In this document: positions 1-64,000 of the stretch, piece by piece | Position numbering within the stretch: the stretch's first letter is position 1 | Layout: every line of letters begins with the position of its first letter | Source of the DNA: Dyella sp. | GTDB lineage: Bacteria; Pseudomonadota; Gammaproteobacteria; Xanthomonadales; Rhodanobacteraceae | DNA: 64,000 nucleotides | Assembly: GCF_035685805.1 (NCBI RefSeq) | Contig: NZ_DASSAB010000049.1 | Location: forward strand, 1 to 64,000 | Reading direction: 5' to 3' | Notes under the pieces: model-generated | What the model was told of the DNA's origin: nothing | The model's input: only the letters and a program-made list of their open reading frames with translations | Databases searched by the model: none | Made by a program: the position numbers and the translations under genes

Positions 1-2
1 TC

Positions 3-53
3 GGCGCGCTCGCGTCGCTGTATGCGATCGGCCGCATCGCACTGCTGGGCTGA
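3..53 (+). CDS. sdhD: Probable 3' end of succinate dehydrogenase membrane-anchor subunit gene (sdhD); only 16 codons visible, ..[16 protein letters not shown]
   Basis: In-frame reading to TGA at 51-53, hydrophobic C-terminus, immediately upstream of sdhA in the canonical sdhCDAB order. Too short to confirm by sequence alone. Confidence 0.35.
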
Positions 54-75
54 AGTCGCATATGAGAAGCCGCAC

Positions 76-1866
76 ATGACCACCGCATACAAGATCACCG
101 AACACAAGTACGACATGGTCGTCGTTGGCGCCGGTGGCGCCGGATTGCGCGCGACCTTCGGCCTGGCGCAGAAGGGCCTGAGCACCGCGTGCATCACCAA
201 GGTGTTCCCGACCCGCTCGCATACGGTCGCGGCGCAGGGCGGCATCTCTGCCGCGCTTGGCAACATGGGCGAGGACGACTGGCGTTTCCACTTCTACGAC
301 ACGATCAAGGGCTCGGACTGGCTGGGCGACCAGGACGCCATCGAGTACATGTGCCGCGAGGCGATCCCGGCGATCATCGAGCTGGAGCACTACGGGGTGC
401 CGTTCTCGCGCACCGAGGAAGGCAAGATCTACCAGCGCCCATTCGGCGGCATGACGACGCACTACGGCAAGGGCACCGCGCAGCGCACCTGCGCCGCGGC
501 GGACCGCACCGGCCACGCGATCCTGCATACGCTCTACCAGCAGGCGCTGGCGCACGACGCTTCATTCTTCATCGAATACTTCGCGATCGACCTGATCTTT
601 GACGAAGAGGGCGTCTGCCGCGGCGTGCTGGCGCTGGACATGAACGAGGGCACGCTGCACTTCTTCCGCGGCCAGTCCGTGGTGCTGGCGACCGGCGGTT
701 ACGGTCGCGCGTATTTCAGCGCCACCTCGGCACATACCTGCACGGGCGATGGCGGCGGCATGGTGCTGCGCGCGGGCCTGCCGCTGCAGGACATGGAGTT
801 CGTGCAATTCCACCCCACCGGGATCTATGGCGCAGGCTGCCTGATCACCGAGGGCGTGCGCGGCGAGGGCGGTTACCTCACCAACTCCGAGGGCGAGCGC
901 TTCATGGAGCGTTACGCGCCCAACGCGAAGGATCTTGCCTCGCGTGACGTGGTCAGCCGCGCCATGACGATCGAGATCCGCGAGGGTCGCGGCGTCGGCG
1001 AGCACAAGGATCACATCCACTTGAACCTGATGCATCTGGGCGCCGAGGTGATCAACGAGCGCCTGCCCGGCATCGCCGAGTCGGCGCGCATCTTCGCCGG
1101 CGTCGACGTGGCGAAGGAGCCGATCCCGGTGCTGCCCACCGTGCACTACAACATGGGCGGCATCCCGACCAACTTCCACGGCGAAGTGGTGCAGCTCAAG
1201 GACGGCAACCCGGACTCGGTGGTGCCGGGCCTTTTTGCCATCGGCGAGGCCGGTTGCGTTTCGGTGCATGGCGCCAACCGCCTCGGTTCGAACTCGCTGC
1301 TGGATCTGGTGGTGTTCGGTCGCGCGGTGGCCAAGCGCTGCGCCGAGATCATCACGCCTGGCGCGGCGCAGAAAGATCTTCCGTCCAGCGTGCTGGACAA
1401 GGCTCTGGCGCGTTTCGATGCCTTGCGTCATGCCGACGGCGGCACCCCGACTGCCAGGATTCGCGCCGAAATGCAGCGCACGATGCAGCAGGACGCGGCG
1501 GTATTCCGCACCGGGGAGACGCTGAAGGAGGGCAAGCGCAAGATTTCCGAGATCCGTGACTCCTTCAAGGACGTCAAGGTGTCTGACCGGTCGCTGGTCT
1601 GGAACTCCGACCTGATCGAGACGCTGGAGCTGGCGAACCTGCTCGACCAGGCCGTGGCAACCATGCACTCGGCCGAGCAGCGCCTGGAAAGCCGCGGTGC
1701 GCACGCACGCGAGGATTTCCCGGATCGCAACGACGACGAGTGGATGAAGCACACGCTGGTCAAGGTGGACGAGGCGGGCAACTCGAGCTTCGAGTTCCGT
1801 CCAGTGCACATGTACACGATGACCGACGAGGTGGATGTGGTGCCGCCGAAGAAGCGCGTCTACTGA
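76..1866 (+). CDS. sdhA: Succinate dehydrogenase flavoprotein subunit
   Basis: ATG at 76 follows GAGAAG; N-terminal FAD-binding VVGAGGAG plus conserved SdhA/FrdA motifs ([12 protein letters not shown]). The upstream extension to 22 is probably not translated. Confidence 0.93.
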
Positions 1867-1956
1867 TGGTGGCCCCGCCGACAATGTCCGCGGGGCCTCG
1901 CGTGTAGCAGGCGGTCGGGCCGCAGGCCCTCCTAACGAGATTGAAAGGTTCCGCAC

Positions 1957-2739
1957 ATGGCAGAGTTCACGCTTCCCAAAAATTCGAAGATCCAGCCGGG
2001 CAAGCACTTTCCGGCACCGGGCGCGAAGAAGCCGCGCACCTTCCGCGTCTACCGCTGGTCTCCCGACGACGGGCAGAATCCCCGCATCGACACCTATGAA
2101 GTCGACCTGGCCGCGTGCGGCCCGATGGTTCTCGACGCGCTGCTCAAGATCAAGAACGAGATCGACCCGACCCTGACGCTGCGCCGCTCGTGTCGCGAAG
2201 GCATCTGTGGATCGTGCGCGATGAATATCGATGGCACCAACACGCTGGCGTGCACCAAGGCAGTCGACGACTGCAGCGGCGGTGACGTCAAGATCTATCC
2301 GCTGCCGCACATGCCGGTGGTCAAGGATCTGGTTCCTGACCTGACCCACTTCTACGCCCAGTTTGCCTCGATCAAGCCGTGGCTCCGTACGCAGAGCCCG
2401 GCGCCGGATCGCGAGCGGCTGCAGTCGCCCGAAGATCGCAAGCATCTGGACGGTTTGTACGAGTGCATCCTGTGTGCCTGCTGCTCGACCAGCTGCCCCA
2501 GCTACTGGTGGAATGGCGACAAGTACCTCGGCCCGGCCGTGCTGCTGCAGGCATACCGCTGGATCGTCGATTCGCGCGACGAGGACACCGGGGCGCGGCT
2601 TGACGATCTGGAAGATCCGTTCAAGCTGTATCGCTGCCACACCATCATGAATTGCGCGCGCACCTGCCCGAAGGGTCTCAACCCGGCCAAGGCCATCGCG
2701 GAAATCAAGAAACTGATGGTCGAGCGCCGCGCTGCGTGA
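1957..2739 (+). CDS. sdhB: Succinate dehydrogenase iron-sulfur subunit
   Basis: 2Fe-2S motif CRxGxCGSCAM, 4Fe-4S cysteine clusters ([24 protein letters not shown]), ~260 aa, directly after sdhA. Confidence 0.93.
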
Positions 2740-2830
2740 GCAGCTGCCGTTGATCCTTGTTCTGACGGGCTGCCTCGCGCAGCCCGTCGTGTATGGGCGC
2801 CTAGCGTCATGACTGGCAGGAACCGCGCAC

Positions 2831-3079
2831 GTGGATGAAGCCCGCATCAAGCGTCTGCGTTGGCGTACCCGGCGGGGAACGCGCGAGCTCGATGCCCTGT
2901 TCGGCGGCTGGCTCGACACCTCTTTCGCTGCCGCCGACGAGCCGACGCGGCACGCCTTCGAGGAGCTGCTGGAAGTGCAGGATCCGGACCTGTGGGGCTG
3001 GGTCATGGGCCATGCGCGACCGGATCGCCCGGACTGGCAGGCAATCATCGATGACATCCGCGCCCGCCATCGGCTTTGA
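2831..3079 (+). CDS. sdhE: FAD assembly factor SdhE (YgfY/CptB family, DUF339)
   Basis: 82 aa with GTG start; RLRWRTRRGTRELDALF...W motif typical of SdhE; directly follows sdhB. Confidence 0.8.
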   Translation: MDEARIKRLRWRTRRGTRELDALFGGWLDTSFAAADEPTRHAFEELLEVQDPDLWGWVMGHARPDRPDWQAIIDDIRARHRL

Positions 3080-3482
3080 ATATCGGCCGTCTCCGGCGCT
3101 GGCCCGGTTGCATGTGCTGGTGATCTGCCTTGCGCTGATTGGCGTTGCCTCGTGTGGCGCCGCGCTCTGGCTGAAGGTGTGTCTCGTCGCCGCGCTGGTC
3201 GCGGGACTGACGAGCTGGCGCAGCCGCAGGCCGGCGGTGCCGGCAGCGGTGGGGTGGAGTGCGCAAGGCGGCTGGACGCTGCGCCTGGGCGATGGACGTG
3301 ACAGCGCTGCGCGGTTGGTGTCATCGCGGGCACTGGGTGCGATGGTGGTGCTTTGCCTGAACGCAGAAGACGGACGGCATGCACTGTGGTTGCTGCCCGA
3401 CAACAGTGACGCCGACACCCGACGCCGAGTGCGGATGCGCCTGGCGGTGCTGGCCTCCGGCGCTCCTGAAGCGGGCGATTGA
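3051..3482 (+). CDS. YgfX/CptA-like two-TM inner-membrane protein (DUF1434)
   Basis: ATG at 3051 overlaps the sdhE 3' end in another frame. 143 aa with two hydrophobic helices (LHVLVICLALIGVASCGAALWLKVCLVAALVAGL) and arginine-rich flanks. Same position and size as E. coli ygfX after ygfY. Confidence 0.55.
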   Translation: MTSAPAIGFEYRPSPALARLHVLVICLALIGVASCGAALWLKVCLVAALVAGLTSWRSRRPAVPAAVGWSAQGGWTLRLGDGRDSAARLVSSRALGAMVVLCLNAEDGRHALWLLPDNSDADTRRRVRMRLAVLASGAPEAGD

Positions 3483-3606
3483 GACGGCGCGACGGTTGCT
3501 GCCCATGCTTCCATCGGGCACTCTGCGGCGCTGGCGTGGTCCATGATGTTCCCGGCTGACGGGCGCTTCCTGCGGCCACTGCGCAGGCCCACTTAGACAG
3601 GTTGCC

Positions 3607-4843
3607 ATGTTCCGACCGCTCGAGCTCTTCATCGGCCTGCGCTACACGCGCGCAAAGCGCCGCAACCAGTTCATCTCCTTCATATCCACGGTATCGATCA
3701 TCTGTATCTGCATCAGCGTCATGGCGCTGATCACGGTGATGTCCGTGATGAACGGTTTCGACAACGAGTTGCGCACGCGCATCCTCGGTGCGGTGTCGCA
3801 TGCCACCATTTCTGGCGTTGGAGAAAGCATTCAGGATTGGCGCGGAGCGGTGAAGCTGGCCCAGACCAATCCGCACGTGGAGGGAGCGGCACCTTACGTG
3901 GAGATGCAGGCGTTCCTGCAAGGCAGTTACAGCTCCAGCGGCGCAATCGTGCGGGGCATCGAGCCGGGCGAGGAGCCCAAGGCGTCGGACATCGACCGGC
4001 ACATGGTGCAGGGTCGCTTCGACTCGCTGACGCCGGGCAGCTGGAACATCGTGCTTGGCAAGGAGCTCGCCATGCAGCTGGGCGTCAACGTGGGTGACCG
4101 CATCACCATGTACGTGCCACAACTGCGTGCCACGCCGATGGGCTCGGTGCCGCGCATTCGCGGTTTGCATGTGTCCGGTGTGTTCGAGCTGGGCATGCAG
4201 CAGTACGACGCCGGGCTGGTGTTGATCAACATGACTGATGCCCAGAAGCTGGCGAGCCTGGCCGGGCCCACCGGTATCCGCCTGCGGCTTGACGATCTTT
4301 GGAGCGCCGGCCCGGTGGCGCGCGAGCTGAGTCAGCGGCTGGGCCAGCTCTACAGCGTGCGCACCTGGATGCAGGAAAACAGCAACTTCTTCTCGGCCAT
4401 CTCGATGGAGAAGAAAGTCATGTTCATCATCCTGTCGCTGATCATCCTGGTGGCGGTGATCAACCTGATCTCGATGCTGATGATGCTGGTCACCGACAAG
4501 CAGGCCGACATCGCCATCCTGCGCACGCTCGGCGCCACGCCGCGCAGCATCATGGGCATGTTCATGGTGCAGGGCTTGCTGGTGGGGTTCGTCGGTATCG
4601 GGTTCGGGGTGGGGCTCGGCTCGCTGCTGTCGTGGAAGCTGCCGGCGATCGTCGACTGGATCCAGGACGTGTTCCACGTGCAGTTCCTGTCGCCGGACGT
4701 TTATTACATCTCCAACGTGCCCAGCAAGCTCGATCCAACCGACGTCGGCTGGGTGGTCCTGGTGACGTTTGCATTCTCGCTGCTGGCGACCCTTTATCCG
4801 GCGTGGCGCGCGTCCCGCACGCAGCCGGCGCAGGCGCTGCGCT

Positions 4844-4851
<8 letters not shown>
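3607..4851 (+). CDS. lolC: Lipoprotein-releasing system transmembrane permease (LolC/LolE family, FtsX-like)
   Basis: N-terminus [27 protein letters not shown] matches LolC/E; 414 aa; large periplasmic loop and C-terminal FtsX TM bundle. Confidence 0.88.
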
Positions 4852-5581
<730 letters not shown>

Positions 5582-5695
5582 ACCAGGCCGCCCCTTGCCC
5601 CGCGGAGCCGCGGGTAATTCGCCTACGCGTATTTCGCCGGGCGCCCAGGGTGGTTGCCGCTAGCCTTGATCGCCTCGAAGCGGGGAGGCGCAGGG

Positions 5696-8017
5696 ATGTC
5701 GCCGGCGGGGACAAGTCGATCGACCGTAGCGAGCTGCAGCGTGTTCCTGCTGCTCGGCGTGCTGGCGGTGCAGTGGTGGCCGGCGCTGCCGCGGGGCACG
5801 GCGCTCCTGGTGTTGCTGGTCGCCCTCGTGGTGCTGGCCGCAGTGGCGGCGCGCTGGTCGCTCACCCGACCGGCCGCATGGATGATTCTCGGCATTGGCT
5901 GGTCGGTGTGGTGTGGCGCCAGCGCGATGCAGGCGCGCCTGCCGGTGCCGCTGGAAGGACAGGATCTCGTGGTGGTTGGCCGTGTGCTGGGGCTGCCTGA
6001 TCCGGCCGCCGATGCCACCCGGTTCCAGCTTCAGGTGCTTGCGGCCAGCCAGGCGGGGCGGCCCGTGCCGCTGCGTGGGCGCGTGCAACTGGCCTGGTAC
6101 GACGATGCGCCGCCGCTGGCGCCATGCGAACGCTGGCAACTGCGGCTTCGCCTGAAGCGTCCGCGCAGCATGCTTGACCCCGGTGGTGCCGACACCGAGC
6201 GCAGTGCGCTGCAGCGGGGTGTCGTCGCGGTGGGTTACGTCCGCGAGGATCCAGCCAACAAGCGGCTGGGGCGCCGGTGGTGCATACACGAGGTGCGAGC
6301 ACGGCTGGCGCAGGGCATCGAACTGAGGGTGCCGGATCGGCACGACGCCGCTTTGCTGCGTGCGCTGGCGCTCGGCGACGTGCGCGGCCTGGATCCGGAC
6401 GACTGGTCGGTGGCCCGGGCCAACGGGGTGTCGCACCTGCTGGCCATCTCCGGCTTCCACGTCGGCGTGGCGGCGGCCTTCGGCGCATGGGGAGTCATCG
6501 CGATCTATGCGCTGTGGCCTGCGCTGGCACTGCGTTGCCCGCGCGTCCAGGCGCAGGCGGGCGGCGCGCTGACAGCAGCCGTCGCCTACGGCGCGCTTGC
6601 TGGCATGGGGCTGCCGACGATGCGCACGCTGCTGATGATTGCCGTGGTGGTGGCCGCCCGTGGCTGGCGTCGCCACGTGCGCGCAGGCCACGGCCTGGCG
6701 CTGGCTATGCTCGTGCTCTTGCTGTCCGATCCGCTGGCGGTCCTGTCGGCCGGCTTCTGGCTGTCGTTCGTGGGGGTTGCCTTCCTGATCCTGTGCCTGA
6801 CCGAACACGCGCATGGGCTGCGCGGCATCGTGAAAGGCCTGACCACCGGGCAGTGGGTGATGACCCTTGCGCTGCTGCCGCTGAGCCTGTGGTTCTTTGG
6901 CCAGACCTCGCTGGTGGGCGGGCTGTCGAACCTGGTTGCCGTGCCGGTGGTCAGTTTCGTGCTCGTGCCGCTGGCCTTGCTCGGCGTGCTGGCCTTGGTG
7001 ATATGGCCGCCGTTCGCCGTGTGGCCGCTGTCGCTGGCCGCGCACGTGGCCCATGGTCAGTGGTGGCTGCTGCAGCGCATCGCGGCATGGCCCGGCGCCA
7101 GCTGCTACCTGCCCAGCGTCAGCGTCTGGGCGCTGGTACTGGGCATGCTGGGCGCACTGTGGCTGCTGGCACCGCGCGGCATCCCGACGCGCTGGCTCGG
7201 CGCCATGTTGTTCCTGCCACTGCTGTGGCCGCAGTTGCCACGCCCGGCGCCTTCGGCCTTCGAGGCGTGGGTGCTGGATGTGGGGCAGGGGTTGTCGGTG
7301 GTGGTACGCACGCGCGGCCACACGCTGGTCTACGACACCGGAGCACGCTATCCCTCTGGCTTCGACATCGGCGCTGCGGCGGTGGTGCCGAGCCTTCATG
7401 CCCTGGGGGTGCGGCGGCTCGACATGCTGGTGGTCAGCCATGCCGACAACGACCACGCCGGCGGCGCCGGTGCGGTGCTCGCGGCCTACGCTCCAGGGCG
7501 CCGACTGGCCGGGGAGCCACGCCGCATGCCCTCGCCGATGGCCGGCTGCCACGCAGGCCAGGCGTGGACGTGGGACGGCGTTCGTTTCTCCGTACTCGGT
7601 CCGCTTGACGATACCGGGGCAGGCAACGACCGCTCCTGCGTGCTGCTGGTGGACGGCGGGGCGGATCGCCTGCTGCTCACCGGGGACATCACCAGTCGGG
7701 TCGAGTCGGCTGTTGCTGCCGCGTTGCCGTCGGGCGGGTCCGTGGTGATGACCGTGCCGCACCACGGCAGCATGACCTCCTCCAGCGAGCCTTTCCTGAC
7801 CGCGGTAGCGCCGTCGCTGGCCGTGGTTTCGGCAGGCTGGCGCAACCGTTTCCGGCATCCGCGGCCGCTGGTCGTGGCCCGCTACGGCGCAGCCGGGGTG
7901 CCGTTGCTGAACACTGCGACCGCTGGCGCCATCCAGCTGAGCTTCCCGGCTCGTGGCCACGCGCGGGTCGTGCGCCAGGAGCGACAGCGGCAGGCGCGCT
8001 ACTGGCGCGAGAAATAA
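5696..8017 (+). CDS. comEC: DNA internalization-related competence protein ComEC/Rec2
   Basis: Multi-TM N-terminal competence domain and C-terminal metallo-beta-lactamase fold (VVSHADNDHAGG). Start is uncertain: TTG at 5654 or ATG at 5696. Confidence 0.85.
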   Translation: MSPAGTSRSTVASCSVFLLLGVLAVQWWPALPRGTALLVLLVALVVLAAVAARWSLTRPAAWMILGIGWSVWCGASAMQARLPVPLEGQDLVVVGRVLGLPDPAADATRFQLQVLAASQAGRPVPLRGRVQLAWYDDAPPLAPCERWQLRLRLKRPRSMLDPGGADTERSALQRGVVAVGYVREDPANKRLGRRWCIHEVRARLAQGIELRVPDRHDAALLRALALGDVRGLDPDDWSVARANGVSHLLAISGFHVGVAAAFGAWGVIAIYALWPALALRCPRVQAQAGGALTAAVAYGALAGMGLPTMRTLLMIAVVVAARGWRRHVRAGHGLALAMLVLLLSDPLAVLSAGFWLSFVGVAFLILCLTEHAHGLRGIVKGLTTGQWVMTLALLPLSLWFFGQTSLVGGLSNLVAVPVVSFVLVPLALLGVLALVIWPPFAVWPLSLAAHVAHGQWWLLQRIAAWPGASCYLPSVSVWALVLGMLGALWLLAPRGIPTRWLGAMLFLPLLWPQLPRPAPSAFEAWVLDVGQGLSVVVRTRGHTLVYDTGARYPSGFDIGAAAVVPSLHALGVRRLDMLVVSHADNDHAGGAGAVLAAYAPGRRLAGEPRRMPSPMAGCHAGQAWTWDGVRFSVLGPLDDTGAGNDRSCVLLVDGGADRLLLTGDITSRVESAVAAALPSGGSVVMTVPHHGSMTSSSEPFLTAVAPSLAVVSAGWRNRFRHPRPLVVARYGAAGVPLLNTATAGAIQLSFPARGHARVVRQERQRQARYWREK

Positions 8018-8118
8018 CCTGCCATCGCACATCGGCTGCCGGACGCAGCCCACGGAACCGCGGGTACACGCTGGTATGATGCGCGCTTCGTTCTTGGCTG
8101 CATGGTGCGGGAGTCGTC

Positions 8119-8766
8119 GTGCTGGAAATCCTGATGGCGGGCGGTTGGGCGATGGCGCCCATCGTGTTTTGTTCGGCAATCGCGCTGGCGATCGTGCTGG
8201 AACGGTTCTGGAGCCTGCGGCGTGCTTCGGTGATGCCGCCCGGCCTGGGGGAGGAGGTGCGCGAGTGGGCACGCAGCGGGCGGCTCGATCCGCAGCATCT
8301 CGATGCGCTGTCCGCCGGCTCGCCGCTGGGTGAGCTGCTGGGCGCCGCGCTGCGGGTGCGCGACCGCTCGCGCGAGCTGATCAAGGAGCGCATCGAGGAC
8401 ACCGGTCGCCACGTCGCGCACCGCATGGAGCGCTACCTCAATACCTTGGGGACGATCGCACTGATCGGCCCGCTGCTGGGCCTGTTCGGTACGGTGATCG
8501 GCCTCATCCGCATGTTCCTCGACGTCATGCGTGGCGGCGTCGGCGATCCGATGAAGATGGCCGGCGGTATCGGCGAGGCGCTGATCTGCACGGCCTCCGG
8601 CCTGGTCGTGGCGATTCCCGCTTACGTGCTGCACCGCTACTTCCGCTCCCGCGTCACCGGCTATTGCGTGGAAATGGAGAAGCAGGCCACGGCGCTGCTG
8701 GACGACCTCACCGTCGGTGCCACGACCCCAGTGCCGCGTCCGCGCCGCGCGCCGGCGGCAGGCTGA
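8119..8766 (+). CDS. exbB: MotA/TolQ/ExbB-family proton channel protein
   Basis: 215 aa, 3 TM, conserved C-terminal TolQ/ExbB region (IALIGPLLGLFGTVIGLI...ALICTASGLVVAIPA). Confidence 0.85.
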   Translation: MLEILMAGGWAMAPIVFCSAIALAIVLERFWSLRRASVMPPGLGEEVREWARSGRLDPQHLDALSAGSPLGELLGAALRVRDRSRELIKERIEDTGRHVAHRMERYLNTLGTIALIGPLLGLFGTVIGLIRMFLDVMRGGVGDPMKMAGGIGEALICTASGLVVAIPAYVLHRYFRSRVTGYCVEMEKQATALLDDLTVGATTPVPRPRRAPAAG

Positions 8767-8771
8767 TAGCA

Positions 8772-9200
8772 ATGCGTATCGGTTCGGACCGCCGACGCGA
8801 TGATTTCGAGATCAACGTCATCCCGTTGATCGACGTGCTGCTCACGCTGCTGATGTTCTTCGTGCTCACCACCACCTTCGTGCAGCACTCGCGCATGCAG
8901 GTGACCCTGCCCAAGGCCAGCGCGGAAGAGCGTGACGTGCAGCAGCCCGTGCTCACCGTGATGATCGATCGCGACGGCCGCTTCTACGTGGGCAGCGACG
9001 AGGTGATGGGCGAGGGCATCGAGCCGCTCAAGCGCATGCTCGAGCAGAACGCGGGCGATCGCCGCGATGGCCAGGTGGTGATCCGCGCCGATGCGATGAC
9101 GCCGCACCAATACGTGGTCACCGCCATGGACGCGCTGGGCCAGCTCGGTTTCACCAAGCTGTCGATCGCCACCACGCCGACGCTAGGGTCGGGACGGTGA
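8772..9200 (+). CDS. exbD: ExbD/TolR-family biopolymer transport protein
   Basis: 142 aa; INVIPLIDVLLTLLMFF N-terminal TM helix typical of ExbD/TolR; 5 nt after exbB. Confidence 0.85.
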   Translation: MRIGSDRRRDDFEINVIPLIDVLLTLLMFFVLTTTFVQHSRMQVTLPKASAEERDVQQPVLTVMIDRDGRFYVGSDEVMGEGIEPLKRMLEQNAGDRRDGQVVIRADAMTPHQYVVTAMDALGQLGFTKLSIATTPTLGSGR

Positions 9201-10975
9201 CCAAAAAGCCCGGCAAGGTGGGCATCTGGGATGCCGAGACGCGCAGGGTTTATGGCCGCCTGCTCGGCTATACCCGGAGCTACCGCACCGTGGCGCTGCT
9301 GGCGATGCTGGGTATGGCAATCGACGGTGGCGGCCTCGCCCTGTTCACCAGCCTGCTGCAGCCGATGTTCGATGACCTGTTCGCGAGGAAAGATCCCTAT
9401 CTGATCTTCTGGATGCCGATCTGGATCATGGCGATCTTCAGCGTGCGCGGCATCGGCACGTTCGTCAGCAACTACGGCATTGCCTATATCGGTCGCAACG
9501 TGGTGCAGGCGATTCAGCGGGACGTGTTCGCATCCTATCTGCGGTTGCCGGCCACGTTCTTTGGCAGCGAGCCATCGGGGCAGCAGATTTCCCGGATCAC
9601 CTACACCTCCGAGCAGGTGGCATCGGCGTCCACCGATGCAGTGAAGATCGCCGTGACCGAAGGCGTCACCGTCATCGGCATGTTCGTCGTAATGCTGACC
9701 AAGAGTGCATACCTTACGCTCGCCCTGCTGGTGATGATCCCGCTGGTGATGCTGATCGCTTCGGTAGTCAGTAGGCGCTATCGCGCCATCAGTCGGCGCA
9801 TCCAGGGGTCGATGGGCTCGGTAACCGGTACGGTTGAAGAGTCTGTAGGTGCGCACCGCGAAGTGCGCATCTACGGTGGTCAGCCGCATGAGGCGGGTCG
9901 TTTCGACGACGTAACCATGCGCACGCGGCGCCTGAATCTGAAAATCGCGGCGACCAGTGCAGCGTCCAGTACCGCTATCCAGACGGTAGCGGCTGGCGCT
10001 CTGGCGGTTCTGGTGCTGCTGGCGACGCGCCCGGACGAGATAGACCAGATTTCCTCCGGTGTATTCATTGCGGTCCTTACCGCCATGGGCGCGATGATGC
10101 CGTCCCTAAAGCGCTTGGCCAACGTCCAGGCCAACATCCAGCGGGGCATTTCGGCGGCAGAAGATTTGTTCGAGGTCATCGATCTCTCTCCTGAAGCGGA
10201 TCACGGCACCCGCGTGATCGAACGCACCGGCGGCGACATACGGTTTGAAAGCGTAAGACTGCGTTACCCGCGTAGCGAAGCTGAGGCATTGCGCGGCGTG
10301 GACCTGCGCTGCCAGCCCGGCACCGTCACCGCGCTGGTGGGGCGCTCCGGTAGTGGCAAGAGCACGCTGGTCAGCCTGCTGCCGCGTTTCTATGAGCCGA
10401 GCGAAGGCCGCATCGTGCTCGATGGCGAGGATTACCTGGGGTACACGCTGGGTTCGCTGCGGCGGCAGATCGCCTGGGTGGGCCAGAGCGTGGTGCTGTT
10501 CGACGGCACCGTCGCCGAGAACATCGCCTATGGCGAGCTGGCCGGGGCCAGCGATGGGGACATCGAGGCGGCGGCCGCAGCGGCCAACGCGATGGAATTC
10601 ATCAGCCGCATGCCGATGGGGCTGCACAGCCCGATCGGGCAGGCCGGCGGCATGCTTTCCGGTGGCCAGCGCCAGCGCATCGCCATTGCGCGGGCCATTC
10701 TCAAGAATGCCCCCATTCTCGTGCTGGACGAGGCCACCAGTGCCTTGGACACCGAGTCCGAACGGTTGATCCAGCAGGCGCTGCAGCGTTTGATGAAGGA
10801 TCGCACTACGCTGGTGATTGCCCATCGCCTGTCGACCATCGAGGGCGCCGACCAGATCGCGGTCATGGATCAGGGGCGCATCGTGGAGCGCGGCACGCAT
10901 GCCGAGCTGCTGGCAATGCAAGGCCATTACGCGGCGCTGCATCGCATGCAGTTCCATCAGCCCGCCAGCGACTGA
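9197..10975 (+). CDS. msbA: Lipid A export ATP-binding/permease protein MsbA
   Basis: GTG start overlapping the exbD stop; 592 aa; six-TM domain plus NBD ([28 protein letters not shown]). Confidence 0.88.
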   Translation: MTKKPGKVGIWDAETRRVYGRLLGYTRSYRTVALLAMLGMAIDGGGLALFTSLLQPMFDDLFARKDPYLIFWMPIWIMAIFSVRGIGTFVSNYGIAYIGRNVVQAIQRDVFASYLRLPATFFGSEPSGQQISRITYTSEQVASASTDAVKIAVTEGVTVIGMFVVMLTKSAYLTLALLVMIPLVMLIASVVSRRYRAISRRIQGSMGSVTGTVEESVGAHREVRIYGGQPHEAGRFDDVTMRTRRLNLKIAATSAASSTAIQTVAAGALAVLVLLATRPDEIDQISSGVFIAVLTAMGAMMPSLKRLANVQANIQRGISAAEDLFEVIDLSPEADHGTRVIERTGGDIRFESVRLRYPRSEAEALRGVDLRCQPGTVTALVGRSGSGKSTLVSLLPRFYEPSEGRIVLDGEDYLGYTLGSLRRQIAWVGQSVVLFDGTVAENIAYGELAGASDGDIEAAAAAANAMEFISRMPMGLHSPIGQAGGMLSGGQRQRIAIARAILKNAPILVLDEATSALDTESERLIQQALQRLMKDRTTLVIAHRLSTIEGADQIAVMDQGRIVERGTHAELLAMQGHYAALHRMQFHQPASD

Positions 10976-10981
10976 CGGGCC

Positions 10982-11980
10982 GTGGCGCTGGCCGACACGC
11001 TGCAGGCGAGCTGGTACGGCACGCGCGGCACGCCGCTCTGGACGTATCCACTGGCGTGGCTCTACGGCGCGCTCACCGCGCTGCGTCGCGGCCTGCACCG
11101 CATCGGCTGGCTGCGCAGCACGAGGCTGGCAGTGCCGGTGGTGGTGGTGGGCAACCTCACCGCTGGTGGCACCGGCAAGACGCCGCTCACGCTGGCGCTG
11201 GTCGACGCCCTCATCGCGCGCGGCTGGCGTCCTGGGGTGGTCAGCCGCGGCTACGGCGGTACGCAGCGCGAGCCGGCGCTGCTGGACGATCAGCCCGATC
11301 CGGCCCGCTACGGCGACGAACCCTGCCTGATCCGCGCCAGTGGCGTGCCGGTGGCCGTGGGGCGCGATCGTCCCGCCGCCGCGGCGCTGCTGCTGCAGGC
11401 CGGCTGCAACATTGTGATTGCCGACGACGGGCTGCAGCACTACGCGCTGGCCCGCGACGTGGAGATCTGCGTGATCGACGGCGCGCGGCGGTTCGGCAAC
11501 GGCCGGCTGCTGCCTGCCGGCCCGCTGCGCGAGCCGCTGTCGCGCCTGCGTCATGTCGATTTTCGCGTTTGCAACGGTGAGGCGGGGCAGGGTGAGTTCG
11601 CCATGCGGCTGGCCGGCGACACGGCGGTGTCGCTCACGGATTACGTCGTGCGCCCGCTGTCCTCATTTATCGGCGAGCCGGTTCACGCCGTTGCCGCCAT
11701 TGGCCACCCCGATCGCTTTTTCGACAGCCTGCGCGCGCAGGGGCTCGACGTGACGGCACACGCCTTCGCCGACCACCACGCGTTTGTTCCCGACGACCTG
11801 GCGATCGCTGGCGACGGTCCGCTGCTGATGACCGACAAGGACGCCATCAAATGCCAGCGGTTTGCCCGGCCGGGATGGTGGCGCGTGCCCGTGCACGCCG
11901 TGCTGGACGGCGGCTTGATTGATGCCTTGTGCCAGCGGCTCGACTCGGCCGCGGCGGCGCACAGCCGGTCCATCCGCTGA
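10982..11980 (+). CDS. lpxK: Tetraacyldisaccharide 4'-kinase
   Basis: GTG start; P-loop VVVGNLTAGGTGKTP characteristic of LpxK; 332 aa; directly after msbA as in many gammaproteobacteria. Confidence 0.88.
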   Translation: MALADTLQASWYGTRGTPLWTYPLAWLYGALTALRRGLHRIGWLRSTRLAVPVVVVGNLTAGGTGKTPLTLALVDALIARGWRPGVVSRGYGGTQREPALLDDQPDPARYGDEPCLIRASGVPVAVGRDRPAAAALLLQAGCNIVIADDGLQHYALARDVEICVIDGARRFGNGRLLPAGPLREPLSRLRHVDFRVCNGEAGQGEFAMRLAGDTAVSLTDYVVRPLSSFIGEPVHAVAAIGHPDRFFDSLRAQGLDVTAHAFADHHAFVPDDLAIAGDGPLLMTDKDAIKCQRFARPGWWRVPVHAVLDGGLIDALCQRLDSAAAAHSRSIR

Positions 11981-12197
11981 GGAAACTCGCGGGAAGCCGC
12001 GCAGCAGCGGCAGGCCTGCCAGCAGAGGCCGGCCTCGACCGGCGGGACAGAAACCTCAATGCCGGTGCATTCCGCTTCGCTGCTCGGAAAGTGTGTCGGA
12101 CAGCGCGCCGACGCGGCGTGCGAGTCGCATGGTCCGGCGCCCGGCGCAGCTCGCGGACCGCAACCGCACTGCGGCCGCATGCCCCTCGTCATGCCGC

Positions 12198-12226
12198 TCG
12201 ACAAGGCTCCGAGGCCTCGCTAGAAT
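12198..12226 (+). promoter_or_regulatory. Candidate sigma70 promoter for the yerC-like/his operon: -35 TCGACA (12198-12203), 17-nt spacer, -10 TAGAAT (12221-12226)
   Basis: Hexamers read directly with canonical spacing, about 30 nt upstream of the yerC-like ATG. A perfect 10-bp palindrome TAACGCGTTA (12240-12249) sits at the predicted +1 region. Confidence 0.4.
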
Positions 12227-12256
12227 CGTCGTATTGTGTTAACGCGTTAGTACATT

Positions 12257-12592
12257 ATGAAGCGTCGCTCCGTCGATCCCGAGACACCTGCCGCGTCTGC
12301 GGAATTGAGCCTGTGCGAGGCGCTGCTGTCGCTGAAGAACGCCGGAGAGATGTCGGCGTTCCTGCACGACCTGTGCACCCCGGCGGAGCTGGAGGTGCTG
12401 GTGGATCGCTGGCGGGTGGTGCCGTATCTGCTCGACGGCGTGGCCTATCGCGAGATCCACGAGCGCACCGCGGTAAGCATCACCACCATCGGCCGCGTCG
12501 CCCGCTATCTCAACCAGGGCAGCGGCGGTTATCTGGCGGCGGCCGCGCACGGTGCGCGACGTCGTTCGGCATTGAAAAAGGACAAGGCATGA
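12257..12592 (+). CDS. YerC/YecD-family TrpR-like DNA-binding protein
   Basis: 111 aa; LSLKN..E...FL.DLCTP.E...L..R.........G..Y.EI...T..SITTIGRV.R.L..G.GGY matches the Trp_repressor/YerC fold. Its stop overlaps the hisG start (ATGA). Confidence 0.7.
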   Translation: MKRRSVDPETPAASAELSLCEALLSLKNAGEMSAFLHDLCTPAELEVLVDRWRVVPYLLDGVAYREIHERTAVSITTIGRVARYLNQGSGGYLAAAAHGARRRSALKKDKA

Positions 12593-13482
12593 AAACGCGC
12601 GACCGCCTGCGCATTGCGATGCAAAAATCCGGCCGGCTCACCGAGCCGGCACTGGACCTGCTCAACCGCTGCGGCCTGAGCTTTCGGCAGAGCCGCGACA
12701 AGCTGTTCTGCTTCGGCGAGGGTGAGCCGGTGGACCTGCTGCTGGTGCGCGACGACGACATTCCCGGGCTGATCGCGCAGGGCGTGTGCGATCTGGGCAT
12801 CGTCGGGCGCAACGTGCTCAACGAGTTCCAGCTCACGGCCGGGGTGGATGCCGCGCCGCTGCACGAGTGGCGTCCGCTGGGCTTCGGCCGCTGCCGGCTG
12901 TCGATCGCCGTGCCGCAGGAGATGGCCTACGCCGGCGCACCGGACCTGGGCGGCAAGCGCGTGGCCACGTCGTACCCGGGCCTGCTCGGCGAATGGCTGC
13001 GCTCGCACGGCGTGGATACGCAGGTGGTGACCCTGGCCGGTTCGGTCGAAATCGCGCCCAAGCTGGGCACCGCCGATGCCATCTGCGATCTGGTGCAGAG
13101 CGGCGGCACGCTGGTGGCCAACCAGCTGCGCGAGGTCGAGGTGCTGCTGGAAAGCGAGGCCGTATTGGCCGGCCCGCAAACGCTGCCGGCGGACGAGCGC
13201 GGCGACATGATCGAGCTGCTGCTCAAGCGGCTGGACGGCGTGATCCAGGTGCGCGAGTCGCGCCTGCTGCTGCTGCAGACCTCGCGCAGCACGCTGGAGG
13301 CGGTCACCCGCCTGCTGCCCGGGGGCCCGCAGCCCACGCTGCTGCCGGTGGCCGGCCAGCCCGACCAGCTGATGCTGCAGGCGCTTTGCGCGGGCGAGGT
13401 GAGCTGGCGCCAGCTGGAAGAGATCAAGAAGGCCGGTGCGCGCGAGATGTTCGTGCTGCCGGTGGAAAAGATGCTCGCCTGA
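12589..13482 (+). CDS. hisG: ATP phosphoribosyltransferase (long form)
   Basis: ~297 aa; [18 protein letters not shown]-terminus and C-terminal regulatory domain; first gene of the his operon. Confidence 0.9.
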
Positions 13483-13504
13483 GCGAGCCCGAGGACACGA
13501 GACC

Positions 13505-14812
13505 ATGAAGCGGCTGGACTGGAATACCTTGGATCAAACGGCCCGACGCGAGGCGCTGGCGCGCCCGGCGCAGGCCCGCGCGGACGAGCTCAAGCAGGGC
13601 GTGGCGGCGATCATCGCCCAAGTGCGCGCGCACGGTGATTCGGCGCTGCGCGAACTGAGCGCGAAATACGACCGCTGCGCGCTCGACGCCATCGAGGTGA
13701 CGGCTGCCGAATTCGACGCGGCGGAGGCGGCGCTCGATGAAACCCTGAAGGCCGCGATCCGCGAAGCGGCCGGTCGCATCGAAACCTATCACCGCGCCTC
13801 GCAGCCCACCCCGGTCGGCGTGGACACCGCGCCGGGCGTGCGCGTGGAGCGCATGCTGCGTCCGATCACCCGCGTCGGCCTGTACGTACCCGCCGGCAGC
13901 GCGCCGCTGCCGTCCACCGCGCTGATGCTGGGCGTGCCCGCGGCGATCGCCGGCTGCCGCGAGGTGGCGCTGTGTTCGCCGGCACGCGCCGACGGCACCT
14001 GCGATGAGGCGGTGCTCTACGCCGCGCGCATCACCGGCGTGCACCGCGTGTTCAAGCTTGGCGGCGCGCAGGCGATTGCCGCCATGGCCTATGGCACGGC
14101 GAGCGTGCCCAAGTGCGACAAGTTGTTCGGTCCTGGCAATGCGTGGGTCACCGAGGCCAAGTTGCAGGTGTCCGGTGATCCGGACGGCGCGGCCATCGAC
14201 ATGCCGGCGGGCCCGTCCGAGGTGCTGGTGATCGCGGACGGTGAGGCGAACCCGGCCTTTGTCGCCGCCGACCTGCTTTCGCAGGCCGAGCACGGCCCGG
14301 ACTCGCAGGTGGTGCTGCTCAGCCCCTCCGCGGCGCTGCTCGACGCGGTGGCGGCGGAAGTCGATCGCCAGTGCGCCACGCTGCCGCGCAGCGAGACGGC
14401 GTTCAAAGCGCTGGCGCAGAGTCGCCTGATCGCAGTCGACTCGCTGGCCCAGGCAGTGGCGGTAAGCAATCAGTACGCACCGGAACACCTGATCATCCAG
14501 ACCGCCGAGCCGCGTGCGCTGCTCGACGGCATTGAGAGTGCCGGCTCGATCTTCCTGGGCGCCTGGACGCCGGAATCGGTCGGCGACTACTGCAGTGGTT
14601 CCAACCACGTGCTGCCCACCTACGGCTATGCGCGCAGCTACAGCGGCGTGTCGGTGGCCAGCTTCGTCAAGCAGATCAGCGTGCAGGAGGTGAGCGCCGA
14701 TGGGCTGCGCGCGATCGGTCCGTGCACGGTGACGCTGGCCGCTGCCGAGCAACTGGAGGCGCACCGCCGCGCGGTATCGATGCGGCTGGACGTGCTGGAG
14801 GGCCGCGCATGA
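13505..14812 (+). CDS. hisD: Histidinol dehydrogenase
   Basis: 435 aa; conserved HisD blocks ([24 protein letters not shown]). Confidence 0.92.
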
Positions 14813-15870
14813 GCGTGCTCGATCTGGCGCGTGCGGAGATCCGCGCAATGCAGCCGTACTCCTCGGCGCGCATGGAGGCCAGCGGCGGGCAGATCCTGCT
14901 CAACGCGAACGAGTCGGCGTGGGCGCCGTTCGGCGAGGCCGGTGCTGGTTGCCACCGCTATCCCGATCCGCAACCGGCCGTGCTGGTCGACGCGCTGGCT
15001 GCGCTTTACGGTGTGGGCCGGGACCAGCTGCTGGTGGGCCGCGGCAGCGACGAGGCGATCGACCTGCTGGTGCGCGCGTTCTGCCGCGCCGGTGAGGACG
15101 CGATCCTGATCCAGCCGCCGACCTTCGGCATGTACGCGGTGTGCGCGCGCATCCAGAACGCGGCGGTGATCGAGGCGCCACTGGCCGCCGACTTCACGCT
15201 GGATGTCGACACCGTGCTGGCAGCAGTGACCCCGGCGGTGAAGCTGGTCTTCGTGTGTACCCCCAACAATCCGACCGGGCAGGTGATTCCGCTGGCCGCG
15301 GTGGAACGCCTGGCGCAGGCGCTCGCCGGGCGCGCGCTGCTGATCGTCGACGAGGCCTACGTCGAGTTCGCCAACGCACGCAGCATGGCGGGGCTGATCG
15401 ACCGCCATGAGCATGTCGGCATCCTGCGCACGCTCTCGAAGGCGTGGGCGCTGGCCGGAGCGCGCATCGGCACGCTCTTGGCAAACGCGGAAGTCATCGC
15501 GCTGCTGCGCCGGATCATGCCGCCGTATCCGCTGCCGTTGCCCTGCGTGGATGCGGCGCTGGCCGCGTTGTCGCCGGCCGGCCAGGCCCAGGCGCGCGGG
15601 CATATCGCTGAGATCAAGGCCGAGCGGGCGCGGATGCGCACGGCGATCGCCGCGCTGCCCGGGGTGCGCGAAGTGCTGCCGTCGCAGGCGAACTTCCTGG
15701 CGGTACGCTTCGATGACGCCGGTGCTATCTACCAGCGCTTGCTCGCCGCCGGCATCGTAGTGCGCGACGTGCGCCGCTATCCGAACCTGGGCGATGCGCT
15801 GCGCATCACCATCGGCACGGCGGAGGAAAACGCCCGCGTGCTGGACGTGCTTTCGGGAAATCCTGCATGA
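14809..15870 (+). CDS. hisC: Histidinol-phosphate aminotransferase
   Basis: ATG overlaps the hisD stop; PLP aminotransferase class II motifs ([21 protein letters not shown]). Confidence 0.9.
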
Positions 15871-16931
15871 GCCGCAAGATCCTCTTCATCGACCGCGACG
15901 GCTGCCTGATCGTCGAGCCGCCGGACGAACAGATCGACAGCTACGAGAAGCTCGAGCTGCTGCCGGGCGTGATCGCGGCACTGCAGCGCTGCGTGGCCGC
16001 CGGCTACGAGCTGGTCATGGTCACCAACCAGGATGGCCTCGGTACCGCCAGCTTCCCGCAGGACACGTTCGACGGCCCGCACGCGCTGCTGCTGCGCATC
16101 CTCGCTTCGCAGGGCATCACGTTCCGCGAGCAGCTGATCGACCGCAGCTTTCCACATGAAGGGCTCGATACGCGCAAGCCGGGCATCGGCATGCTGCGCC
16201 ACTACCTCGCCGACGATGGCTGGAGTCGTGCGGCGTCGGCGGTGATCGGCGATCGCGAGACCGATTTGCAGCTGGCCGCCAACCTGGGCGTGCGTGGTTT
16301 GCGCGTGGGGCCGCAGGGCGAGTCGTGGGAGGCCATCGCGCACCGCCTGCTCGATGCGCCGCGCACCGCCACGGTCCAGCGCAACACGAAGGAAACCCGC
16401 ATCACGGTGAGCGTGGATCTGGATCGGGTGGCCGAGCCGAAGATCCACACCGGGCTGGGCTTCTTCGACCACATGCTCGAGCAGATCGGCAAGCACGGCG
16501 GCTTTGCGCTGGAGCTGACCTGCGACGGCGACACCCACATCGACGAGCACCACACGATGGAGGACTGCGCACTGGCACTCGGCCAGGCGCTGAAGCAGGC
16601 GCTGGGCGACAAGCGCGGCATCGGCCGCTACGGCTTCACGCTGCCGATGGACGAATCCTTCGCCAGCGCCGCGCTGGACCTGTCCGGCCGGCCGTACTTC
16701 GTGTTCGAGGGCAGCTTCCCGCGCGAGCGCGTGGGGGACATCCCGACCGAGCTGGTGCCGCACGTGTTCCGTTCGCTGTGCGAGACGCTGGGCGCCAACC
16801 TGCACCTCACGGTGAATGGCGACAACGCGCACCACATGGTCGAGGCCTGTTTCAAGGTGGTGGCGCGCACCCTGCGCCAGGCGATCCGCCGCGAAGGCAG
16901 CGAGCTGCCCAGCACCAAGGGGACGCTCTGA
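15867..16931 (+). CDS. hisB: Bifunctional histidinol-phosphatase / imidazoleglycerol-phosphate dehydratase
   Basis: 354 aa; HAD N-domain (FIDRDGCLI) plus IGPD domain with HHxxE metal motifs; overlaps the hisC stop. Confidence 0.9.
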
Positions 16932-17521
16932 TGGCCGTGGTGCTGGTCGATGCGGGCGGTACGAACATCGGCTCGGTGCGCTATGCGCTGCAGCGCCTCG
17001 GCGTGGAGGCGGCGCTCACCGCCGATCCGGACGCGATCCGCGGTGCCGACAAGGTGATCCTGCCCGGCGTGGGCGCGGCCGGTCCGGGCATGGCCCGTTT
17101 GCGCGAGCTGGGCCTGGTCGAGCTGATGCGTTCGCTGACCCAGCCGGTGCTGGGCGTATGCCTGGGCATGCAGCTGCTGTGCGCGCATTCGGAAGAGGGC
17201 GACACCGAGTGCTTGGGCGTCATCGATGCCCGGGTGCGCCGCTTCCGCGAGGCACCGGGCCTGCGCGTGCCGCACATGGGGTGGAACGCGCTGGCGCCGG
17301 TGCGCCCTCATCCGTTGCTGGCCGGACTGGTTGCAGGCGAGCAAGCCTATTTCGTGCACAGCTATGCGGTGCCGGTCGGCGACTACACGCTGGCCACGGC
17401 GGATTTCGGTGGCCCGTTCTCGGCGGTGATCACCCGCGGCAATTTCCACGGGATGCAGTTCCATCCCGAACGCTCTGCCGCGGTCGGCGCCAGACTTCTC
17501 AGGAATTTTCTCAGCCTATGA
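16931..17521 (+). CDS. hisH: Imidazole glycerol phosphate synthase glutaminase subunit
   Basis: 196 aa class-I glutamine amidotransferase (GVCLGMQLL catalytic Cys, HSY). Confidence 0.9.
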   Translation: MAVVLVDAGGTNIGSVRYALQRLGVEAALTADPDAIRGADKVILPGVGAAGPGMARLRELGLVELMRSLTQPVLGVCLGMQLLCAHSEEGDTECLGVIDARVRRFREAPGLRVPHMGWNALAPVRPHPLLAGLVAGEQAYFVHSYAVPVGDYTLATADFGGPFSAVITRGNFHGMQFHPERSAAVGARLLRNFLSL

Positions 17522-18246
17522 GCTTCGACATCATTCCCGCGATCGACCTTCGCGATGGCCGCGTGGTCCGCCTGCGCCAGGGCGATTATGCGCAGCAGAC
17601 CACCTACTCGAACGATCCGGCGGAGCTGGCCCGGCGTTATCTGCACGAGGGCGCGTCCTGGCTGCACGTAGTGGATCTGGACGGTGCGCGCTCCGGCCAG
17701 ATCGCGAACCTGGCGGTGATCCGGGCGATGGCGGCCGACGGCCTGCGGGTGCAGGCCGGTGGGGGTGTGCGCGATGAAGACGACCTGCGGCGGCTGTTCG
17801 ATGTGGGGGTGCAGCGGGTGGTGCTGGGCAGCATCGCCATCGGCGATCCCGACACGGTTGCGGCATGGCTCGATACCTATGGCCCGGAGCGCCTTACGAT
17901 CGCGCTCGACACCCGCCGCGTCGACGGCCGCTGGTCACTGCCCAGTGCCGGCTGGACCGAAACCGGCGCACGCACCCTGGACGAGCTCGCGCCGTGGTAC
18001 GCGCAGCGCGGTGCACGCCATCTGCTGTGCACCGATATCGAACGCGACGGAATGCTGGCGGGCTTCAACCTTGAGCTCTATCGCCACCTGGCGGACATTG
18101 CGCCGGAATTGACCGTGCAGGCCTCCGGCGGCGTGCGCTCGCTGGCGGACATCCGCGCCGTGCGCGACGTCGGCGCCGGCGGCGTGATCCTGGGTCGGGC
18201 GCTGCTGGAGGGCCGCTTTGCGCTCGAAGAGGCGCTCGCATGCTGA
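17518..18246 (+). CDS. hisA: ProFAR isomerase
   Basis: [20 protein letters not shown]-terminus; 242 aa TIM barrel; overlaps the hisH stop. Confidence 0.9.
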
Positions 18247-19025
18247 GTCGCCGCATCATTCCATGCCTGGACGTGCGCGACGGCCAGGTGGTCAAGGGCG
18301 TGCGCTTCCGCGACCACGTCGTGATGGGCGAGATCGTCGACCTCGCACTGCGCTACCGCGACGAGGGCGCCGACGAGCTGGTCTTCTACGACATCACCGC
18401 CAGCCCCGAGGGGCGCAGCGTGGACCGCACCTGGGTGGAGCGCGTGGCGCGGGTAATCGACATTCCGTTCTGCGTGGCCGGCGGCATCCGCTCGGTGGAG
18501 GAGGCGCGCGCCGTGCTGCATGCCGGCGCCGACAAGATCTCTGTGAACTCGCCCGCGCTGGAACGTCCCGAACTGATCGACGAACTCGCGCAGGCCTTCG
18601 GCGTGCAGTGCGTGGTGGTCGGCATCGATTCACTGCGCGACGCCGACGGCCAGTGGCGCGTGCGCCAGTACACGGGCGATCCGGACAAGACCCAGGCGCT
18701 GTCGCGCGGCACGCTCGACTGGATGGTCGAGGCGCAGCGTCGCGGTGCCGGCGAGATCGTGCTCAACTGCATGGGCAGCGATGGCGTGCGCGAGGGCTAC
18801 GATCTGGAGCAACTGCGTGCCGCTCGGGCGCTCTGCCACGTGCCGCTGGTCGCCTCCGGCGGTGCCGGGGCGGCGGAACATTTCCGTGAAGCATTCACCC
18901 AGGCCGATGTGGACGGTGCGCTGGCCGCCAGCGTTTTCCATGCCGGCACCATCGCGATTCCCCAGCTGAAGCAGTACCTGGCCGGGCAGGGCGTGGCGGT
19001 CCGGCCTGCGGACCCTGCCGCGTAA
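18240..19025 (+). CDS. hisF: Imidazole glycerol phosphate synthase cyclase subunit
   Basis: [23 protein letters not shown] is the canonical HisF N-terminus; 261 aa. Confidence 0.92.
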
Positions 19026-19093
19026 CGCAGGCCAACGTCCGGGGCTGTCGCGACACCGCGCGCCTCCATTCCATCGTCCAGAAGAGTTTCCTC

Positions 19094-19720
19094 ATGACCG
19101 AGCCCCAGAACCCGCTGTCCCGCCTCGACTGGGCCAAGGGCGACGGCCTCTTGCCCGCCATCGTGCAGCACGCACTCAGCGGCGAAGTGCTGATGCTGGG
19201 ATACATGAATGCGGCGGCGCTGGAGGCGACACGGCAGACCGGCCACGTCACTTTCTTCAGTCGCTCCAAGCAGCGGCTGTGGACCAAGGGCGAGAGCTCC
19301 GGCCACGTGCTGGCGGTGCAGTCGATTCGTGCCGATTGCGACGCGGACACGCTGCTGGTGGGTGCGCTGCCCCACGGCCCAACCTGCCATACCGGCACCT
19401 CGAGCTGCTTCGGTACCGACGTCGTCCCGCCGCTCGGCTTTCTGGGCGAGCTGGATGCGCTGGTGGCGCAACGTCATGCCGAGCGTCCCGAGGGCAGCTA
19501 CACCACGCGCCTGTTCGAGGGCGACATCCGCCGCATTGCGCAGAAAGTCGGCGAGGAAGGGGTCGAGACCGCGCTTGCGGCGGTGGTGCAAGGCGACGAA
19601 GAGCTGCTGGGCGAAGCCGCAGACCTGATCTTTCATCTCATCGTCGCGCTGCGCGCGCGCGGGCTGTCCTTGCGCGAGGTAGCCGACGTGCTGTCCGCCC
19701 GGCACGCCGCCCGCCAGTGA
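19094..19720 (+). CDS. hisI: Bifunctional phosphoribosyl-AMP cyclohydrolase / phosphoribosyl-ATP pyrophosphatase
   Basis: 208 aa; HisI domain ([11 protein letters not shown]) followed by HisE domain. Confidence 0.88.
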
Positions 19721-19918
19721 CTGCGCCAAGCAGGCCACCCGCCTGTTGGGCGATTGCCCGCAGTCCTAGTTTCACGGCGTAGCGGCGGGCGCCACTCCGG
19801 TGTGGTGGCGGCGGGGAACCTGACTGCCCGAGCGGCCCGAGGGAGCCGGGTATGTGCTGCGGATTCGCTGCCGTTGCCGCATACTCGCCCCTGGGGTGGG
19901 GGAACTCCTGAAAGCGCG

Positions 19919-19932
19919 GTTCACGTGAACCC
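19919..19932. promoter_or_regulatory. Perfect 14-bp palindrome GGTTCACGTGAACC in the 570-bp intergenic region upstream of the NfeD/flotillin operon
   Basis: Read directly; dyad symmetry typical of a dimeric transcription-factor site, ~360 bp upstream of the 20291 start. Confidence 0.3.
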
Positions 19933-20290
19933 GAGACAGCGTTTTTGAACGGGCGAACCCACGTGTTCTGCGCCTTGTGCAGGCCTGACGGCGAGACGTG
20001 GAAGCGTCTGCCGCAGCCGGCCAGCGGCGCTGCCGGGGCGACGTCCGAGACGGCGCTCCGCATGGCAGGGAAGACCGCATTGAAGCCAACGATGGCGTCT
20101 GAAGTCCTCAACCGCGTGGTGTTGGCCGCGGTGGTGTCCGACGGCTCGCGCAGCGCGTCTGGAGGCTCCTCGCCGCACTCTCTTGCCGCCAGTGCCCGGC
20201 TCGCCTTCACGAGCCGCATCGGCTCGGCACGCCTGCCTGCACCCTTGGCGCAGCCGTTTGCCCGGCCAGTCGTTGCACCGGTTGCCCGTC

Positions 20291-20956
20291 ATGCATGAGT
20301 TCCTCCAGACCTGTCTCACCTTCCCGACCGTGGTCTACAGCGTGCTGCTGGCGTTCTGCGTGGTGTACTGGCTGCTGGCCATGACCGGCCTTTTTCATGT
20401 CGACGCAATGGACGGCCTGCTGCTGGGGGACGCTCACGCTGCGCACGGCATGCCCGGGCATTCGGACGGGGTCGATTCGGTAGCCACCGCAGGCGTGCTC
20501 GCCAGGCTCGGGCTCGCCCGGGTGCCGATCATGATCGTGCTGACCGCGCTTTCCTTTTTTTGCTGGCTGGGCACGTACTTCGTGCACCTGGCGCTGCTGG
20601 GGCATCTGTCCCAAGGTTTACGCGTACTGGCCGGCATCGGAACCCTGCTTGCGGTGCTGGTACCCGGCGCGCTGCTGACCTCGTTGCTGCTGCGGCCGCT
20701 CAGCCGCTGGCTGGCCAGGCTGCAGTTCTCTGCCAACGCATCGATCATCGGCCGCGTGGGCACGGTGATCTCGCCCCAGGTGGACGCGCAAGGCGGGCGT
20801 GCGGCGTTCGACGACGGCGGCGCCGGCCTCATCCTGCAGGTGCGGTCGTCTGCCGGCGAAACGCTGGCGCGCGGCGAACGCGTGGTGTTGCTGTCGCATG
20901 ACGCCCAGGCGCACACCCACGCCGTGATTTCCGAAGCCGAATTCAACCAGCGCTGA
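20291..20956 (+). CDS. NfeD-like / YqiJ-like inner-membrane protein (TM helices plus C-terminal OB-fold beta-barrel)
   Basis: 221 aa from ATG 20291 (an alternative in-frame start at 20183 exists). Several hydrophobic helices, then IIGRVGTVISPQVDAQGGRAAFDDGGAGLILQVRSSAGETLARGERVVLL resembling the NfeD C-terminal OB-fold. Sits 5' of a flotillin gene as in yqiJ-yqiK and yuaF-floT. Confidence 0.5.
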   Translation: MHEFLQTCLTFPTVVYSVLLAFCVVYWLLAMTGLFHVDAMDGLLLGDAHAAHGMPGHSDGVDSVATAGVLARLGLARVPIMIVLTALSFFCWLGTYFVHLALLGHLSQGLRVLAGIGTLLAVLVPGALLTSLLLRPLSRWLARLQFSANASIIGRVGTVISPQVDAQGGRAAFDDGGAGLILQVRSSAGETLARGERVVLLSHDAQAHTHAVISEAEFNQR

Positions 20957-21016
20957 CCTGTCCAAACGGCCGGGCGCAGTAGCCACGGCACAACGATTCC
21001 CGCAAAGGAGCAACCC

Positions 21017-22975
21017 ATGTCACTTCCTCTTGTCCTCCCGTTTGCGATCGGGCTCGGCGTCCTGCTGCTGCTCGCGCTCGGCGTGTTCGGCCTCTTCAAG
21101 GCGTTCTACCGCAAGGTCGACCAGGGCACTGCGCTGATCGTCAACGACCTGAGCTCGCAGCCCAAGGTGCACTTCACCGGGGCGTTGATCATTCCGGTCT
21201 TGTACAAGGCCGAGGAAATGCAGATCAGCCTGATCACCCTGCAGGTGGATCGCCGCGGCAAGGAAGGCCTGATCTGCCGCGACAACATGCGTGCGGACAT
21301 CGCGGTGGCGTTCTATCTGCGGGTGAACGAAACCGCGGCCGACGTGCTGCGCGTGGCCAAGGCGGTGGGCGCGGCACGCGCCTCGGACCGCAATGCGGTG
21401 GAAGAACTGTTCAACGCCAAGTTCTCCGAGGGCCTGAAGACGGTCGGCAAGCGCTTTGAATTCATCGAACTGTTCGAGAAGCGCCAGGAATTCCGCGATG
21501 CGATCGTGGACGTGATCGGCAAGGATCTCAACGGCTACGTCCTCGAGGACGTGGCCATCGACTACCTGGAGCAGACGCGCAAGGCGGACCTGGATCCGAG
21601 CAACATCATGGACGCGGAAGGTATTCGCAAGATTACCGAGCTCACCGCGATGCAGAACGTGCGCACCAACGAGCTGGAGCAGAACGAGCGGCTCTCGATC
21701 ACAAAGAAGAACACCGAAACGCGCGAAAACATGCTGCAGATGGAGCGCCAGCAGGCCGAAGCGGTGGCCAAGCAGAAGCGCGAGGTCGCCACGGTGGAAG
21801 CGCGCGAGGAGGCCGAGACCGCCAAGGTTCGTGAAGAGGCGCGGCTGGTGGCGGAACGTGCGCGGCTGGAGTCCGACGAGCAGATCAAGATCCGCGAGCA
21901 GGAACAGCTGCGCCAGGTCGAAGTGGCCGAGCAGAACCGCCGGCGCGCGGTGACCATCGAGGTCGAGCGCGTTGCACGTGCGGGCCAGCTGGAGCAGGTC
22001 ACCACCGATAAGGAAGTGCAGCTGCAGGGCGTCGAGCGCGACAAGGTGGTCGAGCAGGGTCGCATGGACGTGGCCAACGTGGTGCGCGAGCGCACCCAGA
22101 TCGAACAGACGGTCGCCGTGGCCGAGGAGAAGATCAAGGAGACCCGCCAGGTGGCCGAGGCCGATCGTGCCAAGCAGGTGGCGATCCTGGCGGCGGAGGC
22201 GCAGGCGCAGGAAAAGCTGGTGATGGACGTGAAGTCGGCCGAGGCAGCGGAGCAGGCGGCGCGCCACCGCGCGAACGAGCTGACGGTGCGCTCCGAGGCC
22301 GAGCTGGTGGCGGCAGGCAAGCAGTCCGAGGCCAAGAAGATCATCGCCGAGGGCACCCGCGCAGAGCGGGCCGCACCCGGCCTGGCCGATGCGCAAGTCA
22401 AGGAGGCCATGGCCGGCGCGATCGAGAAGACCGGCGTGGCCGAAGCGCGCGTGATCGAGTCCAAGGCGGACGCCAACTACAAGCAGGGCAACGCCGAGGC
22501 CCGGGTGCTGGCCGAGCGCCTTGAAGCCGAGGCCGGCGGTCAGGCCAAGATGGGCCAGGCCAGGGCCGATGCCACCATGGCGATGGGCGTGGCCGAAGCC
22601 GATGCCGTGGGTCGCAAGATGTCGGCCGAGTCCGAGGGCCTCACGTCGAAGTTCGAGGCGATGGGCAGGATGAGCCCGGAAGCGCGCTCGCACGAGGAGT
22701 TCCGCATGCAGCTGGAGACGACCCTGCGGCAGGTGCTGGCGACGCTGGAAGCGGGCAAGGAGGTGTCCCGCGAAAGTGCCGGCGTCATCGGCCAGGCACT
22801 CCAGGGCGCGAACATCGAGCTGATCGGTGGCGACGGCGGCGTGTTCGATGCGTTGACCAAGGGCATGTCGATCGGCAAGGCGATCGAGGGCATCACCGGA
22901 TCCAGCCCCGCGATGCAGCAGCTGCTGAGCAAGCTGACCGGTGCGCCCGCGTCGGATCTGTCGGCCGAGGCGTGA
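21017..22975 (+). CDS. Flotillin-like SPFH/band-7 protein (YqiK/FloT-like) with long Glu/Ala/Arg/Gln-rich coiled-coil C-terminal region
   Basis: Strong AAGGAG RBS 7 nt upstream; N-terminal TM helix then SPFH domain (ALIVNDLSSQPKVHFTGALIIPVLYKAEEMQISLITLQVDRRG...CRDNMRADIAVAFYLRV); 652 aa. Confidence 0.85.
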   Translation: MSLPLVLPFAIGLGVLLLLALGVFGLFKAFYRKVDQGTALIVNDLSSQPKVHFTGALIIPVLYKAEEMQISLITLQVDRRGKEGLICRDNMRADIAVAFYLRVNETAADVLRVAKAVGAARASDRNAVEELFNAKFSEGLKTVGKRFEFIELFEKRQEFRDAIVDVIGKDLNGYVLEDVAIDYLEQTRKADLDPSNIMDAEGIRKITELTAMQNVRTNELEQNERLSITKKNTETRENMLQMERQQAEAVAKQKREVATVEAREEAETAKVREEARLVAERARLESDEQIKIREQEQLRQVEVAEQNRRRAVTIEVERVARAGQLEQVTTDKEVQLQGVERDKVVEQGRMDVANVVRERTQIEQTVAVAEEKIKETRQVAEADRAKQVAILAAEAQAQEKLVMDVKSAEAAEQAARHRANELTVRSEAELVAAGKQSEAKKIIAEGTRAERAAPGLADAQVKEAMAGAIEKTGVAEARVIESKADANYKQGNAEARVLAERLEAEAGGQAKMGQARADATMAMGVAEADAVGRKMSAESEGLTSKFEAMGRMSPEARSHEEFRMQLETTLRQVLATLEAGKEVSRESAGVIGQALQGANIELIGGDGGVFDALTKGMSIGKAIEGITGSSPAMQQLLSKLTGAPASDLSAEA

Positions 22976-23038
22976 GGTAGTGAGCCTGTCCACGCGACGT
23001 GCGCGCTCGCGCTTTCGCCTTCCAAGGACTGAACGAGC

Positions 23039-26000
23039 ATGACTGATCCGATCAACCGCGACGCCACCGACTCGCTGGACCAGGCGGTGGCGCAGGGCGG
23101 CGCCTACGAGGTGCTGCGCAAGCGCCTGACCGTGCAGGGGCGACGCCTGCACGAGACCGCCGAGGCGCTCAATGCCAGGCGTTTGCAGGAATTCGGCGAT
23201 TCCAGGATGGAGATCGTCGGCCGTCTGCGCGTGCGCAGCGAACAGAATGCGGTCGGTCGCGACATCGTGCAGGTCGGTGAGCTGCTGCTGTTCGGCTACA
23301 ACGTGTTTCTCGGCCTGAAGGCCAGCACCGCTGTCGCCGACGTGTTCAGCCTGTATCGCCTGGTGAAAACGGCCGAAGGTTATGACGTGACGCCGGTGGA
23401 GATCGCCGGCAGCTTCCTCGCCGAGCCGCAGTTCCAGCGCGACTTCAACGAGCTGTACGAGTACTACAAGGAAGCGCGCCTGCTGCAGCTGCAGATCAAG
23501 GAAGGCAAGCTGCTGGCCGCTTTTCAGGTGGGACTGAAATCGACCGACGCGCGCGTGTTCCGCTGGCAACTGTCGGCGCAGGGCGAGGTGAACTACATCG
23601 ACAGTCGCGGCGAGCGCGACATCGCGATGCCGCCGGCCTTCGATTTCGAGTGGGTCCGGGCAACCAAGGACATGGAAGTGAGCGGGCGCTTTCCGCACCT
23701 GAACATCCTGGACACCTTGTTCGTCGAGACCATCGGCGGCGACCTCACCATCAAGGTCGAGAACAACACCGAAACCGGTCAGGGCGTCTACAGCGAGCCG
23801 GTGGAGGATCGCACCCAGTCGCTGGACGACGCACAGGTGGCATTCGCACGCGTCGGTTCACTGATTCTGCTCAAGGTGCTGCCTTATCGCGAGGCGCAAT
23901 GGCGTGGGCTGGTGTTCAACACCACGACCGGCAAGGTCTCGCGAGTCGACGCGATCGTGCAGGCCTGCATCCAGTTGCCGGAAGACCACGGCATCATTTT
24001 TCCCGGCGGGTATTACCTGCAGAACGGTGAACACAAGGCGTTCGATGCCGCGGTTGCCGGCATGCAGTACAAGCGCACCATTCGTTCGCCCAACGGCGAA
24101 GACGTGCTCTATGTCTTCTATGAGCCGCAGGGCGGCATGGCTGCGCTGCTGGTCTACAACCTGGTTCAGCGCCAGCTGCAGCCGCCGATACTGGCGCACG
24201 GCCATGCGCAGTTGGCCGATGGCCGGATGGTGCTGTTCCACGCCGGCAACGATGAGCCCACCCGGGTGCACCAGATGCAGGTGTGGCAGACGCCGTTCAC
24301 GAGCGACGAGTTCGCGGCACAGCGTCCCCCCAGCGGCACCTTCATGGGGCGGATCGGCAACGCCGAATGGGTGCGGGCGATTTCCAATGTCTATGACCTG
24401 GCCCGCGACATCGCGAGCGAGGACGTCAATGCCCGGCGCTACGAACTGCTCGCCCACAACACCCGTCGCCTGTTCGACCTTCATCACTGGATTGACGACG
24501 AGCACGTCGACGGGCTGGCCAGCCTGCTCCACGAGGTGGCCGCGACCAGTGAATCGGTGCTGGACGAGTTCCAGAAGGTGGTGGAGATCCGGCGCCAGTC
24601 CGATCAGGCGATGGAGCAGGCCAGGGCACAGCATCGCGCGCTGCTTGGCCGCCTGCAGCCGGACGGGTGGACCCGGGTCGAGGACTATGTCACCGGCCTG
24701 AAAGAGATCGCTGCCCTGCGCGGGCATCTGTTGACGATCCGCGACTACCGATACATCGACACCGCTGCCCTCGACGCGATGTCGGACGAGCTGACGCAGG
24801 CACATGAGCGCGTCGGCGCCGCCACCGGCAGGTTCCTCTCCAGCGCCACGGTGTTTGCACCGTTCGAAAAGCGTGTCGACGAACTCGATCAGCTGGCCCA
24901 GAAAGTTGCCACGGCGACCCAACTGGTCGAATGTCTCGAACAGATGCGGACGATGTCCGCTGACATGGACATGCTGTCGGAGTTGCTGGCGTCGTTGAAG
25001 GTAGACGACCCGGCCCAGCGCACACAGGTGGTCGACCGGCTGTCGGCGCTTTACGCGCGGCTCAACCAGGCCAGGGCGCGTGCGGAGCTGCGTCGCAAGT
25101 CGCTCGGATCGGCCGAAGCGATAGCGCAGTTCGGCGCCCAGTTCACGCTCTTCGGCCAGTCCGTCACCAGCGCGCTGGGCATGGCCGGCACGCCCGAAAA
25201 GGCCGACGAACAGCTGGCACGGTTGATGGTGCAACTGGAGGAGATCGAGAGCCAGTTCGGTGAGCACGAGCAGTTTCTGGGCGACATCCTCGACAAGCGC
25301 GAGGAGTTGCTTGAGGCGTTCCAGAGCCACAAGCAGGTGCTGCTCGACGAGCGCCAGCGCAAGGCGGCCTCGGTGATGGATGCAGCGCAGCGCATCCTTG
25401 AGGGGCTTGGCAGGCGCACCGAACGCTTCGACAGCGCGGATGCGCTCAATGCGTTCTTCGCCAGCGATCCGCTGATCCAGAAACTGCGCGAATTGGTGTT
25501 GCGCCTGCGCGAGCTGAAAGACTCGGTGAAGGCGGATGATGTCGAGGCGCGGATCAAGGCCGCCCGCGACCAGGCGGTCCGCGCCCTGCGCGACCGCAGC
25601 GACCTGTTCGAGGACGGCGGGAACGTCATCAGGCTGGGGCCGCGGCACCGCTTCAGCGTCAATACCCAGCCGCTCGACCTCACCTTGCTGCCAAGGGGCG
25701 ACACGCTGGCTGTGCACCTCACCGGCACGGATTTCATGGAGCCGATCGAAAACCCGGAGCTGGCGGCGCTCGAGCCGTTCTGGTCCGTCTCGCTCGAATC
25801 GGAGTCGCCGGAGCTCTACCGGGGCGAGTACCTCGCCGGGCAGATGCTGGACGCCGCCGTCGCATCACGTGACGGCCTAACTCTGGCGCGCCTGCAGCAG
25901 CTGGCACAGGATCCCGATGCCCTGGCGAAGGCAGTGCGCGAGCATGCGGCGCCGCGCTACCGCGACGGCTACGAGAAGGGCATCCACGACCACGACGCAA

Positions 26001-28279
26001 CGCTGATTCTGAAGGCCCTGCTGCACCTGCATCGCACCGCCGGCACGCTGGTGCAACCACCGGCCGCGCGAGCGCTTGCTTTCAGCTTCTGGGCACGCTC
26101 CAAGGCGTCCAGCGACGAGTGGACGGCGCGCATCCGGACGGCACGCGCCATCGATGCGCTCAGCACCGGCGCCGCCGCACTGGCGGGACTGCACGACGAG
26201 CTGGCCGAGGCCATCCGCAGCGATGCCTGTTCGGAGCCGTGCGCCATCCCGCAGATCAATGCGCGGGCCGCCGATGCGGCCGTCTACCTTATCGACAGCA
26301 TTACCGGGGCAACCCCCGAGTTCGTGGCCAGCGCCAGCGCCGATGCGCTGGACAAGGCGCTGCGCGAAGCCCTGCGCGGCAGTGATGCCGGTGCGGTGTT
26401 CGAGGCAACCCTGGCGCAACACGAGCAGCGACCGCCGGTGCGATGGCTGCTGGTGCAGCAGGCGATCTCGGCGATCGCGGCACGGCCGGAGCTGGCCCGG
26501 CATGCACGCTTCGCCGCCGAGGCCGCTGCGCTCTACCTGCATGGGCGTGCGCTAAAGGTCACGGTGCGCAACGCGGACATGTCGGCGACAGTGACCGGCC
26601 TGCTGGGCCAGCACCCACGCATCGACGGCGGGCGGCTGGAGCTCTCGATCGATGACTCACTCGCGCGCTTTCGGCGACACCTGACCGAGTTCGTGCCGGG
26701 ATTCCAGCGCTACCTCGCGCTGCGCGCCGAAGTGGTCCAGCAGGAACGGCAGGCCATGCGGCTGTCCTCGTTTAAGGCCAGGCCGTTGACCTCGTTCGTG
26801 CGCAACCGACTGATCAACGAGGTTTATCTGCCGATGATCGGCGACAACTTCGCCAAGCAGATGGGCACCGCCGGCGAGGGAAAACGCAGCGACCTGATGG
26901 GTCTGCTGATGATGATTTCCCCACCCGGATACGGCAAGACCACGCTCATGGAGTACGTGGCACACCGGCTGGGCCTGGTCTTCATGAAGATCAACGGCCC
27001 TGCGCTGGGCCACGAGGTTCGTTCACTGGACCCGGCTCGCGCTCCCGACGCCAACGCCCGCGAGGAGCTGGAGAAACTGAACCTTGCGCTGGAAATGGGC
27101 AGCAACGTGATGCTCTACGTCGATGACATCCAGCACACGAGCGCGGAGTTTCTGCAGAAGTTCATCTCGCTGTGCGACGGCACGCGGCGCATGGAGGGTG
27201 TGTGGCGAGGCCAGACGCGCAGCTACGACATGCGCGGCAAGAAGTTCGCAGTGGTGATGGCAGGCAACCCCTATACGGAGTCGGGCGAGGTCTTCCGGAT
27301 TCCGGACATGCTGGCCAACCGCGCCGACATCTACAACCTCGGCGACGTGCTGGGCGGGATGGAAGAATCGTTCCTGCTCAGTTACATCGAGAACAGCCTG
27401 ACGTCGAACCCGGTGCTGGCGCCCATGGCCACCCGCGACATGGACGACCTCTACCTGCTGATGGACAAGGCGAGCGGCAAGGAGGTGTCGAACAACGCGC
27501 TGAAGCATGGCTACAGCGGCGCCGAGATCAACGAGATCGTGGCGGTGCTGCAGCGCCTGATGAAGGTGCGCGACATCGTCTACCGGGTCAACAAGGCGTA
27601 TATCGAGAGTGCTTCGCAGGCCGACAAGTACCGCGTCGAGCCTGCCTTCAAGCTGCAGGGCAGCTACCGCAACATGAACAAGCTGGCGGAGAAGATCTCG
27701 CCCGTGATGAACGACCCGGAGCTGCAGCAGATCGTGTCCGACCACTATCTGGGTGAGTCGCAGCTGTTGACGAGCGGAGCGGAGGAAAACCTGCTCAAGC
27801 TGGCCGAGATCCGCGGCATCATGAGTAGCGCGCAGCAGGCGCGCTGGGCGCAGATCAAGGTGGATTTCATGCGCAACAAGGCGATGGGCGGCGAGGAGGC
27901 TGACGTCGGCGGACGCATGGTGGCGCAGCTGGCCGACATCGCGGGCAATCTGCAGGCGCTCAAGCCGGCGGCAGCAGCGCCTGGCGCATCGGTGGACCCC
28001 GGCGCGGAAACGCTGCAGACGTCGATGTTCGACATCCTGCGCGCCACCCTGGCGCGGCAGAACATGCTCAACGAAGCGCTGATCGAACTGTCGGACCGGC
28101 TCGAGCAGGACACGGACGCGCCCGAAGCGGCCGTGGACAGTGGCAAGCGCAGGGCAAAGGCCAGGGAGGCGAGGGAGGTCGCGTTCGGTACCGAACTGGC
28201 GCGGTTGCGATTCCTGAGCGAACAGGCGCAGGCAGAGGCGTCGAAACCGGGTCAATCCGGCGAAGGGTCGCTCCCTTGA
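23039..28279 (+). CDS. Giant 1746-aa uncharacterised protein with a single MoxR/AAA_5-type (dynein-related) AAA+ ATPase module near aa ~1285-1440, flanked by long alpha-helical regions
   Basis: Uninterrupted ORF, 63 nt after the flotillin gene, with an AGGA RBS. Walker A MISPPGYGKTTLMEY (nt ~26925), Walker B VMLYVDDIQH (nt ~27122), and sensor-1/arginine region FAVVMAGNPYTESGEVFRIPDMLANRADIY matching the MoxR pattern NPxxExGxxxLPxAxLDRF. The N-terminal ~430 aa and the C-terminal ~300 aa have no family I can name. Confidence 0.75.
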   Translation: MTDPINRDATDSLDQAVAQGGAYEVLRKRLTVQGRRLHETAEALNARRLQEFGDSRMEIVGRLRVRSEQNAVGRDIVQVGELLLFGYNVFLGLKASTAVADVFSLYRLVKTAEGYDVTPVEIAGSFLAEPQFQRDFNELYEYYKEARLLQLQIKEGKLLAAFQVGLKSTDARVFRWQLSAQGEVNYIDSRGERDIAMPPAFDFEWVRATKDMEVSGRFPHLNILDTLFVETIGGDLTIKVENNTETGQGVYSEPVEDRTQSLDDAQVAFARVGSLILLKVLPYREAQWRGLVFNTTTGKVSRVDAIVQACIQLPEDHGIIFPGGYYLQNGEHKAFDAAVAGMQYKRTIRSPNGEDVLYVFYEPQGGMAALLVYNLVQRQLQPPILAHGHAQLADGRMVLFHAGNDEPTRVHQMQVWQTPFTSDEFAAQRPPSGTFMGRIGNAEWVRAISNVYDLARDIASEDVNARRYELLAHNTRRLFDLHHWIDDEHVDGLASLLHEVAATSESVLDEFQKVVEIRRQSDQAMEQARAQHRALLGRLQPDGWTRVEDYVTGLKEIAALRGHLLTIRDYRYIDTAALDAMSDELTQAHERVGAATGRFLSSATVFAPFEKRVDELDQLAQKVATATQLVECLEQMRTMSADMDMLSELLASLKVDDPAQRTQVVDRLSALYARLNQARARAELRRKSLGSAEAIAQFGAQFTLFGQSVTSALGMAGTPEKADEQLARLMVQLEEIESQFGEHEQFLGDILDKREELLEAFQSHKQVLLDERQRKAASVMDAAQRILEGLGRRTERFDSADALNAFFASDPLIQKLRELVLRLRELKDSVKADDVEARIKAARDQAVRALRDRSDLFEDGGNVIRLGPRHRFSVNTQPLDLTLLPRGDTLAVHLTGTDFMEPIENPELAALEPFWSVSLESESPELYRGEYLAGQMLDAAVASRDGLTLARLQQLAQDPDALAKAVREHAAPRYRDGYEKGIHDHDATLILKALLHLHRTAGTLVQPPAARALAFSFWARSKASSDEWTARIRTARAIDALSTGAAALAGLHDELAEAIRSDACSEPCAIPQINARAADAAVYLIDSITGATPEFVASASADALDKALREALRGSDAGAVFEATLAQHEQRPPVRWLLVQQAISAIAARPELARHARFAAEAAALYLHGRALKVTVRNADMSATVTGLLGQHPRIDGGRLELSIDDSLARFRRHLTEFVPGFQRYLALRAEVVQQERQAMRLSSFKARPLTSFVRNRLINEVYLPMIGDNFAKQMGTAGEGKRSDLMGLLMMISPPGYGKTTLMEYVAHRLGLVFMKINGPALGHEVRSLDPARAPDANAREELEKLNLALEMGSNVMLYVDDIQHTSAEFLQKFISLCDGTRRMEGVWRGQTRSYDMRGKKFAVVMAGNPYTESGEVFRIPDMLANRADIYNLGDVLGGMEESFLLSYIENSLTSNPVLAPMATRDMDDLYLLMDKASGKEVSNNALKHGYSGAEINEIVAVLQRLMKVRDIVYRVNKAYIESASQADKYRVEPAFKLQGSYRNMNKLAEKISPVMNDPELQQIVSDHYLGESQLLTSGAEENLLKLAEIRGIMSSAQQARWAQIKVDFMRNKAMGGEEADVGGRMVAQLADIAGNLQALKPAAAAPGASVDPGAETLQTSMFDILRATLARQNMLNEALIELSDRLEQDTDAPEAAVDSGKRRAKAREAREVAFGTELARLRFLSEQAQAEASKPGQSGEGSLP

Positions 28280-30126
28280 TCACGGGCCCGGCACCGGCAT
28301 CGGGGACCGGCGGCCCGGGAAACATCCCGGCGGATGACGGTGAACAACACCGTCGGCTGCAGCAGCAGGCTCGTGCCACGCTGGCGGCGTCGCCGGCACC
28401 GGGCCTGCTCGAGCACCTGCAGGCGATCCACCGGATCGTGCTGGCGGCGGAACCTGCCGCGCTGCGACGCAGCGTCGGGTGGCTGGGTCGTCTGCTGGGC
28501 CGAGATATCACGCTGCAGGTCGAGGCCAACGCCCTGCGCAGCGAGCTCGGGGTGCATGTATTGCAGGCCCGCCAGCAGCTAGGCCGGCTGGCCGAACATG
28601 ATCAACAACTGGAGGCCCTCGGCGTTGCGCTGCGCGCCGCGATCGAGGAACTCGATCGGCAGTCCAGCCGGCTTGTCGGCCAGCCTCCGACTGACGAGCA
28701 ACAGCGGGGGCTGCACCATCTGGCCACGCTGAGCACCAGCCTGAGCACGACCGCGAGCCACCTCGGACTGATGGTCATTCACCACCGGCAGCTGACCCAG
28801 CGGGCGCGGCGGATATTGCCCCACGTCGAAATGCTGCTCGACCAGCAGCGCATGCTCCGCGCCGGGCTGAGCGCGCAGGCGGCGCTTCAGGCAGCCATGG
28901 TTCGCTCGATTCCGTGCAGGACCTTGCATCGGATGCGCCGAGCGGAGCTCCACCGATTTCATTCTCTCCCGACGATTCCACGCCCCGATGAGGACGCTCC
29001 CATGACCGACCCCACCCCGAACGACCACCCGGCACCGATATCGCCGGCGCTAAGCGACGCAGCGCTCCGGGACCTGGGCCTCTCCACTGCGGACATCGAG
29101 CAGGTGATGGAGGCGGCCAGGGCACTGCAGGATCTCAGTCCCGGCAACCTTCACAGCTATGGTCGGGAGGCGGCCGGACGCACCACCACGTTCAGCACGC
29201 AGTTGCTGGAGAAGGTTCGCAATGCCGATCTCGACAGCAGCGGCGAAAAGCTGGGCGAGGTGGTGCGGATTGCCCGCAGCCTCAAGCTCGCAGGCCTGAA
29301 CGAGCGATCGAGCGTACCGATCATCGGTCCGTTGCTGGATCGCATGAAGGCCGGGAAAGGGGAGTTGGTGCAGCGCTACAGCACCACCAACCAGCAGATC
29401 GATCAGTTGATGATCGATGTCGGCAACACGCAGTCCACGCAGCAGCAGCGCGTGCGCGAGTACGACCAGATGCACGAGATCGTGCGCGAAGAGCGCCACC
29501 AGCTCGGCATCCACATTGCCGCCGGGCGGGTGCGCATCGGCGAGCTGCAGCAGGAGCTGGAGGCGCTGCGCGGTCAGGATGATCCGGACTCCCGCGTGCG
29601 CCGGGCGGAACTGGACAACGCGCTGCGCCTCATCGACAAGCGGGTATCGGACCTGCAGGTACTGCAGCAGGTGGCGGAACAGACCCTGCCGATGATCCGG
29701 CTGATCCAGGCGAATGCGATCCAGCTGATCGAGAAGTTCAGCGCGGTTCGGGACGTGACCATACCCATGTGGCGCAACCAGTTCGCGATCCAGTTGTCGC
29801 TGGCCGACCAGCGCAGCGCGGTGGAGCTGGCCAACGCCATCGACGACGCCAGCAACGAGCTGATGCGCAAGAACGCCGAGATGGTGCACGCGGCCACCGT
29901 GGGCGCGGCGCGTGCCAACCAGCGATCGATCGTCGACCTGGAGACGTTGCGCACCGTCAATGAGACGCTGATCAGCACGGTCGAGGAAGTGCGGCAGATC
30001 CACCGCGACGGCATGGCCGCTCGCCGGAACCTCGCCGCGGAAATCGTGGCCATGCGCGATGATCTGCAGAAGCGGCTCGCCCAGGCCACCAGTGATCAAA
30101 CCGATGTTCAGGAGACAGGTTCATGA
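28276..30126 (+). CDS. TelA-like (toxic anion resistance / KlaB family) protein; 616-aa ORF whose C-terminal ~374 aa (from internal ATG 29002) carry the TelA signature
   Basis: TTG start overlaps the giant gene's stop (TTGA). The C-terminal region has TelA-like blocks (TIPMWRNQFAIQLSL..., NELMRKNAEM, IVDLETLRTVNETLISTVEEVRQI). The N-terminal 242 aa are Arg/Gln/Leu-rich helical and could be an extension or a separate product. Confidence 0.6.
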   Translation: MITGPAPASGTGGPGNIPADDGEQHRRLQQQARATLAASPAPGLLEHLQAIHRIVLAAEPAALRRSVGWLGRLLGRDITLQVEANALRSELGVHVLQARQQLGRLAEHDQQLEALGVALRAAIEELDRQSSRLVGQPPTDEQQRGLHHLATLSTSLSTTASHLGLMVIHHRQLTQRARRILPHVEMLLDQQRMLRAGLSAQAALQAAMVRSIPCRTLHRMRRAELHRFHSLPTIPRPDEDAPMTDPTPNDHPAPISPALSDAALRDLGLSTADIEQVMEAARALQDLSPGNLHSYGREAAGRTTTFSTQLLEKVRNADLDSSGEKLGEVVRIARSLKLAGLNERSSVPIIGPLLDRMKAGKGELVQRYSTTNQQIDQLMIDVGNTQSTQQQRVREYDQMHEIVREERHQLGIHIAAGRVRIGELQQELEALRGQDDPDSRVRRAELDNALRLIDKRVSDLQVLQQVAEQTLPMIRLIQANAIQLIEKFSAVRDVTIPMWRNQFAIQLSLADQRSAVELANAIDDASNELMRKNAEMVHAATVGAARANQRSIVDLETLRTVNETLISTVEEVRQIHRDGMAARRNLAAEIVAMRDDLQKRLAQATSDQTDVQETGS

Positions 30127-30368
30127 AGGAACAACACAGCCACCTCGAGATCGCCATCGCCTCGATCAAATGCTTTCAGGATGACGGCCGGCTGGATCCG
30201 GCGGAACTCGATCAACTTGTTTCGATCGCCGAGCGCGATGGGTCGATCGACCCTGAGGAGGCGCGCGTGCTGGAGAGGATCATGGGCAAGCTCAGGCCCG
30301 AGGAGCTGGATGAGGCCATGCTTACGCGGGTCGAGGCGCTCCGGGCAAAGCTTCTGCCGCTGCTCTAG
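30123..30368 (+). CDS. TerB-like mini-protein (81 aa)
   Basis: ATG overlaps the TelA-like stop (ATGA). Duplicated DG(R/S)(L/I)DP.E...L..I motif (DDGRLDPAELDQLVSIAERDGSIDPEEARVLERIMG) typical of the TerB/DjlA-N superfamily. Confidence 0.5.
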   Translation: MKEQHSHLEIAIASIKCFQDDGRLDPAELDQLVSIAERDGSIDPEEARVLERIMGKLRPEELDEAMLTRVEALRAKLLPLL

Positions 30369-30614
30369 CCCTGCTTGATCCGGACGGCCCGCCGGGCGAC
30401 GCCGTTCGCCTGTTTCCCCGGTATGCCGCGGGATTCGCGCTCACGCTGGCCCGGCATCCCGGCATCCCGGCATCCCGGCCGCCGTGGCGGAGCGGAGGGT
30501 TCGTCCTCACCGCGCAAGGAATGAGCAGGCGGTGGTGCACCCGTCTCAGCGCAAGCGTTCGGGCTATCTAGCTGTGGAACGGAAGGCCTCGACCGGGAGA
30601 GTGTGCTCCCACGA

Positions 30615-31622
30615 TTACTGGGTCGCAGGTGCGCCGGTACGTTCGCCGGGTCGGAAGGGTAGCGGCGAGCCGGCGCGGATGCCCGCGCGCCATTTGGACA
30701 GTTGCTGTTCGATCCCCGCGCCCACCGCGATCTGTGGCTCGGACGGGGTGAGATGGTCGCGGGACTCCCAGCGGGCCACTTCCGCACTGGCGTCGCGAAA
30801 CGCCTGGACGGGATCAGGTGTGCGGTTGAGTGCGTCGACGAGCCATGCGCGGCCGAAGTAGGTGGCGTCGGAGTCGCTGCCGCAGCCGAACGAGGAGCGG
30901 TCGCTGCGGGCTGCGGTCATCACCAGGGTGCCATCCCCCTGCAGGGGTGAGACGAATCCGCCGGAATAGCAGGCGTTCACCACCACGACCTTCCACTTGA
31001 ACGGGTGCTCTTCCAGGATGCCGGCGAGGTCGCGGGCGCCGATCTGGTCCAGCGGCAGGGGATCCATGTCCACCAGCAGGTTGTGCTCCGGGTCGCCGTG
31101 GCTGGTGAGGTAAAGCATGAGGATGTCGCGCCGCGGGTCCATCACGCGCGACAGCGCAGTCAGCAGATTTTCCAGATTGCTCCAGCTGGCCAAGGGCAAT
31201 GTGTCGAGCGTTGCAGGGTTGTTGGCGAGTACCACGCTGTGAGCGCGCCGGCCGTAGCGCTGCTCGAACAAACGGGCCGCGTATTCCGCCTCGTTGCGGA
31301 AGACGTCTTCGCTGCCATCCCCGGCGAACGTCACCAGATAGAGGTTGGGTACGCCTGCGACAGGCGGTGTCAGCTGATCGAGCGCGCGCCGCAACAGGCG
31401 GGGCTGGGCGTAAAGCACCTGCTCGGGCGAAGGAGCATCGACGGGCCATCGGTCCGGGGGCGTATCCACGGGCTCGGCGTCGGCGGCTGTCTTCACGGCA
31501 GTTGCCGCCGTGGCCGGTGGGTGTGGCACGAGGACAGCGGAGGGTGGCGACTGGTGTGCCACCGTTGCGGTCAACGCCGCGCCGGTGGCGAAAGCGAGCA
31601 GGGCAGTGAGCAGCAAGCGCAC
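30615..31622 (-). CDS. Secreted peptidase C13 (legumain-like, caspase-fold) family protein
   Basis: GTG start at 31622; signal peptide MRLLLTALLAFATGAALTA; catalytic dyad context LYLTSHGD and VVVVNACYSGGF as in C13 peptidases; 16 nt downstream of mtnC on the same strand. Confidence 0.7.
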   Translation of the reverse strand: MRLLLTALLAFATGAALTATVAHQSPPSAVLVPHPPATAATAVKTAADAEPVDTPPDRWPVDAPSPEQVLYAQPRLLRRALDQLTPPVAGVPNLYLVTFAGDGSEDVFRNEAEYAARLFEQRYGRRAHSVVLANNPATLDTLPLASWSNLENLLTALSRVMDPRRDILMLYLTSHGDPEHNLLVDMDPLPLDQIGARDLAGILEEHPFKWKVVVVNACYSGGFVSPLQGDGTLVMTAARSDRSSFGCGSDSDATYFGRAWLVDALNRTPDPVQAFRDASAEVARWESRDHLTPSEPQIAVGAGIEQQLSKWRAGIRAGSPLPFRPGERTGAPATQ

Positions 31623-31637
31623 GGAGTGCCGCCCTGG

Positions 31638-32327
31638 TCAGACGCTGATCGCGTCGAAATCGCGATAGGCCGGATGCGCCGCCGAGGGCGGCAGCTCCTG
31701 CAGCGGATCGCGCAGCAGCCAGGCAGTCTGGAATCCCGCCAGCCGAGCCGCGTCGAGTTCCTGGAGGATGTCGGACAGGAACAGGATGTGCGCCGGCTGC
31801 TCCCCAATCGCTTCGGCGATGGCCGTATACGAAGCGGCCTCGCGCTTGGGGCCGGTCTGGGTGTCGAAGTAGCCGGCGAACAGCGGACCGAGGTCGCCTG
31901 CCTCGCTGTGCCGGAAAAACAGCTTTTGTGCCGGCACCGAGCCCGACGAGTAAACGTAGAGCTTGAGGCCCTGGGCGCGCCAGGCGCGCAGGCGCGCCGG
32001 CACCTCGCCGTAGAGGTGGGCACGGTAGTCGCCGGCCTCGTAGCCTTCTTTCCAGATCATTCCCTGCAGCGCCTTCAGGGCGGTCGACTTGCGGTCCTCG
32101 TCGATCCAGCGCAGCAGCATCTCGATCACCTCCTGCCGATCTGCCTCGATCAACCCTGCCTCGCGGGCCGCCTCATGCAGCCAGTGCTGCACTTCGGGCG
32201 TATCCACGTGGGTCTCGATGAAGGCCGGCAGGCGCTTGCGCGCGTACGGGAACAGTACGTCGCGAACGAAGTCGATCGAGCTGGTGGTGCCCTCGATGTC
32301 AGTGACGATGGCGCGGATCTCGATCAT
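31638..32327 (-). CDS. mtnC: Enolase-phosphatase E1 (2,3-diketo-5-methylthio-1-phosphopentane phosphatase)
   Basis: HAD motif I IVTDIEGTTSSI at the N-terminus; 229 aa; methionine-salvage context. Confidence 0.85.
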   Translation of the reverse strand: MIEIRAIVTDIEGTTSSIDFVRDVLFPYARKRLPAFIETHVDTPEVQHWLHEAAREAGLIEADRQEVIEMLLRWIDEDRKSTALKALQGMIWKEGYEAGDYRAHLYGEVPARLRAWRAQGLKLYVYSSGSVPAQKLFFRHSEAGDLGPLFAGYFDTQTGPKREAASYTAIAEAIGEQPAHILFLSDILQELDAARLAGFQTAWLLRDPLQELPPSAAHPAYRDFDAISV

Positions 32328-32358
32328 CGGTGTGTCCTTGCATCTGCCGGTGGCGCCA

Positions 32359-32922
32359 TCAGGCGTCGCCGCTGCGGTGTGGCGTCATGCGGGGAAACCG
32401 GCCCGCTATCTCCGTGCCGGTGAAGTTGGCCACCCAGCCTTCCTTGTTGGTGAACAGGCGGATGGCGACGAAATAGGGCGATTCGCTCATGTCGAACCAG
32501 TGCGGCGTACCGTCGGGCACGCCGATCAGGTCGCCCTGTTCGCAGAGCACCTCGTAGACCTTGCCATCGATGTGCAGCGTGAACTGTCCCGCGCCGGCAA
32601 CGAAAAAGCGCACTTCGTCCTCGCTGTGGGTGTGCTCGTCCAGGAATTTTTTTCGCAGCGCGGCCCGGTCCGGATGGTCGGGGGCGAGGCTGATCACGTC
32701 CACCGCCTGGTAGCCCCCGCTGGCCATCAGCCGGTCTATGTCGGCCCGATAGGCTGCGATCACTTCATCCTGGCTGGCGCCGGGAGCGACCGGCTGGGCC
32801 GCCTGCCATTGCTCGAAGCGGATGCCCACCGCCGCCAGCGCGGCCGCGATGGCCACATGGTCGTGATGCTCGGCCAGCGCCCCGTCCGGGCGGGTGTCTT
32901 CGTAGATGCGCAGACGGCTCAT
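32359..32922 (-). CDS. mtnD: Acireductone dioxygenase (ARD)
   Basis: 187 aa cupin; EHxH...H metal motif ([12 protein letters not shown]) typical of ARD; overlaps the mtnB stop. Confidence 0.85.
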
Positions 32923-33566
32923 GCGGACAACCTCCTCAGATCCAGTTCGCAGGAAAGCAGAAACTCCAGCGCCTCCAGGTGACGACGCGTTTCTGCCATG
33001 GTGCGTCCCCAGGTGTAGATGCCGTGGCCGTCGATCAGATAGGCGTGCAGCGGCTTTCCTTCATCCAGCCACGCATCCACCCGGGCGACCAGCTCCGGCA
33101 TCTGCTGAGTGTTGGGGAATACCGGTATCTCCAGCACGCTTTCATGCGTGTCGAAACCGGTGATCGCCTTCTGCAGCTCCCAGCCGCGCAGGCGGATGAC
33201 CCCGTCTGCGGCAAATAGACGCGAAGCCACGCTCTGGGTGCGCGAATGGGTGTGTAGTACCGCCTGCATCGCCGGCCAGCGCCGATACACCTGCGTGTGC
33301 AACGCCGTTTCGGCACTGGGCCGCGCCTCGCTGCCAACGGCATGTCCATCGAGGTCGATCAGCATGATGTCGCCGCGATCCAGCTTGCCTTTGTCACGCC
33401 CGGAAACGGTGATGGCGGCGTGCGAATCGTCCACCCGCATCGAGAAATTGCTGCTGGTGGCGGGGGTCCATCCGAGCGCGGCGAGTTCTCGCGCGGACTG
33501 TGCAATCGCGTCGGCGCAGGCGAAGAACGCGTCGGATGAAATGTTCTGTGGCAGCGCTGGTGACAT
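32919..33566 (-). CDS. mtnB: Methylthioribulose-1-phosphate dehydratase (class II aldolase fold)
   Basis: 215 aa from the internal ATG at 33566 (the track ORF extends to 33668); SSNFS and HTHS motifs of class II aldolase/MtnB. Confidence 0.8.
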
Positions 33567-33732
33567 GGCTATTTGGACGTCCAAACGGGTCGAAAGGATA
33601 ACATGAGCAGTCGGCGCGCCATCGGTTAATGCGAGCCATTCTCGCAAGTCAGGAAACATTGCGGTCAAAGGGTTAGCATCACGTAGTCAATCGCCGCGTC
33701 GGCGGCAGTTTATCCATGACGGAGGTTTGCCA

Positions 33733-34065
33733 ATGTCCCACGAAGAAAGCACTGAGTCGCGTCGTCGATTCCTCAAGATCGCTGCCGGTACGGCCGCGGC
33801 GGCGGTAGTGGTTGGTACGCTGCCGCGCTTGGCACGCGCTGCCGATCTGCCGCATGTTTCGGAGTCGGATCCGACTGCGAAGGCGCTCGGTTACGTGGAG
33901 AACGCCAGCGAGACCAAGGATCCGAAGCACAAGGCCGGCGACAATTGCGCCAATTGCCAGTTCTACAGCGGGGGTCCCACCGGCTTCGGCCCCTGCCAGT
34001 TGTTCCCGGGCAAGGCAGTGAGCGCGAAGGGCTGGTGCGTATCGCACGCGGTGAAGGCGGGCTGA
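33733..34065 (+). CDS. High-potential iron-sulfur protein (HiPIP) with Tat signal peptide
   Basis: GGAGG RBS 8 nt upstream; RRRFLK twin-arginine motif; four Cys in HiPIP spacing (CANCQFY...C...C). Confidence 0.8.
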   Translation: MSHEESTESRRRFLKIAAGTAAAAVVVGTLPRLARAADLPHVSESDPTAKALGYVENASETKDPKHKAGDNCANCQFYSGGPTGFGPCQLFPGKAVSAKGWCVSHAVKAG

Positions 34066-34468
34066 TAGTTTTTCCGTCTGCTGCAGGATGAAAAGAAAGG
34101 CCGGCTGCGAAGCCGGCCTTTTTCGTTTGTGCGTACGCGGCGCCATGTGCGGCGATGCCTAAAAGTGCTGCCCGGCGCGTCGGGATGAGGAGCTGACCCT
34201 GTCCGACGCGCCGGGCGGCGATCCGGGGCCCACTGCCAAGTGATATACCCGCGGACCACGGATCATACTCTCGCCCCCGCCGACTTTGGCGGACCTGCGG
34301 CCAATTTTCCGCAGAAATATATCGTTAAATCGTTTTAATACAGCGACTTGCGACAAAAATTCCGGCCGGGACTTCCCTTGCCGACGGCGCGTGACCAGCA
34401 CCACGGAATATCTGCCGATGGTCGACGATTCGGGAGATTTCTCTCCTTTTTGCTGCCGTTCGGCGCAT

Positions 34469-35926
34469 TTAGACGCCGTTCGTTGCCTCCGAGGTTTGCT
34501 TCAGCACGCTGTGCTTGCGGCCGTAGAGGAAGTAAATCGCGAACCCGAGCAGCGTCCAGACGCCGAGCACGGCCCAGTTGAACCAGTCGAGGCTGAAGAG
34601 CAGCGCGAAGCAGCTGCCGACGCCGGCGATGCAGGTGAACCATACCCACGGCACGCGGAACGTCCGGGGCAACTCGGGCAGGGTGTGCCTCAGGATCAGC
34701 ACGCCGGCGCAGACGGCGGAGAAGGCGATCAGCGTGCCCATCGAGGTGAGATTGGCCAGCAGATCTAGGGGAAACACCGCTGCCAGAAGCGCGATCAGGG
34801 CGCCGGTAATCAGCGTGTTGATGTGCGGCGTGCGATAGCGCGGGTGCACCTTGGCGAACACGCTCGGCAACATGCCGTCGCGGGCCATGATCATGAAGAT
34901 CCGGGGCTGCGCAATGATCATCACCAGCACGACCGACGACAGCCCGATCATGGCGCCGATCTCGACGATCAATCGCAGCCAGTCCAGCTGAGGGTGCGCT
35001 GCAACGGCGGTGACCACCGGCTCGGACGTATCCAGCACGGTATACGGGACCAAGCCCGTTAGCACCGCCGCCATGGCGAGGTAGAGCACGGTGCAGATCA
35101 CCAGCGAGACGATGATGCCGAAGGGCAGGTCGCGCTGCGGGTTCTTGCACTCCTGCGCCGCGGTGGAGGTGGCCTCGAAGCCGATGTATGCGAAAAACAC
35201 CATGGCCGCACCACGCATGATTCCCGACCAGCCATAGCGCCCGTCGCCCTGGGGCTCGGGAATGAACGGATGCCAGTTGGCCGGGTTCACATAGCGGTAG
35301 CCGGCCACGACCACCACCACGATCAGCCCGACCTTGATCAGCACCATCAGCGCGTTCAGTCCCGAGGACTCGCGGATGCCCACGTAGCAGAGCCACGTCA
35401 GTGCAAGCACGATCGCCACGGCGGGCATGTTGAACAGGTGCCCGGTCGCGACCAGCCGCCCGTCGGTGAAAGCCAGCGGCGCTTCGGTGAGTGCCACTGG
35501 CAGGTGAACCCCGACATGGTCCAGCAGGCTGGTGAAATAGCCGGTCCAGCTGGCCGCTACCGCCGCGGCGGAGATGCCGTACTCGGCGACCATGTTCCAG
35601 CCGATGAACCAGGCCGCCAACTCGCCGAGCGATGCATAGGCATAGGAATAGGAGCTGCCGGAAATCGGGATCAGCGTGGCGAACTCGGCATAGCACAGGG
35701 CGCTGAAGCCGCTGCAGATCGCCGCGAGGATGAAGGAGATCAGCACCGCGGGGCCTGCGTGCTCCGCGGCCGCGGTCCCGGTAACCACGAAGATGCCGGT
35801 GCCAATGACCGCACCGATGCCCAGCGCCGTGATGCCCCACGGGCCCAGTGTGCGGCGCAGGCCTGGCCCATGCTGGTTTTCGTCGTGGCTGAAGTCGGTC
35901 TTGCGGGCGAGTAGTTGCTTGAGCAT
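34469..35926 (-). CDS. Amino acid permease (APC superfamily)
   Basis: ~485 aa from ATG 35926; 12 TM; GAVIGTGIFV consensus signature of amino-acid permeases. Confidence 0.85.
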   Translation of the reverse strand: MLKQLLARKTDFSHDENQHGPGLRRTLGPWGITALGIGAVIGTGIFVVTGTAAAEHAGPAVLISFILAAICSGFSALCYAEFATLIPISGSSYSYAYASLGELAAWFIGWNMVAEYGISAAAVAASWTGYFTSLLDHVGVHLPVALTEAPLAFTDGRLVATGHLFNMPAVAIVLALTWLCYVGIRESSGLNALMVLIKVGLIVVVVVAGYRYVNPANWHPFIPEPQGDGRYGWSGIMRGAAMVFFAYIGFEATSTAAQECKNPQRDLPFGIIVSLVICTVLYLAMAAVLTGLVPYTVLDTSEPVVTAVAAHPQLDWLRLIVEIGAMIGLSSVVLVMIIAQPRIFMIMARDGMLPSVFAKVHPRYRTPHINTLITGALIALLAAVFPLDLLANLTSMGTLIAFSAVCAGVLILRHTLPELPRTFRVPWVWFTCIAGVGSCFALLFSLDWFNWAVLGVWTLLGFAIYFLYGRKHSVLKQTSEATNGV

Positions 35927-36002
35927 GGTGGTCCCGGAAAAGGCGACGGCACGGCTTTCACCGTGCCGTCGTGGCGTCAATCGCAAAAGCGCGTTGGTTG
36001 TC

Positions 36003-37514
36003 TCAGTCTGCTTCGGTGCCGTTGGCGAGATGGCTGTGCCTGCGGCCGTAGAGGTAGTAGACGACGATGCCGATAGCCGCCCAGCCGAAGAACAGCTCGA
36101 GCGTGGTGGAGCCGAGATTCAGGAACAGCATCAGGCAGCCAGCGACGGCCAGCGGGCAGATGACCCACACCATCGGCGTGCGGAACGGACGTGGCCGCTG
36201 CGGTTCACGCACGCGCAGCACCATCACGCCGATCGAGACCATGACGAAGGCGAACAACGTGCCCGAGTTGGTGATGGCTGCCAGCTTGCCGACCGGGAAC
36301 AGGGCGGCGAAGAGCGAGACCGCCACGCCGGTGATCATCGTCAGCACGTGGGGCGTGTTGAAGCGCGGATGCAGCTTGGACAGCCCGCCCGGGAGCAGGC
36401 CGTCGCGCGACATGGTGAAGAAGATCCGGGTCTGGCCGAAGATCATCACCAGGATCACGGAGGGCAGCGCGAGCACAGCAGCCAGGCCGACCAGATTGCC
36501 GATGTTGGGGAACCCGAGCAGGCGCAGAACGTGTGCCAGCGGCTCCTTGCTGCAGACCAGCGCCTGCGAACCCTCGCAAGCGGCAGCCATGGCCAGCGTG
36601 CCGGGCTGAAGGGCGGCGCCGTCTGCGCCCATCATCGGCTGCGAGCCCACCGAGCCCACCGCGCCGTAACCCACCAACAGGTAGAACACCGTGCAGATCG
36701 CCAGCGAGCCGATCAGGCCGATGGGAATGTTGCGGTTCGGATTCTTGGTCTCTTCGGCAGCGGTCGACACGGCATCGAAACCGACGTAGGCAAAGAAGAT
36801 CGATGCTGCCGCGCCGAGCACGCCGATACCGCCCAGCGGCGTGCCCCAGCCATTGGGTGCGAACGGGTGGAAGTTCGGGCTCTTGGCGGCGGGTACCGCG
36901 ATCAGGATGAACGCGGTGAGCGCGACGATCTTGATCGCCACGAGTATGGCGTTGACCTTCGCCGATTTGGACGTGCCCACCAGCAGCAGCAGGGCGATGA
37001 CCAGCGATATCCCGAAGGCCAGCAGGTTGAAGGTGCCGCCCTCGTAAGGGCCCACCCGCAGCGCCTCCGGCAGCGCCATGGCGCCGGGCTGTACCAGTCC
37101 GAACAGGTCGCTGTGGGCCAGCAGGCCGTTCATGTATCCGGACCAGCCCACGGCCACGGTGCCGGCGGCGATCGCGTACTCCAGCACCAGCGCCCAGCCG
37201 ACGATCCAGGCGATCGGCTCGCCCATGACGCCGTACGTGTAGGTATACGCGGAACCTGCGACGGGAATCATCGACGCGAGCTCGGCGTAGGCAAGAGCCG
37301 CCAGTGCACACACAACCGCGGCAATCACGAAGGCAACCATCATGCCGGGGCCGGCTTTCTGGCCTGCTTCGGCGGTCAACACGAAGATGCCGGTGCCGAT
37401 GATGGCTCCGACGCCCATCAAGGTCAGCTGGATCGGGCCGAGCTGGCGGGTGAGGCTCTTCTTCTCGGCCGTTGCAAGAATCTGGTCTAGCGGCTTAACG
37501 CGCTGAAAAAGCAT
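36003..37514 (-). CDS. Amino acid permease (APC superfamily), paralog of the adjacent gene
   Basis: ~503 aa from ATG 37514; GAIIGTGIFVL signature; same orientation and domain order as its neighbour. Confidence 0.85.
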   Translation of the reverse strand: MLFQRVKPLDQILATAEKKSLTRQLGPIQLTLMGVGAIIGTGIFVLTAEAGQKAGPGMMVAFVIAAVVCALAALAYAELASMIPVAGSAYTYTYGVMGEPIAWIVGWALVLEYAIAAGTVAVGWSGYMNGLLAHSDLFGLVQPGAMALPEALRVGPYEGGTFNLLAFGISLVIALLLLVGTSKSAKVNAILVAIKIVALTAFILIAVPAAKSPNFHPFAPNGWGTPLGGIGVLGAAASIFFAYVGFDAVSTAAEETKNPNRNIPIGLIGSLAICTVFYLLVGYGAVGSVGSQPMMGADGAALQPGTLAMAAACEGSQALVCSKEPLAHVLRLLGFPNIGNLVGLAAVLALPSVILVMIFGQTRIFFTMSRDGLLPGGLSKLHPRFNTPHVLTMITGVAVSLFAALFPVGKLAAITNSGTLFAFVMVSIGVMVLRVREPQRPRPFRTPMVWVICPLAVAGCLMLFLNLGSTTLELFFGWAAIGIVVYYLYGRRHSHLANGTEAD

Positions 37515-37711
37515 GTAGTGATTCCCCGTGGAAACAGACGCCATCCCCATGGCGGCACTGCGTGGTTGTAGCCACGGCAGGCGGAGGTGACGGGCAACCT
37601 TAGCCGACGGCGCAGGGGGGTACAAGCGCCAACGGATAGATGGACGCAGCTTAAAATCGGCGGCTTTCGCCGCGTCCCTGGAGCGACATTCTGGATACCT
37701 CGATAGAGCAC

Positions 37712-38242
37712 TTGCGCGCTGCACTGCAGCGATTCCCGGCCGGCGACGATGTGGCCAACTCGGCGGCTACGTTCCTGGCCTTTCTCGAATCATCTTCCGA
37801 GGTGTTTCATCGTCACCACGGCCCGGGTCACTTCACCGGATCGGCGTGGCTGGTGAGTGCTGACGGCGAGCGTGTGCTGCTTACGCACCACCGCAAGCTG
37901 GACCGTTGGCTGCAGCTGGGCGGGCACGCCGATGGCGACAGCAACCTTTCCGCGGTGGCGCTCCGGGAGGCGCAGGAGGAGTCCGGCCTGGCGGATCTGC
38001 AGGTCGATCCGCGCATCTTCGATATCGATCGGCACTGGATCCCGGCCCGAGCCCATGAGCCGGGGCACTGGCATTTCGACGTGCGCTATGTGGTGCGGGC
38101 TACGGGCAGCGAGCGCTTCGCCGTCGGCGACGAATCTCTGGCGCTGGCGTGGGTGCCGATCGCCCCGCTGGTGGGCGATCCGGCGATTGAGCCATCGCTG
38201 CGGCGGATGGCTCGGCGCTGGCTTGCGCAGGAGCGGCGATGA
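37712..38242 (+). CDS. NUDIX hydrolase
   Basis: Nudix box GGHADGDSNLSAVALREAQEESGL (GX5EX7REUXEEXGU); 176 aa; TTG start called by the track. Confidence 0.8.
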   Translation: MRAALQRFPAGDDVANSAATFLAFLESSSEVFHRHHGPGHFTGSAWLVSADGERVLLTHHRKLDRWLQLGGHADGDSNLSAVALREAQEESGLADLQVDPRIFDIDRHWIPARAHEPGHWHFDVRYVVRATGSERFAVGDESLALAWVPIAPLVGDPAIEPSLRRMARRWLAQERR

Positions 38243-38256
38243 TCGGTTTGGCCAAG

Positions 38257-38766
38257 TCAGCTTGCGGGGTGGACATGGCCGCACTGTGCGCAGGTACGCC
38301 GGTCGAGCGAGTCACGGAAGCGTTTGAACACGGGCGGGAAATCCGTTTCGATGTCGCTGAGGACAAAGTACTCCTCGTACAGTTTGTGGTTGCACCTTGG
38401 ACAGAACCACATCAGCCCGTCGCGCTCGCCGGGTTGCCGACGTCGCTCGATCACCAGCCCGACGGACCCCGCTGGTCGCTGCGGTGAGTGCGCCACGCGT
38501 GGTGGCAGGTAGAACAGCTCGCCGGCGCGGATCGGTATCTCGCGCATCGCGCCGTTCTCCTGCACCTTGAGCACCATGGTGCCTTCCACCTGATAGAAGA
38601 ACTCGGCGCCTTCATCGTGGTGATAGTCGCTGCGGGCGTTGGGTCCGCCGACCACCATCACGATGAAGTCGTCGTCGACGATGCACTTGTTACCCACTGG
38701 CGGTTCGAGCAAGTGGCGATGCTCGTCTATCCAGCCTTGCAGGTTGAGCGGGCGGAGCAGGGACAT
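38257..38766 (-). CDS. nbaC: 3-hydroxyanthranilate 3,4-dioxygenase (HAAO/NbaC, cupin)
   Basis: Conserved [28 protein letters not shown]-terminal CPRC...CAQC rubredoxin-like site; start at MSLLRP (38766). Confidence 0.85.
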
Positions 38767-38875
38767 GCGATGCCTTGGCGTGGTGCGGCGCGCCAACATA
38801 GCGCTCCGGGCCCGGCAAGAAAATGCCCCGGCAGGGCCGGGGCAAAGGGGAGGTGACGCGGTTACGAGAGCCGGA

Positions 38876-39472
38876 TTACGGCATCAGCACGGTGTCGATC
38901 ACGTGGATCACGCCATTGGACTGGTTCACGTCGGCAATGGTGACGTGCCCGGTGTTGCCTTTGTCGTCGGTGATGGCGACGCCCTTGGCATCCTTCGAGA
39001 AGGTCAGGGAATCACCTTCGACAGTCTTGACCGTGGCCTTGCCGCCGCCCTTCTTGATCAATGCGAGCACGTCGGCCGCGCTCACCTTGCCGGCAACCAC
39101 GTGGTAGGTCAGCACCTTGGTCAGCGTGGCCTTATTCTCGGGCTTCAGCAGCGTGTCGACGGTACCGGCGGGGAGCGCCGCGAAGGCTTCGTTGGTGGGG
39201 GCAAACACGGTAAACGGCCCGGGGCCCGAGAGCGTGTCGACCAGGCCGGCGGCCTTCACGGCGGCGACCAGCGTGGTGTGGTCCTTCGAATTGACCGCGT
39301 TCTCGATAATGTTCTTCGAGGGATACATCGGCGCGCCGCCGACCTCGACAGTCTTTTCCATGCTCATGCCAGACATGTTGCCGGGCGCGGCCATGGCGGG
39401 CGCGGCGCACACGCCGGCGAGGGCAAGAACGAGCGCAGTGGAGAGAGCACGGCTGCGGTTGACGAGCTTCAT
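38876..39472 (-). CDS. Secreted fasciclin (FAS1) domain protein
   Basis: Signal peptide plus FAS1 motifs ([28 protein letters not shown]); ~198 aa. Confidence 0.85.
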
Positions 39473-39616
39473 GGGCGTATCTCCTGTGGGGAACAATGGG
39501 CTTCAACAGAGGAAGCTCAGGAGATACGCCTGCAGCGACGGCGAGGATGCAGCGAGTCAACCACTGCGACAGAACGCCTCATCACGATCGGCCGCCCCGA
39601 TGGGGCGGCCACAGGC

Positions 39617-40369
39617 TCACGCGCCGCTGATGGCGCCCTTGGCGATGATCGGGCCGGTCGCCTGCCCGGTCGGCGAGCCGCCCAGCGGCTCGTTCGACAC
39701 CGCAAGCAATGCCTTGGCGCTGAGGCGCGCCAGCAGGTCCGCGCGAAGATGCACGGTGGTCGGCTTGTTCGGCGCGATCACGCCGAGCGAAATCGGCTTT
39801 TCGCCCGGAGGCACCAGCCAGAGCTCGGCCGAGCGATCGGACGCAAGAGCTGCAGGCGTGGCTGGCACGATCACCATGCTGGACTGCTTGAGGTCCATGG
39901 TGGCGGTCCAGCCGGCGACGCCATTGTCCTGGGCGATGCTCGCGACCATGTACTCGGGACCCGCCGGCGCGGACGCCGGTGCCTGCGGTGCTGCAGGCGC
40001 GACGAACCACAGCGCGAAGCTTGCCGCGGCGGCGAGGGTGGCGCCGGCGCCGATCCAGCGCCACAGCTGCAGGCTGTTCCACCAACCGGCCCGGTCGGCC
40101 GCGGGGGCCGACCGGGCGCGTGTGGACGCAGCGGCATCGAGCCCGAGCGACTCGCGGATCCGCACCCAGACATATTGCGCCGGCTGCACCGGTTCGATGT
40201 CCTCGCTGAGCGGCATCAGATGACGCTGCCACAGCGATACGGCGGCAGCCGCGGACGGGTCCGCGCGCACTTCTTCTTCCACTGCCGTGCGCGCGTCGGC
40301 GTCCAACACGCCAAGCACGTACTCGGCGTATCGAAGCTCTTCCTGGCTGGGTGGCATCGGGTTGTTCAT
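39617..40369 (-). CDS. Anti-sigma factor (RskA/ChrR-like, single TM)
   Basis: Start ATG overlaps the upstream ECF sigma stop (ATGA on the minus strand); N-terminal anti-sigma helix region, central TM WRWIGAGATLAAAASFALWF, periplasmic C-domain. Confidence 0.7.
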   Translation of the reverse strand: MNNPMPPSQEELRYAEYVLGVLDADARTAVEEEVRADPSAAAAVSLWQRHLMPLSEDIEPVQPAQYVWVRIRESLGLDAAASTRARSAPAADRAGWWNSLQLWRWIGAGATLAAAASFALWFVAPAAPQAPASAPAGPEYMVASIAQDNGVAGWTATMDLKQSSMVIVPATPAALASDRSAELWLVPPGEKPISLGVIAPNKPTTVHLRADLLARLSAKALLAVSNEPLGGSPTGQATGPIIAKGAISGA

Positions 40370-40923
40370 TGCTCCAGACATATCCGCAGGCGTATCAGGC
40401 TGCGCCGGATCCAGCTTTTCATGGTTCCCAGCGGCACCCGGCAACGTGCAGCCAAATCGTTATACGTGGCGCCTGAGAAAAAGGCTTCACGGATGGCGGA
40501 CTTCTGTTGCGGCTCGAGGCCGTCGAGGCAGCGCTCCAGTCGCTTGCGCTCCTGGCTGCTCTGGGTGTTGGCGGCGGGGCCGGGGCCCTCGTCGGCGAGA
40601 TCGAGCATCATCGTGTCGTCCATGGTCGACTCACGATGCTGGCGCAGCCGGTCGATCGAGCGGTTGCGCGCCATGGTGACGAGCCACGTGGTGGCGCTGG
40701 CCTTGGACGGATCGAAGCTTTCGGCGCGACGCCATACGGTGGTGAACACCTCCTGCAATACCTCTTCGGCATCGGAGCGATCCCGCAACATGCGCATGCA
40801 CACGCCAAACAAACGTGATGACGTGCGGCGGTAGAGCTCGGCGAACGCCCGCTGATCGTGCCGGCTGGTAGCGGCCAGCAGCTCGGCCAACTCCTCACGC
40901 TCGGTCGTATCGACGGCGCTCAT
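40366..40923 (-). CDS. ECF (sigma-70 family) RNA polymerase sigma factor
   Basis: 185 aa; region 2 (FAELYRRTSSRLFGVCMRML.D...AEEVLQEVF...W) and region 4 HTH (YNDLAARCRVPLGTMKSWIRRSL). Confidence 0.88.
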   Translation of the reverse strand: MSAVDTTEREELAELLAATSRHDQRAFAELYRRTSSRLFGVCMRMLRDRSDAEEVLQEVFTTVWRRAESFDPSKASATTWLVTMARNRSIDRLRQHRESTMDDTMMLDLADEGPGPAANTQSSQERKRLERCLDGLEPQQKSAIREAFFSGATYNDLAARCRVPLGTMKSWIRRSLIRLRICLEQ

Positions 40924-41043
40924 GCAGTCGCGGCCCGGCGCAGAGGCGCAACGCTGGATCGGAGGCAGGTGAAGGTTGTGTGTGTGCGCATGGGTCGAAG
41001 CATGGCTTCTGGCGCTTTCGCGGGCAAGAGGCGCGCGGCCACC

Positions 41044-42933
41044 TCACACCTCCAGCGTCGCGAGGTCGCCTTTTTCCTCCAACCACGACTTGCGGTCGCC
41101 GGCGCGCTTCTTGGCCAGCAGCATGTCCATCAGCCGCGCCGTGCCCTCGCCGTCGTCGACCGTAAGCTGCACCAGCCGGCGGGTGTCGGGGTGAATCGTG
41201 GACTCGCGCAATTGGGCCGGGTTCATCTCGCCCAGCCCCTTGAAGCGTGTGGTGCTGACAGCCCCCTTCATCTTTTCGCGCTCGATGCGATCGAGCATGG
41301 CCTGCTTCTCGCCCTCGTCCAGGCAATAGAAGACCTGCTTGCCCACATCCACGCGGAACAGTGGCGGCATCGCCACGAACACGTGGCCTTCGCGCACCAG
41401 CGCGGGAAAGTGCTTGAGGAACAACGCCGAAAGCAGGGTGGCGATGTGCAGGCCGTCGGAGTCGGCATCGGCCAGGATCACCACTTTGCCGTAGCGCAAC
41501 CCGGAGAGGTCGTCCTTGCCCGGGTCGCAGCCGATGGCTACCGCGAGGTTGTGCACTTCCTCGGAAGCCAGCACCGAGGTGGATTCGACCTCCCAGGTAT
41601 TGAGGATCTTGCCGCGCAGCGGAAGGATCGCCTGGAAATCCTTGTCGCGCGCCTGCTTCGCGCTGCCGCCGGCCGAATCACCCTCCACCAGGAACAGCTC
41701 GGTGCGGGTCAGGTCGGTGGCGCTGCAGTCGGCCAGCTTGCCGGGCAGGGCGGGGCCCTGGGTGATCTTCTTGCGCACCACCTGCTTGGCGGCCTTGAGC
41801 CGTGCGCTGGCACGCTCGATCGCAAGCTGGGCGATCTTCTCGCCCAGATCCACATGCTGGTTGAGCCAGAGGCTGAAGGCATCGTGGATGACGTTTTCCA
41901 CCAGCGCCGCCGCCTGCCGCGACGACAGCCGCTCCTTGGTCTGGCCGGCGAACTGCGGATCCAGCAGCTTCGCGCTGAGCACGAAGGCCAGGCGCTCCCA
42001 CACGTCCTCCGGTGCCAGCTTGACGCCGCGCGGAAGCAGGTTGCGGATGTCGCAGAACTCGCGGATCGCGTTGGTCAGGCCGGTACGCAGGCCGTTGACG
42101 TGGGTGCCGCCCTGCGCGGTGGGAATCAGGTTGACGTAGCTTTCCTGCACCAGCTCGCCTTCCGGGAGCCAGGTCAGGGCCACGTCCAGGCCCTCGGTGT
42201 CGCGCGCCACGTGGTGCACGAACAATTCGGCCGGCAGCGCTTCGGCGCCTTCCAGCTCGCCGCGCAGGTAGTCGCGCAGGCCGTCCTCGTAGTGCCACTG
42301 GATGGTTTCGCCGCTGGCCTCGTCCACCAGGGTGACGTTGAGGCCGGCGCACAGCACGGCCTTGGCGCGCAGCAGGTGCTTGAGCTTGGAGACCAGAATC
42401 TTCGGCGAGTCGAAGTACTTCGGGTCGGCCCAGAAATGCACGGTGGTGCCGGTCTTTTTCTTCGGCACCGTGCCGATGATTTCCAGCTCGCTGACCCGGT
42501 CGCCGTGCTCGAACGCCATGCGGTATTCGTTGCCGTCGCGGCGGATGGTCACCTCGACGCGCTGCGACAGCGCGTTGACCACCGACACACCCACGCCGTG
42601 CAGGCCGCCGGAAAAGTTGTAGTTCTTGCCGTTGAACTTGCCGCCCGCGTGGAGGCGGGTGAGGATCAGCTCGACACCCGGCACGCCCTCTTCCGGGTGG
42701 ATGTCCACCGGCATGCCGCGGCCGTCGTCGGTGACCTTGACCGAGCCATCGGCCAGCAGCACCACCTCGATGTTCCTGGCGTGGCCGGCCAAGGCTTCGT
42801 CCACCGAGTTGTCGATGACCTCCTGCGCCAGATGGTTAGGACGCGAGGTGTCGGTGTACATGCCGGGGCGGCGCTTGACCGGGTCCAGGCCGGAAAGGAC
42901 TTCAATATCGGCGGCGTTGTAGCGACTGCTCAT
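41044..42933 (-). CDS. parE: DNA topoisomerase IV subunit B
   Basis: 630 aa from ATG 42933; GHKL ATPase (EVIDNSVDEALAG), Toprim (EGDSAGGSA), and the length/absence of the GyrB insert favour ParE over GyrB. Confidence 0.8.
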   Translation of the reverse strand: MSSRYNAADIEVLSGLDPVKRRPGMYTDTSRPNHLAQEVIDNSVDEALAGHARNIEVVLLADGSVKVTDDGRGMPVDIHPEEGVPGVELILTRLHAGGKFNGKNYNFSGGLHGVGVSVVNALSQRVEVTIRRDGNEYRMAFEHGDRVSELEIIGTVPKKKTGTTVHFWADPKYFDSPKILVSKLKHLLRAKAVLCAGLNVTLVDEASGETIQWHYEDGLRDYLRGELEGAEALPAELFVHHVARDTEGLDVALTWLPEGELVQESYVNLIPTAQGGTHVNGLRTGLTNAIREFCDIRNLLPRGVKLAPEDVWERLAFVLSAKLLDPQFAGQTKERLSSRQAAALVENVIHDAFSLWLNQHVDLGEKIAQLAIERASARLKAAKQVVRKKITQGPALPGKLADCSATDLTRTELFLVEGDSAGGSAKQARDKDFQAILPLRGKILNTWEVESTSVLASEEVHNLAVAIGCDPGKDDLSGLRYGKVVILADADSDGLHIATLLSALFLKHFPALVREGHVFVAMPPLFRVDVGKQVFYCLDEGEKQAMLDRIEREKMKGAVSTTRFKGLGEMNPAQLRESTIHPDTRRLVQLTVDDGEGTARLMDMLLAKKRAGDRKSWLEEKGDLATLEV

Positions 42934-43054
42934 GGATGGGTTCGATTCAGGCTGAGGCGCGGGAGGATGGGAGGTGCCGCCGGTGGGGTCAAGCTGCGGC
43001 AAGGTCGGCGCGTGAGCCTGTGCGATGGTCGTCTCGCGCGCCGCGACAGGCCGA

Positions 43055-44854
43055 TCAGAGCGGGGCGCAGTGGCGCTCCAGCCAGGCGAGGTCGGCGCCA
43101 TCGAGCAGGGGGCTGAGCGCAGTACGCACGCTGGCGTGGTAGTCGTCGAGCCACGCGCGCTCTTCCGGATTGAGCAGGCCAGGCTCCAGCGCGCGACGGT
43201 CGAACGGACACAGAGTGAGCGTTTCAAAGGCGTAGTAGTCGCCGAACTCGGTCTGCTCCGACTCCACGACCAGGGCCAGGTTCTCGTGCCGGATACCGTG
43301 GCGCGCCGGTTTGTACAGGCCCGGTTCGATCGAGGTGATCATGCCCGGCTCCAGCGCCACCAGGGCGCTGCCGGAGACGGGCGGGCGAATGCCTTGCGGA
43401 CCTTCGTGCACATTGAGGAAGTAGCCCACGCCGTGCCCGGTGCCGTGCCCGTAGTCCATGCCGGCCGCCCACAACGGGGCACGGGCCAGGGCGTCGAGCT
43501 GCGGACCGCTGGCACCCTTGGGAAAGCGCGCGCGGGACAGCGCGATCAACCCCTTCATCACCAGCGTGGCGTCGCGGCGCTGTTCTGCGCTGGTCTCGCC
43601 CAGCGCCAGCACGCGAGTGATGTCGGTGGTGCCGCCGAGGTACTGACCGCCCGAGTCGACCAGCAGCAGGCCCTTGCGCTGCAACGTGCTGTGGCTTTCA
43701 GGTGTGGCCCGGTAGTGGGGCAGTGCGCCGTTTGCCTGGTAACCGGCGATCGTGGCGAAGCTCTCGCCCACGAAATGGGGTTGTGCCGCACGTTCCTCGC
43801 GCACCAAGGTGTCCACGTCGAGCTCGGTCTGCACCATGCCGGCCGCAAGCCGCTCTTCCAGCCGGCGGAACGCCCGCACCAGCGCCGCGCCATCGCGGCG
43901 CATCACCTCACGCACATGCGCCAGCTCGCCGCCGGACTTGCGCGCCTTCAGCGCCATGGAGGGGTTGGGCGCCTCGATTCGCCTGACGGCGTCGCGCACT
44001 GCGTCGGCGACGGCACACACCACACGGGAAGCATCCAGCAGCAACGCGGACGAGCCATCGAGCTCGCGCAGCGCATCGCTCACGCTGCGATAGTCGGCCA
44101 GTTGCAGCCCGTCGGTGGCCAGGGCGGCAACGGTTGCGTCCTGCAACTTGCCGCGGTCGACGAACAAGGTGGCACGGCCGTCCGCCTCGATCAGCAGGTG
44201 GGCCAGGAACACCGGGTTGCATTCGACGTCGCTGCCTCGCAGGTTGGTCAGCCACGCGATGTCGTCGAGGCTGGAGATGAGGTGGTGGGTGGCGCCGTGC
44301 CGGCGCATCGCGCTGCGCACCCGCGCCAGCTTGTCGGCCCGCGCCACGCAGGCCCACTGCATGGCGTGTTCGACCACCGGCGCGCGCGGCAGGGCGGGAC
44401 GGTCGCTCCAGATTTCGCCGGGCAGGTCCAGGTCGGTGCGCAGCGAAGCGCCAACCTCGGCCAGCAGGCGCTCGATCTGGCGCTTTGTTCCCAGCGATAC
44501 GCTGTCACCTGCCACGGCAACGACATCTCCCTGGTGCAGATGCTTCTGCAGCCAGCTCAGATGCTCCGGCGCATGCGACACGTGCTGATTCATCAGCGTG
44601 ATGCCGCTGCCGGCAAGCTGCTGCTCGCCCTGGGAGAAATAGCGCGAATCGGTCCACAGGCCGGCATGGTCCGGCGTGACGAGCAGCGTCCCGGCCGAGC
44701 CGGTGAAGCCGGAAAGCCATTCGCGCGCCGACCAATGCCCGGGGAGGTATTCGGACAGGTGCGGGTCGGCCGTGGGGACGAGGCAGGCGGCGGCGCGGTG
44801 CTCGCGCATGGCGGCGCGCAGGGCGGCGAGACGGTCGGGGACGGGTGAGTTCAT
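43055..44854 (-). CDS. Xaa-Pro aminopeptidase (M24B family, long three-domain form)
   Basis: 599 aa; C-terminal pita-bread fold with metal ligands (HGTGHGVG, EPG); N-terminal creatinase-like domains. Confidence 0.8.
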   Translation of the reverse strand: MNSPVPDRLAALRAAMREHRAAACLVPTADPHLSEYLPGHWSAREWLSGFTGSAGTLLVTPDHAGLWTDSRYFSQGEQQLAGSGITLMNQHVSHAPEHLSWLQKHLHQGDVVAVAGDSVSLGTKRQIERLLAEVGASLRTDLDLPGEIWSDRPALPRAPVVEHAMQWACVARADKLARVRSAMRRHGATHHLISSLDDIAWLTNLRGSDVECNPVFLAHLLIEADGRATLFVDRGKLQDATVAALATDGLQLADYRSVSDALRELDGSSALLLDASRVVCAVADAVRDAVRRIEAPNPSMALKARKSGGELAHVREVMRRDGAALVRAFRRLEERLAAGMVQTELDVDTLVREERAAQPHFVGESFATIAGYQANGALPHYRATPESHSTLQRKGLLLVDSGGQYLGGTTDITRVLALGETSAEQRRDATLVMKGLIALSRARFPKGASGPQLDALARAPLWAAGMDYGHGTGHGVGYFLNVHEGPQGIRPPVSGSALVALEPGMITSIEPGLYKPARHGIRHENLALVVESEQTEFGDYYAFETLTLCPFDRRALEPGLLNPEERAWLDDYHASVRTALSPLLDGADLAWLERHCAPL

Positions 44855-44975
44855 GCGGCCATGCTATCAGCGCGCCGTCGCGGCGCGCCCCGCGGGGTAG
44901 GTTCGCGTGAACCGATTCCCGGCGATTTGCTCAAGGTGTATCGCGGTCCGGCCCGTCTGCCGCTAAAATGCCTAA

Positions 44976-47500
<2,525 letters not shown>

Positions 47501-47514
47501 CAGCCCGGTAGGAG

Positions 47515-47580
47515 CCCGCTCGCGGGCGATGCTTTCTGCTTTTGTGCAGCATCAAAGCGAGAGCATCGCCCGCGAGCGGG
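47515..47580. repeat. Large perfect inverted repeat (19-nt arms CCCGCTCGCGGGCGATGCT / AGCATCGCCCGCGAGCGGG, 28-nt spacer with an inner palindromic segment) between kdsA and eno
   Basis: Read directly; arms are exact reverse complements; lies in the 127-bp kdsA-eno spacer. Confidence 0.6.
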
Positions 47581-47612
47581 ATCCTACGGTGCACTGACAT
47601 CCACACGACTGA

Positions 47613-48941
<1,329 letters not shown>

Positions 48942-48957
48942 GCCGGACCCGACCGCC

Positions 48958-49293
48958 ATGTTGCGCTGGGTCGCGCTGATCCTGCTGGTCATGTTGATCG
49001 CCCTGCAGATGAAGCTGTGGAGCGACGCCGGCGGCATGCGTGAGGTCGAGGCACTGCGTGCAGCGGTGAAGAAGCAAGCCGAGGACAACCGCCACCTGCA
49101 GCAGCGCAACCAGGCGCTGGCCGCGGACGTGGCCGACCTGAAAGAGGGCGAGCAGGCGGTAGAGGCACGCGCGCGTGCAGAGCTGGGCCTGATCAAGCCG
49201 GGCGAAACCTTCTACCAGGTGGTTGAAAAGCCCGCGGGCGTGGATGCCTCGTCGCCTGCGGCGGCCGCTACCGCGGATGATCCGCGGCCATGA
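48958..49293 (+). CDS. ftsB: Cell division protein FtsB
   Basis: ~111 aa; N-terminal TM then coiled coil (LQQRNQALAADVADLKEG) and GLIKPGE motif; eno-ftsB-ispD synteny. Confidence 0.8.
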   Translation: MLRWVALILLVMLIALQMKLWSDAGGMREVEALRAAVKKQAEDNRHLQQRNQALAADVADLKEGEQAVEARARAELGLIKPGETFYQVVEKPAGVDASSPAAAATADDPRP

Positions 49294-49985
49294 GCACCGC
49301 GCCACTGTGGTGCGTGGTCCCGGCCGCCGGGCGCGGTGCGCGCGTGGGCGGTGACCGCCCCAAGCAGTACCTGCCGATCGCGGGCCGCGCGCTCATCGAA
49401 CACACGCTGGAGCGGCTCGCCACGCATCCACGCATCGCAGGTCTGATGGTGATCCTGGCGCCGGATGACGGATTCTGGCCCGGCTTCGAGCAACTTCACG
49501 GCACGCCGGTGCGGGTCGCGACGGGTGGTGCGGAGCGCTCCGACTCGGTGCTCGCCGGGCTCGAGGCGCTGCCGGCCGAGGTTCACGCGGACGACTTCGT
49601 GCTGGTGCACGACGCAGCGCGCCCGTGCGTGCGTGCCGCGGACATCACCCGTTTGATCGCACACGCCGGCGCTGGCGACGGCGGGCTGCTCGGGGCGCCG
49701 CTACGCGATACGCTCAAGCGCGCCGACCGCCAGCACCACAGCATTGCAACCGAGCCGCGCGAGCTGCGCTGGCGCGCTTTCACGCCACAGATGTTCCGGC
49801 GTGGTCCACTGGCCGCGGCGCTGCGTGCCTGCAGCGCCGAAGGCATCGCGGTGAGCGACGAGGCGATGGCGATGGAGAGCGCCGGACACGCGCCGCTGCT
49901 GGTGGAGGGGGCGGAAGACAATCTCAAGGTGACTACCGCCGCGGATTACGCGCTGGCCGAGTTCCTGCTGGCGAGGACGTCGTGA
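49290..49985 (+). CDS. ispD: 2-C-methyl-D-erythritol 4-phosphate cytidylyltransferase
   Basis: VVPAAGRGARVG...KQYL motif; 231 aa; overlaps the ftsB stop. Confidence 0.9.
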   Translation: MSTAPLWCVVPAAGRGARVGGDRPKQYLPIAGRALIEHTLERLATHPRIAGLMVILAPDDGFWPGFEQLHGTPVRVATGGAERSDSVLAGLEALPAEVHADDFVLVHDAARPCVRAADITRLIAHAGAGDGGLLGAPLRDTLKRADRQHHSIATEPRELRWRAFTPQMFRRGPLAAALRACSAEGIAVSDEAMAMESAGHAPLLVEGAEDNLKVTTAADYALAEFLLARTS

Positions 49986-50004
49986 TGGATGAGGGTATGC
50001 AGGC

Positions 50005-50478
50005 GTGAGGATCGGCCAGGGTTTCGACGTACATGCATTCGGCGCGGGCGAGTTCGTCACGCTGGGCGGCGTGCGGGTGCCGCACGACCGCGGCGTTACC
50101 GCGCATTCCGACGGCGACGTGGTGATCCATGCCCTCTGTGACGCCATTTTCGGGGCCCTCGCGCTGGGTGACATCGGCAAGCACTTTCCGCCTTCGGACG
50201 AACAATGGCGTGGGGCTGACAGTCGCGTGTTCCTGCGTCATGCCGCTGCGCTGATGGTCGACCAGGGCTACCGCCTCGGCAACGCCGACGTCACGGTGAT
50301 CGCCGAGGCGCCGAAGGTCGGGCCGCATGCCGCGGCCATGCGCGCTCACCTCGCTGCCGACCTCGGATGCGCAGTCGACCGGATCAGCATCAAGGCCACC
50401 ACCACCGAGCGGCTCGGCTTCACCGGCCGTGGCGAAGGCATCGCCGCGCAAGCCTGCGTGCTGCTGGAGCGCGCATGA
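50005..50478 (+). CDS. ispF: 2-C-methyl-D-erythritol 2,4-cyclodiphosphate synthase
   Basis: GTG start; [12 protein letters not shown]...HSDGDV canonical IspF metal-binding motifs; 157 aa. Confidence 0.92.
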
Positions 50479-51929
50479 GCGAAACCGAGGCCCGCGGTTC
50501 CGGCAACCGGCTGCACGAGCAGCTGGAAACCATTGTCGAGCTGTTGCGGCAGCAGTCGCGCATGCGCGACGAGCTGGACGAGCTGCGCGACGCCGGCGCA
50601 AGCCCGGTGGACCGCGCGCCCATTGCCGAAGCCCTGAAGGACAGCGCCGAGGTGCTGCAGCAGCAGCTCGATCCGCTGCATCCGGCGGATATCGCCTTCA
50701 TCCTCGAGTCGCTGCCGCTGGATGACCGCATTGCGGTATGGCAACGCGTGCGCGCGGATCGTGACGGCGAGATCCTGCTGGAGGTATCCGATTCGGTCCG
50801 CGAATCGCTGATCGCGGACATGGATCAGGGCGAGATCATGGCGGCGGTCGAGCCGCTGGACGCGGACGAACTGGCCGACCTGGTCGAAGACCTGCCCACC
50901 GAGGTGCTGCCCGAGCTGATGGCCAGCCTCGATGCGCAGCAGCGCGAGCGCGTGCAGTCGGCGCTGTCTTACGAGGAAGACCAGCTCGGCGCGTTGATGG
51001 ACTTCGAGATGGTGACCATCCGGGAGGATGTGAGCCTGGAAACGGTGCTGCGCTACCTGCGCCGCTTCGAGGAGCTGCCCGCGCAGACCGACAAGCTGTT
51101 CGTGGTCAACAGCGACAACCTGCTCACCGGCGTGCTGCCGCTGCACTGGTTGCTGGTCAACTCCCCGGACAAGATGGTCGGCGAGGTGATGGCGCCGGAC
51201 GTCAACACGTTCCATCCGCATGACGATGCCTACGAGGTCGCCCAGGCGTTCGAGCGCTACGACCTGGTCACGGCGCCGGTGGTGGACGAAGGCGGCCACC
51301 TGATCGGACGCATCACCGTGGACGCCATGGTCGACGTGATCCGCGAGGAAGGCGAGAGCGAAGCGCTCAGCCGCGGCGGCTTGCGCGAGGAGGAGGACAT
51401 CTTCGCCTCGGTCTGGGCCAGCCTGCGCAACCGCTGGTCGTGGCTGGCGATAAACCTGGTGACTGCCTTCATCGCCTCGCGCGTGATCGGCCTGTTCGAG
51501 GGCTCGATCCAGAAGCTGGTGGCGCTGGCCACGCTGATGCCGATCGTGGCCGGCATCGGCGGCAATTCCGGCAACCAGACCATCACCATGATCGTGCGGG
51601 CCATGGCGCTGAACCAGATCACCCCAGACAGCGCCCGGCGACTCTGGCGCAAGGAGCTGGCCGTGTCGCTGTTCAACGGGCTGGTGTGGGGTGGCGTGAT
51701 CGGGGTGGTGTCGTACCTGCTGTACAGCAACGTCGCGCTCGGCGTGGTGATGACCGCCGCCATGACGCTGAACCTGCTGCTGGCGGCCTTCGCCGGGGTC
51801 GGCATCCCGATGCTGATGACCCGCTTTGGCCGCGACCCGGCGCTGGGCTCCAGTGTGCTGATCACCGCCATGACCGACAGTGGCGGTTTCTTCATTTTTC
51901 TCGGTCTGGCCACGCTGTTCCTGATGTAG
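50475..51929 (+). CDS. mgtE: Magnesium transporter MgtE
   Basis: ATG overlaps the ispF stop; N-domain, tandem CBS domains, C-terminal 5-TM domain with GGNSGNQ pore motif; 484 aa. Confidence 0.9.
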
Positions 51930-51965
51930 CCGACCGTTCTTGCGGCCGGTCTGCCGGCGGAGCGC

Positions 51966-52989
51966 GATGCCTGTTTCCGAACTTCCCACCGCCTACGGCG
52001 CCGTGCCGCTGACGGCACGCCTGCGCACCACGCCCGAAGACTTCGTGGTGGAGGAGATCCTCGGCTACGACGCCGAAGGGCAGGGCGAGCACGCACTGTT
52101 GTGGGTGGAAAAGCGCGGCGCCAACACCGACTGGGTGGCGCGTGAGTTGGCGAAGTTCGCCGACGTCGCGCCGATGAACGTCGGTTACGCCGGCTTGAAA
52201 GACCGTCATGCGGTGACCCGCCAGACCTTCTCGGTGCAGCTGCCGGGGCGCCCTGATCCGGACTGGTCCGCATTTCCGCACGCGGAGGTTCGCGTGCTGG
52301 CAGCGACGCGGCATAGCCGCAAGCTCAAGCGCGGCGCCCTGCGTGGCAACCGCTTCGTGTTGATCCTGCGTGATGTGCAGGGCGTGCGGGAGGAGGCCGA
52401 GCGGGTGCTGCAGCAGATTGCCGCCCGCGGCGTCCCGAACTACTTCGGCGAGCAGCGCTTCGGCCGCGAGGGCGGCAACCTGGCGCAGGCGCGTGCCATG
52501 TTCGCCGGACGCCGGATCGACCGGGACAAGCGTTCGTTCCTGCTCTCGGCGGCGCGCTCGCAGATCTTCAACAGCGTGCTGGCCAGCCGCGTGGAGCAGG
52601 GCAGCTGGGACACCGCGCTGGAAGGAGAGATCTGGGCGCTGGCCGGATCGCGCTCGTGGTTCGGCCCGGAGCCGTTCGACGGCGCGCTGGCTGCGCGGCT
52701 ATCCCAGGGCGACATTCATCCGTCCGGCCCGCTCTGGGGCGATGGCGAGCCACCGACCACCGGCGAGGTGGGGGCTCTGGAACGGGCCGTCGCCGCTGGC
52801 TATGCCGACCTCGCGCAGGGCCTTGCCAGGGCGCGGATGGATCAGGAGCGCCGGGCCCTGCGCCTGATGCCGAGGGAACTGCGCTGGCGCTGGCTCGATG
52901 ACGCAGCGCTGGAACTGGCGTTCGAACTCCCTGCCGGCGCTTACGCGACGGTGGTGGTGCGGGAGCTGGCGACGGAGCCGGCCGCTTAA
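51966..52989 (+). CDS. truD: tRNA pseudouridine(13) synthase TruD
   Basis: TruD family blocks (FVVEE, GLKDRHAVTRQ catalytic Asp, RFVLILRDV); start could be 51940 or 51966. Confidence 0.85.
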
Positions 52990-53042
52990 GCAGGTGTTGC
53001 CAGCGCCTCTGGTGCCGCTGACCGACTGCCCCAGAGCGAACG

Positions 53043-53588
53043 CTAGCGTTTCAGCAACACGACCACCGCGCCGGTGCCCCCCAGGGCGGGGCGTGCGGAG
53101 GCGAAGGCGATCACCTCGTCGCGCCGTCGCAGCATGCGGTCGGTGAGTGCCTTGAGCACGGGCCCGGCCGCCTTGGACCGCAACCCCTTGCCGTGCACGA
53201 TGCGCACGCAGCGAAGTCCGGCACGCCGTGCTTCGGCGAGGAAGTCGGTGATGCTCGCCTGCGCCGCGGCCGCGTTCATGTGGTGCAGGTCCAGATCGTC
53301 CTGCACGCTGAAGTGCCCGCGCTTGAGTTGCTTCAGCAGCTTGGGCGGATACCCGTCGTGCAGGAAGCTCAGTTCCTCGCCCACCTCCAGCAGCGCGGGG
53401 TCGAACGCCATGTCGAGCAGCTCGCCAGGTACGGCCGCCTCGTCCTGTTCGAACATGCGGGCTCGCGGCGGCGGTTTCGGCGCTGGCGGCGGCCCGGCCA
53501 CGGCGTCGAACTGGCGGACCTCGCCGATGGCTTCCCGGAATAACCTGGCGTCGTCGTCGGTGATCCGCGTTGGCGTGCGCCCTTTCAT
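53043..53588 (-). CDS. Smr-domain protein (SmrA/YdaL-like)
   Basis: 181 aa; C-terminal Smr domain (DLHHMNAAAAQASI...RCVRIVHGKGLRS). Confidence 0.75.
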   Translation of the reverse strand: MKGRTPTRITDDDARLFREAIGEVRQFDAVAGPPPAPKPPPRARMFEQDEAAVPGELLDMAFDPALLEVGEELSFLHDGYPPKLLKQLKRGHFSVQDDLDLHHMNAAAAQASITDFLAEARRAGLRCVRIVHGKGLRSKAAGPVLKALTDRMLRRRDEVIAFASARPALGGTGAVVVLLKR

Positions 53589-53742
53589 GCGCCCATGCTA
53601 CCCAAACTGAGCAGGCGCCGCGGCGCGAGGATTACCGGCGACGCGATGAAACCGGCGACACCCTCGGTTAGACTCGCCCTCTTGCACTCAGGCATTGCAG
53701 CCGGCTCCACCGCTGCCTGCCAACGGCTTTCGACGGATCAAC

Positions 53743-54522
53743 ATGCGAGTTCTGGTAAGCAACGATGATGGCGTGGATGCACCGGGCATCCGCGTGCTCG
53801 CCGAGCGTCTCGGCGCGGTGGGTGAGGTGACCGTGGTCGCGCCGGACCGTGACCGCTCTGGCGCCAGCAATTCGCTGACGCTCGATGCACCGATCCGGGT
53901 GCTGCGGATGGACAACGGCTTCTATCGGGTCGCAGGTACCCCTACCGACTGCGTGCACCTGGCCCTGGCGGGGTTGCTCGAGGAGGAACCGCACATCGTC
54001 GTGTCGGGCATCAACAATTCGGCCAACCTTGGCGACGACGTGATCTATTCGGGCACCGTCTCTGCCGCCATGGAAGGGCGTTTCCTTGGGTTGCCGGCGA
54101 TCGCGGTATCGCTGGCCAGTCGCGACCATCGCGGCGAGCACTACGAGTCAGCGGCGCGAGCCGTGGTGATGCTGATGGAGCGGCTGCTGGTCGATCCGCT
54201 GCCCGCGGACACCATCCTCAACGTCAACGTGCCGGACCTGCCATGGGAGCAGATCCAGGGGTTCGAGGTGGCACGCCTGGGCAAGCGCCATCGCGCGGAT
54301 GCATGCATCGAGCAGACCGATCCGCGCGGTCGTCCGATGTGGTGGATCGGCCCGGCGGGTGACGCGGAAGACGACGGCCCGGGTACCGATTTCCACGCGG
54401 TGCGCCGGGGCTATGTCTCGGTCACGCCGATCCACGTCGACCTGACCCGTTACCAGGCGCTGGAGAAGGTCAGCGGCTGGATGCAGGCGATGACCGCCGC
54501 AATCGACGCCCCGGCGGCCTGA
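53743..54522 (+). CDS. surE: 5'/3'-nucleotidase SurE
   Basis: [16 protein letters not shown] canonical SurE N-terminus; 259 aa; surE-pcm-nlpD synteny. Confidence 0.92.
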
Positions 54523-54571
54523 CGCGATGAACATCCATCCGCTGCCGCCATCGGCTCTCAAGGGCGAAGGG

Positions 54572-55207
54572 ATGACGTCCCAGCGCGCGCGCGACCGCCT
54601 TGCGTCCGCACTGAAGGAAGGCGGGATCCGCGACGCCCGCGTGATCGACGTGATCCGCCATCTTCCACGGCATCATTTCATCGACCAGGCGCTGCACTCG
54701 CGCGCGTACGAGAACACCGCGCTGCCGATCGGCCACGGCCAGACCATCTCGCAGCCGTGGGTCGTGGCGCGCATGACCGAGGCCCTGCTCGAGTTCGGGA
54801 TGCCGCAGAAAGTGCTGGAGATCGGCACCGGCTCGGGCTACCAGGCCGCGGTGCTGTCAGCGCTGGTACCGAAGGTCTACACGGTCGAGCGAATCGAGGA
54901 ACTGCTGCGCCAGGCGCGTCGGCGATTCCGTCAGCTGGGCATCGAGAATCTCCGCTCGCGCCATGACGACGGCAAGCTTGGCTGGCCTGACGAGGGCCCG
55001 TTTGATGCCGTCATCCTCACGGCCGCGGGTGACGCCATTCCGCACGCGATCCTGGATCAGATGACGCCCACGGGGGTGCTGGTGGCTCCGGTCGGTTCCC
55101 CAAGCAGCCAGACGCTCATCCGCATCCGCGGCGATGGGCAGGGCGACTTCGTCCAGGAAGAACTCGGCGCAGTCAGCTTCGTTCCGCTGCTGGGCGGCAT
55201 CGGCTGA
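54572..55207 (+). CDS. pcm: Protein-L-isoaspartate O-methyltransferase
   Basis: SAM motif [28 protein letters not shown]; start at MTSQRARD (54572) fits Pcm length, alternative upstream ATG at 54527. Confidence 0.88.
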
Positions 55208-55812
55208 TGCGCCTGTTCGGGGCGCTGTACGCACGAGCACTGGTCTGGGCGCGTCATCCGCAATCGGTCTACTACCTGTGCGGCTTGAGCTTCGTGGAGG
55301 CTTTCATCTTCCCGGTGATGCCCGAGGTGATGCTGGCGCCGATGATGCTCGGCAAGCGCCATCGTGCCTTCTTCTACGCCAACCTCAGCCTGGTGTTTTC
55401 GCTGCTCGGGTCACTGGTCGGCTACGCGCTCGGGCACTGGGCTTACGAGGGAATCCGGCCGCTGCTCAGCGACGGCATGCAACAAACCATCGGCACATGG
55501 GTGGAGCACCTTCGTGCCGACATGGCCCAGCACTGGCTGGCGATGCTCGGCGCGCTGATGCTCGCTGCCTTGCAGCCGGTGATTCCAATGAAGTTCGTCA
55601 CCTGGGCCGCCGGTATCGTCGGTGTGCCGCTGCTGCCGTTCCTGGCCTGCATGGCGATTGGACGCGGCAAGCGCGTGTGGCTGCTTGCCTTGCTGGTACG
55701 TCTGGTGGGGGAACGCGCGGAGCAGATCCTGCGCAAGAACATCGAGTGGATCGGCTGGGCTGCGATTGCGCTGCTCGGCGCGTTGCTCGCCTGGTGGTTG
55801 TGGCCGCGCTGA
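55207..55812 (+). CDS. YqaA/DedA-family (SNARE-associated-like) small membrane protein
   Basis: 201 aa; 4-5 hydrophobic segments; GFVEAFIFPV..E motif; between pcm and nlpD; start overlaps the pcm stop. Confidence 0.6.
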   Translation: MRLFGALYARALVWARHPQSVYYLCGLSFVEAFIFPVMPEVMLAPMMLGKRHRAFFYANLSLVFSLLGSLVGYALGHWAYEGIRPLLSDGMQQTIGTWVEHLRADMAQHWLAMLGALMLAALQPVIPMKFVTWAAGIVGVPLLPFLACMAIGRGKRVWLLALLVRLVGERAEQILRKNIEWIGWAAIALLGALLAWWLWPR

Positions 55813-55849
55813 GCTCGCACCTGCTGCCTTTTCATAGGAAACACGCGCG

Positions 55850-56767
55850 GTGCTCGCTATGCTCAACGGCATGAAAGGAACCTGTTACGCCGCCACGATC
55901 GTGGCTGTCGCTTTTGCCATCAGCGCGTGCGGAACCCGCCGCTCCGTCGTGATACAGCCCGCCTCAGGTCGACCGGCGCGCGCGGTGGACCATCCCGTGC
56001 GCAATGTCGGCACCAGCGGGATCTACCGAGTGAGCAAGGGCGACACGCTGTACTCCATCGCCTTCCGCCATGGGCAGGACTTTCGCGACGTCGCCCGCTG
56101 GAACAGCATCGCACCGCCGTACACCATCTGGCCCGGGCAGCAGCTCGTGCTGCACGCGCCGACTGTCTCGCGAGCAGCCGCCCCGGTGGCGTCAGTGCGC
56201 CCGCCCGCCCGCCCACCCGCCGCTCGTCCCCCGGCCATTCCCGAACCTCGCCCGGCGGTTGCAGTAGCCGTGCCGGCGCCAGCTGCACCAGCTGCAGTAG
56301 TCGACAACGTGCCGGTTGCTGGCGTGCCGCCGGCCGTTCCGCCACCGCCGCCGCCGGCCGCTCCGGTTCCAGCCGCTGGCGGCTCGAGGTCGATCGGCGG
56401 CGTGAGCTGGCGCTGGCCAGCAGACGGTTCGCTGGTCAAGGGGTTCCGCAGCGGCGATGCAATCCCTGGTATCGAGATCGGGGGCGCGTCGGGTAGCCCT
56501 GTGCGTGCCGCGGCCGATGGGGTGGTGGTTTACAGCGGCAACGGTCTGGTGGGATATGGCGAGTTGGTGATCGTCAAGCACAGCGACGATTTCCTGTCCG
56601 CATACGGCCACAATCGGAAGCGGCTGGTCAAAGAGGGACAGCGGGTGACGGCCGGGCAGCAGATCGCCGAAATGGGATCGACCGGTGCAGCGCGCGACGA
56701 GTTGCAGTTCCAGATCCGCCGCAACGGCAATCCGGTCAATCCGCTGGACTACCTGCCGCCGCGCTGA
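55850..56767 (+). CDS. nlpD: LysM/M23 peptidase-domain lipoprotein (NlpD-like)
   Basis: Lipobox AISAC; LysM (YRVSKGDTLYSIAF); Pro/Ala-rich linker; C-terminal M23 domain (GIEIGGASGSPVRAAADGVVVYSG...HNRKRLVKEGQRV). Confidence 0.85.
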   Translation: MLAMLNGMKGTCYAATIVAVAFAISACGTRRSVVIQPASGRPARAVDHPVRNVGTSGIYRVSKGDTLYSIAFRHGQDFRDVARWNSIAPPYTIWPGQQLVLHAPTVSRAAAPVASVRPPARPPAARPPAIPEPRPAVAVAVPAPAAPAAVVDNVPVAGVPPAVPPPPPPAAPVPAAGGSRSIGGVSWRWPADGSLVKGFRSGDAIPGIEIGGASGSPVRAAADGVVVYSGNGLVGYGELVIVKHSDDFLSAYGHNRKRLVKEGQRVTAGQQIAEMGSTGAARDELQFQIRRNGNPVNPLDYLPPR

Positions 56768-56770
56768 ATG

Positions 56771-57160
56771 TCACCGTGCCGGCGAGCGGCCGGCAAGGAT
56801 GAAGCCCACCACCACCCGCCGCCCTTCTCCGGCAAGAAGGTCGTAGGTGCGAGCCGCTGCGGCGTTGTCCATGACCTCGATGCCAATGCCCTGGCGCAGG
56901 AAAGCCGCCAGAAATGCCGCGGGCGGAAAGCTCTGGCGCACGCCGGTGCCCAGCAGCACCAGCTCCGGCTGCAGCTCGAGCACGGCCTCGGCGTGCTTCA
57001 CCTCCAGCGTGCTGGCGGAGGCCGCTGGCCATCCCTCAATCAGGCGGTCGGGCGCCAGCAGAAAACTTTGGTCGAGCTCCCGGTCCACCACCGTGACAGT
57101 CTCCTGGCTCGTGCGACGCACGAAAAGGAACGACTCGGGGCGATCAAGCGACAGATCCAT
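56771..57160 (-). CDS. Mth938-like / DUF498 (Xcc1710-like) domain protein
   Basis: 129 aa; pattern matches DUF498 family (E.VLLGTG). Assignment from memory of the family, moderate. Confidence 0.5.
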   Translation of the reverse strand: MDLSLDRPESFLFVRRTSQETVTVVDRELDQSFLLAPDRLIEGWPAASASTLEVKHAEAVLELQPELVLLGTGVRQSFPPAAFLAAFLRQGIGIEVMDNAAAARTYDLLAGEGRRVVVGFILAGRSPAR

Positions 57161-57456
57161 CAGCGGGGCAGAGCCAGCTTGGGGTCGTCGGCGTTGCGTC
57201 GGAACAGCACCACGACGTGCCCGATCTGCTGCACGCTCTCCGCGCCGCTCCCTCCCGCGAGGAACTCGATCTGGGCCTGACGCTCCTCCTTGTCACCGCC
57301 AGACAGCTTTACCTTGACCAGCTCATGATGTGACAGCGCGAGATCGAGTTCCTTCAGCACGGCGTCGGTCGCTCCCTTGGCGCCGAGCAGGATAACCGGA
57401 CTCAGGTCGTGGGCGAGGCTGCGCAGATAGCGCTGTTGCGAGGGGGAAAGGGCCAT
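57160..57456 (-). CDS. yhbY: CRM-domain RNA-binding protein YhbY
   Basis: 99 aa from ATG 57456; [14 protein letters not shown]...G..G..D.V..E.D.AL..HEL.KVK matches YhbY; divergent from rlmE as in E. coli. Confidence 0.8.
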
Positions 57457-57538
57457 ACGGTGCGGAGCTCGATTCGCTGTCGGTTGGCCGCAAAGGGTAT
57501 CATGCAGGCCATTTTCCGTATCTGTGACGTTGCCGATC

Positions 57539-58189
57539 ATGTCTCGCAGCAAAAGCAGTTCCCGCTGGCTGCGGGAGCATTTCGACGATGTCTATGTGAA
57601 GAAGGCCCAGGCGGAGGGGGTGCGTTCCCGCGCGGTCTACAAGCTCGAGGAGCTGATCGAGCGCGACCGGCTGCTCAAGCCCGGCATCTCCGTGGTCGAC
57701 CTGGGTGCGGCGCCGGGAAGCTGGTCCCAACTGGTGCGCCAGCGTCTGGGCGACTCGGGCAAGGTAGTGGCACTGGATATCCTGCCCATGCAGGGCATCG
57801 CCGGGGTCGATTTTCTGCAAGGCGACTTCCGCGAGGCGGACGTGTTGACGCAGCTTGAGGCGCGACTGGAAGGCCAGAAGGTCGATCTTGTGCTGTCCGA
57901 TATGGCCCCCAATATGAGTGGCGTGGCGCTGGCGGATCAGATCCGGTCCATGGATCTGGCCGAACTGGCGCTCGATTTCAGCCGGCAGTGGCTCAAGCCG
58001 GGAGGCTCGTTCCTGATCAAGTTGTTTCAGGGAGCGGGTTTCGATGATTACCTTCGCAGCTTGCGCGCGAACTTTTCGCGCGTGACTATGCGTAAACCTA
58101 AAGCCTCACGCGCTCGGTCGCGCGAGGTGTACGCGCTGGCTGTCGGGCTCAAGCCCGGCACCGCGCCATCCGGCGGGAACCGTGCATGA
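57539..58189 (+). CDS. rlmE: 23S rRNA (uridine2552-2'-O)-methyltransferase RlmE/FtsJ
   Basis: [35 protein letters not shown], and the canonical rlmE C-terminal RKP motif block; start ATG 57539 (GTG 57524 possible). Confidence 0.92.
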
Positions 58190-60117
58190 ACGAGATGGCT
58201 AAAAATCTATTGCTCTGGCTGATCATCGCGGTGGTGCTCATCGCCGTGTTCCAGAGCTTCAATCCGCATGGCGGCGCCTCTTCTGATTTGGCCTACAGCG
58301 CCTTCGTCCAGAACGTGGACAACGGCAACGTGTCCAGCGCGACCATCAGTGCGGAGAATCCGGCCACCATCAGCGGCAAGCTGAAGGATGGCAGCGCCTT
58401 CCGCACGGTGGCGCCGGTGCTCGGCTTTTCCACCAACTCCGTGGTCAAGCAGATGCAGGACAAGGGCGTGGAGGTTCGCCAGGATGCCGCTCCCGGTTTC
58501 TCCCTGGTCAACCTTCTGGTGAGCTGGCTGCCGGTCATCCTGATCGCGGGCGTGTTCATCTGGTTCATGCGCCAGATGCAGTCCGGCGGCGGCGGGCGTG
58601 GCGCGATGAGCTTCGGCCGCTCGCGGGCCAAGCTGCAGGGCGAGGACCAGGTAAAGGTCAATTTCACCGACGTCGCAGGGTGTGACGAAGCCAAGGAAGA
58701 AGTGGGCGAGCTGGTCGAGTTCCTGCGTGATCCCGGCAAGTTCCAGAAGCTCGGAGGCAAGATTCCGCGCGGCGTGCTGATGGTCGGCCCGCCTGGAACC
58801 GGCAAGACCCTGCTGGCGAAGGCCATCGCAGGCGAAGCTAAAGTGCCGTTCTTCTCGATCTCAGGTTCGGACTTCGTGGAGATGTTCGTTGGCGTGGGCG
58901 CCAGTCGCGTGCGCGACATGTTCGAGCAGGCCAAGAAGCATGCGCCGTGCATCATCTTTATTGACGAGATCGACGCGGTTGGCCGTCATCGCGGCGCCGG
59001 GCTGGGCGGCGGTCACGACGAGCGCGAGCAGACCCTTAACCAGCTGCTGGTTGAGATGGACGGCTTTGAAGGCACGGAAGGGATCATCGTGATTGCCGCG
59101 ACCAATCGACCGGACGTGCTTGATCCTGCGCTGCTGCGACCGGGCCGGTTCGACCGCCAGGTGGTGGTCGGCCTGCCGGATGTGAAGGGGCGCGAGCAGA
59201 TCCTTCAGGTGCACCTGCGCAAGGTGCCCATGGCCACCGACGTGAACGCAATGGTGATCGCCCGTGGCACGCCGGGTTTTTCTGGTGCCGACTTGGCCAA
59301 CCTAGTGAACGAGGCGGCCCTGTTCGCGGCGCGGGAGAATGCGCGAGAGGTGCGCATGACCCATCTCGACAAGGCGCGCGACAAGATCCTGATGGGTGCC
59401 GAGCGCCGCTCGATGGCGATGAGCGAGGACGAGAAGAAGCTCACCGCTTACCACGAGGCGGGGCACGCCATCATCGGGCGCCTGGTGCCGGAACATGACC
59501 CGGTCTACAAGGTCACCATCATTCCTCGTGGGCGCGCGCTCGGCGTGACCATGTACCTGCCCGAGGGTGACAAGTACAGCATCAACCGCGTGGCGATCCA
59601 GTCGCAGCTCTGCTCCTTGTACGGCGGTCGTGTCGCGGAAGAGCTCATATTCGGCGCCGACAAGGTCACGACCGGTGCGTCGAATGACATCGAACGCGCT
59701 ACCAAGATGGCGCGTAACATGGCGACCAAGTGGGGGCTTTCCGACGAGCTGGGCCCGATCACGTACGGTGAGGACGAGGACGAGGTGTTCCTGGGCCGGT
59801 CGGTGACGCAGCACAAGAGCATCTCCAACGAGACCGCGAGCAAGATCGACGAAGTCGTGCGCAACATTCTCGACCGAGCCTATGCCCGCAGCACGCAGCT
59901 GCTCACCGACAACATCGACAAGTTGCACGTGATGGCGGAGGCGTTGCTCCAGTACGAAACGATCGATGCACATCAGATCGACGACATCATGGCGGGACGC
60001 GAACCTGGCCCGCCGGCTGACTGGACCAAGAGCGGCCCTGCAGGCCCCGTGCCGCCGCTGCCCCCTCGCGGTGATGCAGGTTCCACCAAGCTCGGAAATC
60101 CCGCCATCCAGAGCTGA
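58186..60117 (+). CDS. ftsH: ATP-dependent zinc metalloprotease FtsH
   Basis: ATG overlaps the rlmE stop; N-terminal TM, AAA module ([29 protein letters not shown]), HEAGH zinc motif; 643 aa. Confidence 0.95.
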
Positions 60118-60144
60118 TGGCTCGTCGATGGACGCAAAGAAGAG

Positions 60145-60173
60145 CGCCGCATCGATTGCGGCGTTTTTTTTTT
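60145..60173 (+). terminator. Rho-independent terminator after ftsH (CGCCGCA-TCGAT-TGCGGCG hairpin + T10)
   Basis: Perfect 7-bp GC-rich stem followed by ten T residues, 28 nt after the ftsH stop. Confidence 0.8.
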
Positions 60174-60352
60174 GGCCGTCCAAACGGCGGCGGTCGGGGA
60201 GCTCTGGGGGGCGTGGTCGACACGCCCGGGAAAAGAATTCGAAAAAATTTGGCGAAAGGTGTTGACGCCCGCGTGCAGTATCTGAATAATTCCGCTTCTT
60301 GCTTCGGCGGTCACCACTTCGGTGGTTCGCCAAGGTTACGAGTTTTTAGTGT

Positions 60353-60429
60353 GCGCCCGTAGCTCAGTTGGATAGAGTACCAGGCTACGAACTTGGTGGT
60401 CGGGAGTTCGAATCTCTCCGGGCGCACCA
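60353..60429 (+). tRNA. tRNA-Arg (anticodon ACG)
   Basis: Cloverleaf folded by hand: acceptor GCGCCCG/CGGGCGC, anticodon loop CTACGAA, T-loop TTCGAAT, 3' CCA encoded; close to E. coli argQ. Confidence 0.85.
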
Positions 60430-60598
60430 TTTTTTCCGGATCTGCTTGCGGTAACGGCAGACCCACATGCGGGGCAAGTCATCGCCTCGCAGCCGGACGG
60501 CGACGAAGTTCGGTGTGCTCACGATACGGATTGACTGATAGCGATGTCACCCGTAGCATTCGAAAGCTTCGCGTAGCGAAGGTGATGAGTGTTTTAGG

Positions 60599-60675
60599 CG
60601 GGGTATAGCTCAGTCTGGTAGAGCGTTGCGTTTGGGACGCAAAAGTCGGGGGTTCGAATCCCTCTGCCCCGACCA
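60599..60675 (+). tRNA. tRNA-Pro (anticodon UGG)
   Basis: Acceptor CGGGGTA/TGCCCCG with the C1-G72 pair typical of bacterial tRNA-Pro; anticodon loop TTTGGGA with G37; T-loop TTCGAAT; CCA encoded. Confidence 0.8.
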
Positions 60676-60700
60676 CGCTAGGCTCTTCCGTGCGGTGACT

Positions 60701-60777
60701 GCGCCTGTAGCTCAACCGGATAGAGCATCGGCCTTCTAAGCCGACGGTTGCAGGTTCGAGTCCTGTCGGGCGCGCCA
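60701..60777 (+). tRNA. tRNA-Arg (anticodon UCU)
   Basis: Acceptor GCGCCTG/CGGGCGC, anticodon stem TCGGC/GCCGA, loop CTTCTAA, T-loop TTCGAGT, CCA encoded. Confidence 0.85.
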
Positions 60778-60791
60778 ACAAAACGTTTTAC

Positions 60792-60869
60792 GGTGGGCGT
60801 AGCTCAGCTGGTTAGAGTCCCGGATTGTGATTCCGGATGTCGTGGGTTCGAATCCCATCGCTCACCCCA
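60792..60869 (+). tRNA. tRNA-His (anticodon GUG) with genomically encoded G-1
   Basis: 8-nt 5' acceptor GGTGGGCG with extra G-1 opposite discriminator C73; anticodon loop TTGTGAT; T-loop TTCGAAT; CCA encoded. Confidence 0.85.
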
Positions 60870-60881
60870 ATTTAAGTTTCA

Positions 60882-60957
<76 letters not shown>

Positions 60958-60967
60958 ATGAAGCCAG

Positions 60968-61001
60968 AACGCCGGTCGATTTCGACCGGCGTTTTGCTTT
61001 T
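60968..61001 (+). terminator. Rho-independent terminator after the tRNA cluster (AACGCCGGTCG-ATTT-CGACCGGCGTT + TTGCTTTT)
   Basis: 11-bp perfect stem and U-rich tail, 11 nt after tRNA-Lys. Confidence 0.7.
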
Positions 61002-61226
61002 CAGGGACCTGCTCGGCAAGCGCTTCGTCGGCCACTTCGTGCCTTTGCGCCGATGCTTGTGCTTGGGCGTGGCGCGATCCTAAAATGTCGAGCTTTCGTG
61101 CAAGGGAATCATCGACTTAGCGCCGAACCCCAGTGGGCTTCTAGGGTCTCGTCTTCACGCGCTCCGCCGCGTCAGGAGGATTGCCCGTAGAATCCTAAGG
61201 TTGCCGGTGTCTGATGCGGTGGCGAA

Positions 61227-61311
61227 GCGAAAGTGGCGGAACTGGTAGACGCACCAGATTTAGGTTCTGGCGGGTAACACCGTGCGGGTTCGAGTCCCGC
61301 CTTTCGCACCA
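61227..61311 (+). tRNA. tRNA-Leu (anticodon UAG), class II with long variable arm
   Basis: Acceptor GCGAAAG/CTTTCGC, anticodon stem CCAGA/TCTGG, loop TTTAGGT, long extra arm, T-loop TTCGAGT, CCA encoded; 85 nt. Confidence 0.8.
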
Positions 61312-61400
61312 TCCCGTAGGTCTTTTCATGTTGATGGCGGCAGAAAATGCCGCAGGGCCGGTGTCCGGCCATCATTACCCAAGGTTATCCAGGAGTCGTC

Positions 61401-62693
61401 ATGCAGGTTTCGGTTGAGAACGTGGGCAAGCTCGAGCGCAAGCTCACGGTGAAGTTTCCCGCCGAGCGCTATGAGTCGCAGGTGTCCGCGCGCATCGCAG
61501 AGATGGGCCGCACGGTCCGCCTCAAGGGCTTTCGCCCGGGCAAGGTGCCGACGACCGTGATCCAGCAGCGTTTCGGCGCCCAGGTGCGCGGCGAGGTTCT
61601 TTCGGATCTGATTGGCAGCACCTTGCGCGAGGCGTTCGACAAGGAGAATCTTCGCCCGGTCGCCAATCCTGCCATCGACACCACCGGCAAGCCCGAGAAC
61701 GGCGAGATTGCCTATACGGCGACCTTCGAGGTGATGCCCGAATTCCCCGAGGTCGACGTCGCCTCGCTGGAGATCAAGCGGCCCGTTGCCCAGGTTGCCG
61801 ACGCCGACATCGAGAAGATGGTCGAAACGCTGCGTCAGCAGCGGCGCACGTTCGAGCTGGTCGATCGTCCTTCGAAGGAGGGCGATTTCGTGATGTTCGA
61901 GTACGCCGCCCAGGCGGGCGAGTATCGCTTCCCGGTCGAGGGTCTGGAGCGCGCTGGCAGCGTGCTTGGATCGGGCACCCTGTTCAAGGCTCTGGATGAG
62001 GCGCTGACCGGGCACAAGGCGGACGAGTCGTTCGAGAGCAACATCGACTTTCCGGCCGATTTCCGCAACGAACAGCTGGCGGGCAAGACCGCCTCGGTCA
62101 GCTTCAACATCGTCAAGGTGCAGGAGCCGCAGCTGCCGGAGGTCGACGGCGAGTTCGCCAAGCTGTTCGGGATTGCCGACGGCGACCTCGAGATGTTCCG
62201 CAAGGAAGTCCGGGCGAACCTGGAGCGCGAGCTTAAGGCGACGCTGATGGCCCGCCTGAAGTCCGAAGTGGCCGAAAAGCTCGCCGAGGCCTACGGTGAG
62301 ACGGAGGTGCCGAACCTGATGATCCAGTCCGAAGCCCGTAATCTCGCAGCCGGTAGCGTGCCCAAGGGACAGCAGCCGCCGCAGGCGCTGGTCGAGGCAG
62401 CGACTCCGATGGCACGCAAGCGCGTTCTGGCCGGGCTGCTGATGGGTGAGATAGCACGCAAGCAGTCGCTCGCCATCGATCGCAAGCGCGTTGCCGAGCA
62501 GTTGGCGGCTATCGCGTCGACTTACGAAGAGCCCGAGCAGGTCATTGAACTGTACAACTCCGATCCCCAACTCATGTCCGGGTTGCAGAACCGCGTGATG
62601 GAAGATCAGGTGGCCGAGTGGGTGGCGGAGCATGCCATCACCACCGACCAGAACCTCAGCTTCGACGAGGTGATGCGCCCGGCGGGTGCCTGA
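61401..62693 (+). CDS. tig: Trigger factor
   Basis: AGGAG RBS; [22 protein letters not shown] canonical Tig N-terminus; 430 aa; tig-clpP-clpX synteny. Confidence 0.93.
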
Positions 62694-62746
62694 GCCGTAC
62701 TATCTCAGGCTGCGTCAACAGGCCCAATTACCGGAGAGCCGCAAGC

Positions 62747-63376
62747 ATGACCATGGAATCGATCAAGAGTCTCAACCTGGTGCCCATGGTCGTCGAACAG
62801 ACGGCTCGCGGTGAGCGTTCTTACGATATTTACTCGCGTCTGCTCAAAGAGCGGGTGATCTTTCTGGTCGGCGAGGTGAACGATCACGTTGCCAATCTGC
62901 TGGTGGCGCAGATGCTGTTCCTGGAATCGGAGAACCCGGAGAAGGACATCCACCTGTACATCAACAGCCCCGGCGGTGCCGTAACGGCCGGTCTGGCGAT
63001 CTACGACACGATGCAGTTCATCAAGCCGGACGTCAGCACCATGTGCATCGGGCAGGCATGCAGTGCGGCATCGTTGCTTTTGATGGCCGGTGCCAAGGGC
63101 AAGCGTTATTCGTTGCCCAATTCCCGCGTGATGATCCACCAGCCCTCCGGTGGCGCCCGCGGCCAGGCAACCGATATCGAAATCCAGGCCCAGGAGATTC
63201 TCTACCTGCGCCGTCGCCTCAACCAGATCTACGTCGATCACACCGGGCAGCCGCTGGACAAGATCGAGCGCGATATGGAGCGTGACCGCTTCATGAGCGC
63301 CGAGGCAGCGGTCGAGTACGGACTCATCGACTCGGTCCTCGACCGACGCGCCGGCGAGAGCGTCAAGTCGGCCTGA
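62747..63376 (+). CDS. clpP: ATP-dependent Clp protease proteolytic subunit
   Basis: 209 aa; catalytic triad context [11 protein letters not shown] (Ser), MIHQPSGG (His), Asp; the track's upstream extension is not needed. Confidence 0.95.
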
Positions 63377-63484
63377 GCGAGGCCCTTCCAGCAGGCTGTA
63401 TGAGCGTGCTCCGCGTCTGGATTCAGGCGCGGAGCCGTGTGTTATTCTCAAACCGAAAACCGGTTACATGGCAGGATCATTAGC

Positions 63485-64000
63485 ATGAGCGACGAGCGGC
63501 AAGGGCGGTCCACGGACACCGGCAAGATTCTCTATTGCTCGTTCTGCGGCAAGAGCCAGCACGAAGTCCGCAAGCTGATCGCCGGCCCGTCGGTGTTCAT
63601 CTGCGACGAGTGCGTCGAGCTTTGCAACGACATCATCCGCGAGGAGCTTGAGGAGAAGGCCGCTTCCGGCCGCACCCAGCTGCCCAAGCCCCGCGAGATC
63701 ATGGAAACCCTCGACCAGTACGTGGTCGGGCAGACCCGCGCCAAGAAGTCGCTGGCGGTGGCGGTCTACAACCACTACAAGCGGATGGAGTCTCGCCAGA
63801 AGAGCGACGAGATCGAGTTGGGCAAGTCCAACATCCTGTTGATCGGCCCGACCGGTTCCGGCAAGACGTTGCTGGCGGAAACGCTCGCACGACTGTTGAA
63901 TGTGCCGTTCACGATCGCTGATGCCACCACTCTCACCGAGGCAGGATACGTCGGTGAGGACGTGGAGAACATCATCCAGAAGCTCCTGCAGAAGTGCGAT
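63485..64000 (+). CDS. clpX: ATP-dependent Clp protease ATP-binding subunit ClpX (5' part, runs off the window end)
   Basis: N-terminal zinc-binding domain [11 protein letters not shown]...CDEC, Walker [15 protein letters not shown]; open to the end of the window. Confidence 0.93.

Follow-up and report, generated by a model that had tools for sequence, protein, structure and literature searches.

The gene cluster at positions 20291-30368 of the window, as the whole 64-kb stretch of DNA analyzed here is called, is, as far as its sequence tells, a Lysobacterales variant of the PspA-associated module that combines a flotillin, an NfeD-type protein and a giant AAA+ protein (bacC-bacD-bacE in Pseudomonas aeruginosa). 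In this variant, the core triad of genes (g1, g2 and g3) is followed by a TelA-type gene pair (g4a and TelA) and by a gene for a TerB-like mini-protein (g5). These last genes, which are unreported with a Bac-type operon, are what is new here, whereas the class of system is known. Hundreds of species have the core module, among them P. aeruginosa, Stenotrophomonas maltophilia, Xanthomonas, Proteus mirabilis and Vibrio. In the Lysobacterales variant, one ATPase connects TelA and PspA/flotillin, two families associated with envelope stress.

The gene positions and junctions proposed in a first-pass annotation hold, although several of its labels had to be corrected, namely those of a 616-aa ORF, of the domains of the giant protein and of the families matched below threshold. 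All five co-directional ORFs lie where they had been placed (Table 1), with the 616-aa ORF spanning 28276-30126. The 63-nt gap between g2 and g3 does contain an RBS (AAGGA, 10 nt ahead of the ATG at 23039), and both expected overlaps were found: the TTG start of g4a overlaps the g3 stop (TTGA, 28276) and the ATG of g5 overlaps the TelA stop (ATGA, 30123). No internal terminator above chance was detected among the cluster genes, which show only short gaps or overlaps. The flanks are also as described, with hisA, hisF and hisIE upstream and a convergent set of Peptidase_C13 and mtnC/D/B-like genes downstream.

Table 1. Features of the cluster and of the spacer upstream of it, in window coordinates
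Feature	Position	Strand	Description
palindrome GGTTCACGTGAACC	19918..19931		perfect 14-bp palindrome within the 570-bp spacer upstream of g1
g1	20291..20956	+	221-aa membrane protein, short NfeD / YqiJ-YuaF type; BacC (PA3730) ortholog
g2	21017..22975	+	652-aa flotillin-like protein; BacD / PaFlo3 (PA3729) ortholog
g3	23039..28279	+	1746-aa giant ATPase; BacE (PA3728) ortholog
g3 residues ~58-417	23210..24289	+	beta-propeller, the DUF3686 core; N-terminal to it, a helix (22-52)
g3 residues ~423-1172	24305..26554	+	long helical region including DUF7902; small beta element at 880-903
g3 residues ~1250-1480	26786..27478	+	single AAA+ module, MoxR/dynein/midasin class
g4a	28276..28990	+	truncated TelA paralog, frameshifted in the window; ~240 aa in relatives
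TelA	29002..30126	+	374 aa counted from ATG 29002; GAGGA 8 nt upstream
g5	30123..30368	+	81-aa acidic TerB-like mini-protein

Membrane anchoring within the cluster is confined to the products of g1 and g2; TM segments are found in these two and in neither g3 nor TelA. The g1 product has three hydrophobic segments (residues 4-38, 66-100 and 106-138) and a beta-rich C-terminal domain. Its ATG at 20291 is backed by an alignment of 26 orthologs, which share the C-terminal motif G..G.V...V....G.A...DGGAGL..V, and it is 38% identical to P. aeruginosa BacC. The window copy reaches only E 0.056 and 14 bits against Pfam NfeD (PF01957; cut-off 29), and two of the 26 orthologs have a sub-threshold match to YqiJ_N (PF21001; E 0.017). 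The g2 product, 59% identical to BacD, is composed of one N-terminal TM segment (residues 1-32), an SPFH/band-7 domain, a long Glu/Ala-rich coiled coil and a flotillin-type C-terminus. It has no Pfam Band_7 (PF01145) or Flot match even at E<=10, and its profile has no sequence match in the PDB. Its SPFH identity is assigned because orthologs, rather than the window copy, match Band_7: among 26 that are 46-71% identical, five do so (best E 4.7e-11) and one matches Flot, while a Vibrio ortholog carries a precomputed Band_7 match. The two products are orthologs of BacC and BacD, and the window copies stay below the Pfam thresholds. An NfeD-type membrane gene directly upstream of an SPFH gene is likewise found in the YqiJ-YqiK pair of E. 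coli and the YuaF-FloT pair of B. subtilis, from which the window pair differs in that its g2 has diverged too far to be recognized by the Band_7 model of Pfam. According to one study, PA14_16180 is the SPFH protein PaFlo3, encoded in the same operon as the short NfeD protein PA14_16160, and deletions of P. aeruginosa SPFH genes, PaFlo3 included, have little phenotype in laboratory conditions (PMC13086221).

The giant g3 product is 64% identical to P. aeruginosa BacE (protein P0281). It had been described as a 1746-aa protein in which a single dynein-related AAA+ module is embedded in ~1400 aa of unassigned, mostly helical sequence. The length and the module are correct, but the remainder is neither unassigned nor uniformly helical: Pfam matches comprise DUF3686 at residues 37-483 (E 7e-193), DUF7902 at 606-688 (E 1.2e-24) and AAA_5 at 1290-1413. 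Structure prediction and structural-similarity searching resolve the protein into a beta-propeller, a helical region and an AAA+ module of the MoxR/dynein class. In the AF2 model (mean pLDDT 80.6), residues 58-417 are all-beta, and Foldseek matches of this propeller in the PDB include the WD domain of DCAF1, paraoxonase and the propeller of prolyl-oligopeptidase, with probability 1.0; residues ~423-1172 are helical. The class of the AAA+ module follows from the AAA_5 profile match and from its nearest structural neighbors, MoxR, dynein and midasin. Walker A reads SPPGYGKTT (1294-1302), a beta-hairpin stands ahead of sensor 1, and the motif NPYTESG...PDMLANRAD includes R1428. The MoxR class is a clade whose members have an H2 insert and a hairpin ahead of sensor 1. 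In contrast to MoxR-class chaperones such as NorQ, CbbQ and RavA, and to dynein and midasin, g3 is a giant multidomain protein whose single AAA+ module is C-terminal, and no VWA partner gene is present anywhere in the cluster. In addition, the canonical Walker B hhhhDE is absent: the g3 sequence is LYVDDIQH, where DD (1362-1363) replaces DE and is invariant in every family member. ATP turnover by g3 may consequently be slow or regulatory. The family is large, with more than 6,300 homologs in a 90%-clustered database, 887 clusters (50% identity) that match its N-terminal 700 aa at E<=1e-3 and, in a scan of one genome per species, no fewer than 590 stretches confirmed by tblastn.

The g1-g2-g3 triad is the part of the cluster that is widely conserved. 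Of 83 loci, which represent at least six phyla or classes, 76-80 have it in constant order and strand (g1 lies upstream of g2 in 76, and g2 adjoins g3 in 80), and virtually no locus with sufficient upstream DNA departs from this order. Co-conservation extends across Proteobacteria, Myxococcota, Actinobacteria and one Clostridia MAG. Directly upstream of the triad, a DUF2170-PspA pair is found in ~36 of the 83 loci; after g3, a rhomboid gene is found in ~9 and a PLD gene in ~17. In the 64-kb window, HMMs built from the CesT/Tir (DUF2170)-PspA pair detected nothing, so that any link to PspA here is indirect; rhomboid and PLD genes were likewise not found there. The expectation of a single unit that is membrane-associated, contains an ATPase and is linked to envelope stress is thus supported by the conserved triad and by its frequent PspA neighbors. 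By contrast, co-conservation does not extend to all five genes: gene order is kept across phyla for the triad but not for the full set, since none of the fetched loci outside Lysobacterales has the TelA pair and the 81-aa gene occurs only sporadically. Profile searches gave a similarly divided answer, as DUF3686, AAA_5 and TelA were matched, whereas NfeD, Band_7 and TerB were sub-threshold or absent in the window.

In P. aeruginosa, where the g3 family is widespread (a 3,222-member sequence cluster), the triad lies between PspA_IM30 and PLDc_2 and upstream of yaeQ-recJ-lasB, an arrangement that matches bacABCDEF (PA14_16140-16200; PA3732-PA3727). This biofilm-linked operon is co-transcribed according to RT-PCR, and its genes are jointly de-repressed when bacA is mutated (PMC10948618). 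The window genes g1, g2 and g3 are the BacC, BacD and BacE orthologs, with unchanged order and domain make-up. Nevertheless, BacA (DUF2170) and BacB (PspA) are missing upstream and BacF (PLD) downstream; the TelA paralog, TelA and the TerB-like mini-protein stand where Pseudomonas has the phospholipase-D-like BacF. The triad also belongs to the operon class of PspA, CesT/Tir, band-7/flotillin and AAA+ genes described by Ravi et al. 2024, who also report an abbreviated form without PspA (PMC11237479). Features of the Bac class that are found in the window are an AAA+ protein whose DUF3686 propeller comes with an N-terminal helix/coiled coil, a flotillin and, upstream, a short NfeD protein with 3 TM segments. 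The window fits the abbreviated form, without an adjoining PspA-CesT/Tir pair. Consequently, the cluster cannot be called undescribed, or foreign to any described flotillin system, as had been proposed. That paper describes neither the TelA pair nor the TerB-like accessory, and TelA has 0 occurrences in it (PMC11237479).

The 616-aa ORF had been labeled as a single TelA-like gene. Its TelA content is real, but it is a frameshift fusion of two genes, g4a and TelA, which are separate ORFs in 17/17 genome relatives and in 50/50 metagenome loci. DNA alignment and three-frame translation place a 4-nt gap relative to L001, one of the relatives with a separate g4a gene (L002 is another), near 28908-28912. 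This gap shifts the window g4a frame: the last ~28 g4a codons and the stop (TGA 28988-28990, where L001 has TAA) fall in another frame, and the annotated ORF therefore reads on into TelA. A profile made exclusively from separate g4a ORFs matches TelA orthologs collinearly, including the motif RDV..P.W (24 bits; E 3e-8 in a small set). The 374-aa TelA product matches the family profile (PF05816, the family of TelA, KlaB, YceH and Listeria lmo1967) end to end, at profile positions 8-331 of 332 (E 4.7e-69; 233 bits, cut-off 30), and is 83% identical to the separate 365-aa TelA of L001.

The TelA genes are tightly linked to g3 where they occur. The g3 stop overlaps the NTG start of g4a in 15 of 18 loci and is joined to it as TGATG in the other three. 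When metagenome loci (n=50) were seeded on the g4a motif [WF][WL]GRL[LI]GRD, independently of g3, g4a was followed by TelA in all 50 (one contig ends first) and preceded by g3 wherever upstream DNA was present. The g3-g4a-TelA arrangement also persists despite differing genomic flanks. This organization differs from that of other TelA systems in that a truncated paralog, translationally coupled to the giant ATPase, precedes TelA, and in that TelA pairs with neither XpaC nor TerB/C/D/E/Z. The TelA family has been linked to tolerance of tellurite and of cell-envelope antibiotics; for instance, Listeria becomes 4-fold more susceptible to nisin when its TelA gene (lmo1967) is disrupted (Collins 2010, cited by PMC12791056).

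Judging from this context, the cluster probably, though by no means certainly, encodes an SPFH platform on which a giant AAA+ enzyme remodels helical membrane-associated proteins at the stressed membrane. Orthology to the Pseudomonas genes, gene order, the stop/start overlaps and domain make-up are observed, and the steps proposed here start from them. By likeness to other NfeD-SPFH pairs, g1 (3 TM segments and an OB-like domain) and g2 (TM segment, SPFH domain and coiled coil) would build an SPFH cage or microdomain at the inner membrane, on its cytoplasmic side. Soluble g3 would oligomerize through its MoxR-class AAA+ module and dock on this platform, where its beta-propeller and long helical arm may bind helical membrane-associated proteins, that is, the TelA pair here and PspA in other lineages. 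ATP turnover could then assemble, remodel or recycle the bound proteins at a damaged or stressed membrane, with g3 acting as a chaperone or remodeler. Such a role would be analogous, not homologous, to that of Vps4 acting on ESCRT-III. The likeness, between helical membrane-binding polymers that have a dedicated AAA+ remodeler, is a functional analogy only. PspA (PspA/Vipp1 being the bacterial ESCRT-III) is the upstream neighbor of the triad in many lineages; the AAA+ module of g3 is not of the Vps4/classical clade, g3 has no MIT domain and polymerization of TelA is putative. The tight g3-g4a overlap suggests that g4a is a stoichiometric adaptor or client of the ATPase. A more specific proposal, to which only tentative credence can be given, is that TelA-family proteins are clients or adaptors of the flotillin-docked MoxR-class giant, with PspA as their equivalent in other lineages. 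If this were true, the g3-g4a-TelA unit would be a previously unrecognized bacterial machine for membrane remodeling or repair in which an SPFH platform is the site where an AAA+ enzyme cyclically loads and releases helical membrane-binding proteins. It would also provide a first mechanistic context for TelA and a function for a misnamed ATPase family.

Other readings of the same genes assign the ATPase a different task. It is possible, but unlikely, that the cluster forms a quality-control machine for membrane proteins, where an SPFH cage encloses clients that the giant AAA+ protein extracts or unfolds, as FtsH does inside HflK/C or p97 with Derlin/rhomboid, and where rhomboid, PLD and TelA are lineage-specific accessories. 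The rhomboid and PLD genes after g3 in other loci agree with such a machine, and HflK/C-FtsH is a precedent for an SPFH scaffold that partners an AAA+ enzyme (PMC13220708). Nevertheless, the ATPase here is a soluble 1746-aa protein with a beta-propeller and without a protease domain, not a membrane-anchored protease; its module is of the MoxR/dynein class and not of the classical threading clade; its beta2-alpha2 stretch (KINGPALGHEV), as read from the sequence, lacks the aromatic-hydrophobic-Gly pore loop; and the window has neither accessory gene. Even less can be said for g3 as a DNA-repair ATPase that merely has membrane genes as neighbors, which is most improbable. Under the name "DNA repair ATPase" in NCBI and UniRef, and "ATPase involved in DNA repair" in the Pfam text for DUF3686, the 1,600-1,800-aa protein has spread through databases, and weak matches to RuvB at Walker A might seem to agree. 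This similarity, however, is limited to ~45 residues around the P-loop, Pfam finds no nuclease, helicase or DNA-binding domain in g3, and the conserved partners are without exception proteins of the membrane or of envelope stress. The name is without supporting evidence; in the literature searched, no mention of DUF3686, PF12458 or DUF7902 was found.

A role in defense had been suggested for the cluster; an anti-phage or abortive-infection system that acts through membrane disruption is improbable. TerB, TelA and TerD domains, as well as PLD nucleases or lipases, occur in defense contexts, the Ter paper is cited by defense studies, and a distant triad in Vibrio sp. D431a adjoins TelA, a ClpX-like AAA protein and a Dam methylase. 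Yet the sole match in PADLOC-DB v2 is a weak one of g3 residues 598-875 to LmuB (E 9.8e-5, 19.7 bits), read as coiled-coil similarity, and the other four cluster products have none. Moreover, housekeeping genes flank the module (his/mtn here, trp in X. sacchari, recJ and lasB in P. aeruginosa), the g3 gene is common throughout the last of these species, and the open-access literature yielded no link between SPFH/NfeD and phage defense. Quite improbable, too, is that the TelA pair and g5 are an independent Ter-type module which came to lie beside the triad by chance in Lysobacterales. In its favor, the pair is missing from 65/83 triad loci and TelA also works elsewhere, for instance within the xpaC-telA operon of Listeria and Bacillus; against it stand the overlap of the g3 stop and the g4a start in 18/18 loci, the 50 loci seeded on g4a in which g4a is never apart from g3, and an arrangement that stays constant while genomic flanks differ.

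The palindrome in the spacer upstream of g1 had been taken as a sign of dedicated regulation. The sequence, GGTTCACGTGAACC, is indeed present, but the window has 13 perfect palindromes of 14 bp, of which it is one, and it was not found upstream of g1 in any other locus, including an 82%-identical relative. A role as a dedicated operator is not supported. The 570-bp spacer contains no detectable sigma-54-like or sigma-70-like site, and the window differs in this respect from bacABCDEF, where a sigma-54 site has been proposed upstream of bacA.

The TerB-like label of the 81-aa g5 product stays a lead, as three copies fall below the Pfam TerB threshold (PF05099; cut-off 24.4). The window copy scores 17.0 bits (E 0.0076), the best ortholog, from Pseudomonas (L013), 23.5 bits (E 7e-5) and that of L036 E 0.0022, with matches of g5 copies that span only ~30-50 of the 118 profile positions. 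The gene is a sporadic accessory: it was found in 12 loci, where its position varies, as it may separate g2 from g3, follow g3 or lie upstream.

The module in the window belongs to a known, mechanistically uncharacterised kind of operon. It is the operon class of Ravi et al. 2024, in which CesT/Tir-PspA is accompanied by three further genes, including one for a 3TM YqiJ/YuaF protein (PMC11237479). According to the same study, some Proteobacteria add PLD to the CesT/Tir-PspA operon, and abbreviated operons without PspA are distributed more widely. The study does not mention TelA (0 occurrences), whereas the window module has a TelA pair. In Pseudomonas aeruginosa, the same genes as those of the Ravi et al. 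operon are bacA-F (PA3732-PA3727). There, the neighbourhood of the homolog of g3 (the giant ATPase) consists of genes for DUF2170, PspA_IM30, a 213-aa, a 688-aa and a 1746-aa DUF3686 protein, and PLDc_2; yaeQ, recJ and lasB come next. The 213-, 688- and 1746-aa products are 38%, 59% and 64% identical to the window's g1 (NfeD/YqiJ-like), g2 (flotillin-like) and g3, respectively. Thus, the first-pass annotation, largely accurate in its observation and mislabelled in places, erred in calling the system undescribed, since it is the operon of Ravi et al. and bacA-F. Its idea of one membrane-stress unit with an ATPase is borne out by the conserved order of the triad g1-g2-g3 and by recurrent PspA linkage.

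Some information about the Pseudomonas genes is available. The six bac genes are co-transcribed, as seen by RT-PCR; mutation of bacA raises all other bac products 6- to 13-fold, and mutants of bacA and of bacB have defects in biofilm, in rhamnolipid production and in virulence (PMC10948618). PMC13086221 identifies PA14_16180 as PaFlo3, an SPFH protein with a short NfeD as its partner, and describes SPFH proteins as largely dispensable when deleted in P. aeruginosa under laboratory conditions. The giant ATPase itself is the subject of none of these three papers (PMC11237479, PMC10948618, PMC13086221), and no open-access paper was found that mentions DUF3686, DUF7902 or PF12458. Likewise, no open-access paper linking TelA with flotillin or NfeD was found, the 2012 Ter-systems paper of Anantharaman, Iyer and Aravind being outside that scope; two papers that name TelA along with such terms deal with Theileria and have no bearing on the module.

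Open reading frames of the module in the window
Feature	Position	Strand	Type
g1	20291-20956	+	window ORF
g2	21017-22975	+	window ORF
g3	23039-28279	+	window ORF
fourth ORF (g4a + TelA)	28276-30126	+	window ORF
g5	30123-30368	+	window ORF

In the window, the module lies between hisA, hisF and hisIE (two His_biosynth matches, then PRA-CH/PRA-PH), which end at 19720, and a convergent group made up of a Peptidase_C13 gene and HAD/ARD/Aldolase_II genes of the mtnC/D/B types. A gap of 60 nt separates g1 from g2, with AAGGAG preceding the ATG at 21017, and one of 63 nt separates g2 from g3, where AAGGA stands 10 nt upstream of the ATG at 23039. Further downstream, g3 and g4a overlap by TTGA at 28276, and TelA and g5 by ATGA at 30123; the 63-nt gap with its RBS and both overlaps had been described correctly from the sequence. 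The G+C content is uniform over the region. Matches of the window copies to NfeD (g1, E 0.056) and TerB (g5, E 0.0076) are below the Pfam threshold and g2 has no Pfam match, while the fourth ORF matches TelA over residues 284-602 (E 4.7e-69). By hydropathy, there are three transmembrane segments in g1, one at the N-terminus of g2 and none in g3, either TelA-type product or g5; membrane anchoring is limited to g1 and g2 among the module products. Apart from weak coiled-coil similarity to LmuB, scans with NCBIfam and PADLOC were uninformative, and searching solved structures by sequence gave nothing useful for g2 (single sequence and 26-sequence profile), g1 (profile) or TelA.

The giant ATPase had been considered mostly unassigned, which does not hold, because Pfam places DUF3686 at residues 37-483 (E 7e-193), DUF7902 at 606-688 and AAA_5 at 1290-1413 (29 bits; cut-off 22). 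Sequence searches against solved structures returned P-loop-level matches only. A predicted model of the N-terminal residues 1-1180 (pLDDT 80.6) contains a helix at 22-52 and an all-beta domain at 58-417, for which Foldseek gives beta-propeller matches at probability 1.0. Beyond this domain come two helical regions, a long one at 423-856 and another at 928-1172, separated by a small beta element at 880-903. Over its whole length, the model matches IFT-A, nucleoporins, clathrin heavy chain and Vps18 at TM-scores of only ~0.1, which do not support kinship with propeller-plus-solenoid coat-type proteins. In alignments of homologs ~26-84% identical to the window protein, the Walker A motif SPPGYGKTT, the Walker B motif LYVDDIQH and the motif NPYTESG...PDMLANRAD are invariant. 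In consequence of these motifs, the label MoxR-type is reasonable, with two departures: Walker B carries DD (D1362-D1363, window 27122-27127) rather than DE, and there is no VWA partner. The DD pair may indicate slow or regulated ATP hydrolysis in this family.

Homologs of g3 are numerous, with more than 6,300 in a 90%-clustered protein database, 887 clusters at 50% identity matching the N-terminal 700 aa, and at least 590 stretches confirmed by tblastn in a collection with one genome per species. Neighbourhoods were surveyed in 80 fetched loci by means of six-frame ORFs and iterated HMMs. Triad order and strand are kept in all loci whose upstream DNA is long enough, except one (L070), across Xanthomonadales, Pseudomonas, Xenorhabdus, Proteus, Gilliamella, Vibrio, Pseudoalteromonas and Marinobacter, as well as Comamonadaceae, Zetaproteobacteria, Myxococcota, the actinobacteria Planotetraspora and Nonomuraea, and a Clostridia MAG. 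In about 36 fetched loci, two more co-directional genes, DUF2170 (YjfI/CesT-like) and PspA_IM30, lie upstream, and 3′ accessories include a PLD-like gene (~17) and a rhomboid (~9); PspA, DUF2170, PLD and rhomboid are all absent from the 64-kb window. Thus, of the proposed five-gene unit, the triad order is conserved, whereas the TelA pair is found in only 18 fetched loci, all Lysobacterales, and g5 in only 12, at varying positions. A Lysobacter MAG (L006) carries everything. Flanking genes vary, from his/mtn in the window to trp genes in Xanthomonas sacchari and recJ and lasB in P. aeruginosa, and are different again in the closest relative (L001); therefore, gene order within the module is preserved although the housekeeping genes around it change.

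Several local arrangements were also observed. In L001, a PhdYeFM antitoxin-type gene (5950-6204) and several small genes without a Pfam match lie upstream in place of the his operon, so close relatives carry the module at different places in the chromosome. Genes for a rhomboid protease and a PLD-like protein stand directly 3′ of g3 in Pseudomonas and other gammaproteobacteria (L013 15217-16506; L015, L028, L029, L076 and others); a rhomboid beside an AAA+ protein might recall Derlin/p97, which is only an idea. In Proteus mirabilis (L084 1747-3518), a divergent LemA and TPM_phosphatase pair lies just upstream of a bare triad, and TPM-domain proteins are PspA partners according to Ravi et al. 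(PMC11237479).

The fourth ORF had been taken as a single 616-aa TelA-like gene. In L001, whose g3 is 82% identical, g3 is followed by a ~240-aa gene without a Pfam match and then by a separate 365-aa TelA; the layout in X. sacchari (L002) is the same, and g4a and TelA are separate ORFs in 17/17 TelA-bearing genome loci and 50/50 metagenome loci. Alignment of the window DNA with L001 contains a 4-nt gap near 28908-28912, past which the L001-like C-terminus (...SLDSVQDL...PDDSTPR) is read in another frame up to a stop at 28988-28990, the very position of the TAA in L001, while the annotated frame continues into TelA. The window TelA retains its own ATG at 29002, preceded by GAGGA. By this alignment, the 616-aa gene is g4a and TelA joined by a frameshift, which may be a genuine mutation or an indel from assembly. 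A profile made from the separate ~240-aa genes only matches TelA orthologs collinearly (24 bits) with a common RDV..P.W motif; pairwise BLASTP of g4a against TelA is marginal (E 0.014). Because of the collinear profile match, g4a is read as a probable truncated TelA paralog. Its recognition as a paralog coupled to the ATPase may be new, as may the Lysobacterales-specific g3-g4a-TelA(-g5) arrangement and the apparent frameshift fusion in this genome.

It could be argued that the TelA genes form an independent module, which is contradicted by their coupling to g3. In 15 of the 18 loci, a start codon in the g4a frame (ATG, GTG or TTG) overlaps the TGA stop of g3, and stop and start share one base (TGATG) in the remaining three. 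A metagenome scan with a single g4a sequence found no relatives; a profile-based scan seeded only on a g4a motif yielded 50 loci. In all of them, TelA follows g4a (except that one contig stops before it), and g3 lies ahead of g4a whenever the contig extends that far upstream. For this reason, g4a seems to be a partner dedicated to the giant ATPase. In Vibrio sp. D431a (L085 12502-15754), a distant triad (g3 28% identical) has TelA nearby and also adjoins a ClpX-like AAA+ gene and a Dam-type methyltransferase gene; this TelA is convergent and merely 25% identical to that of the window, and its possible linkage is thus a lead only.

The orthology with the Pseudomonas genes, the conservation of gene order and coupling, the domain architecture and the recurrent PspA linkage are direct observations, and the identity of the module and its general envelope-stress role are held with high confidence. 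NfeD-SPFH pairs form oligomeric scaffolds at membranes, the ESCRT-III-type protein PspA/IM30 stabilises membranes, and MoxR-class AAA+ proteins are chaperone-like remodellers. The giant ATPase would dock onto the flotillin platform, where its propeller and helical arm might handle helical membrane-binding proteins, namely PspA in many lineages and the TelA pair in the window, with g4a as adaptor or client. This specific remodelling mechanism is offered tentatively, as a possible, rather doubtful reading. For TelA, PMC12791056 cites Collins 2010 for nisin sensitisation of Listeria upon its loss. Extraction of membrane proteins inside an SPFH cage, at which the rhomboid neighbours of some lineages hint, is opposed by the AAA+ class of g3 and its missing pore-loop motif. 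Phage defence, which had also been suggested, finds no support from PADLOC, and the flanks are housekeeping genes. As for DNA repair, nearly all g3 homologs in the 90%-clustered database are named "DNA repair ATPase", and this name is all that favours it; both the name and the Pfam description of DUF3686 are without support from domains or gene context, the conserved neighbours of g3 all being membrane or envelope-stress proteins.

Regarding expression, an Rfam search of 19500-31000 returned no families, sigma-54 and sigma-70 scans of the upstream spacer found no site, and terminator matches fall within genes at a number below chance expectation, with no convincing promoter or terminator in or around the module. 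A 14-bp palindrome upstream of g1 had been proposed as dedicated regulation and was rejected as an operator: the window has 13 perfect 14-bp palindromes, and none is conserved upstream of the module in the other loci compared. The window's upstream spacer gives no meaningful alignment with that of the 82%-identical relative. A copy of the palindrome with one mismatch, GGTTCGCGTGAACC, lies at window 44900-44913. Finally, a perfect tandem repeat, CCCGGCAT x3.8, occupies 30450-30479, in the 246-nt spacer from the g5 stop (30368) to where the convergent Peptidase_C13 gene ends (30615).

Follow-up and report, generated by a model that had tools for sequence, protein, structure and literature searches.

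The 1746-residue AAA+ protein encoded in the window, a 64,000-nucleotide stretch of Dyella sp. DNA, most likely powers a membrane-stress machine and not DNA repair, since in all 77 related loci that could be checked the ATPase gene directly follows a YqiK-type flotillin gene. To judge from its sequence, the protein is an orthologue within the catalogued DUF3686/DUF7902/AAA family and differs from it in nothing essential. As this giant ATPase is never found apart from the flotillin gene in 77 loci of many phyla, it offers a handle on the role of bacterial flotillins, and the linkage predicts an energy-dependent step in their biology. The operon in the window comprises the following genes.

20291..20956, plus strand: YqiJ/DUF1449-like (NfeD-type) membrane protein with 3 TM segments, 221 aa, first gene of the conserved core operon
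21017..22975, plus strand: YqiK-type flotillin, 652 aa, with an N-terminal TM segment, an SPFH region and a long Glu/Ala-rich helical region
23039..28279, plus strand: ATPase, DUF3686/DUF7902/AAA+, ATG start, 1746 aa, assigned from Pfam and full-length homologues
28276..30126, plus strand: p195/p245-TelA, 616 aa, an N-terminal helical part of about 240 aa fused in frame to TelA
30123..30368, plus strand: acidic helical protein of 81 aa with a sub-threshold TerB/EF-hand-like repeat, last gene of the operon

Family membership

The ORF listing of the window contains the 1746-residue protein as an intact reading frame at the position claimed for it in the earlier note, and the estimates given there for the three ATPase motifs are off by no more than 10 nt. 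A Pfam scan of the protein identifies PF12458 (DUF3686) with 641.5 bits against a cut-off of 25 (E=7.4e-193), the alignment of aa 37-483 spanning positions 2-448 of the 448 in the profile, and PF25472 (DUF7902) at aa 606-688 with 86.8 bits against a cut-off of 26 (E=1.2e-24). The statement that no family could be named for the protein has to be withdrawn: aa 1-450 correspond to DUF3686 and aa 606-688 to DUF7902, and the family is large and catalogued. Homologues are 64-84% identical and cover 93-100% of the query, the Thermomonas brevis protein is 71% identical at 100% coverage, and an identical protein is already on record from a 54.9-kb JGI metagenome contig. At 90% identity the DUF3686 family comprises more than 6300 clusters, which share the same domain architecture and come from at least seven phyla. 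The succession of DUF3686, DUF7902 and AAA in a chain of 1600-1950 aa is common to every full-length relative among the matches listed. The window protein thus matches the family in architecture, length, invariant nucleotide-binding motifs and upstream flotillin gene, whereas the downstream genes for TelA, p195 and p81 are lineage-specific (Lysobacterales).

NCBI PGAP names the orthologues 'DNA repair ATPase', and the Pfam text for DUF3686 reads 'ATPase involved in DNA repair'. The family is widespread, catalogued and experimentally unstudied: literature searches under the family names, or combined with flotillin, TelA or PspA as partners, returned nothing on DUF3686, and experimental work on any of its members was not found.

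Domain anatomy and nucleotide-binding site

AlphaFold models divide the protein into four regions, namely an N-terminal beta-propeller of about seven blades, spectrin-like helical bundles, one AAA+ module, and a helical C-terminus with a disordered tail. The features, all on the plus strand, are listed below.

aa 21-52, plus strand: long helix ahead of the propeller
aa 58-417, 23210..24289, plus strand: divergent propeller of some seven beta blades that forms the core of Pfam DUF3686 (aa 37-483), from the model
aa 423-856, 24305..25606, plus strand: bundles of helices about 25-58 residues long, similar to spectrin repeats, from the model
aa 606-688, 24854-25102, plus strand: DUF7902 within the helical bundles, from Pfam
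aa 857-905, 25607..25753, plus strand: small five-stranded beta domain, from DSSP of model mbd0f56ae30ee, which puts the strands at model residues 303-343
aa 928-1168, 25820..26542, plus strand: compact all-helical domain, mostly with pLDDT >85, from the model
aa 1289-1430, 26903..27328, plus strand: alpha/beta core of the AAA+ module, in which helix 3 is followed by a beta-hairpin (aa 1384-1397) and then by the sensor-1 strand, from the model
aa 1294-1302, 26918..26944, plus strand: Walker A, SPPGYGKTT (estimated earlier at about 26925)
aa 1359-1366, 27113..27136, plus strand: Walker B, LYVDDIQH (estimated earlier at about 27122)
aa 1408-1432, 27260..27334, plus strand: sensor-1/arginine-finger block, AGNPYTESGEVFRIPDMLANRADIY (estimated earlier at about 27265)
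aa 1535-1546, 27641..27676, plus strand: invariant P-x-F-x-L-Q-G-S-Y-R-x-M in the helical region past the core, from the 30-member alignment
aa 1641-1746, 27959..28276, plus strand: Ala/Glu/Gln-rich C-terminal tail of low confidence, from the model and the family consensus

The beta-rich N-terminus noted before, with the segments GIIFPGGYYLQNGEHKAFD at aa 318 and VLYVFYEPQGG at aa 356, is modeled as the beta-propeller, and the presumed helical middle as the spectrin-like bundles. The five-stranded beta domain carries a nearly invariant G867 together with H/F/N residues. For aa 928-1168 no specific PDB match could be separated from generic helical ones. Within the tail the pLDDT falls below 50 at aa 1642-1664, 1690-1710 and 1732-1746; the tail as a whole is poorly conserved, its family consensus being mostly 'x'. 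A hydrophobicity scan revealed no TM-like segment in the 1746-residue protein, and the ATPase is therefore taken to be cytoplasmic. With a pTM of 0.48 for the C-terminal two-thirds, the model does not fix the inter-domain geometry, and the AF2 confidence is low near the arginine-finger segment (aa 1421-1433).

Each chain has one Walker A motif and one AAA/AAA_5 stretch, as the window protein and five further members show, in agreement with the single AAA+ module previously placed at aa ~1285-1440. The predicted structure of the ATPase core is nearest to solved MoxR proteins, and the model shows a fold of the MoxR/dynein type. The AAA_5 assignment itself holds in so far as the profile scores above its cut-off (aa 1290-1413, 29.2 bits against 22, E=1e-6); the match is weak and no stronger than that of the generic AAA profile PF00004 (26 bits), AAA_3 gives no match, and in other members AAA outscores AAA_5. 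Searches of the PDB, whether the query was the protein alone or a profile of 30 sequences, returned mainly Walker A/P-loop matches to RuvB, Rix7, NVL, Cdc48 and p97 and do not discriminate the AAA+ clade.

Conservation of the motifs was judged on an alignment (A1) of 30 diverse members with identities down to 31%. S-P-P-G-Y-G-K-T of Walker A and D1362-D1363-I-Q-H of Walker B are invariant in all 30, the second acidic residue of the latter being Asp instead of the canonical Glu. In the sensor-1 block G1409, N1410, P1411, T1413, G1416, F1419, P1422, M1424, L1425, N1427 and R1428 are invariant. By the motif pattern of MoxR proteins, N1410 is presumably sensor 1 and R1428 the arginine finger. The GSYR of the equally invariant motif past the core is a candidate sensor 2 (G-S-x-R), comparable to the G-[ST]-x-R of RuvB and clamp loaders. 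The segment after strand beta2, at the pore-loop position, is strongly conserved at S1329, D1331, P1332 and A1335. Given the invariance of these motifs in the 30 members, the nucleotide-binding site is likely to be active. Because Walker B reads DD and not DE in every member, hydrolysis may nevertheless proceed slowly, and a role of the module as a nucleotide switch is conceivable.

Gene neighborhood

Synteny was analyzed in a sample of 80 related loci, 77 of which were informative, i.e. had upstream DNA available; all of these are from other genomes and they span Gamma-, Beta- and Zetaproteobacteria, Myxococcota, Actinomycetota, Acidobacteriota and one Clostridia MAG. A YqiK-type flotillin gene is located directly upstream on the same strand in 77 of the 77, usually at a distance of 20-250 nt, and the same arrangement is found in annotated Streptomyces, Hymenobacter and pQBR103 records. 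Flotillin is an obligate partner of the DUF3686 ATPase gene. The reverse dependence does not hold, as E. coli and Shewanella possess flotillin operons that lack the ATPase. Fusions of the two genes are absent among the longest family members examined. A YqiJ-like gene precedes the flotillin gene in about 73 of the 80 loci. The YjfI and PspA/IM30 dyad accompanies the ATPase in about 38 of the 80, a PLD/HKD hydrolase in 13 and TelA in 13, all of the latter in Lysobacterales, so that TelA is not a constant neighbor. Each of PspA, TelA and PLD occurs in some loci only, which rules it out as the universal substrate. Clustering of downstream ORFs in this high-GC DNA yielded mostly overlapping-frame noise, the credible clusters being TelA, p195 and PLD. 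Synteny of this kind amounts to functional linkage; it does not imply physical contact or a direction of action.

In the window, both neighbors named in the earlier note do adjoin the ATPase gene. The 652-residue protein matches E. coli flotillin YqiK in BLASTP (E=1e-43, 29% identity over 476 aa); it receives no label from Pfam, NCBIfam or PDB profile searches, while E. coli YqiK matches Pfam Band_7 and Flot. Orthologues of the window protein carry the PGAP names 'flotillin family protein' and 'SPFH domain-containing protein'. The TelA match covers aa 284-602 of the 616-residue ORF (Pfam, E=4.7e-69). Elsewhere, in 14 further Lysobacterales loci and in the closest NCBI relative, p195 and TelA are encoded by two genes, and the apparent in-frame fusion, with its junction within about 28930-29005, is seen only in this window. 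The 221-residue protein has three hydrophobic segments, a weak NfeD match and a BLASTP match to E. coli YqiJ (E=1e-4); its counterpart in Hymenobacter is labeled 'DUF1449 family protein' by PGAP. The TerB match of the 81-residue protein (Pfam, E=0.0076) is below cut-off. This protein recurs in at least 12 of the 80 loci, in four of which it lies between the flotillin and ATPase genes, and is also present in locus L086.

The genes are closely spaced, with gaps of 60 and 63 nt, the latter between flotillin and ATPase, followed by the stop/start overlaps TTGA (ATPase/TelA ORF) and ATGA (TelA/81-aa protein). A scan of the operon for promoters and terminators gave nothing above shuffled expectation. 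The operon is situated between the his operon, upstream, and methionine-salvage genes. No match to YjfI or PspA was found anywhere in the window, and with the his operon upstream the arrangement is read as the abbreviated form of the operon. Such an 'abbreviated' form without PspA/YjfI is also mentioned in a 2024 comparative-genomics paper, which had already noted the operon and proposed a role in PspA-linked membrane-complex assembly (PMC11237479). What is described there agrees with the window in its flotillin, its YqiJ-like protein and its ATPase of propeller, helical and AAA+ parts. The window operon adds TelA, the coiled-coil protein and the TerB-like protein, an association absent from the relevant section of that paper, which offers neither a mechanism nor an AAA+ clade for the ATPase.

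Proposed function and comparison with known systems

The genomic context points, with a little more confidence than doubt on our part, to a soluble cytoplasmic AAA+ remodeler of about 190 kDa that acts on flotillin, PspA or TelA assemblies. The ATPase would be the ATP-consuming third part of an inner-membrane module with the YqiJ/NfeD-like 3-TM protein and the YqiK-type flotillin, which in this lineage would be extended by the coiled-coil-TelA fusion and the 81-residue TerB-like protein. Its single MoxR-like module would oligomerize, probably to a hexameric ring. The propeller and the spectrin-like arms could serve as an adaptor in cis that replaces the separate VWA partner of MoxR proteins, and would bind to the flotillin assembly in the cytoplasm, to the scaffolds of co-encoded PspA and TelA, or to both. 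Under envelope stress, ATP binding and hydrolysis might then drive the remodeling, assembly or disassembly of such scaffolds or pull clients out of them. We infer the oligomeric state, the ATPase activity, the contact with flotillin, PspA or TelA, and the direction of remodeling. In B. subtilis an SPFH protein is required for the placement of PspA at the membrane (cited in PMC10936438), and SPFH cages enclose an AAA+ partner, as in HflK/C-FtsH, according to references listed in PMC13086221. SPFH deletion mutants are often weakly affected, an example being given in PMC13086221.

A bolder and more tentative version of the remodeler would be a machine dedicated to the assembly and disassembly of flotillin cages, i.e. 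a MoxR-type ring with a built-in propeller/spectrin-like adaptor, by which the cytoplasmic SPFH compartment would be opened, closed or recycled and clients passed on to PspA or TelA. If true, this would be a previously unrecognized class of SPFH-coupled AAA+ remodeler, and the first defined energy-dependent cycle for bacterial flotillins.

Among the alternatives, a mainly structural role fares best, although it is unlikely: the protein would be a spectrin-like tether from flotillin platforms to another structure, with the AAA+ module as an ATP-binding oligomerization or switch domain. The invariant DD of Walker B, some 800 aa of spectrin-repeat-like bundles and the propeller, a typical protein-protein interaction domain, are in line with such a scaffold, but invariance extends to sensor 1, the arginine finger and the arginine of the candidate sensor 2, as expected if hydrolysis matters, and the segment at the pore-loop position is strongly conserved.

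Less probable again is a conflict or anti-phage system of the abortive-infection type, in which the giant ATPase would sense infection and the membrane proteins, PLD or TelA would be effectors. Large multi-domain ATPases are common among defense systems, the operon also resides on megaplasmids (pQBR103, Deinococcus and Streptomyces plasmids), the PLD/HKD hydrolase is a neighbor in 13 loci, TelA matches a phage 'tellurite resistance' PHROG and PspA is the 'phage shock' protein. However, a search of PADLOC-DB v2 is empty for the operon proteins, including flotillin and TelA, save for one weak coiled-coil match, to LmuB, in the helical region of the ATPase (E=9.8e-5, 19.7 bits). In addition, 50,697 phage records contain no homologue, by which a phage origin is rejected as well. 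The surroundings in the window, his and methionine-salvage genes, are not a defense island, and the invariant partners are housekeeping-type YqiJ/YqiK homologues that E. coli keeps without any ATPase.

It is very improbable that the protein is a canonical MoxR-type chaperone which matures a metalloenzyme or complex together with a VWA partner and stands beside flotillin incidentally. In the six loci for which genes and Pfam or PGAP annotation are available, no VWA gene is annotated beside the ATPase. The protein exceeds MoxR proteins in size about fivefold and has propeller and spectrin-like domains fused to it, and adjacency in all 77 loci across phyla is not incidental.

A true DNA-repair ATPase, e.g. 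an SMC/Rad50-like or RuvB-like motor, is hardly credible in spite of both database names, the weak P-loop matches to RuvB, the weak match to the SMC-like Lamassu LmuB model and the raised spontaneous mutation rate of a Shewanella knock-out of a YqiK-type flotillin (PMC1468410). The RuvB matches cover about 40 residues around Walker A at 16-19 bits, those to the NCBIfam RuvB models being 17.4 and 15.9 bits over only 44 residues against cut-offs of 282 and 299. Pfam and NCBIfam give no match to SMC, Rad50 or RecN, and profile and PDB searches found no DNA-binding, nuclease or SMC hinge/ABC signature. Over about 85 loci the conserved neighbors are all membrane proteins and none is a conserved gene of DNA metabolism. 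Iron and oxidative stress were given as the cause of the Shewanella phenotype, and the operon concerned has no DUF3686 ATPase. The name 'DNA repair ATPase' is therefore regarded as unsupported by sequence, structure or gene context, and is probably a wrong name spread over thousands of database entries.

An artefact, be it a chance ORF in a metagenome contig, the window having 66% GC and long spurious frames (e.g. 892 aa on the minus strand, 21020..23698), or separate genes joined by a frameshift or by the assembly, as the earlier note had considered, is refuted by the DUF3686 match and by collinear homologues of 1600-1950 aa with the same three-Pfam architecture in isolate genomes of many phyla, and has practically no probability left.

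MoxR proteins (CbbQ, NorQ and RavA; AAA_3/AAA_5) have about 270-500 aa, as opposed to 1746 aa, some 1280 of which precede the module as propeller and helical domains. They have a VWA/MIDAS partner gene, which is missing beside the DUF3686 ATPase in the six annotated loci, and their Walker B reads DE instead of DD. From the N-terminal helix to Walker A the DUF3686 ATPase reads nearer to classical AAA or RuvB than to MoxR, and its adaptor-like domains are fused in cis. The earlier judgment that the protein is larger than canonical MoxR, differently built and without VWA partner is thus sustained, and for AAA+ biology it provides an example of a MoxR/dynein-type module with its presumed adaptor fused in cis instead of supplied by a VWA protein. 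Of the proposed likeness to a midasin/dynein-like mechanoenzyme the fold of the single AAA module survives, whereas the ring of six modules concatenated in one chain, as in dynein and midasin (Rea1/Mdn1), is absent; a MIDAS domain is lacking too, and no microtubule-binding stalk was identified.

With respect to the classical AAA clade (PF00004: p97, Vps4, FtsH, katanin) the window protein matches only positions 2-38 of the 131 in the profile, the PDB matches to Rix7, Cdc48 and NVL reach only 14-19 bits centered on the Walker A region, and the modeled beta-hairpin before the sensor-1 strand is unlike this clade. The DUF3686 ATPase has neither the protease domain and TM anchor of FtsH nor the MIT domain and classical-clade AAA of Vps4. 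It nevertheless follows the same logic as HflK/C-FtsH and as ESCRT-III/PspA with Vps4-type ATPases, in that a membrane-scaffolding oligomer is genetically coupled to an AAA+ machine, and the likeness to these SPFH cage/AAA+ and ESCRT-III/Vps4 pairs would be one of function and not of homology.

The ATPase gene and its family

The 1746-aa ATPase is encoded by an open reading frame with an ATG start (23039..28279, forward strand), as taken from the ORF listing and its translation. The window has a G+C content of about 66% and holds many long spurious ORFs, so that ORF length by itself is no proof of a gene; one of 892 aa on the opposite strand (21020..23698), which overlaps the flotillin and ATPase genes, is probably such a high-GC artefact. 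Judged by its domain matches the ATPase frame is a real gene, because DUF3686 (Pfam) is covered over the whole profile with E=7.4e-193 and DUF7902 (Pfam) is matched with E=1.2e-24. An identical protein is recorded on a 54.9-kb JGI metagenome contig, and homologues make up more than 6300 clusters at 90% identity; with the C-terminal 1200 aa as query, 569 clusters were found below E=1e-30 in a library clustered at 50% identity. Among the matches listed, homologues are 1600–1950 aa long and align over 93–100% of the query; their three Pfam domains are those of the ATPase. These collinear homologues exclude a frameshift or assembly fusion as the origin of the protein, and the probability of an artefact is practically nil.

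The earlier note had seen a giant scaffold without a nameable family, which has to be corrected to a DUF3686–DUF7902–AAA architecture named 'DNA repair ATPase' by the NCBI annotation pipeline PGAP. The nearest relatives (up to 84% identity) belong to Lysobacterales/Xanthomonadales such as Dokdonella, Thermomonas and Pseudoxanthomonas. Further members occur in Gamma-, Beta- and Zetaproteobacteria, Myxococcota, Actinomycetota, Acidobacteriota, Bacteroidota (Hymenobacter), Deinococcota and a Clostridia MAG; some are encoded on megaplasmids, one of them pQBR103 of Pseudomonas fluorescens SBW25. The gene is present in at least 586 species representatives, and a search of 50,697 phage records gave no homologue. 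The ATPase is an orthologue in a large, catalogued and functionally uncharacterised family whose operon context is already published; the literature searched contained neither a mention of DUF3686 (PF12458) nor experimental work on any family member.

Domain anatomy and the AAA+ core

Two AlphaFold2 models were calculated from alignments of 52 sequences with 44–86% identity, one for residues 1–560 (pLDDT 87, pTM 0.82) and one for residues 561–1746 (pLDDT 78.5, pTM 0.48).

Predicted domains of the ATPase
Model of residues 1–560:
aa 21–52, long helix
aa 58–417, about 28 strands in groups of four
aa 423–560, helical bundle
Model of residues 561–1746:
aa 561–856, bundles of helices 25–58 residues long, including DUF7902
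aa 857–905, small beta domain
aa 928–1168, all-helical domain, confident
to aa 1275, beta/alpha linker
aa 1289–1430, AAA+ alpha/beta core
aa 1432 to about 1640, helical lid and C-terminal region
aa 1641–1746, tail of low confidence

All motifs read directly in the earlier note were recovered within 10 nt of the positions assigned to them, namely Walker A SPPGYGKTT (aa 1294, nt 26918), Walker B LYVDDIQH (aa 1359, nt 27113) and AGNPYTESGEVFRIPDMLANRADIY (aa 1408, nt 27260), together with its two beta-rich strings at aa 318 and aa 356. Across 30 family members with identities down to 31%, the segments S-P-P-G-Y-G-K-T, D1362-D1363-I-Q-H, G-N1410-P, R1428 and P-x-F-x-L-Q-G-S-Y-R1544-x-M are invariant (30/30), which suggests N1410 as putative sensor 1, R1428 as putative arginine finger and R1544 as putative sensor 2. 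The Walker B motif has DD in every member instead of the canonical DE, and fast hydrolysis is therefore not to be assumed.

The AAA_5 profile scores 29.2 bits, above the Pfam cut-off yet weak, and in the ATPase and five other members it fits no better than generic AAA. PDB sequence and profile searches gave matches that barely extend beyond Walker A, mainly to RuvB, Rix7, NVL and p97, and Foldseek was ambiguous among RuvB, Skd3/ClpB, ClpX, HslU, MCM and CbbQ/NorQ. In structural comparison the MoxR-type CbbQ ranked first (12.5, with 227 of 267 residues aligned), followed by dynein (11.0), midasin (10.5), NorQ (10.3), ClpB-NBD2 (10.2), RavA (9.5) and McrB (9.1). The model furthermore contains a beta-hairpin at aa 1384–1397 between helix 3 and the sensor-1 strand; it is the pre-sensor-1 hairpin, an element absent from classical AAA proteins. 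Hairpin and structural comparison thus support the MoxR/dynein-type assignment proposed from the motifs.

The operon and its conservation

Operon and flanks in the window
upstream of the YqiJ-like gene, his operon, then a doubtful 78-aa ORF
20291–20956, 221-aa YqiJ/NfeD-like protein with three TM segments
21017–22975, 652-aa flotillin, after a 60-nt gap
23039–28279 (+), ATPase, after a 63-nt gap
28276–30126, 616-aa ORF (helical protein–TelA fusion), start overlapping the ATPase stop (TTGA)
30123–30368, 81-aa ORF, start overlapping the preceding stop (ATGA)
downstream of the 81-aa ORF, convergent peptidase C13 gene

The 78-aa ORF (20062–20298, Ala/Ser/Arg-rich), called as a gene on the metagenome contig just 5' of the YqiJ-like gene, is a probable high-GC artefact. 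The flotillin has no Pfam match of its own and aligns to E. coli YqiK (E=1e-43 across 476 residues, SPFH region included), which matches Pfam Band_7 and Flot. Its last ~180 aa (about nt 22420–22972), with neither an alignment to YqiK nor a Pfam 'Flot' match, form a region conserved across four phyla in ATPase-linked flotillins (HEEFRM...IGG...FD...GK), a candidate docking site for the ATPase.

In the 616-aa ORF a ~240-aa helical protein is joined in frame to TelA (junction ~28930–29005). The two are separate genes in different frames in 14 other Lysobacterales loci and in the nearest NCBI relative, L086 (245-aa gene 11250–11987, TelA 11998–13095). Just 5' of the junction the window lacks 11 nt present in L086, and the ancestral stop, TAA in L086, is a TGA read out of frame in the window. 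The fusion is either a real lineage-specific event or a metagenome-assembly indel. The 81-aa protein, translationally coupled to TelA, is acidic and helical with a duplicated 'DG-x-hDP-x-E' motif and sub-threshold TerB and EF-hand matches. At least 12 of 80 related loci encode it, four of them (L008, L014, L016, L029) with its gene placed after that of the flotillin and before that of the ATPase, and it may be a so far unrecognised small subunit of the module. Downstream of the last operon gene, an intergenic tandem repeat (GGCATCCC x3, ~30465–30495) is present, around which no terminator-like hairpin was detected.

Housekeeping genes flank the operon (13000–19720 and 30615–35000): hisG, D, C, B, H, A, F and IE upstream, and on the opposite strand downstream peptidase C13 and methionine-salvage-type genes (HAD hydrolase, ARD dioxygenase, class II aldolase), followed by a HiPIP gene and two amino-acid permeases. 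The surroundings are no mobile or defence island.

For comparison, 80 loci were taken from contigs of one genome per species, and HMMs derived from the window plus four annotated loci were run against their six-frame ORFs. Of these loci, 77 have at least 1.5 kb of upstream DNA, and in all 77 the gene immediately 5' of the ATPase, on the same strand, codes for a flotillin. About 73 of 80 loci carry a YqiJ-like gene 5' of the flotillin gene, an order also seen in PGAP-annotated records of Streptomyces, Hymenobacter and pQBR103, and about 38 of 80 have YjfI (DUF2170, CesT/Tir-like) and PspA/IM30 farther upstream. TelA and a small coiled-coil gene follow the ATPase in 13 of 80 loci, all Lysobacterales. 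Constant association with SPFH/TelA genes, raised in the earlier note, hence holds for flotillin but not for TelA. A PLD/HKD hydrolase gene lies ~1–2 kb downstream of the ATPase, likewise in 13 of 80 loci, most of them from Pseudomonas and its relatives (L008, L011–L016, L020, L028, L029, L052, L054, L069), and occurs together with TelA in L008 only.

On pQBR103 (L004, NC_009444.1 84437–97641) a contiguous same-strand block contains E. coli yjfIJKLMC-type genes (YjfI, PspA/IM30, DUF2491, DUF350, DUF1190, glutathionylspermidine-synthase-like) interspersed with a rhomboid protease gene; the genes for the YqiJ-like protein, the SPFH protein and the ATPase follow. The whole envelope-stress cluster is mobile. 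Phospholipase D/HKD was also noted at L004 22855–22911. In Thermomonas brevis (L001, 2868–5750) a 960-aa VIT/YfaP_C-domain protein, whose gene is missing from the window, is encoded just 5' of the YjfI-PspA-YqiJ-flotillin-ATPase block. VIT domains are frequent companions of VWA domains; no VWA match was reported in this protein.

Possible function and relation to described systems

On balance the ATPase appears to be an oligomeric AAA+ machine of the cytoplasm, probably a hexamer by analogy with MoxR proteins, whose function is tied to that of the flotillin/YqiJ membrane module. Its propeller and spectrin-like arms would stand in for the separate VWA adaptor of MoxR systems and might dock on flotillin and/or PspA and TelA scaffolds; during envelope stress, ATP could power scaffold assembly, disassembly or client extraction. 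The data establish anatomy, motif conservation, fold class and synteny; oligomerisation, catalysis, physical contact and direction of action are inferred. The narrower role of a dedicated flotillin-cage remodeller is put forward tentatively.

A spectrin-like tether with the AAA+ module as nucleotide switch would suit the invariant DD Walker B, but the equally invariant sensor and finger residues make it rather unlikely. Plasmid carriage and PLD could point to a conflict or anti-phage system; with no PADLOC matches, no homologues in the phage records and a housekeeping gene context, this is improbable. A canonical MoxR-VWA chaperone is very improbable, as none of six annotated loci contains a VWA gene. 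A genuine DNA-repair ATPase, for which only the name and a 40-residue P-loop match speak, is extremely improbable given an NCBIfam RuvB score of 17 bits versus a cut-off of 282, and the name propagated in databases is unsupported.

The present analysis puts numbers on the flotillin linkage, places the core structurally beside MoxR, dynein and midasin, and makes the case against that name. The family gives experiments a direct way into the question of what bacterial flotillins do. Knock-out of a YqiK-type flotillin in Shewanella, whose operon has no ATPase of DUF3686 type, leads to H2O2 sensitivity and more spontaneous mutation (PMC1468410). In B. subtilis, membrane localisation of PspA needs an SPFH protein, according to a citation in PMC10936438, and references in PMC13086221 concern SPFH cages, among them the HflK/C cage surrounding the AAA+ protease FtsH. 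[quoted passage not shown]
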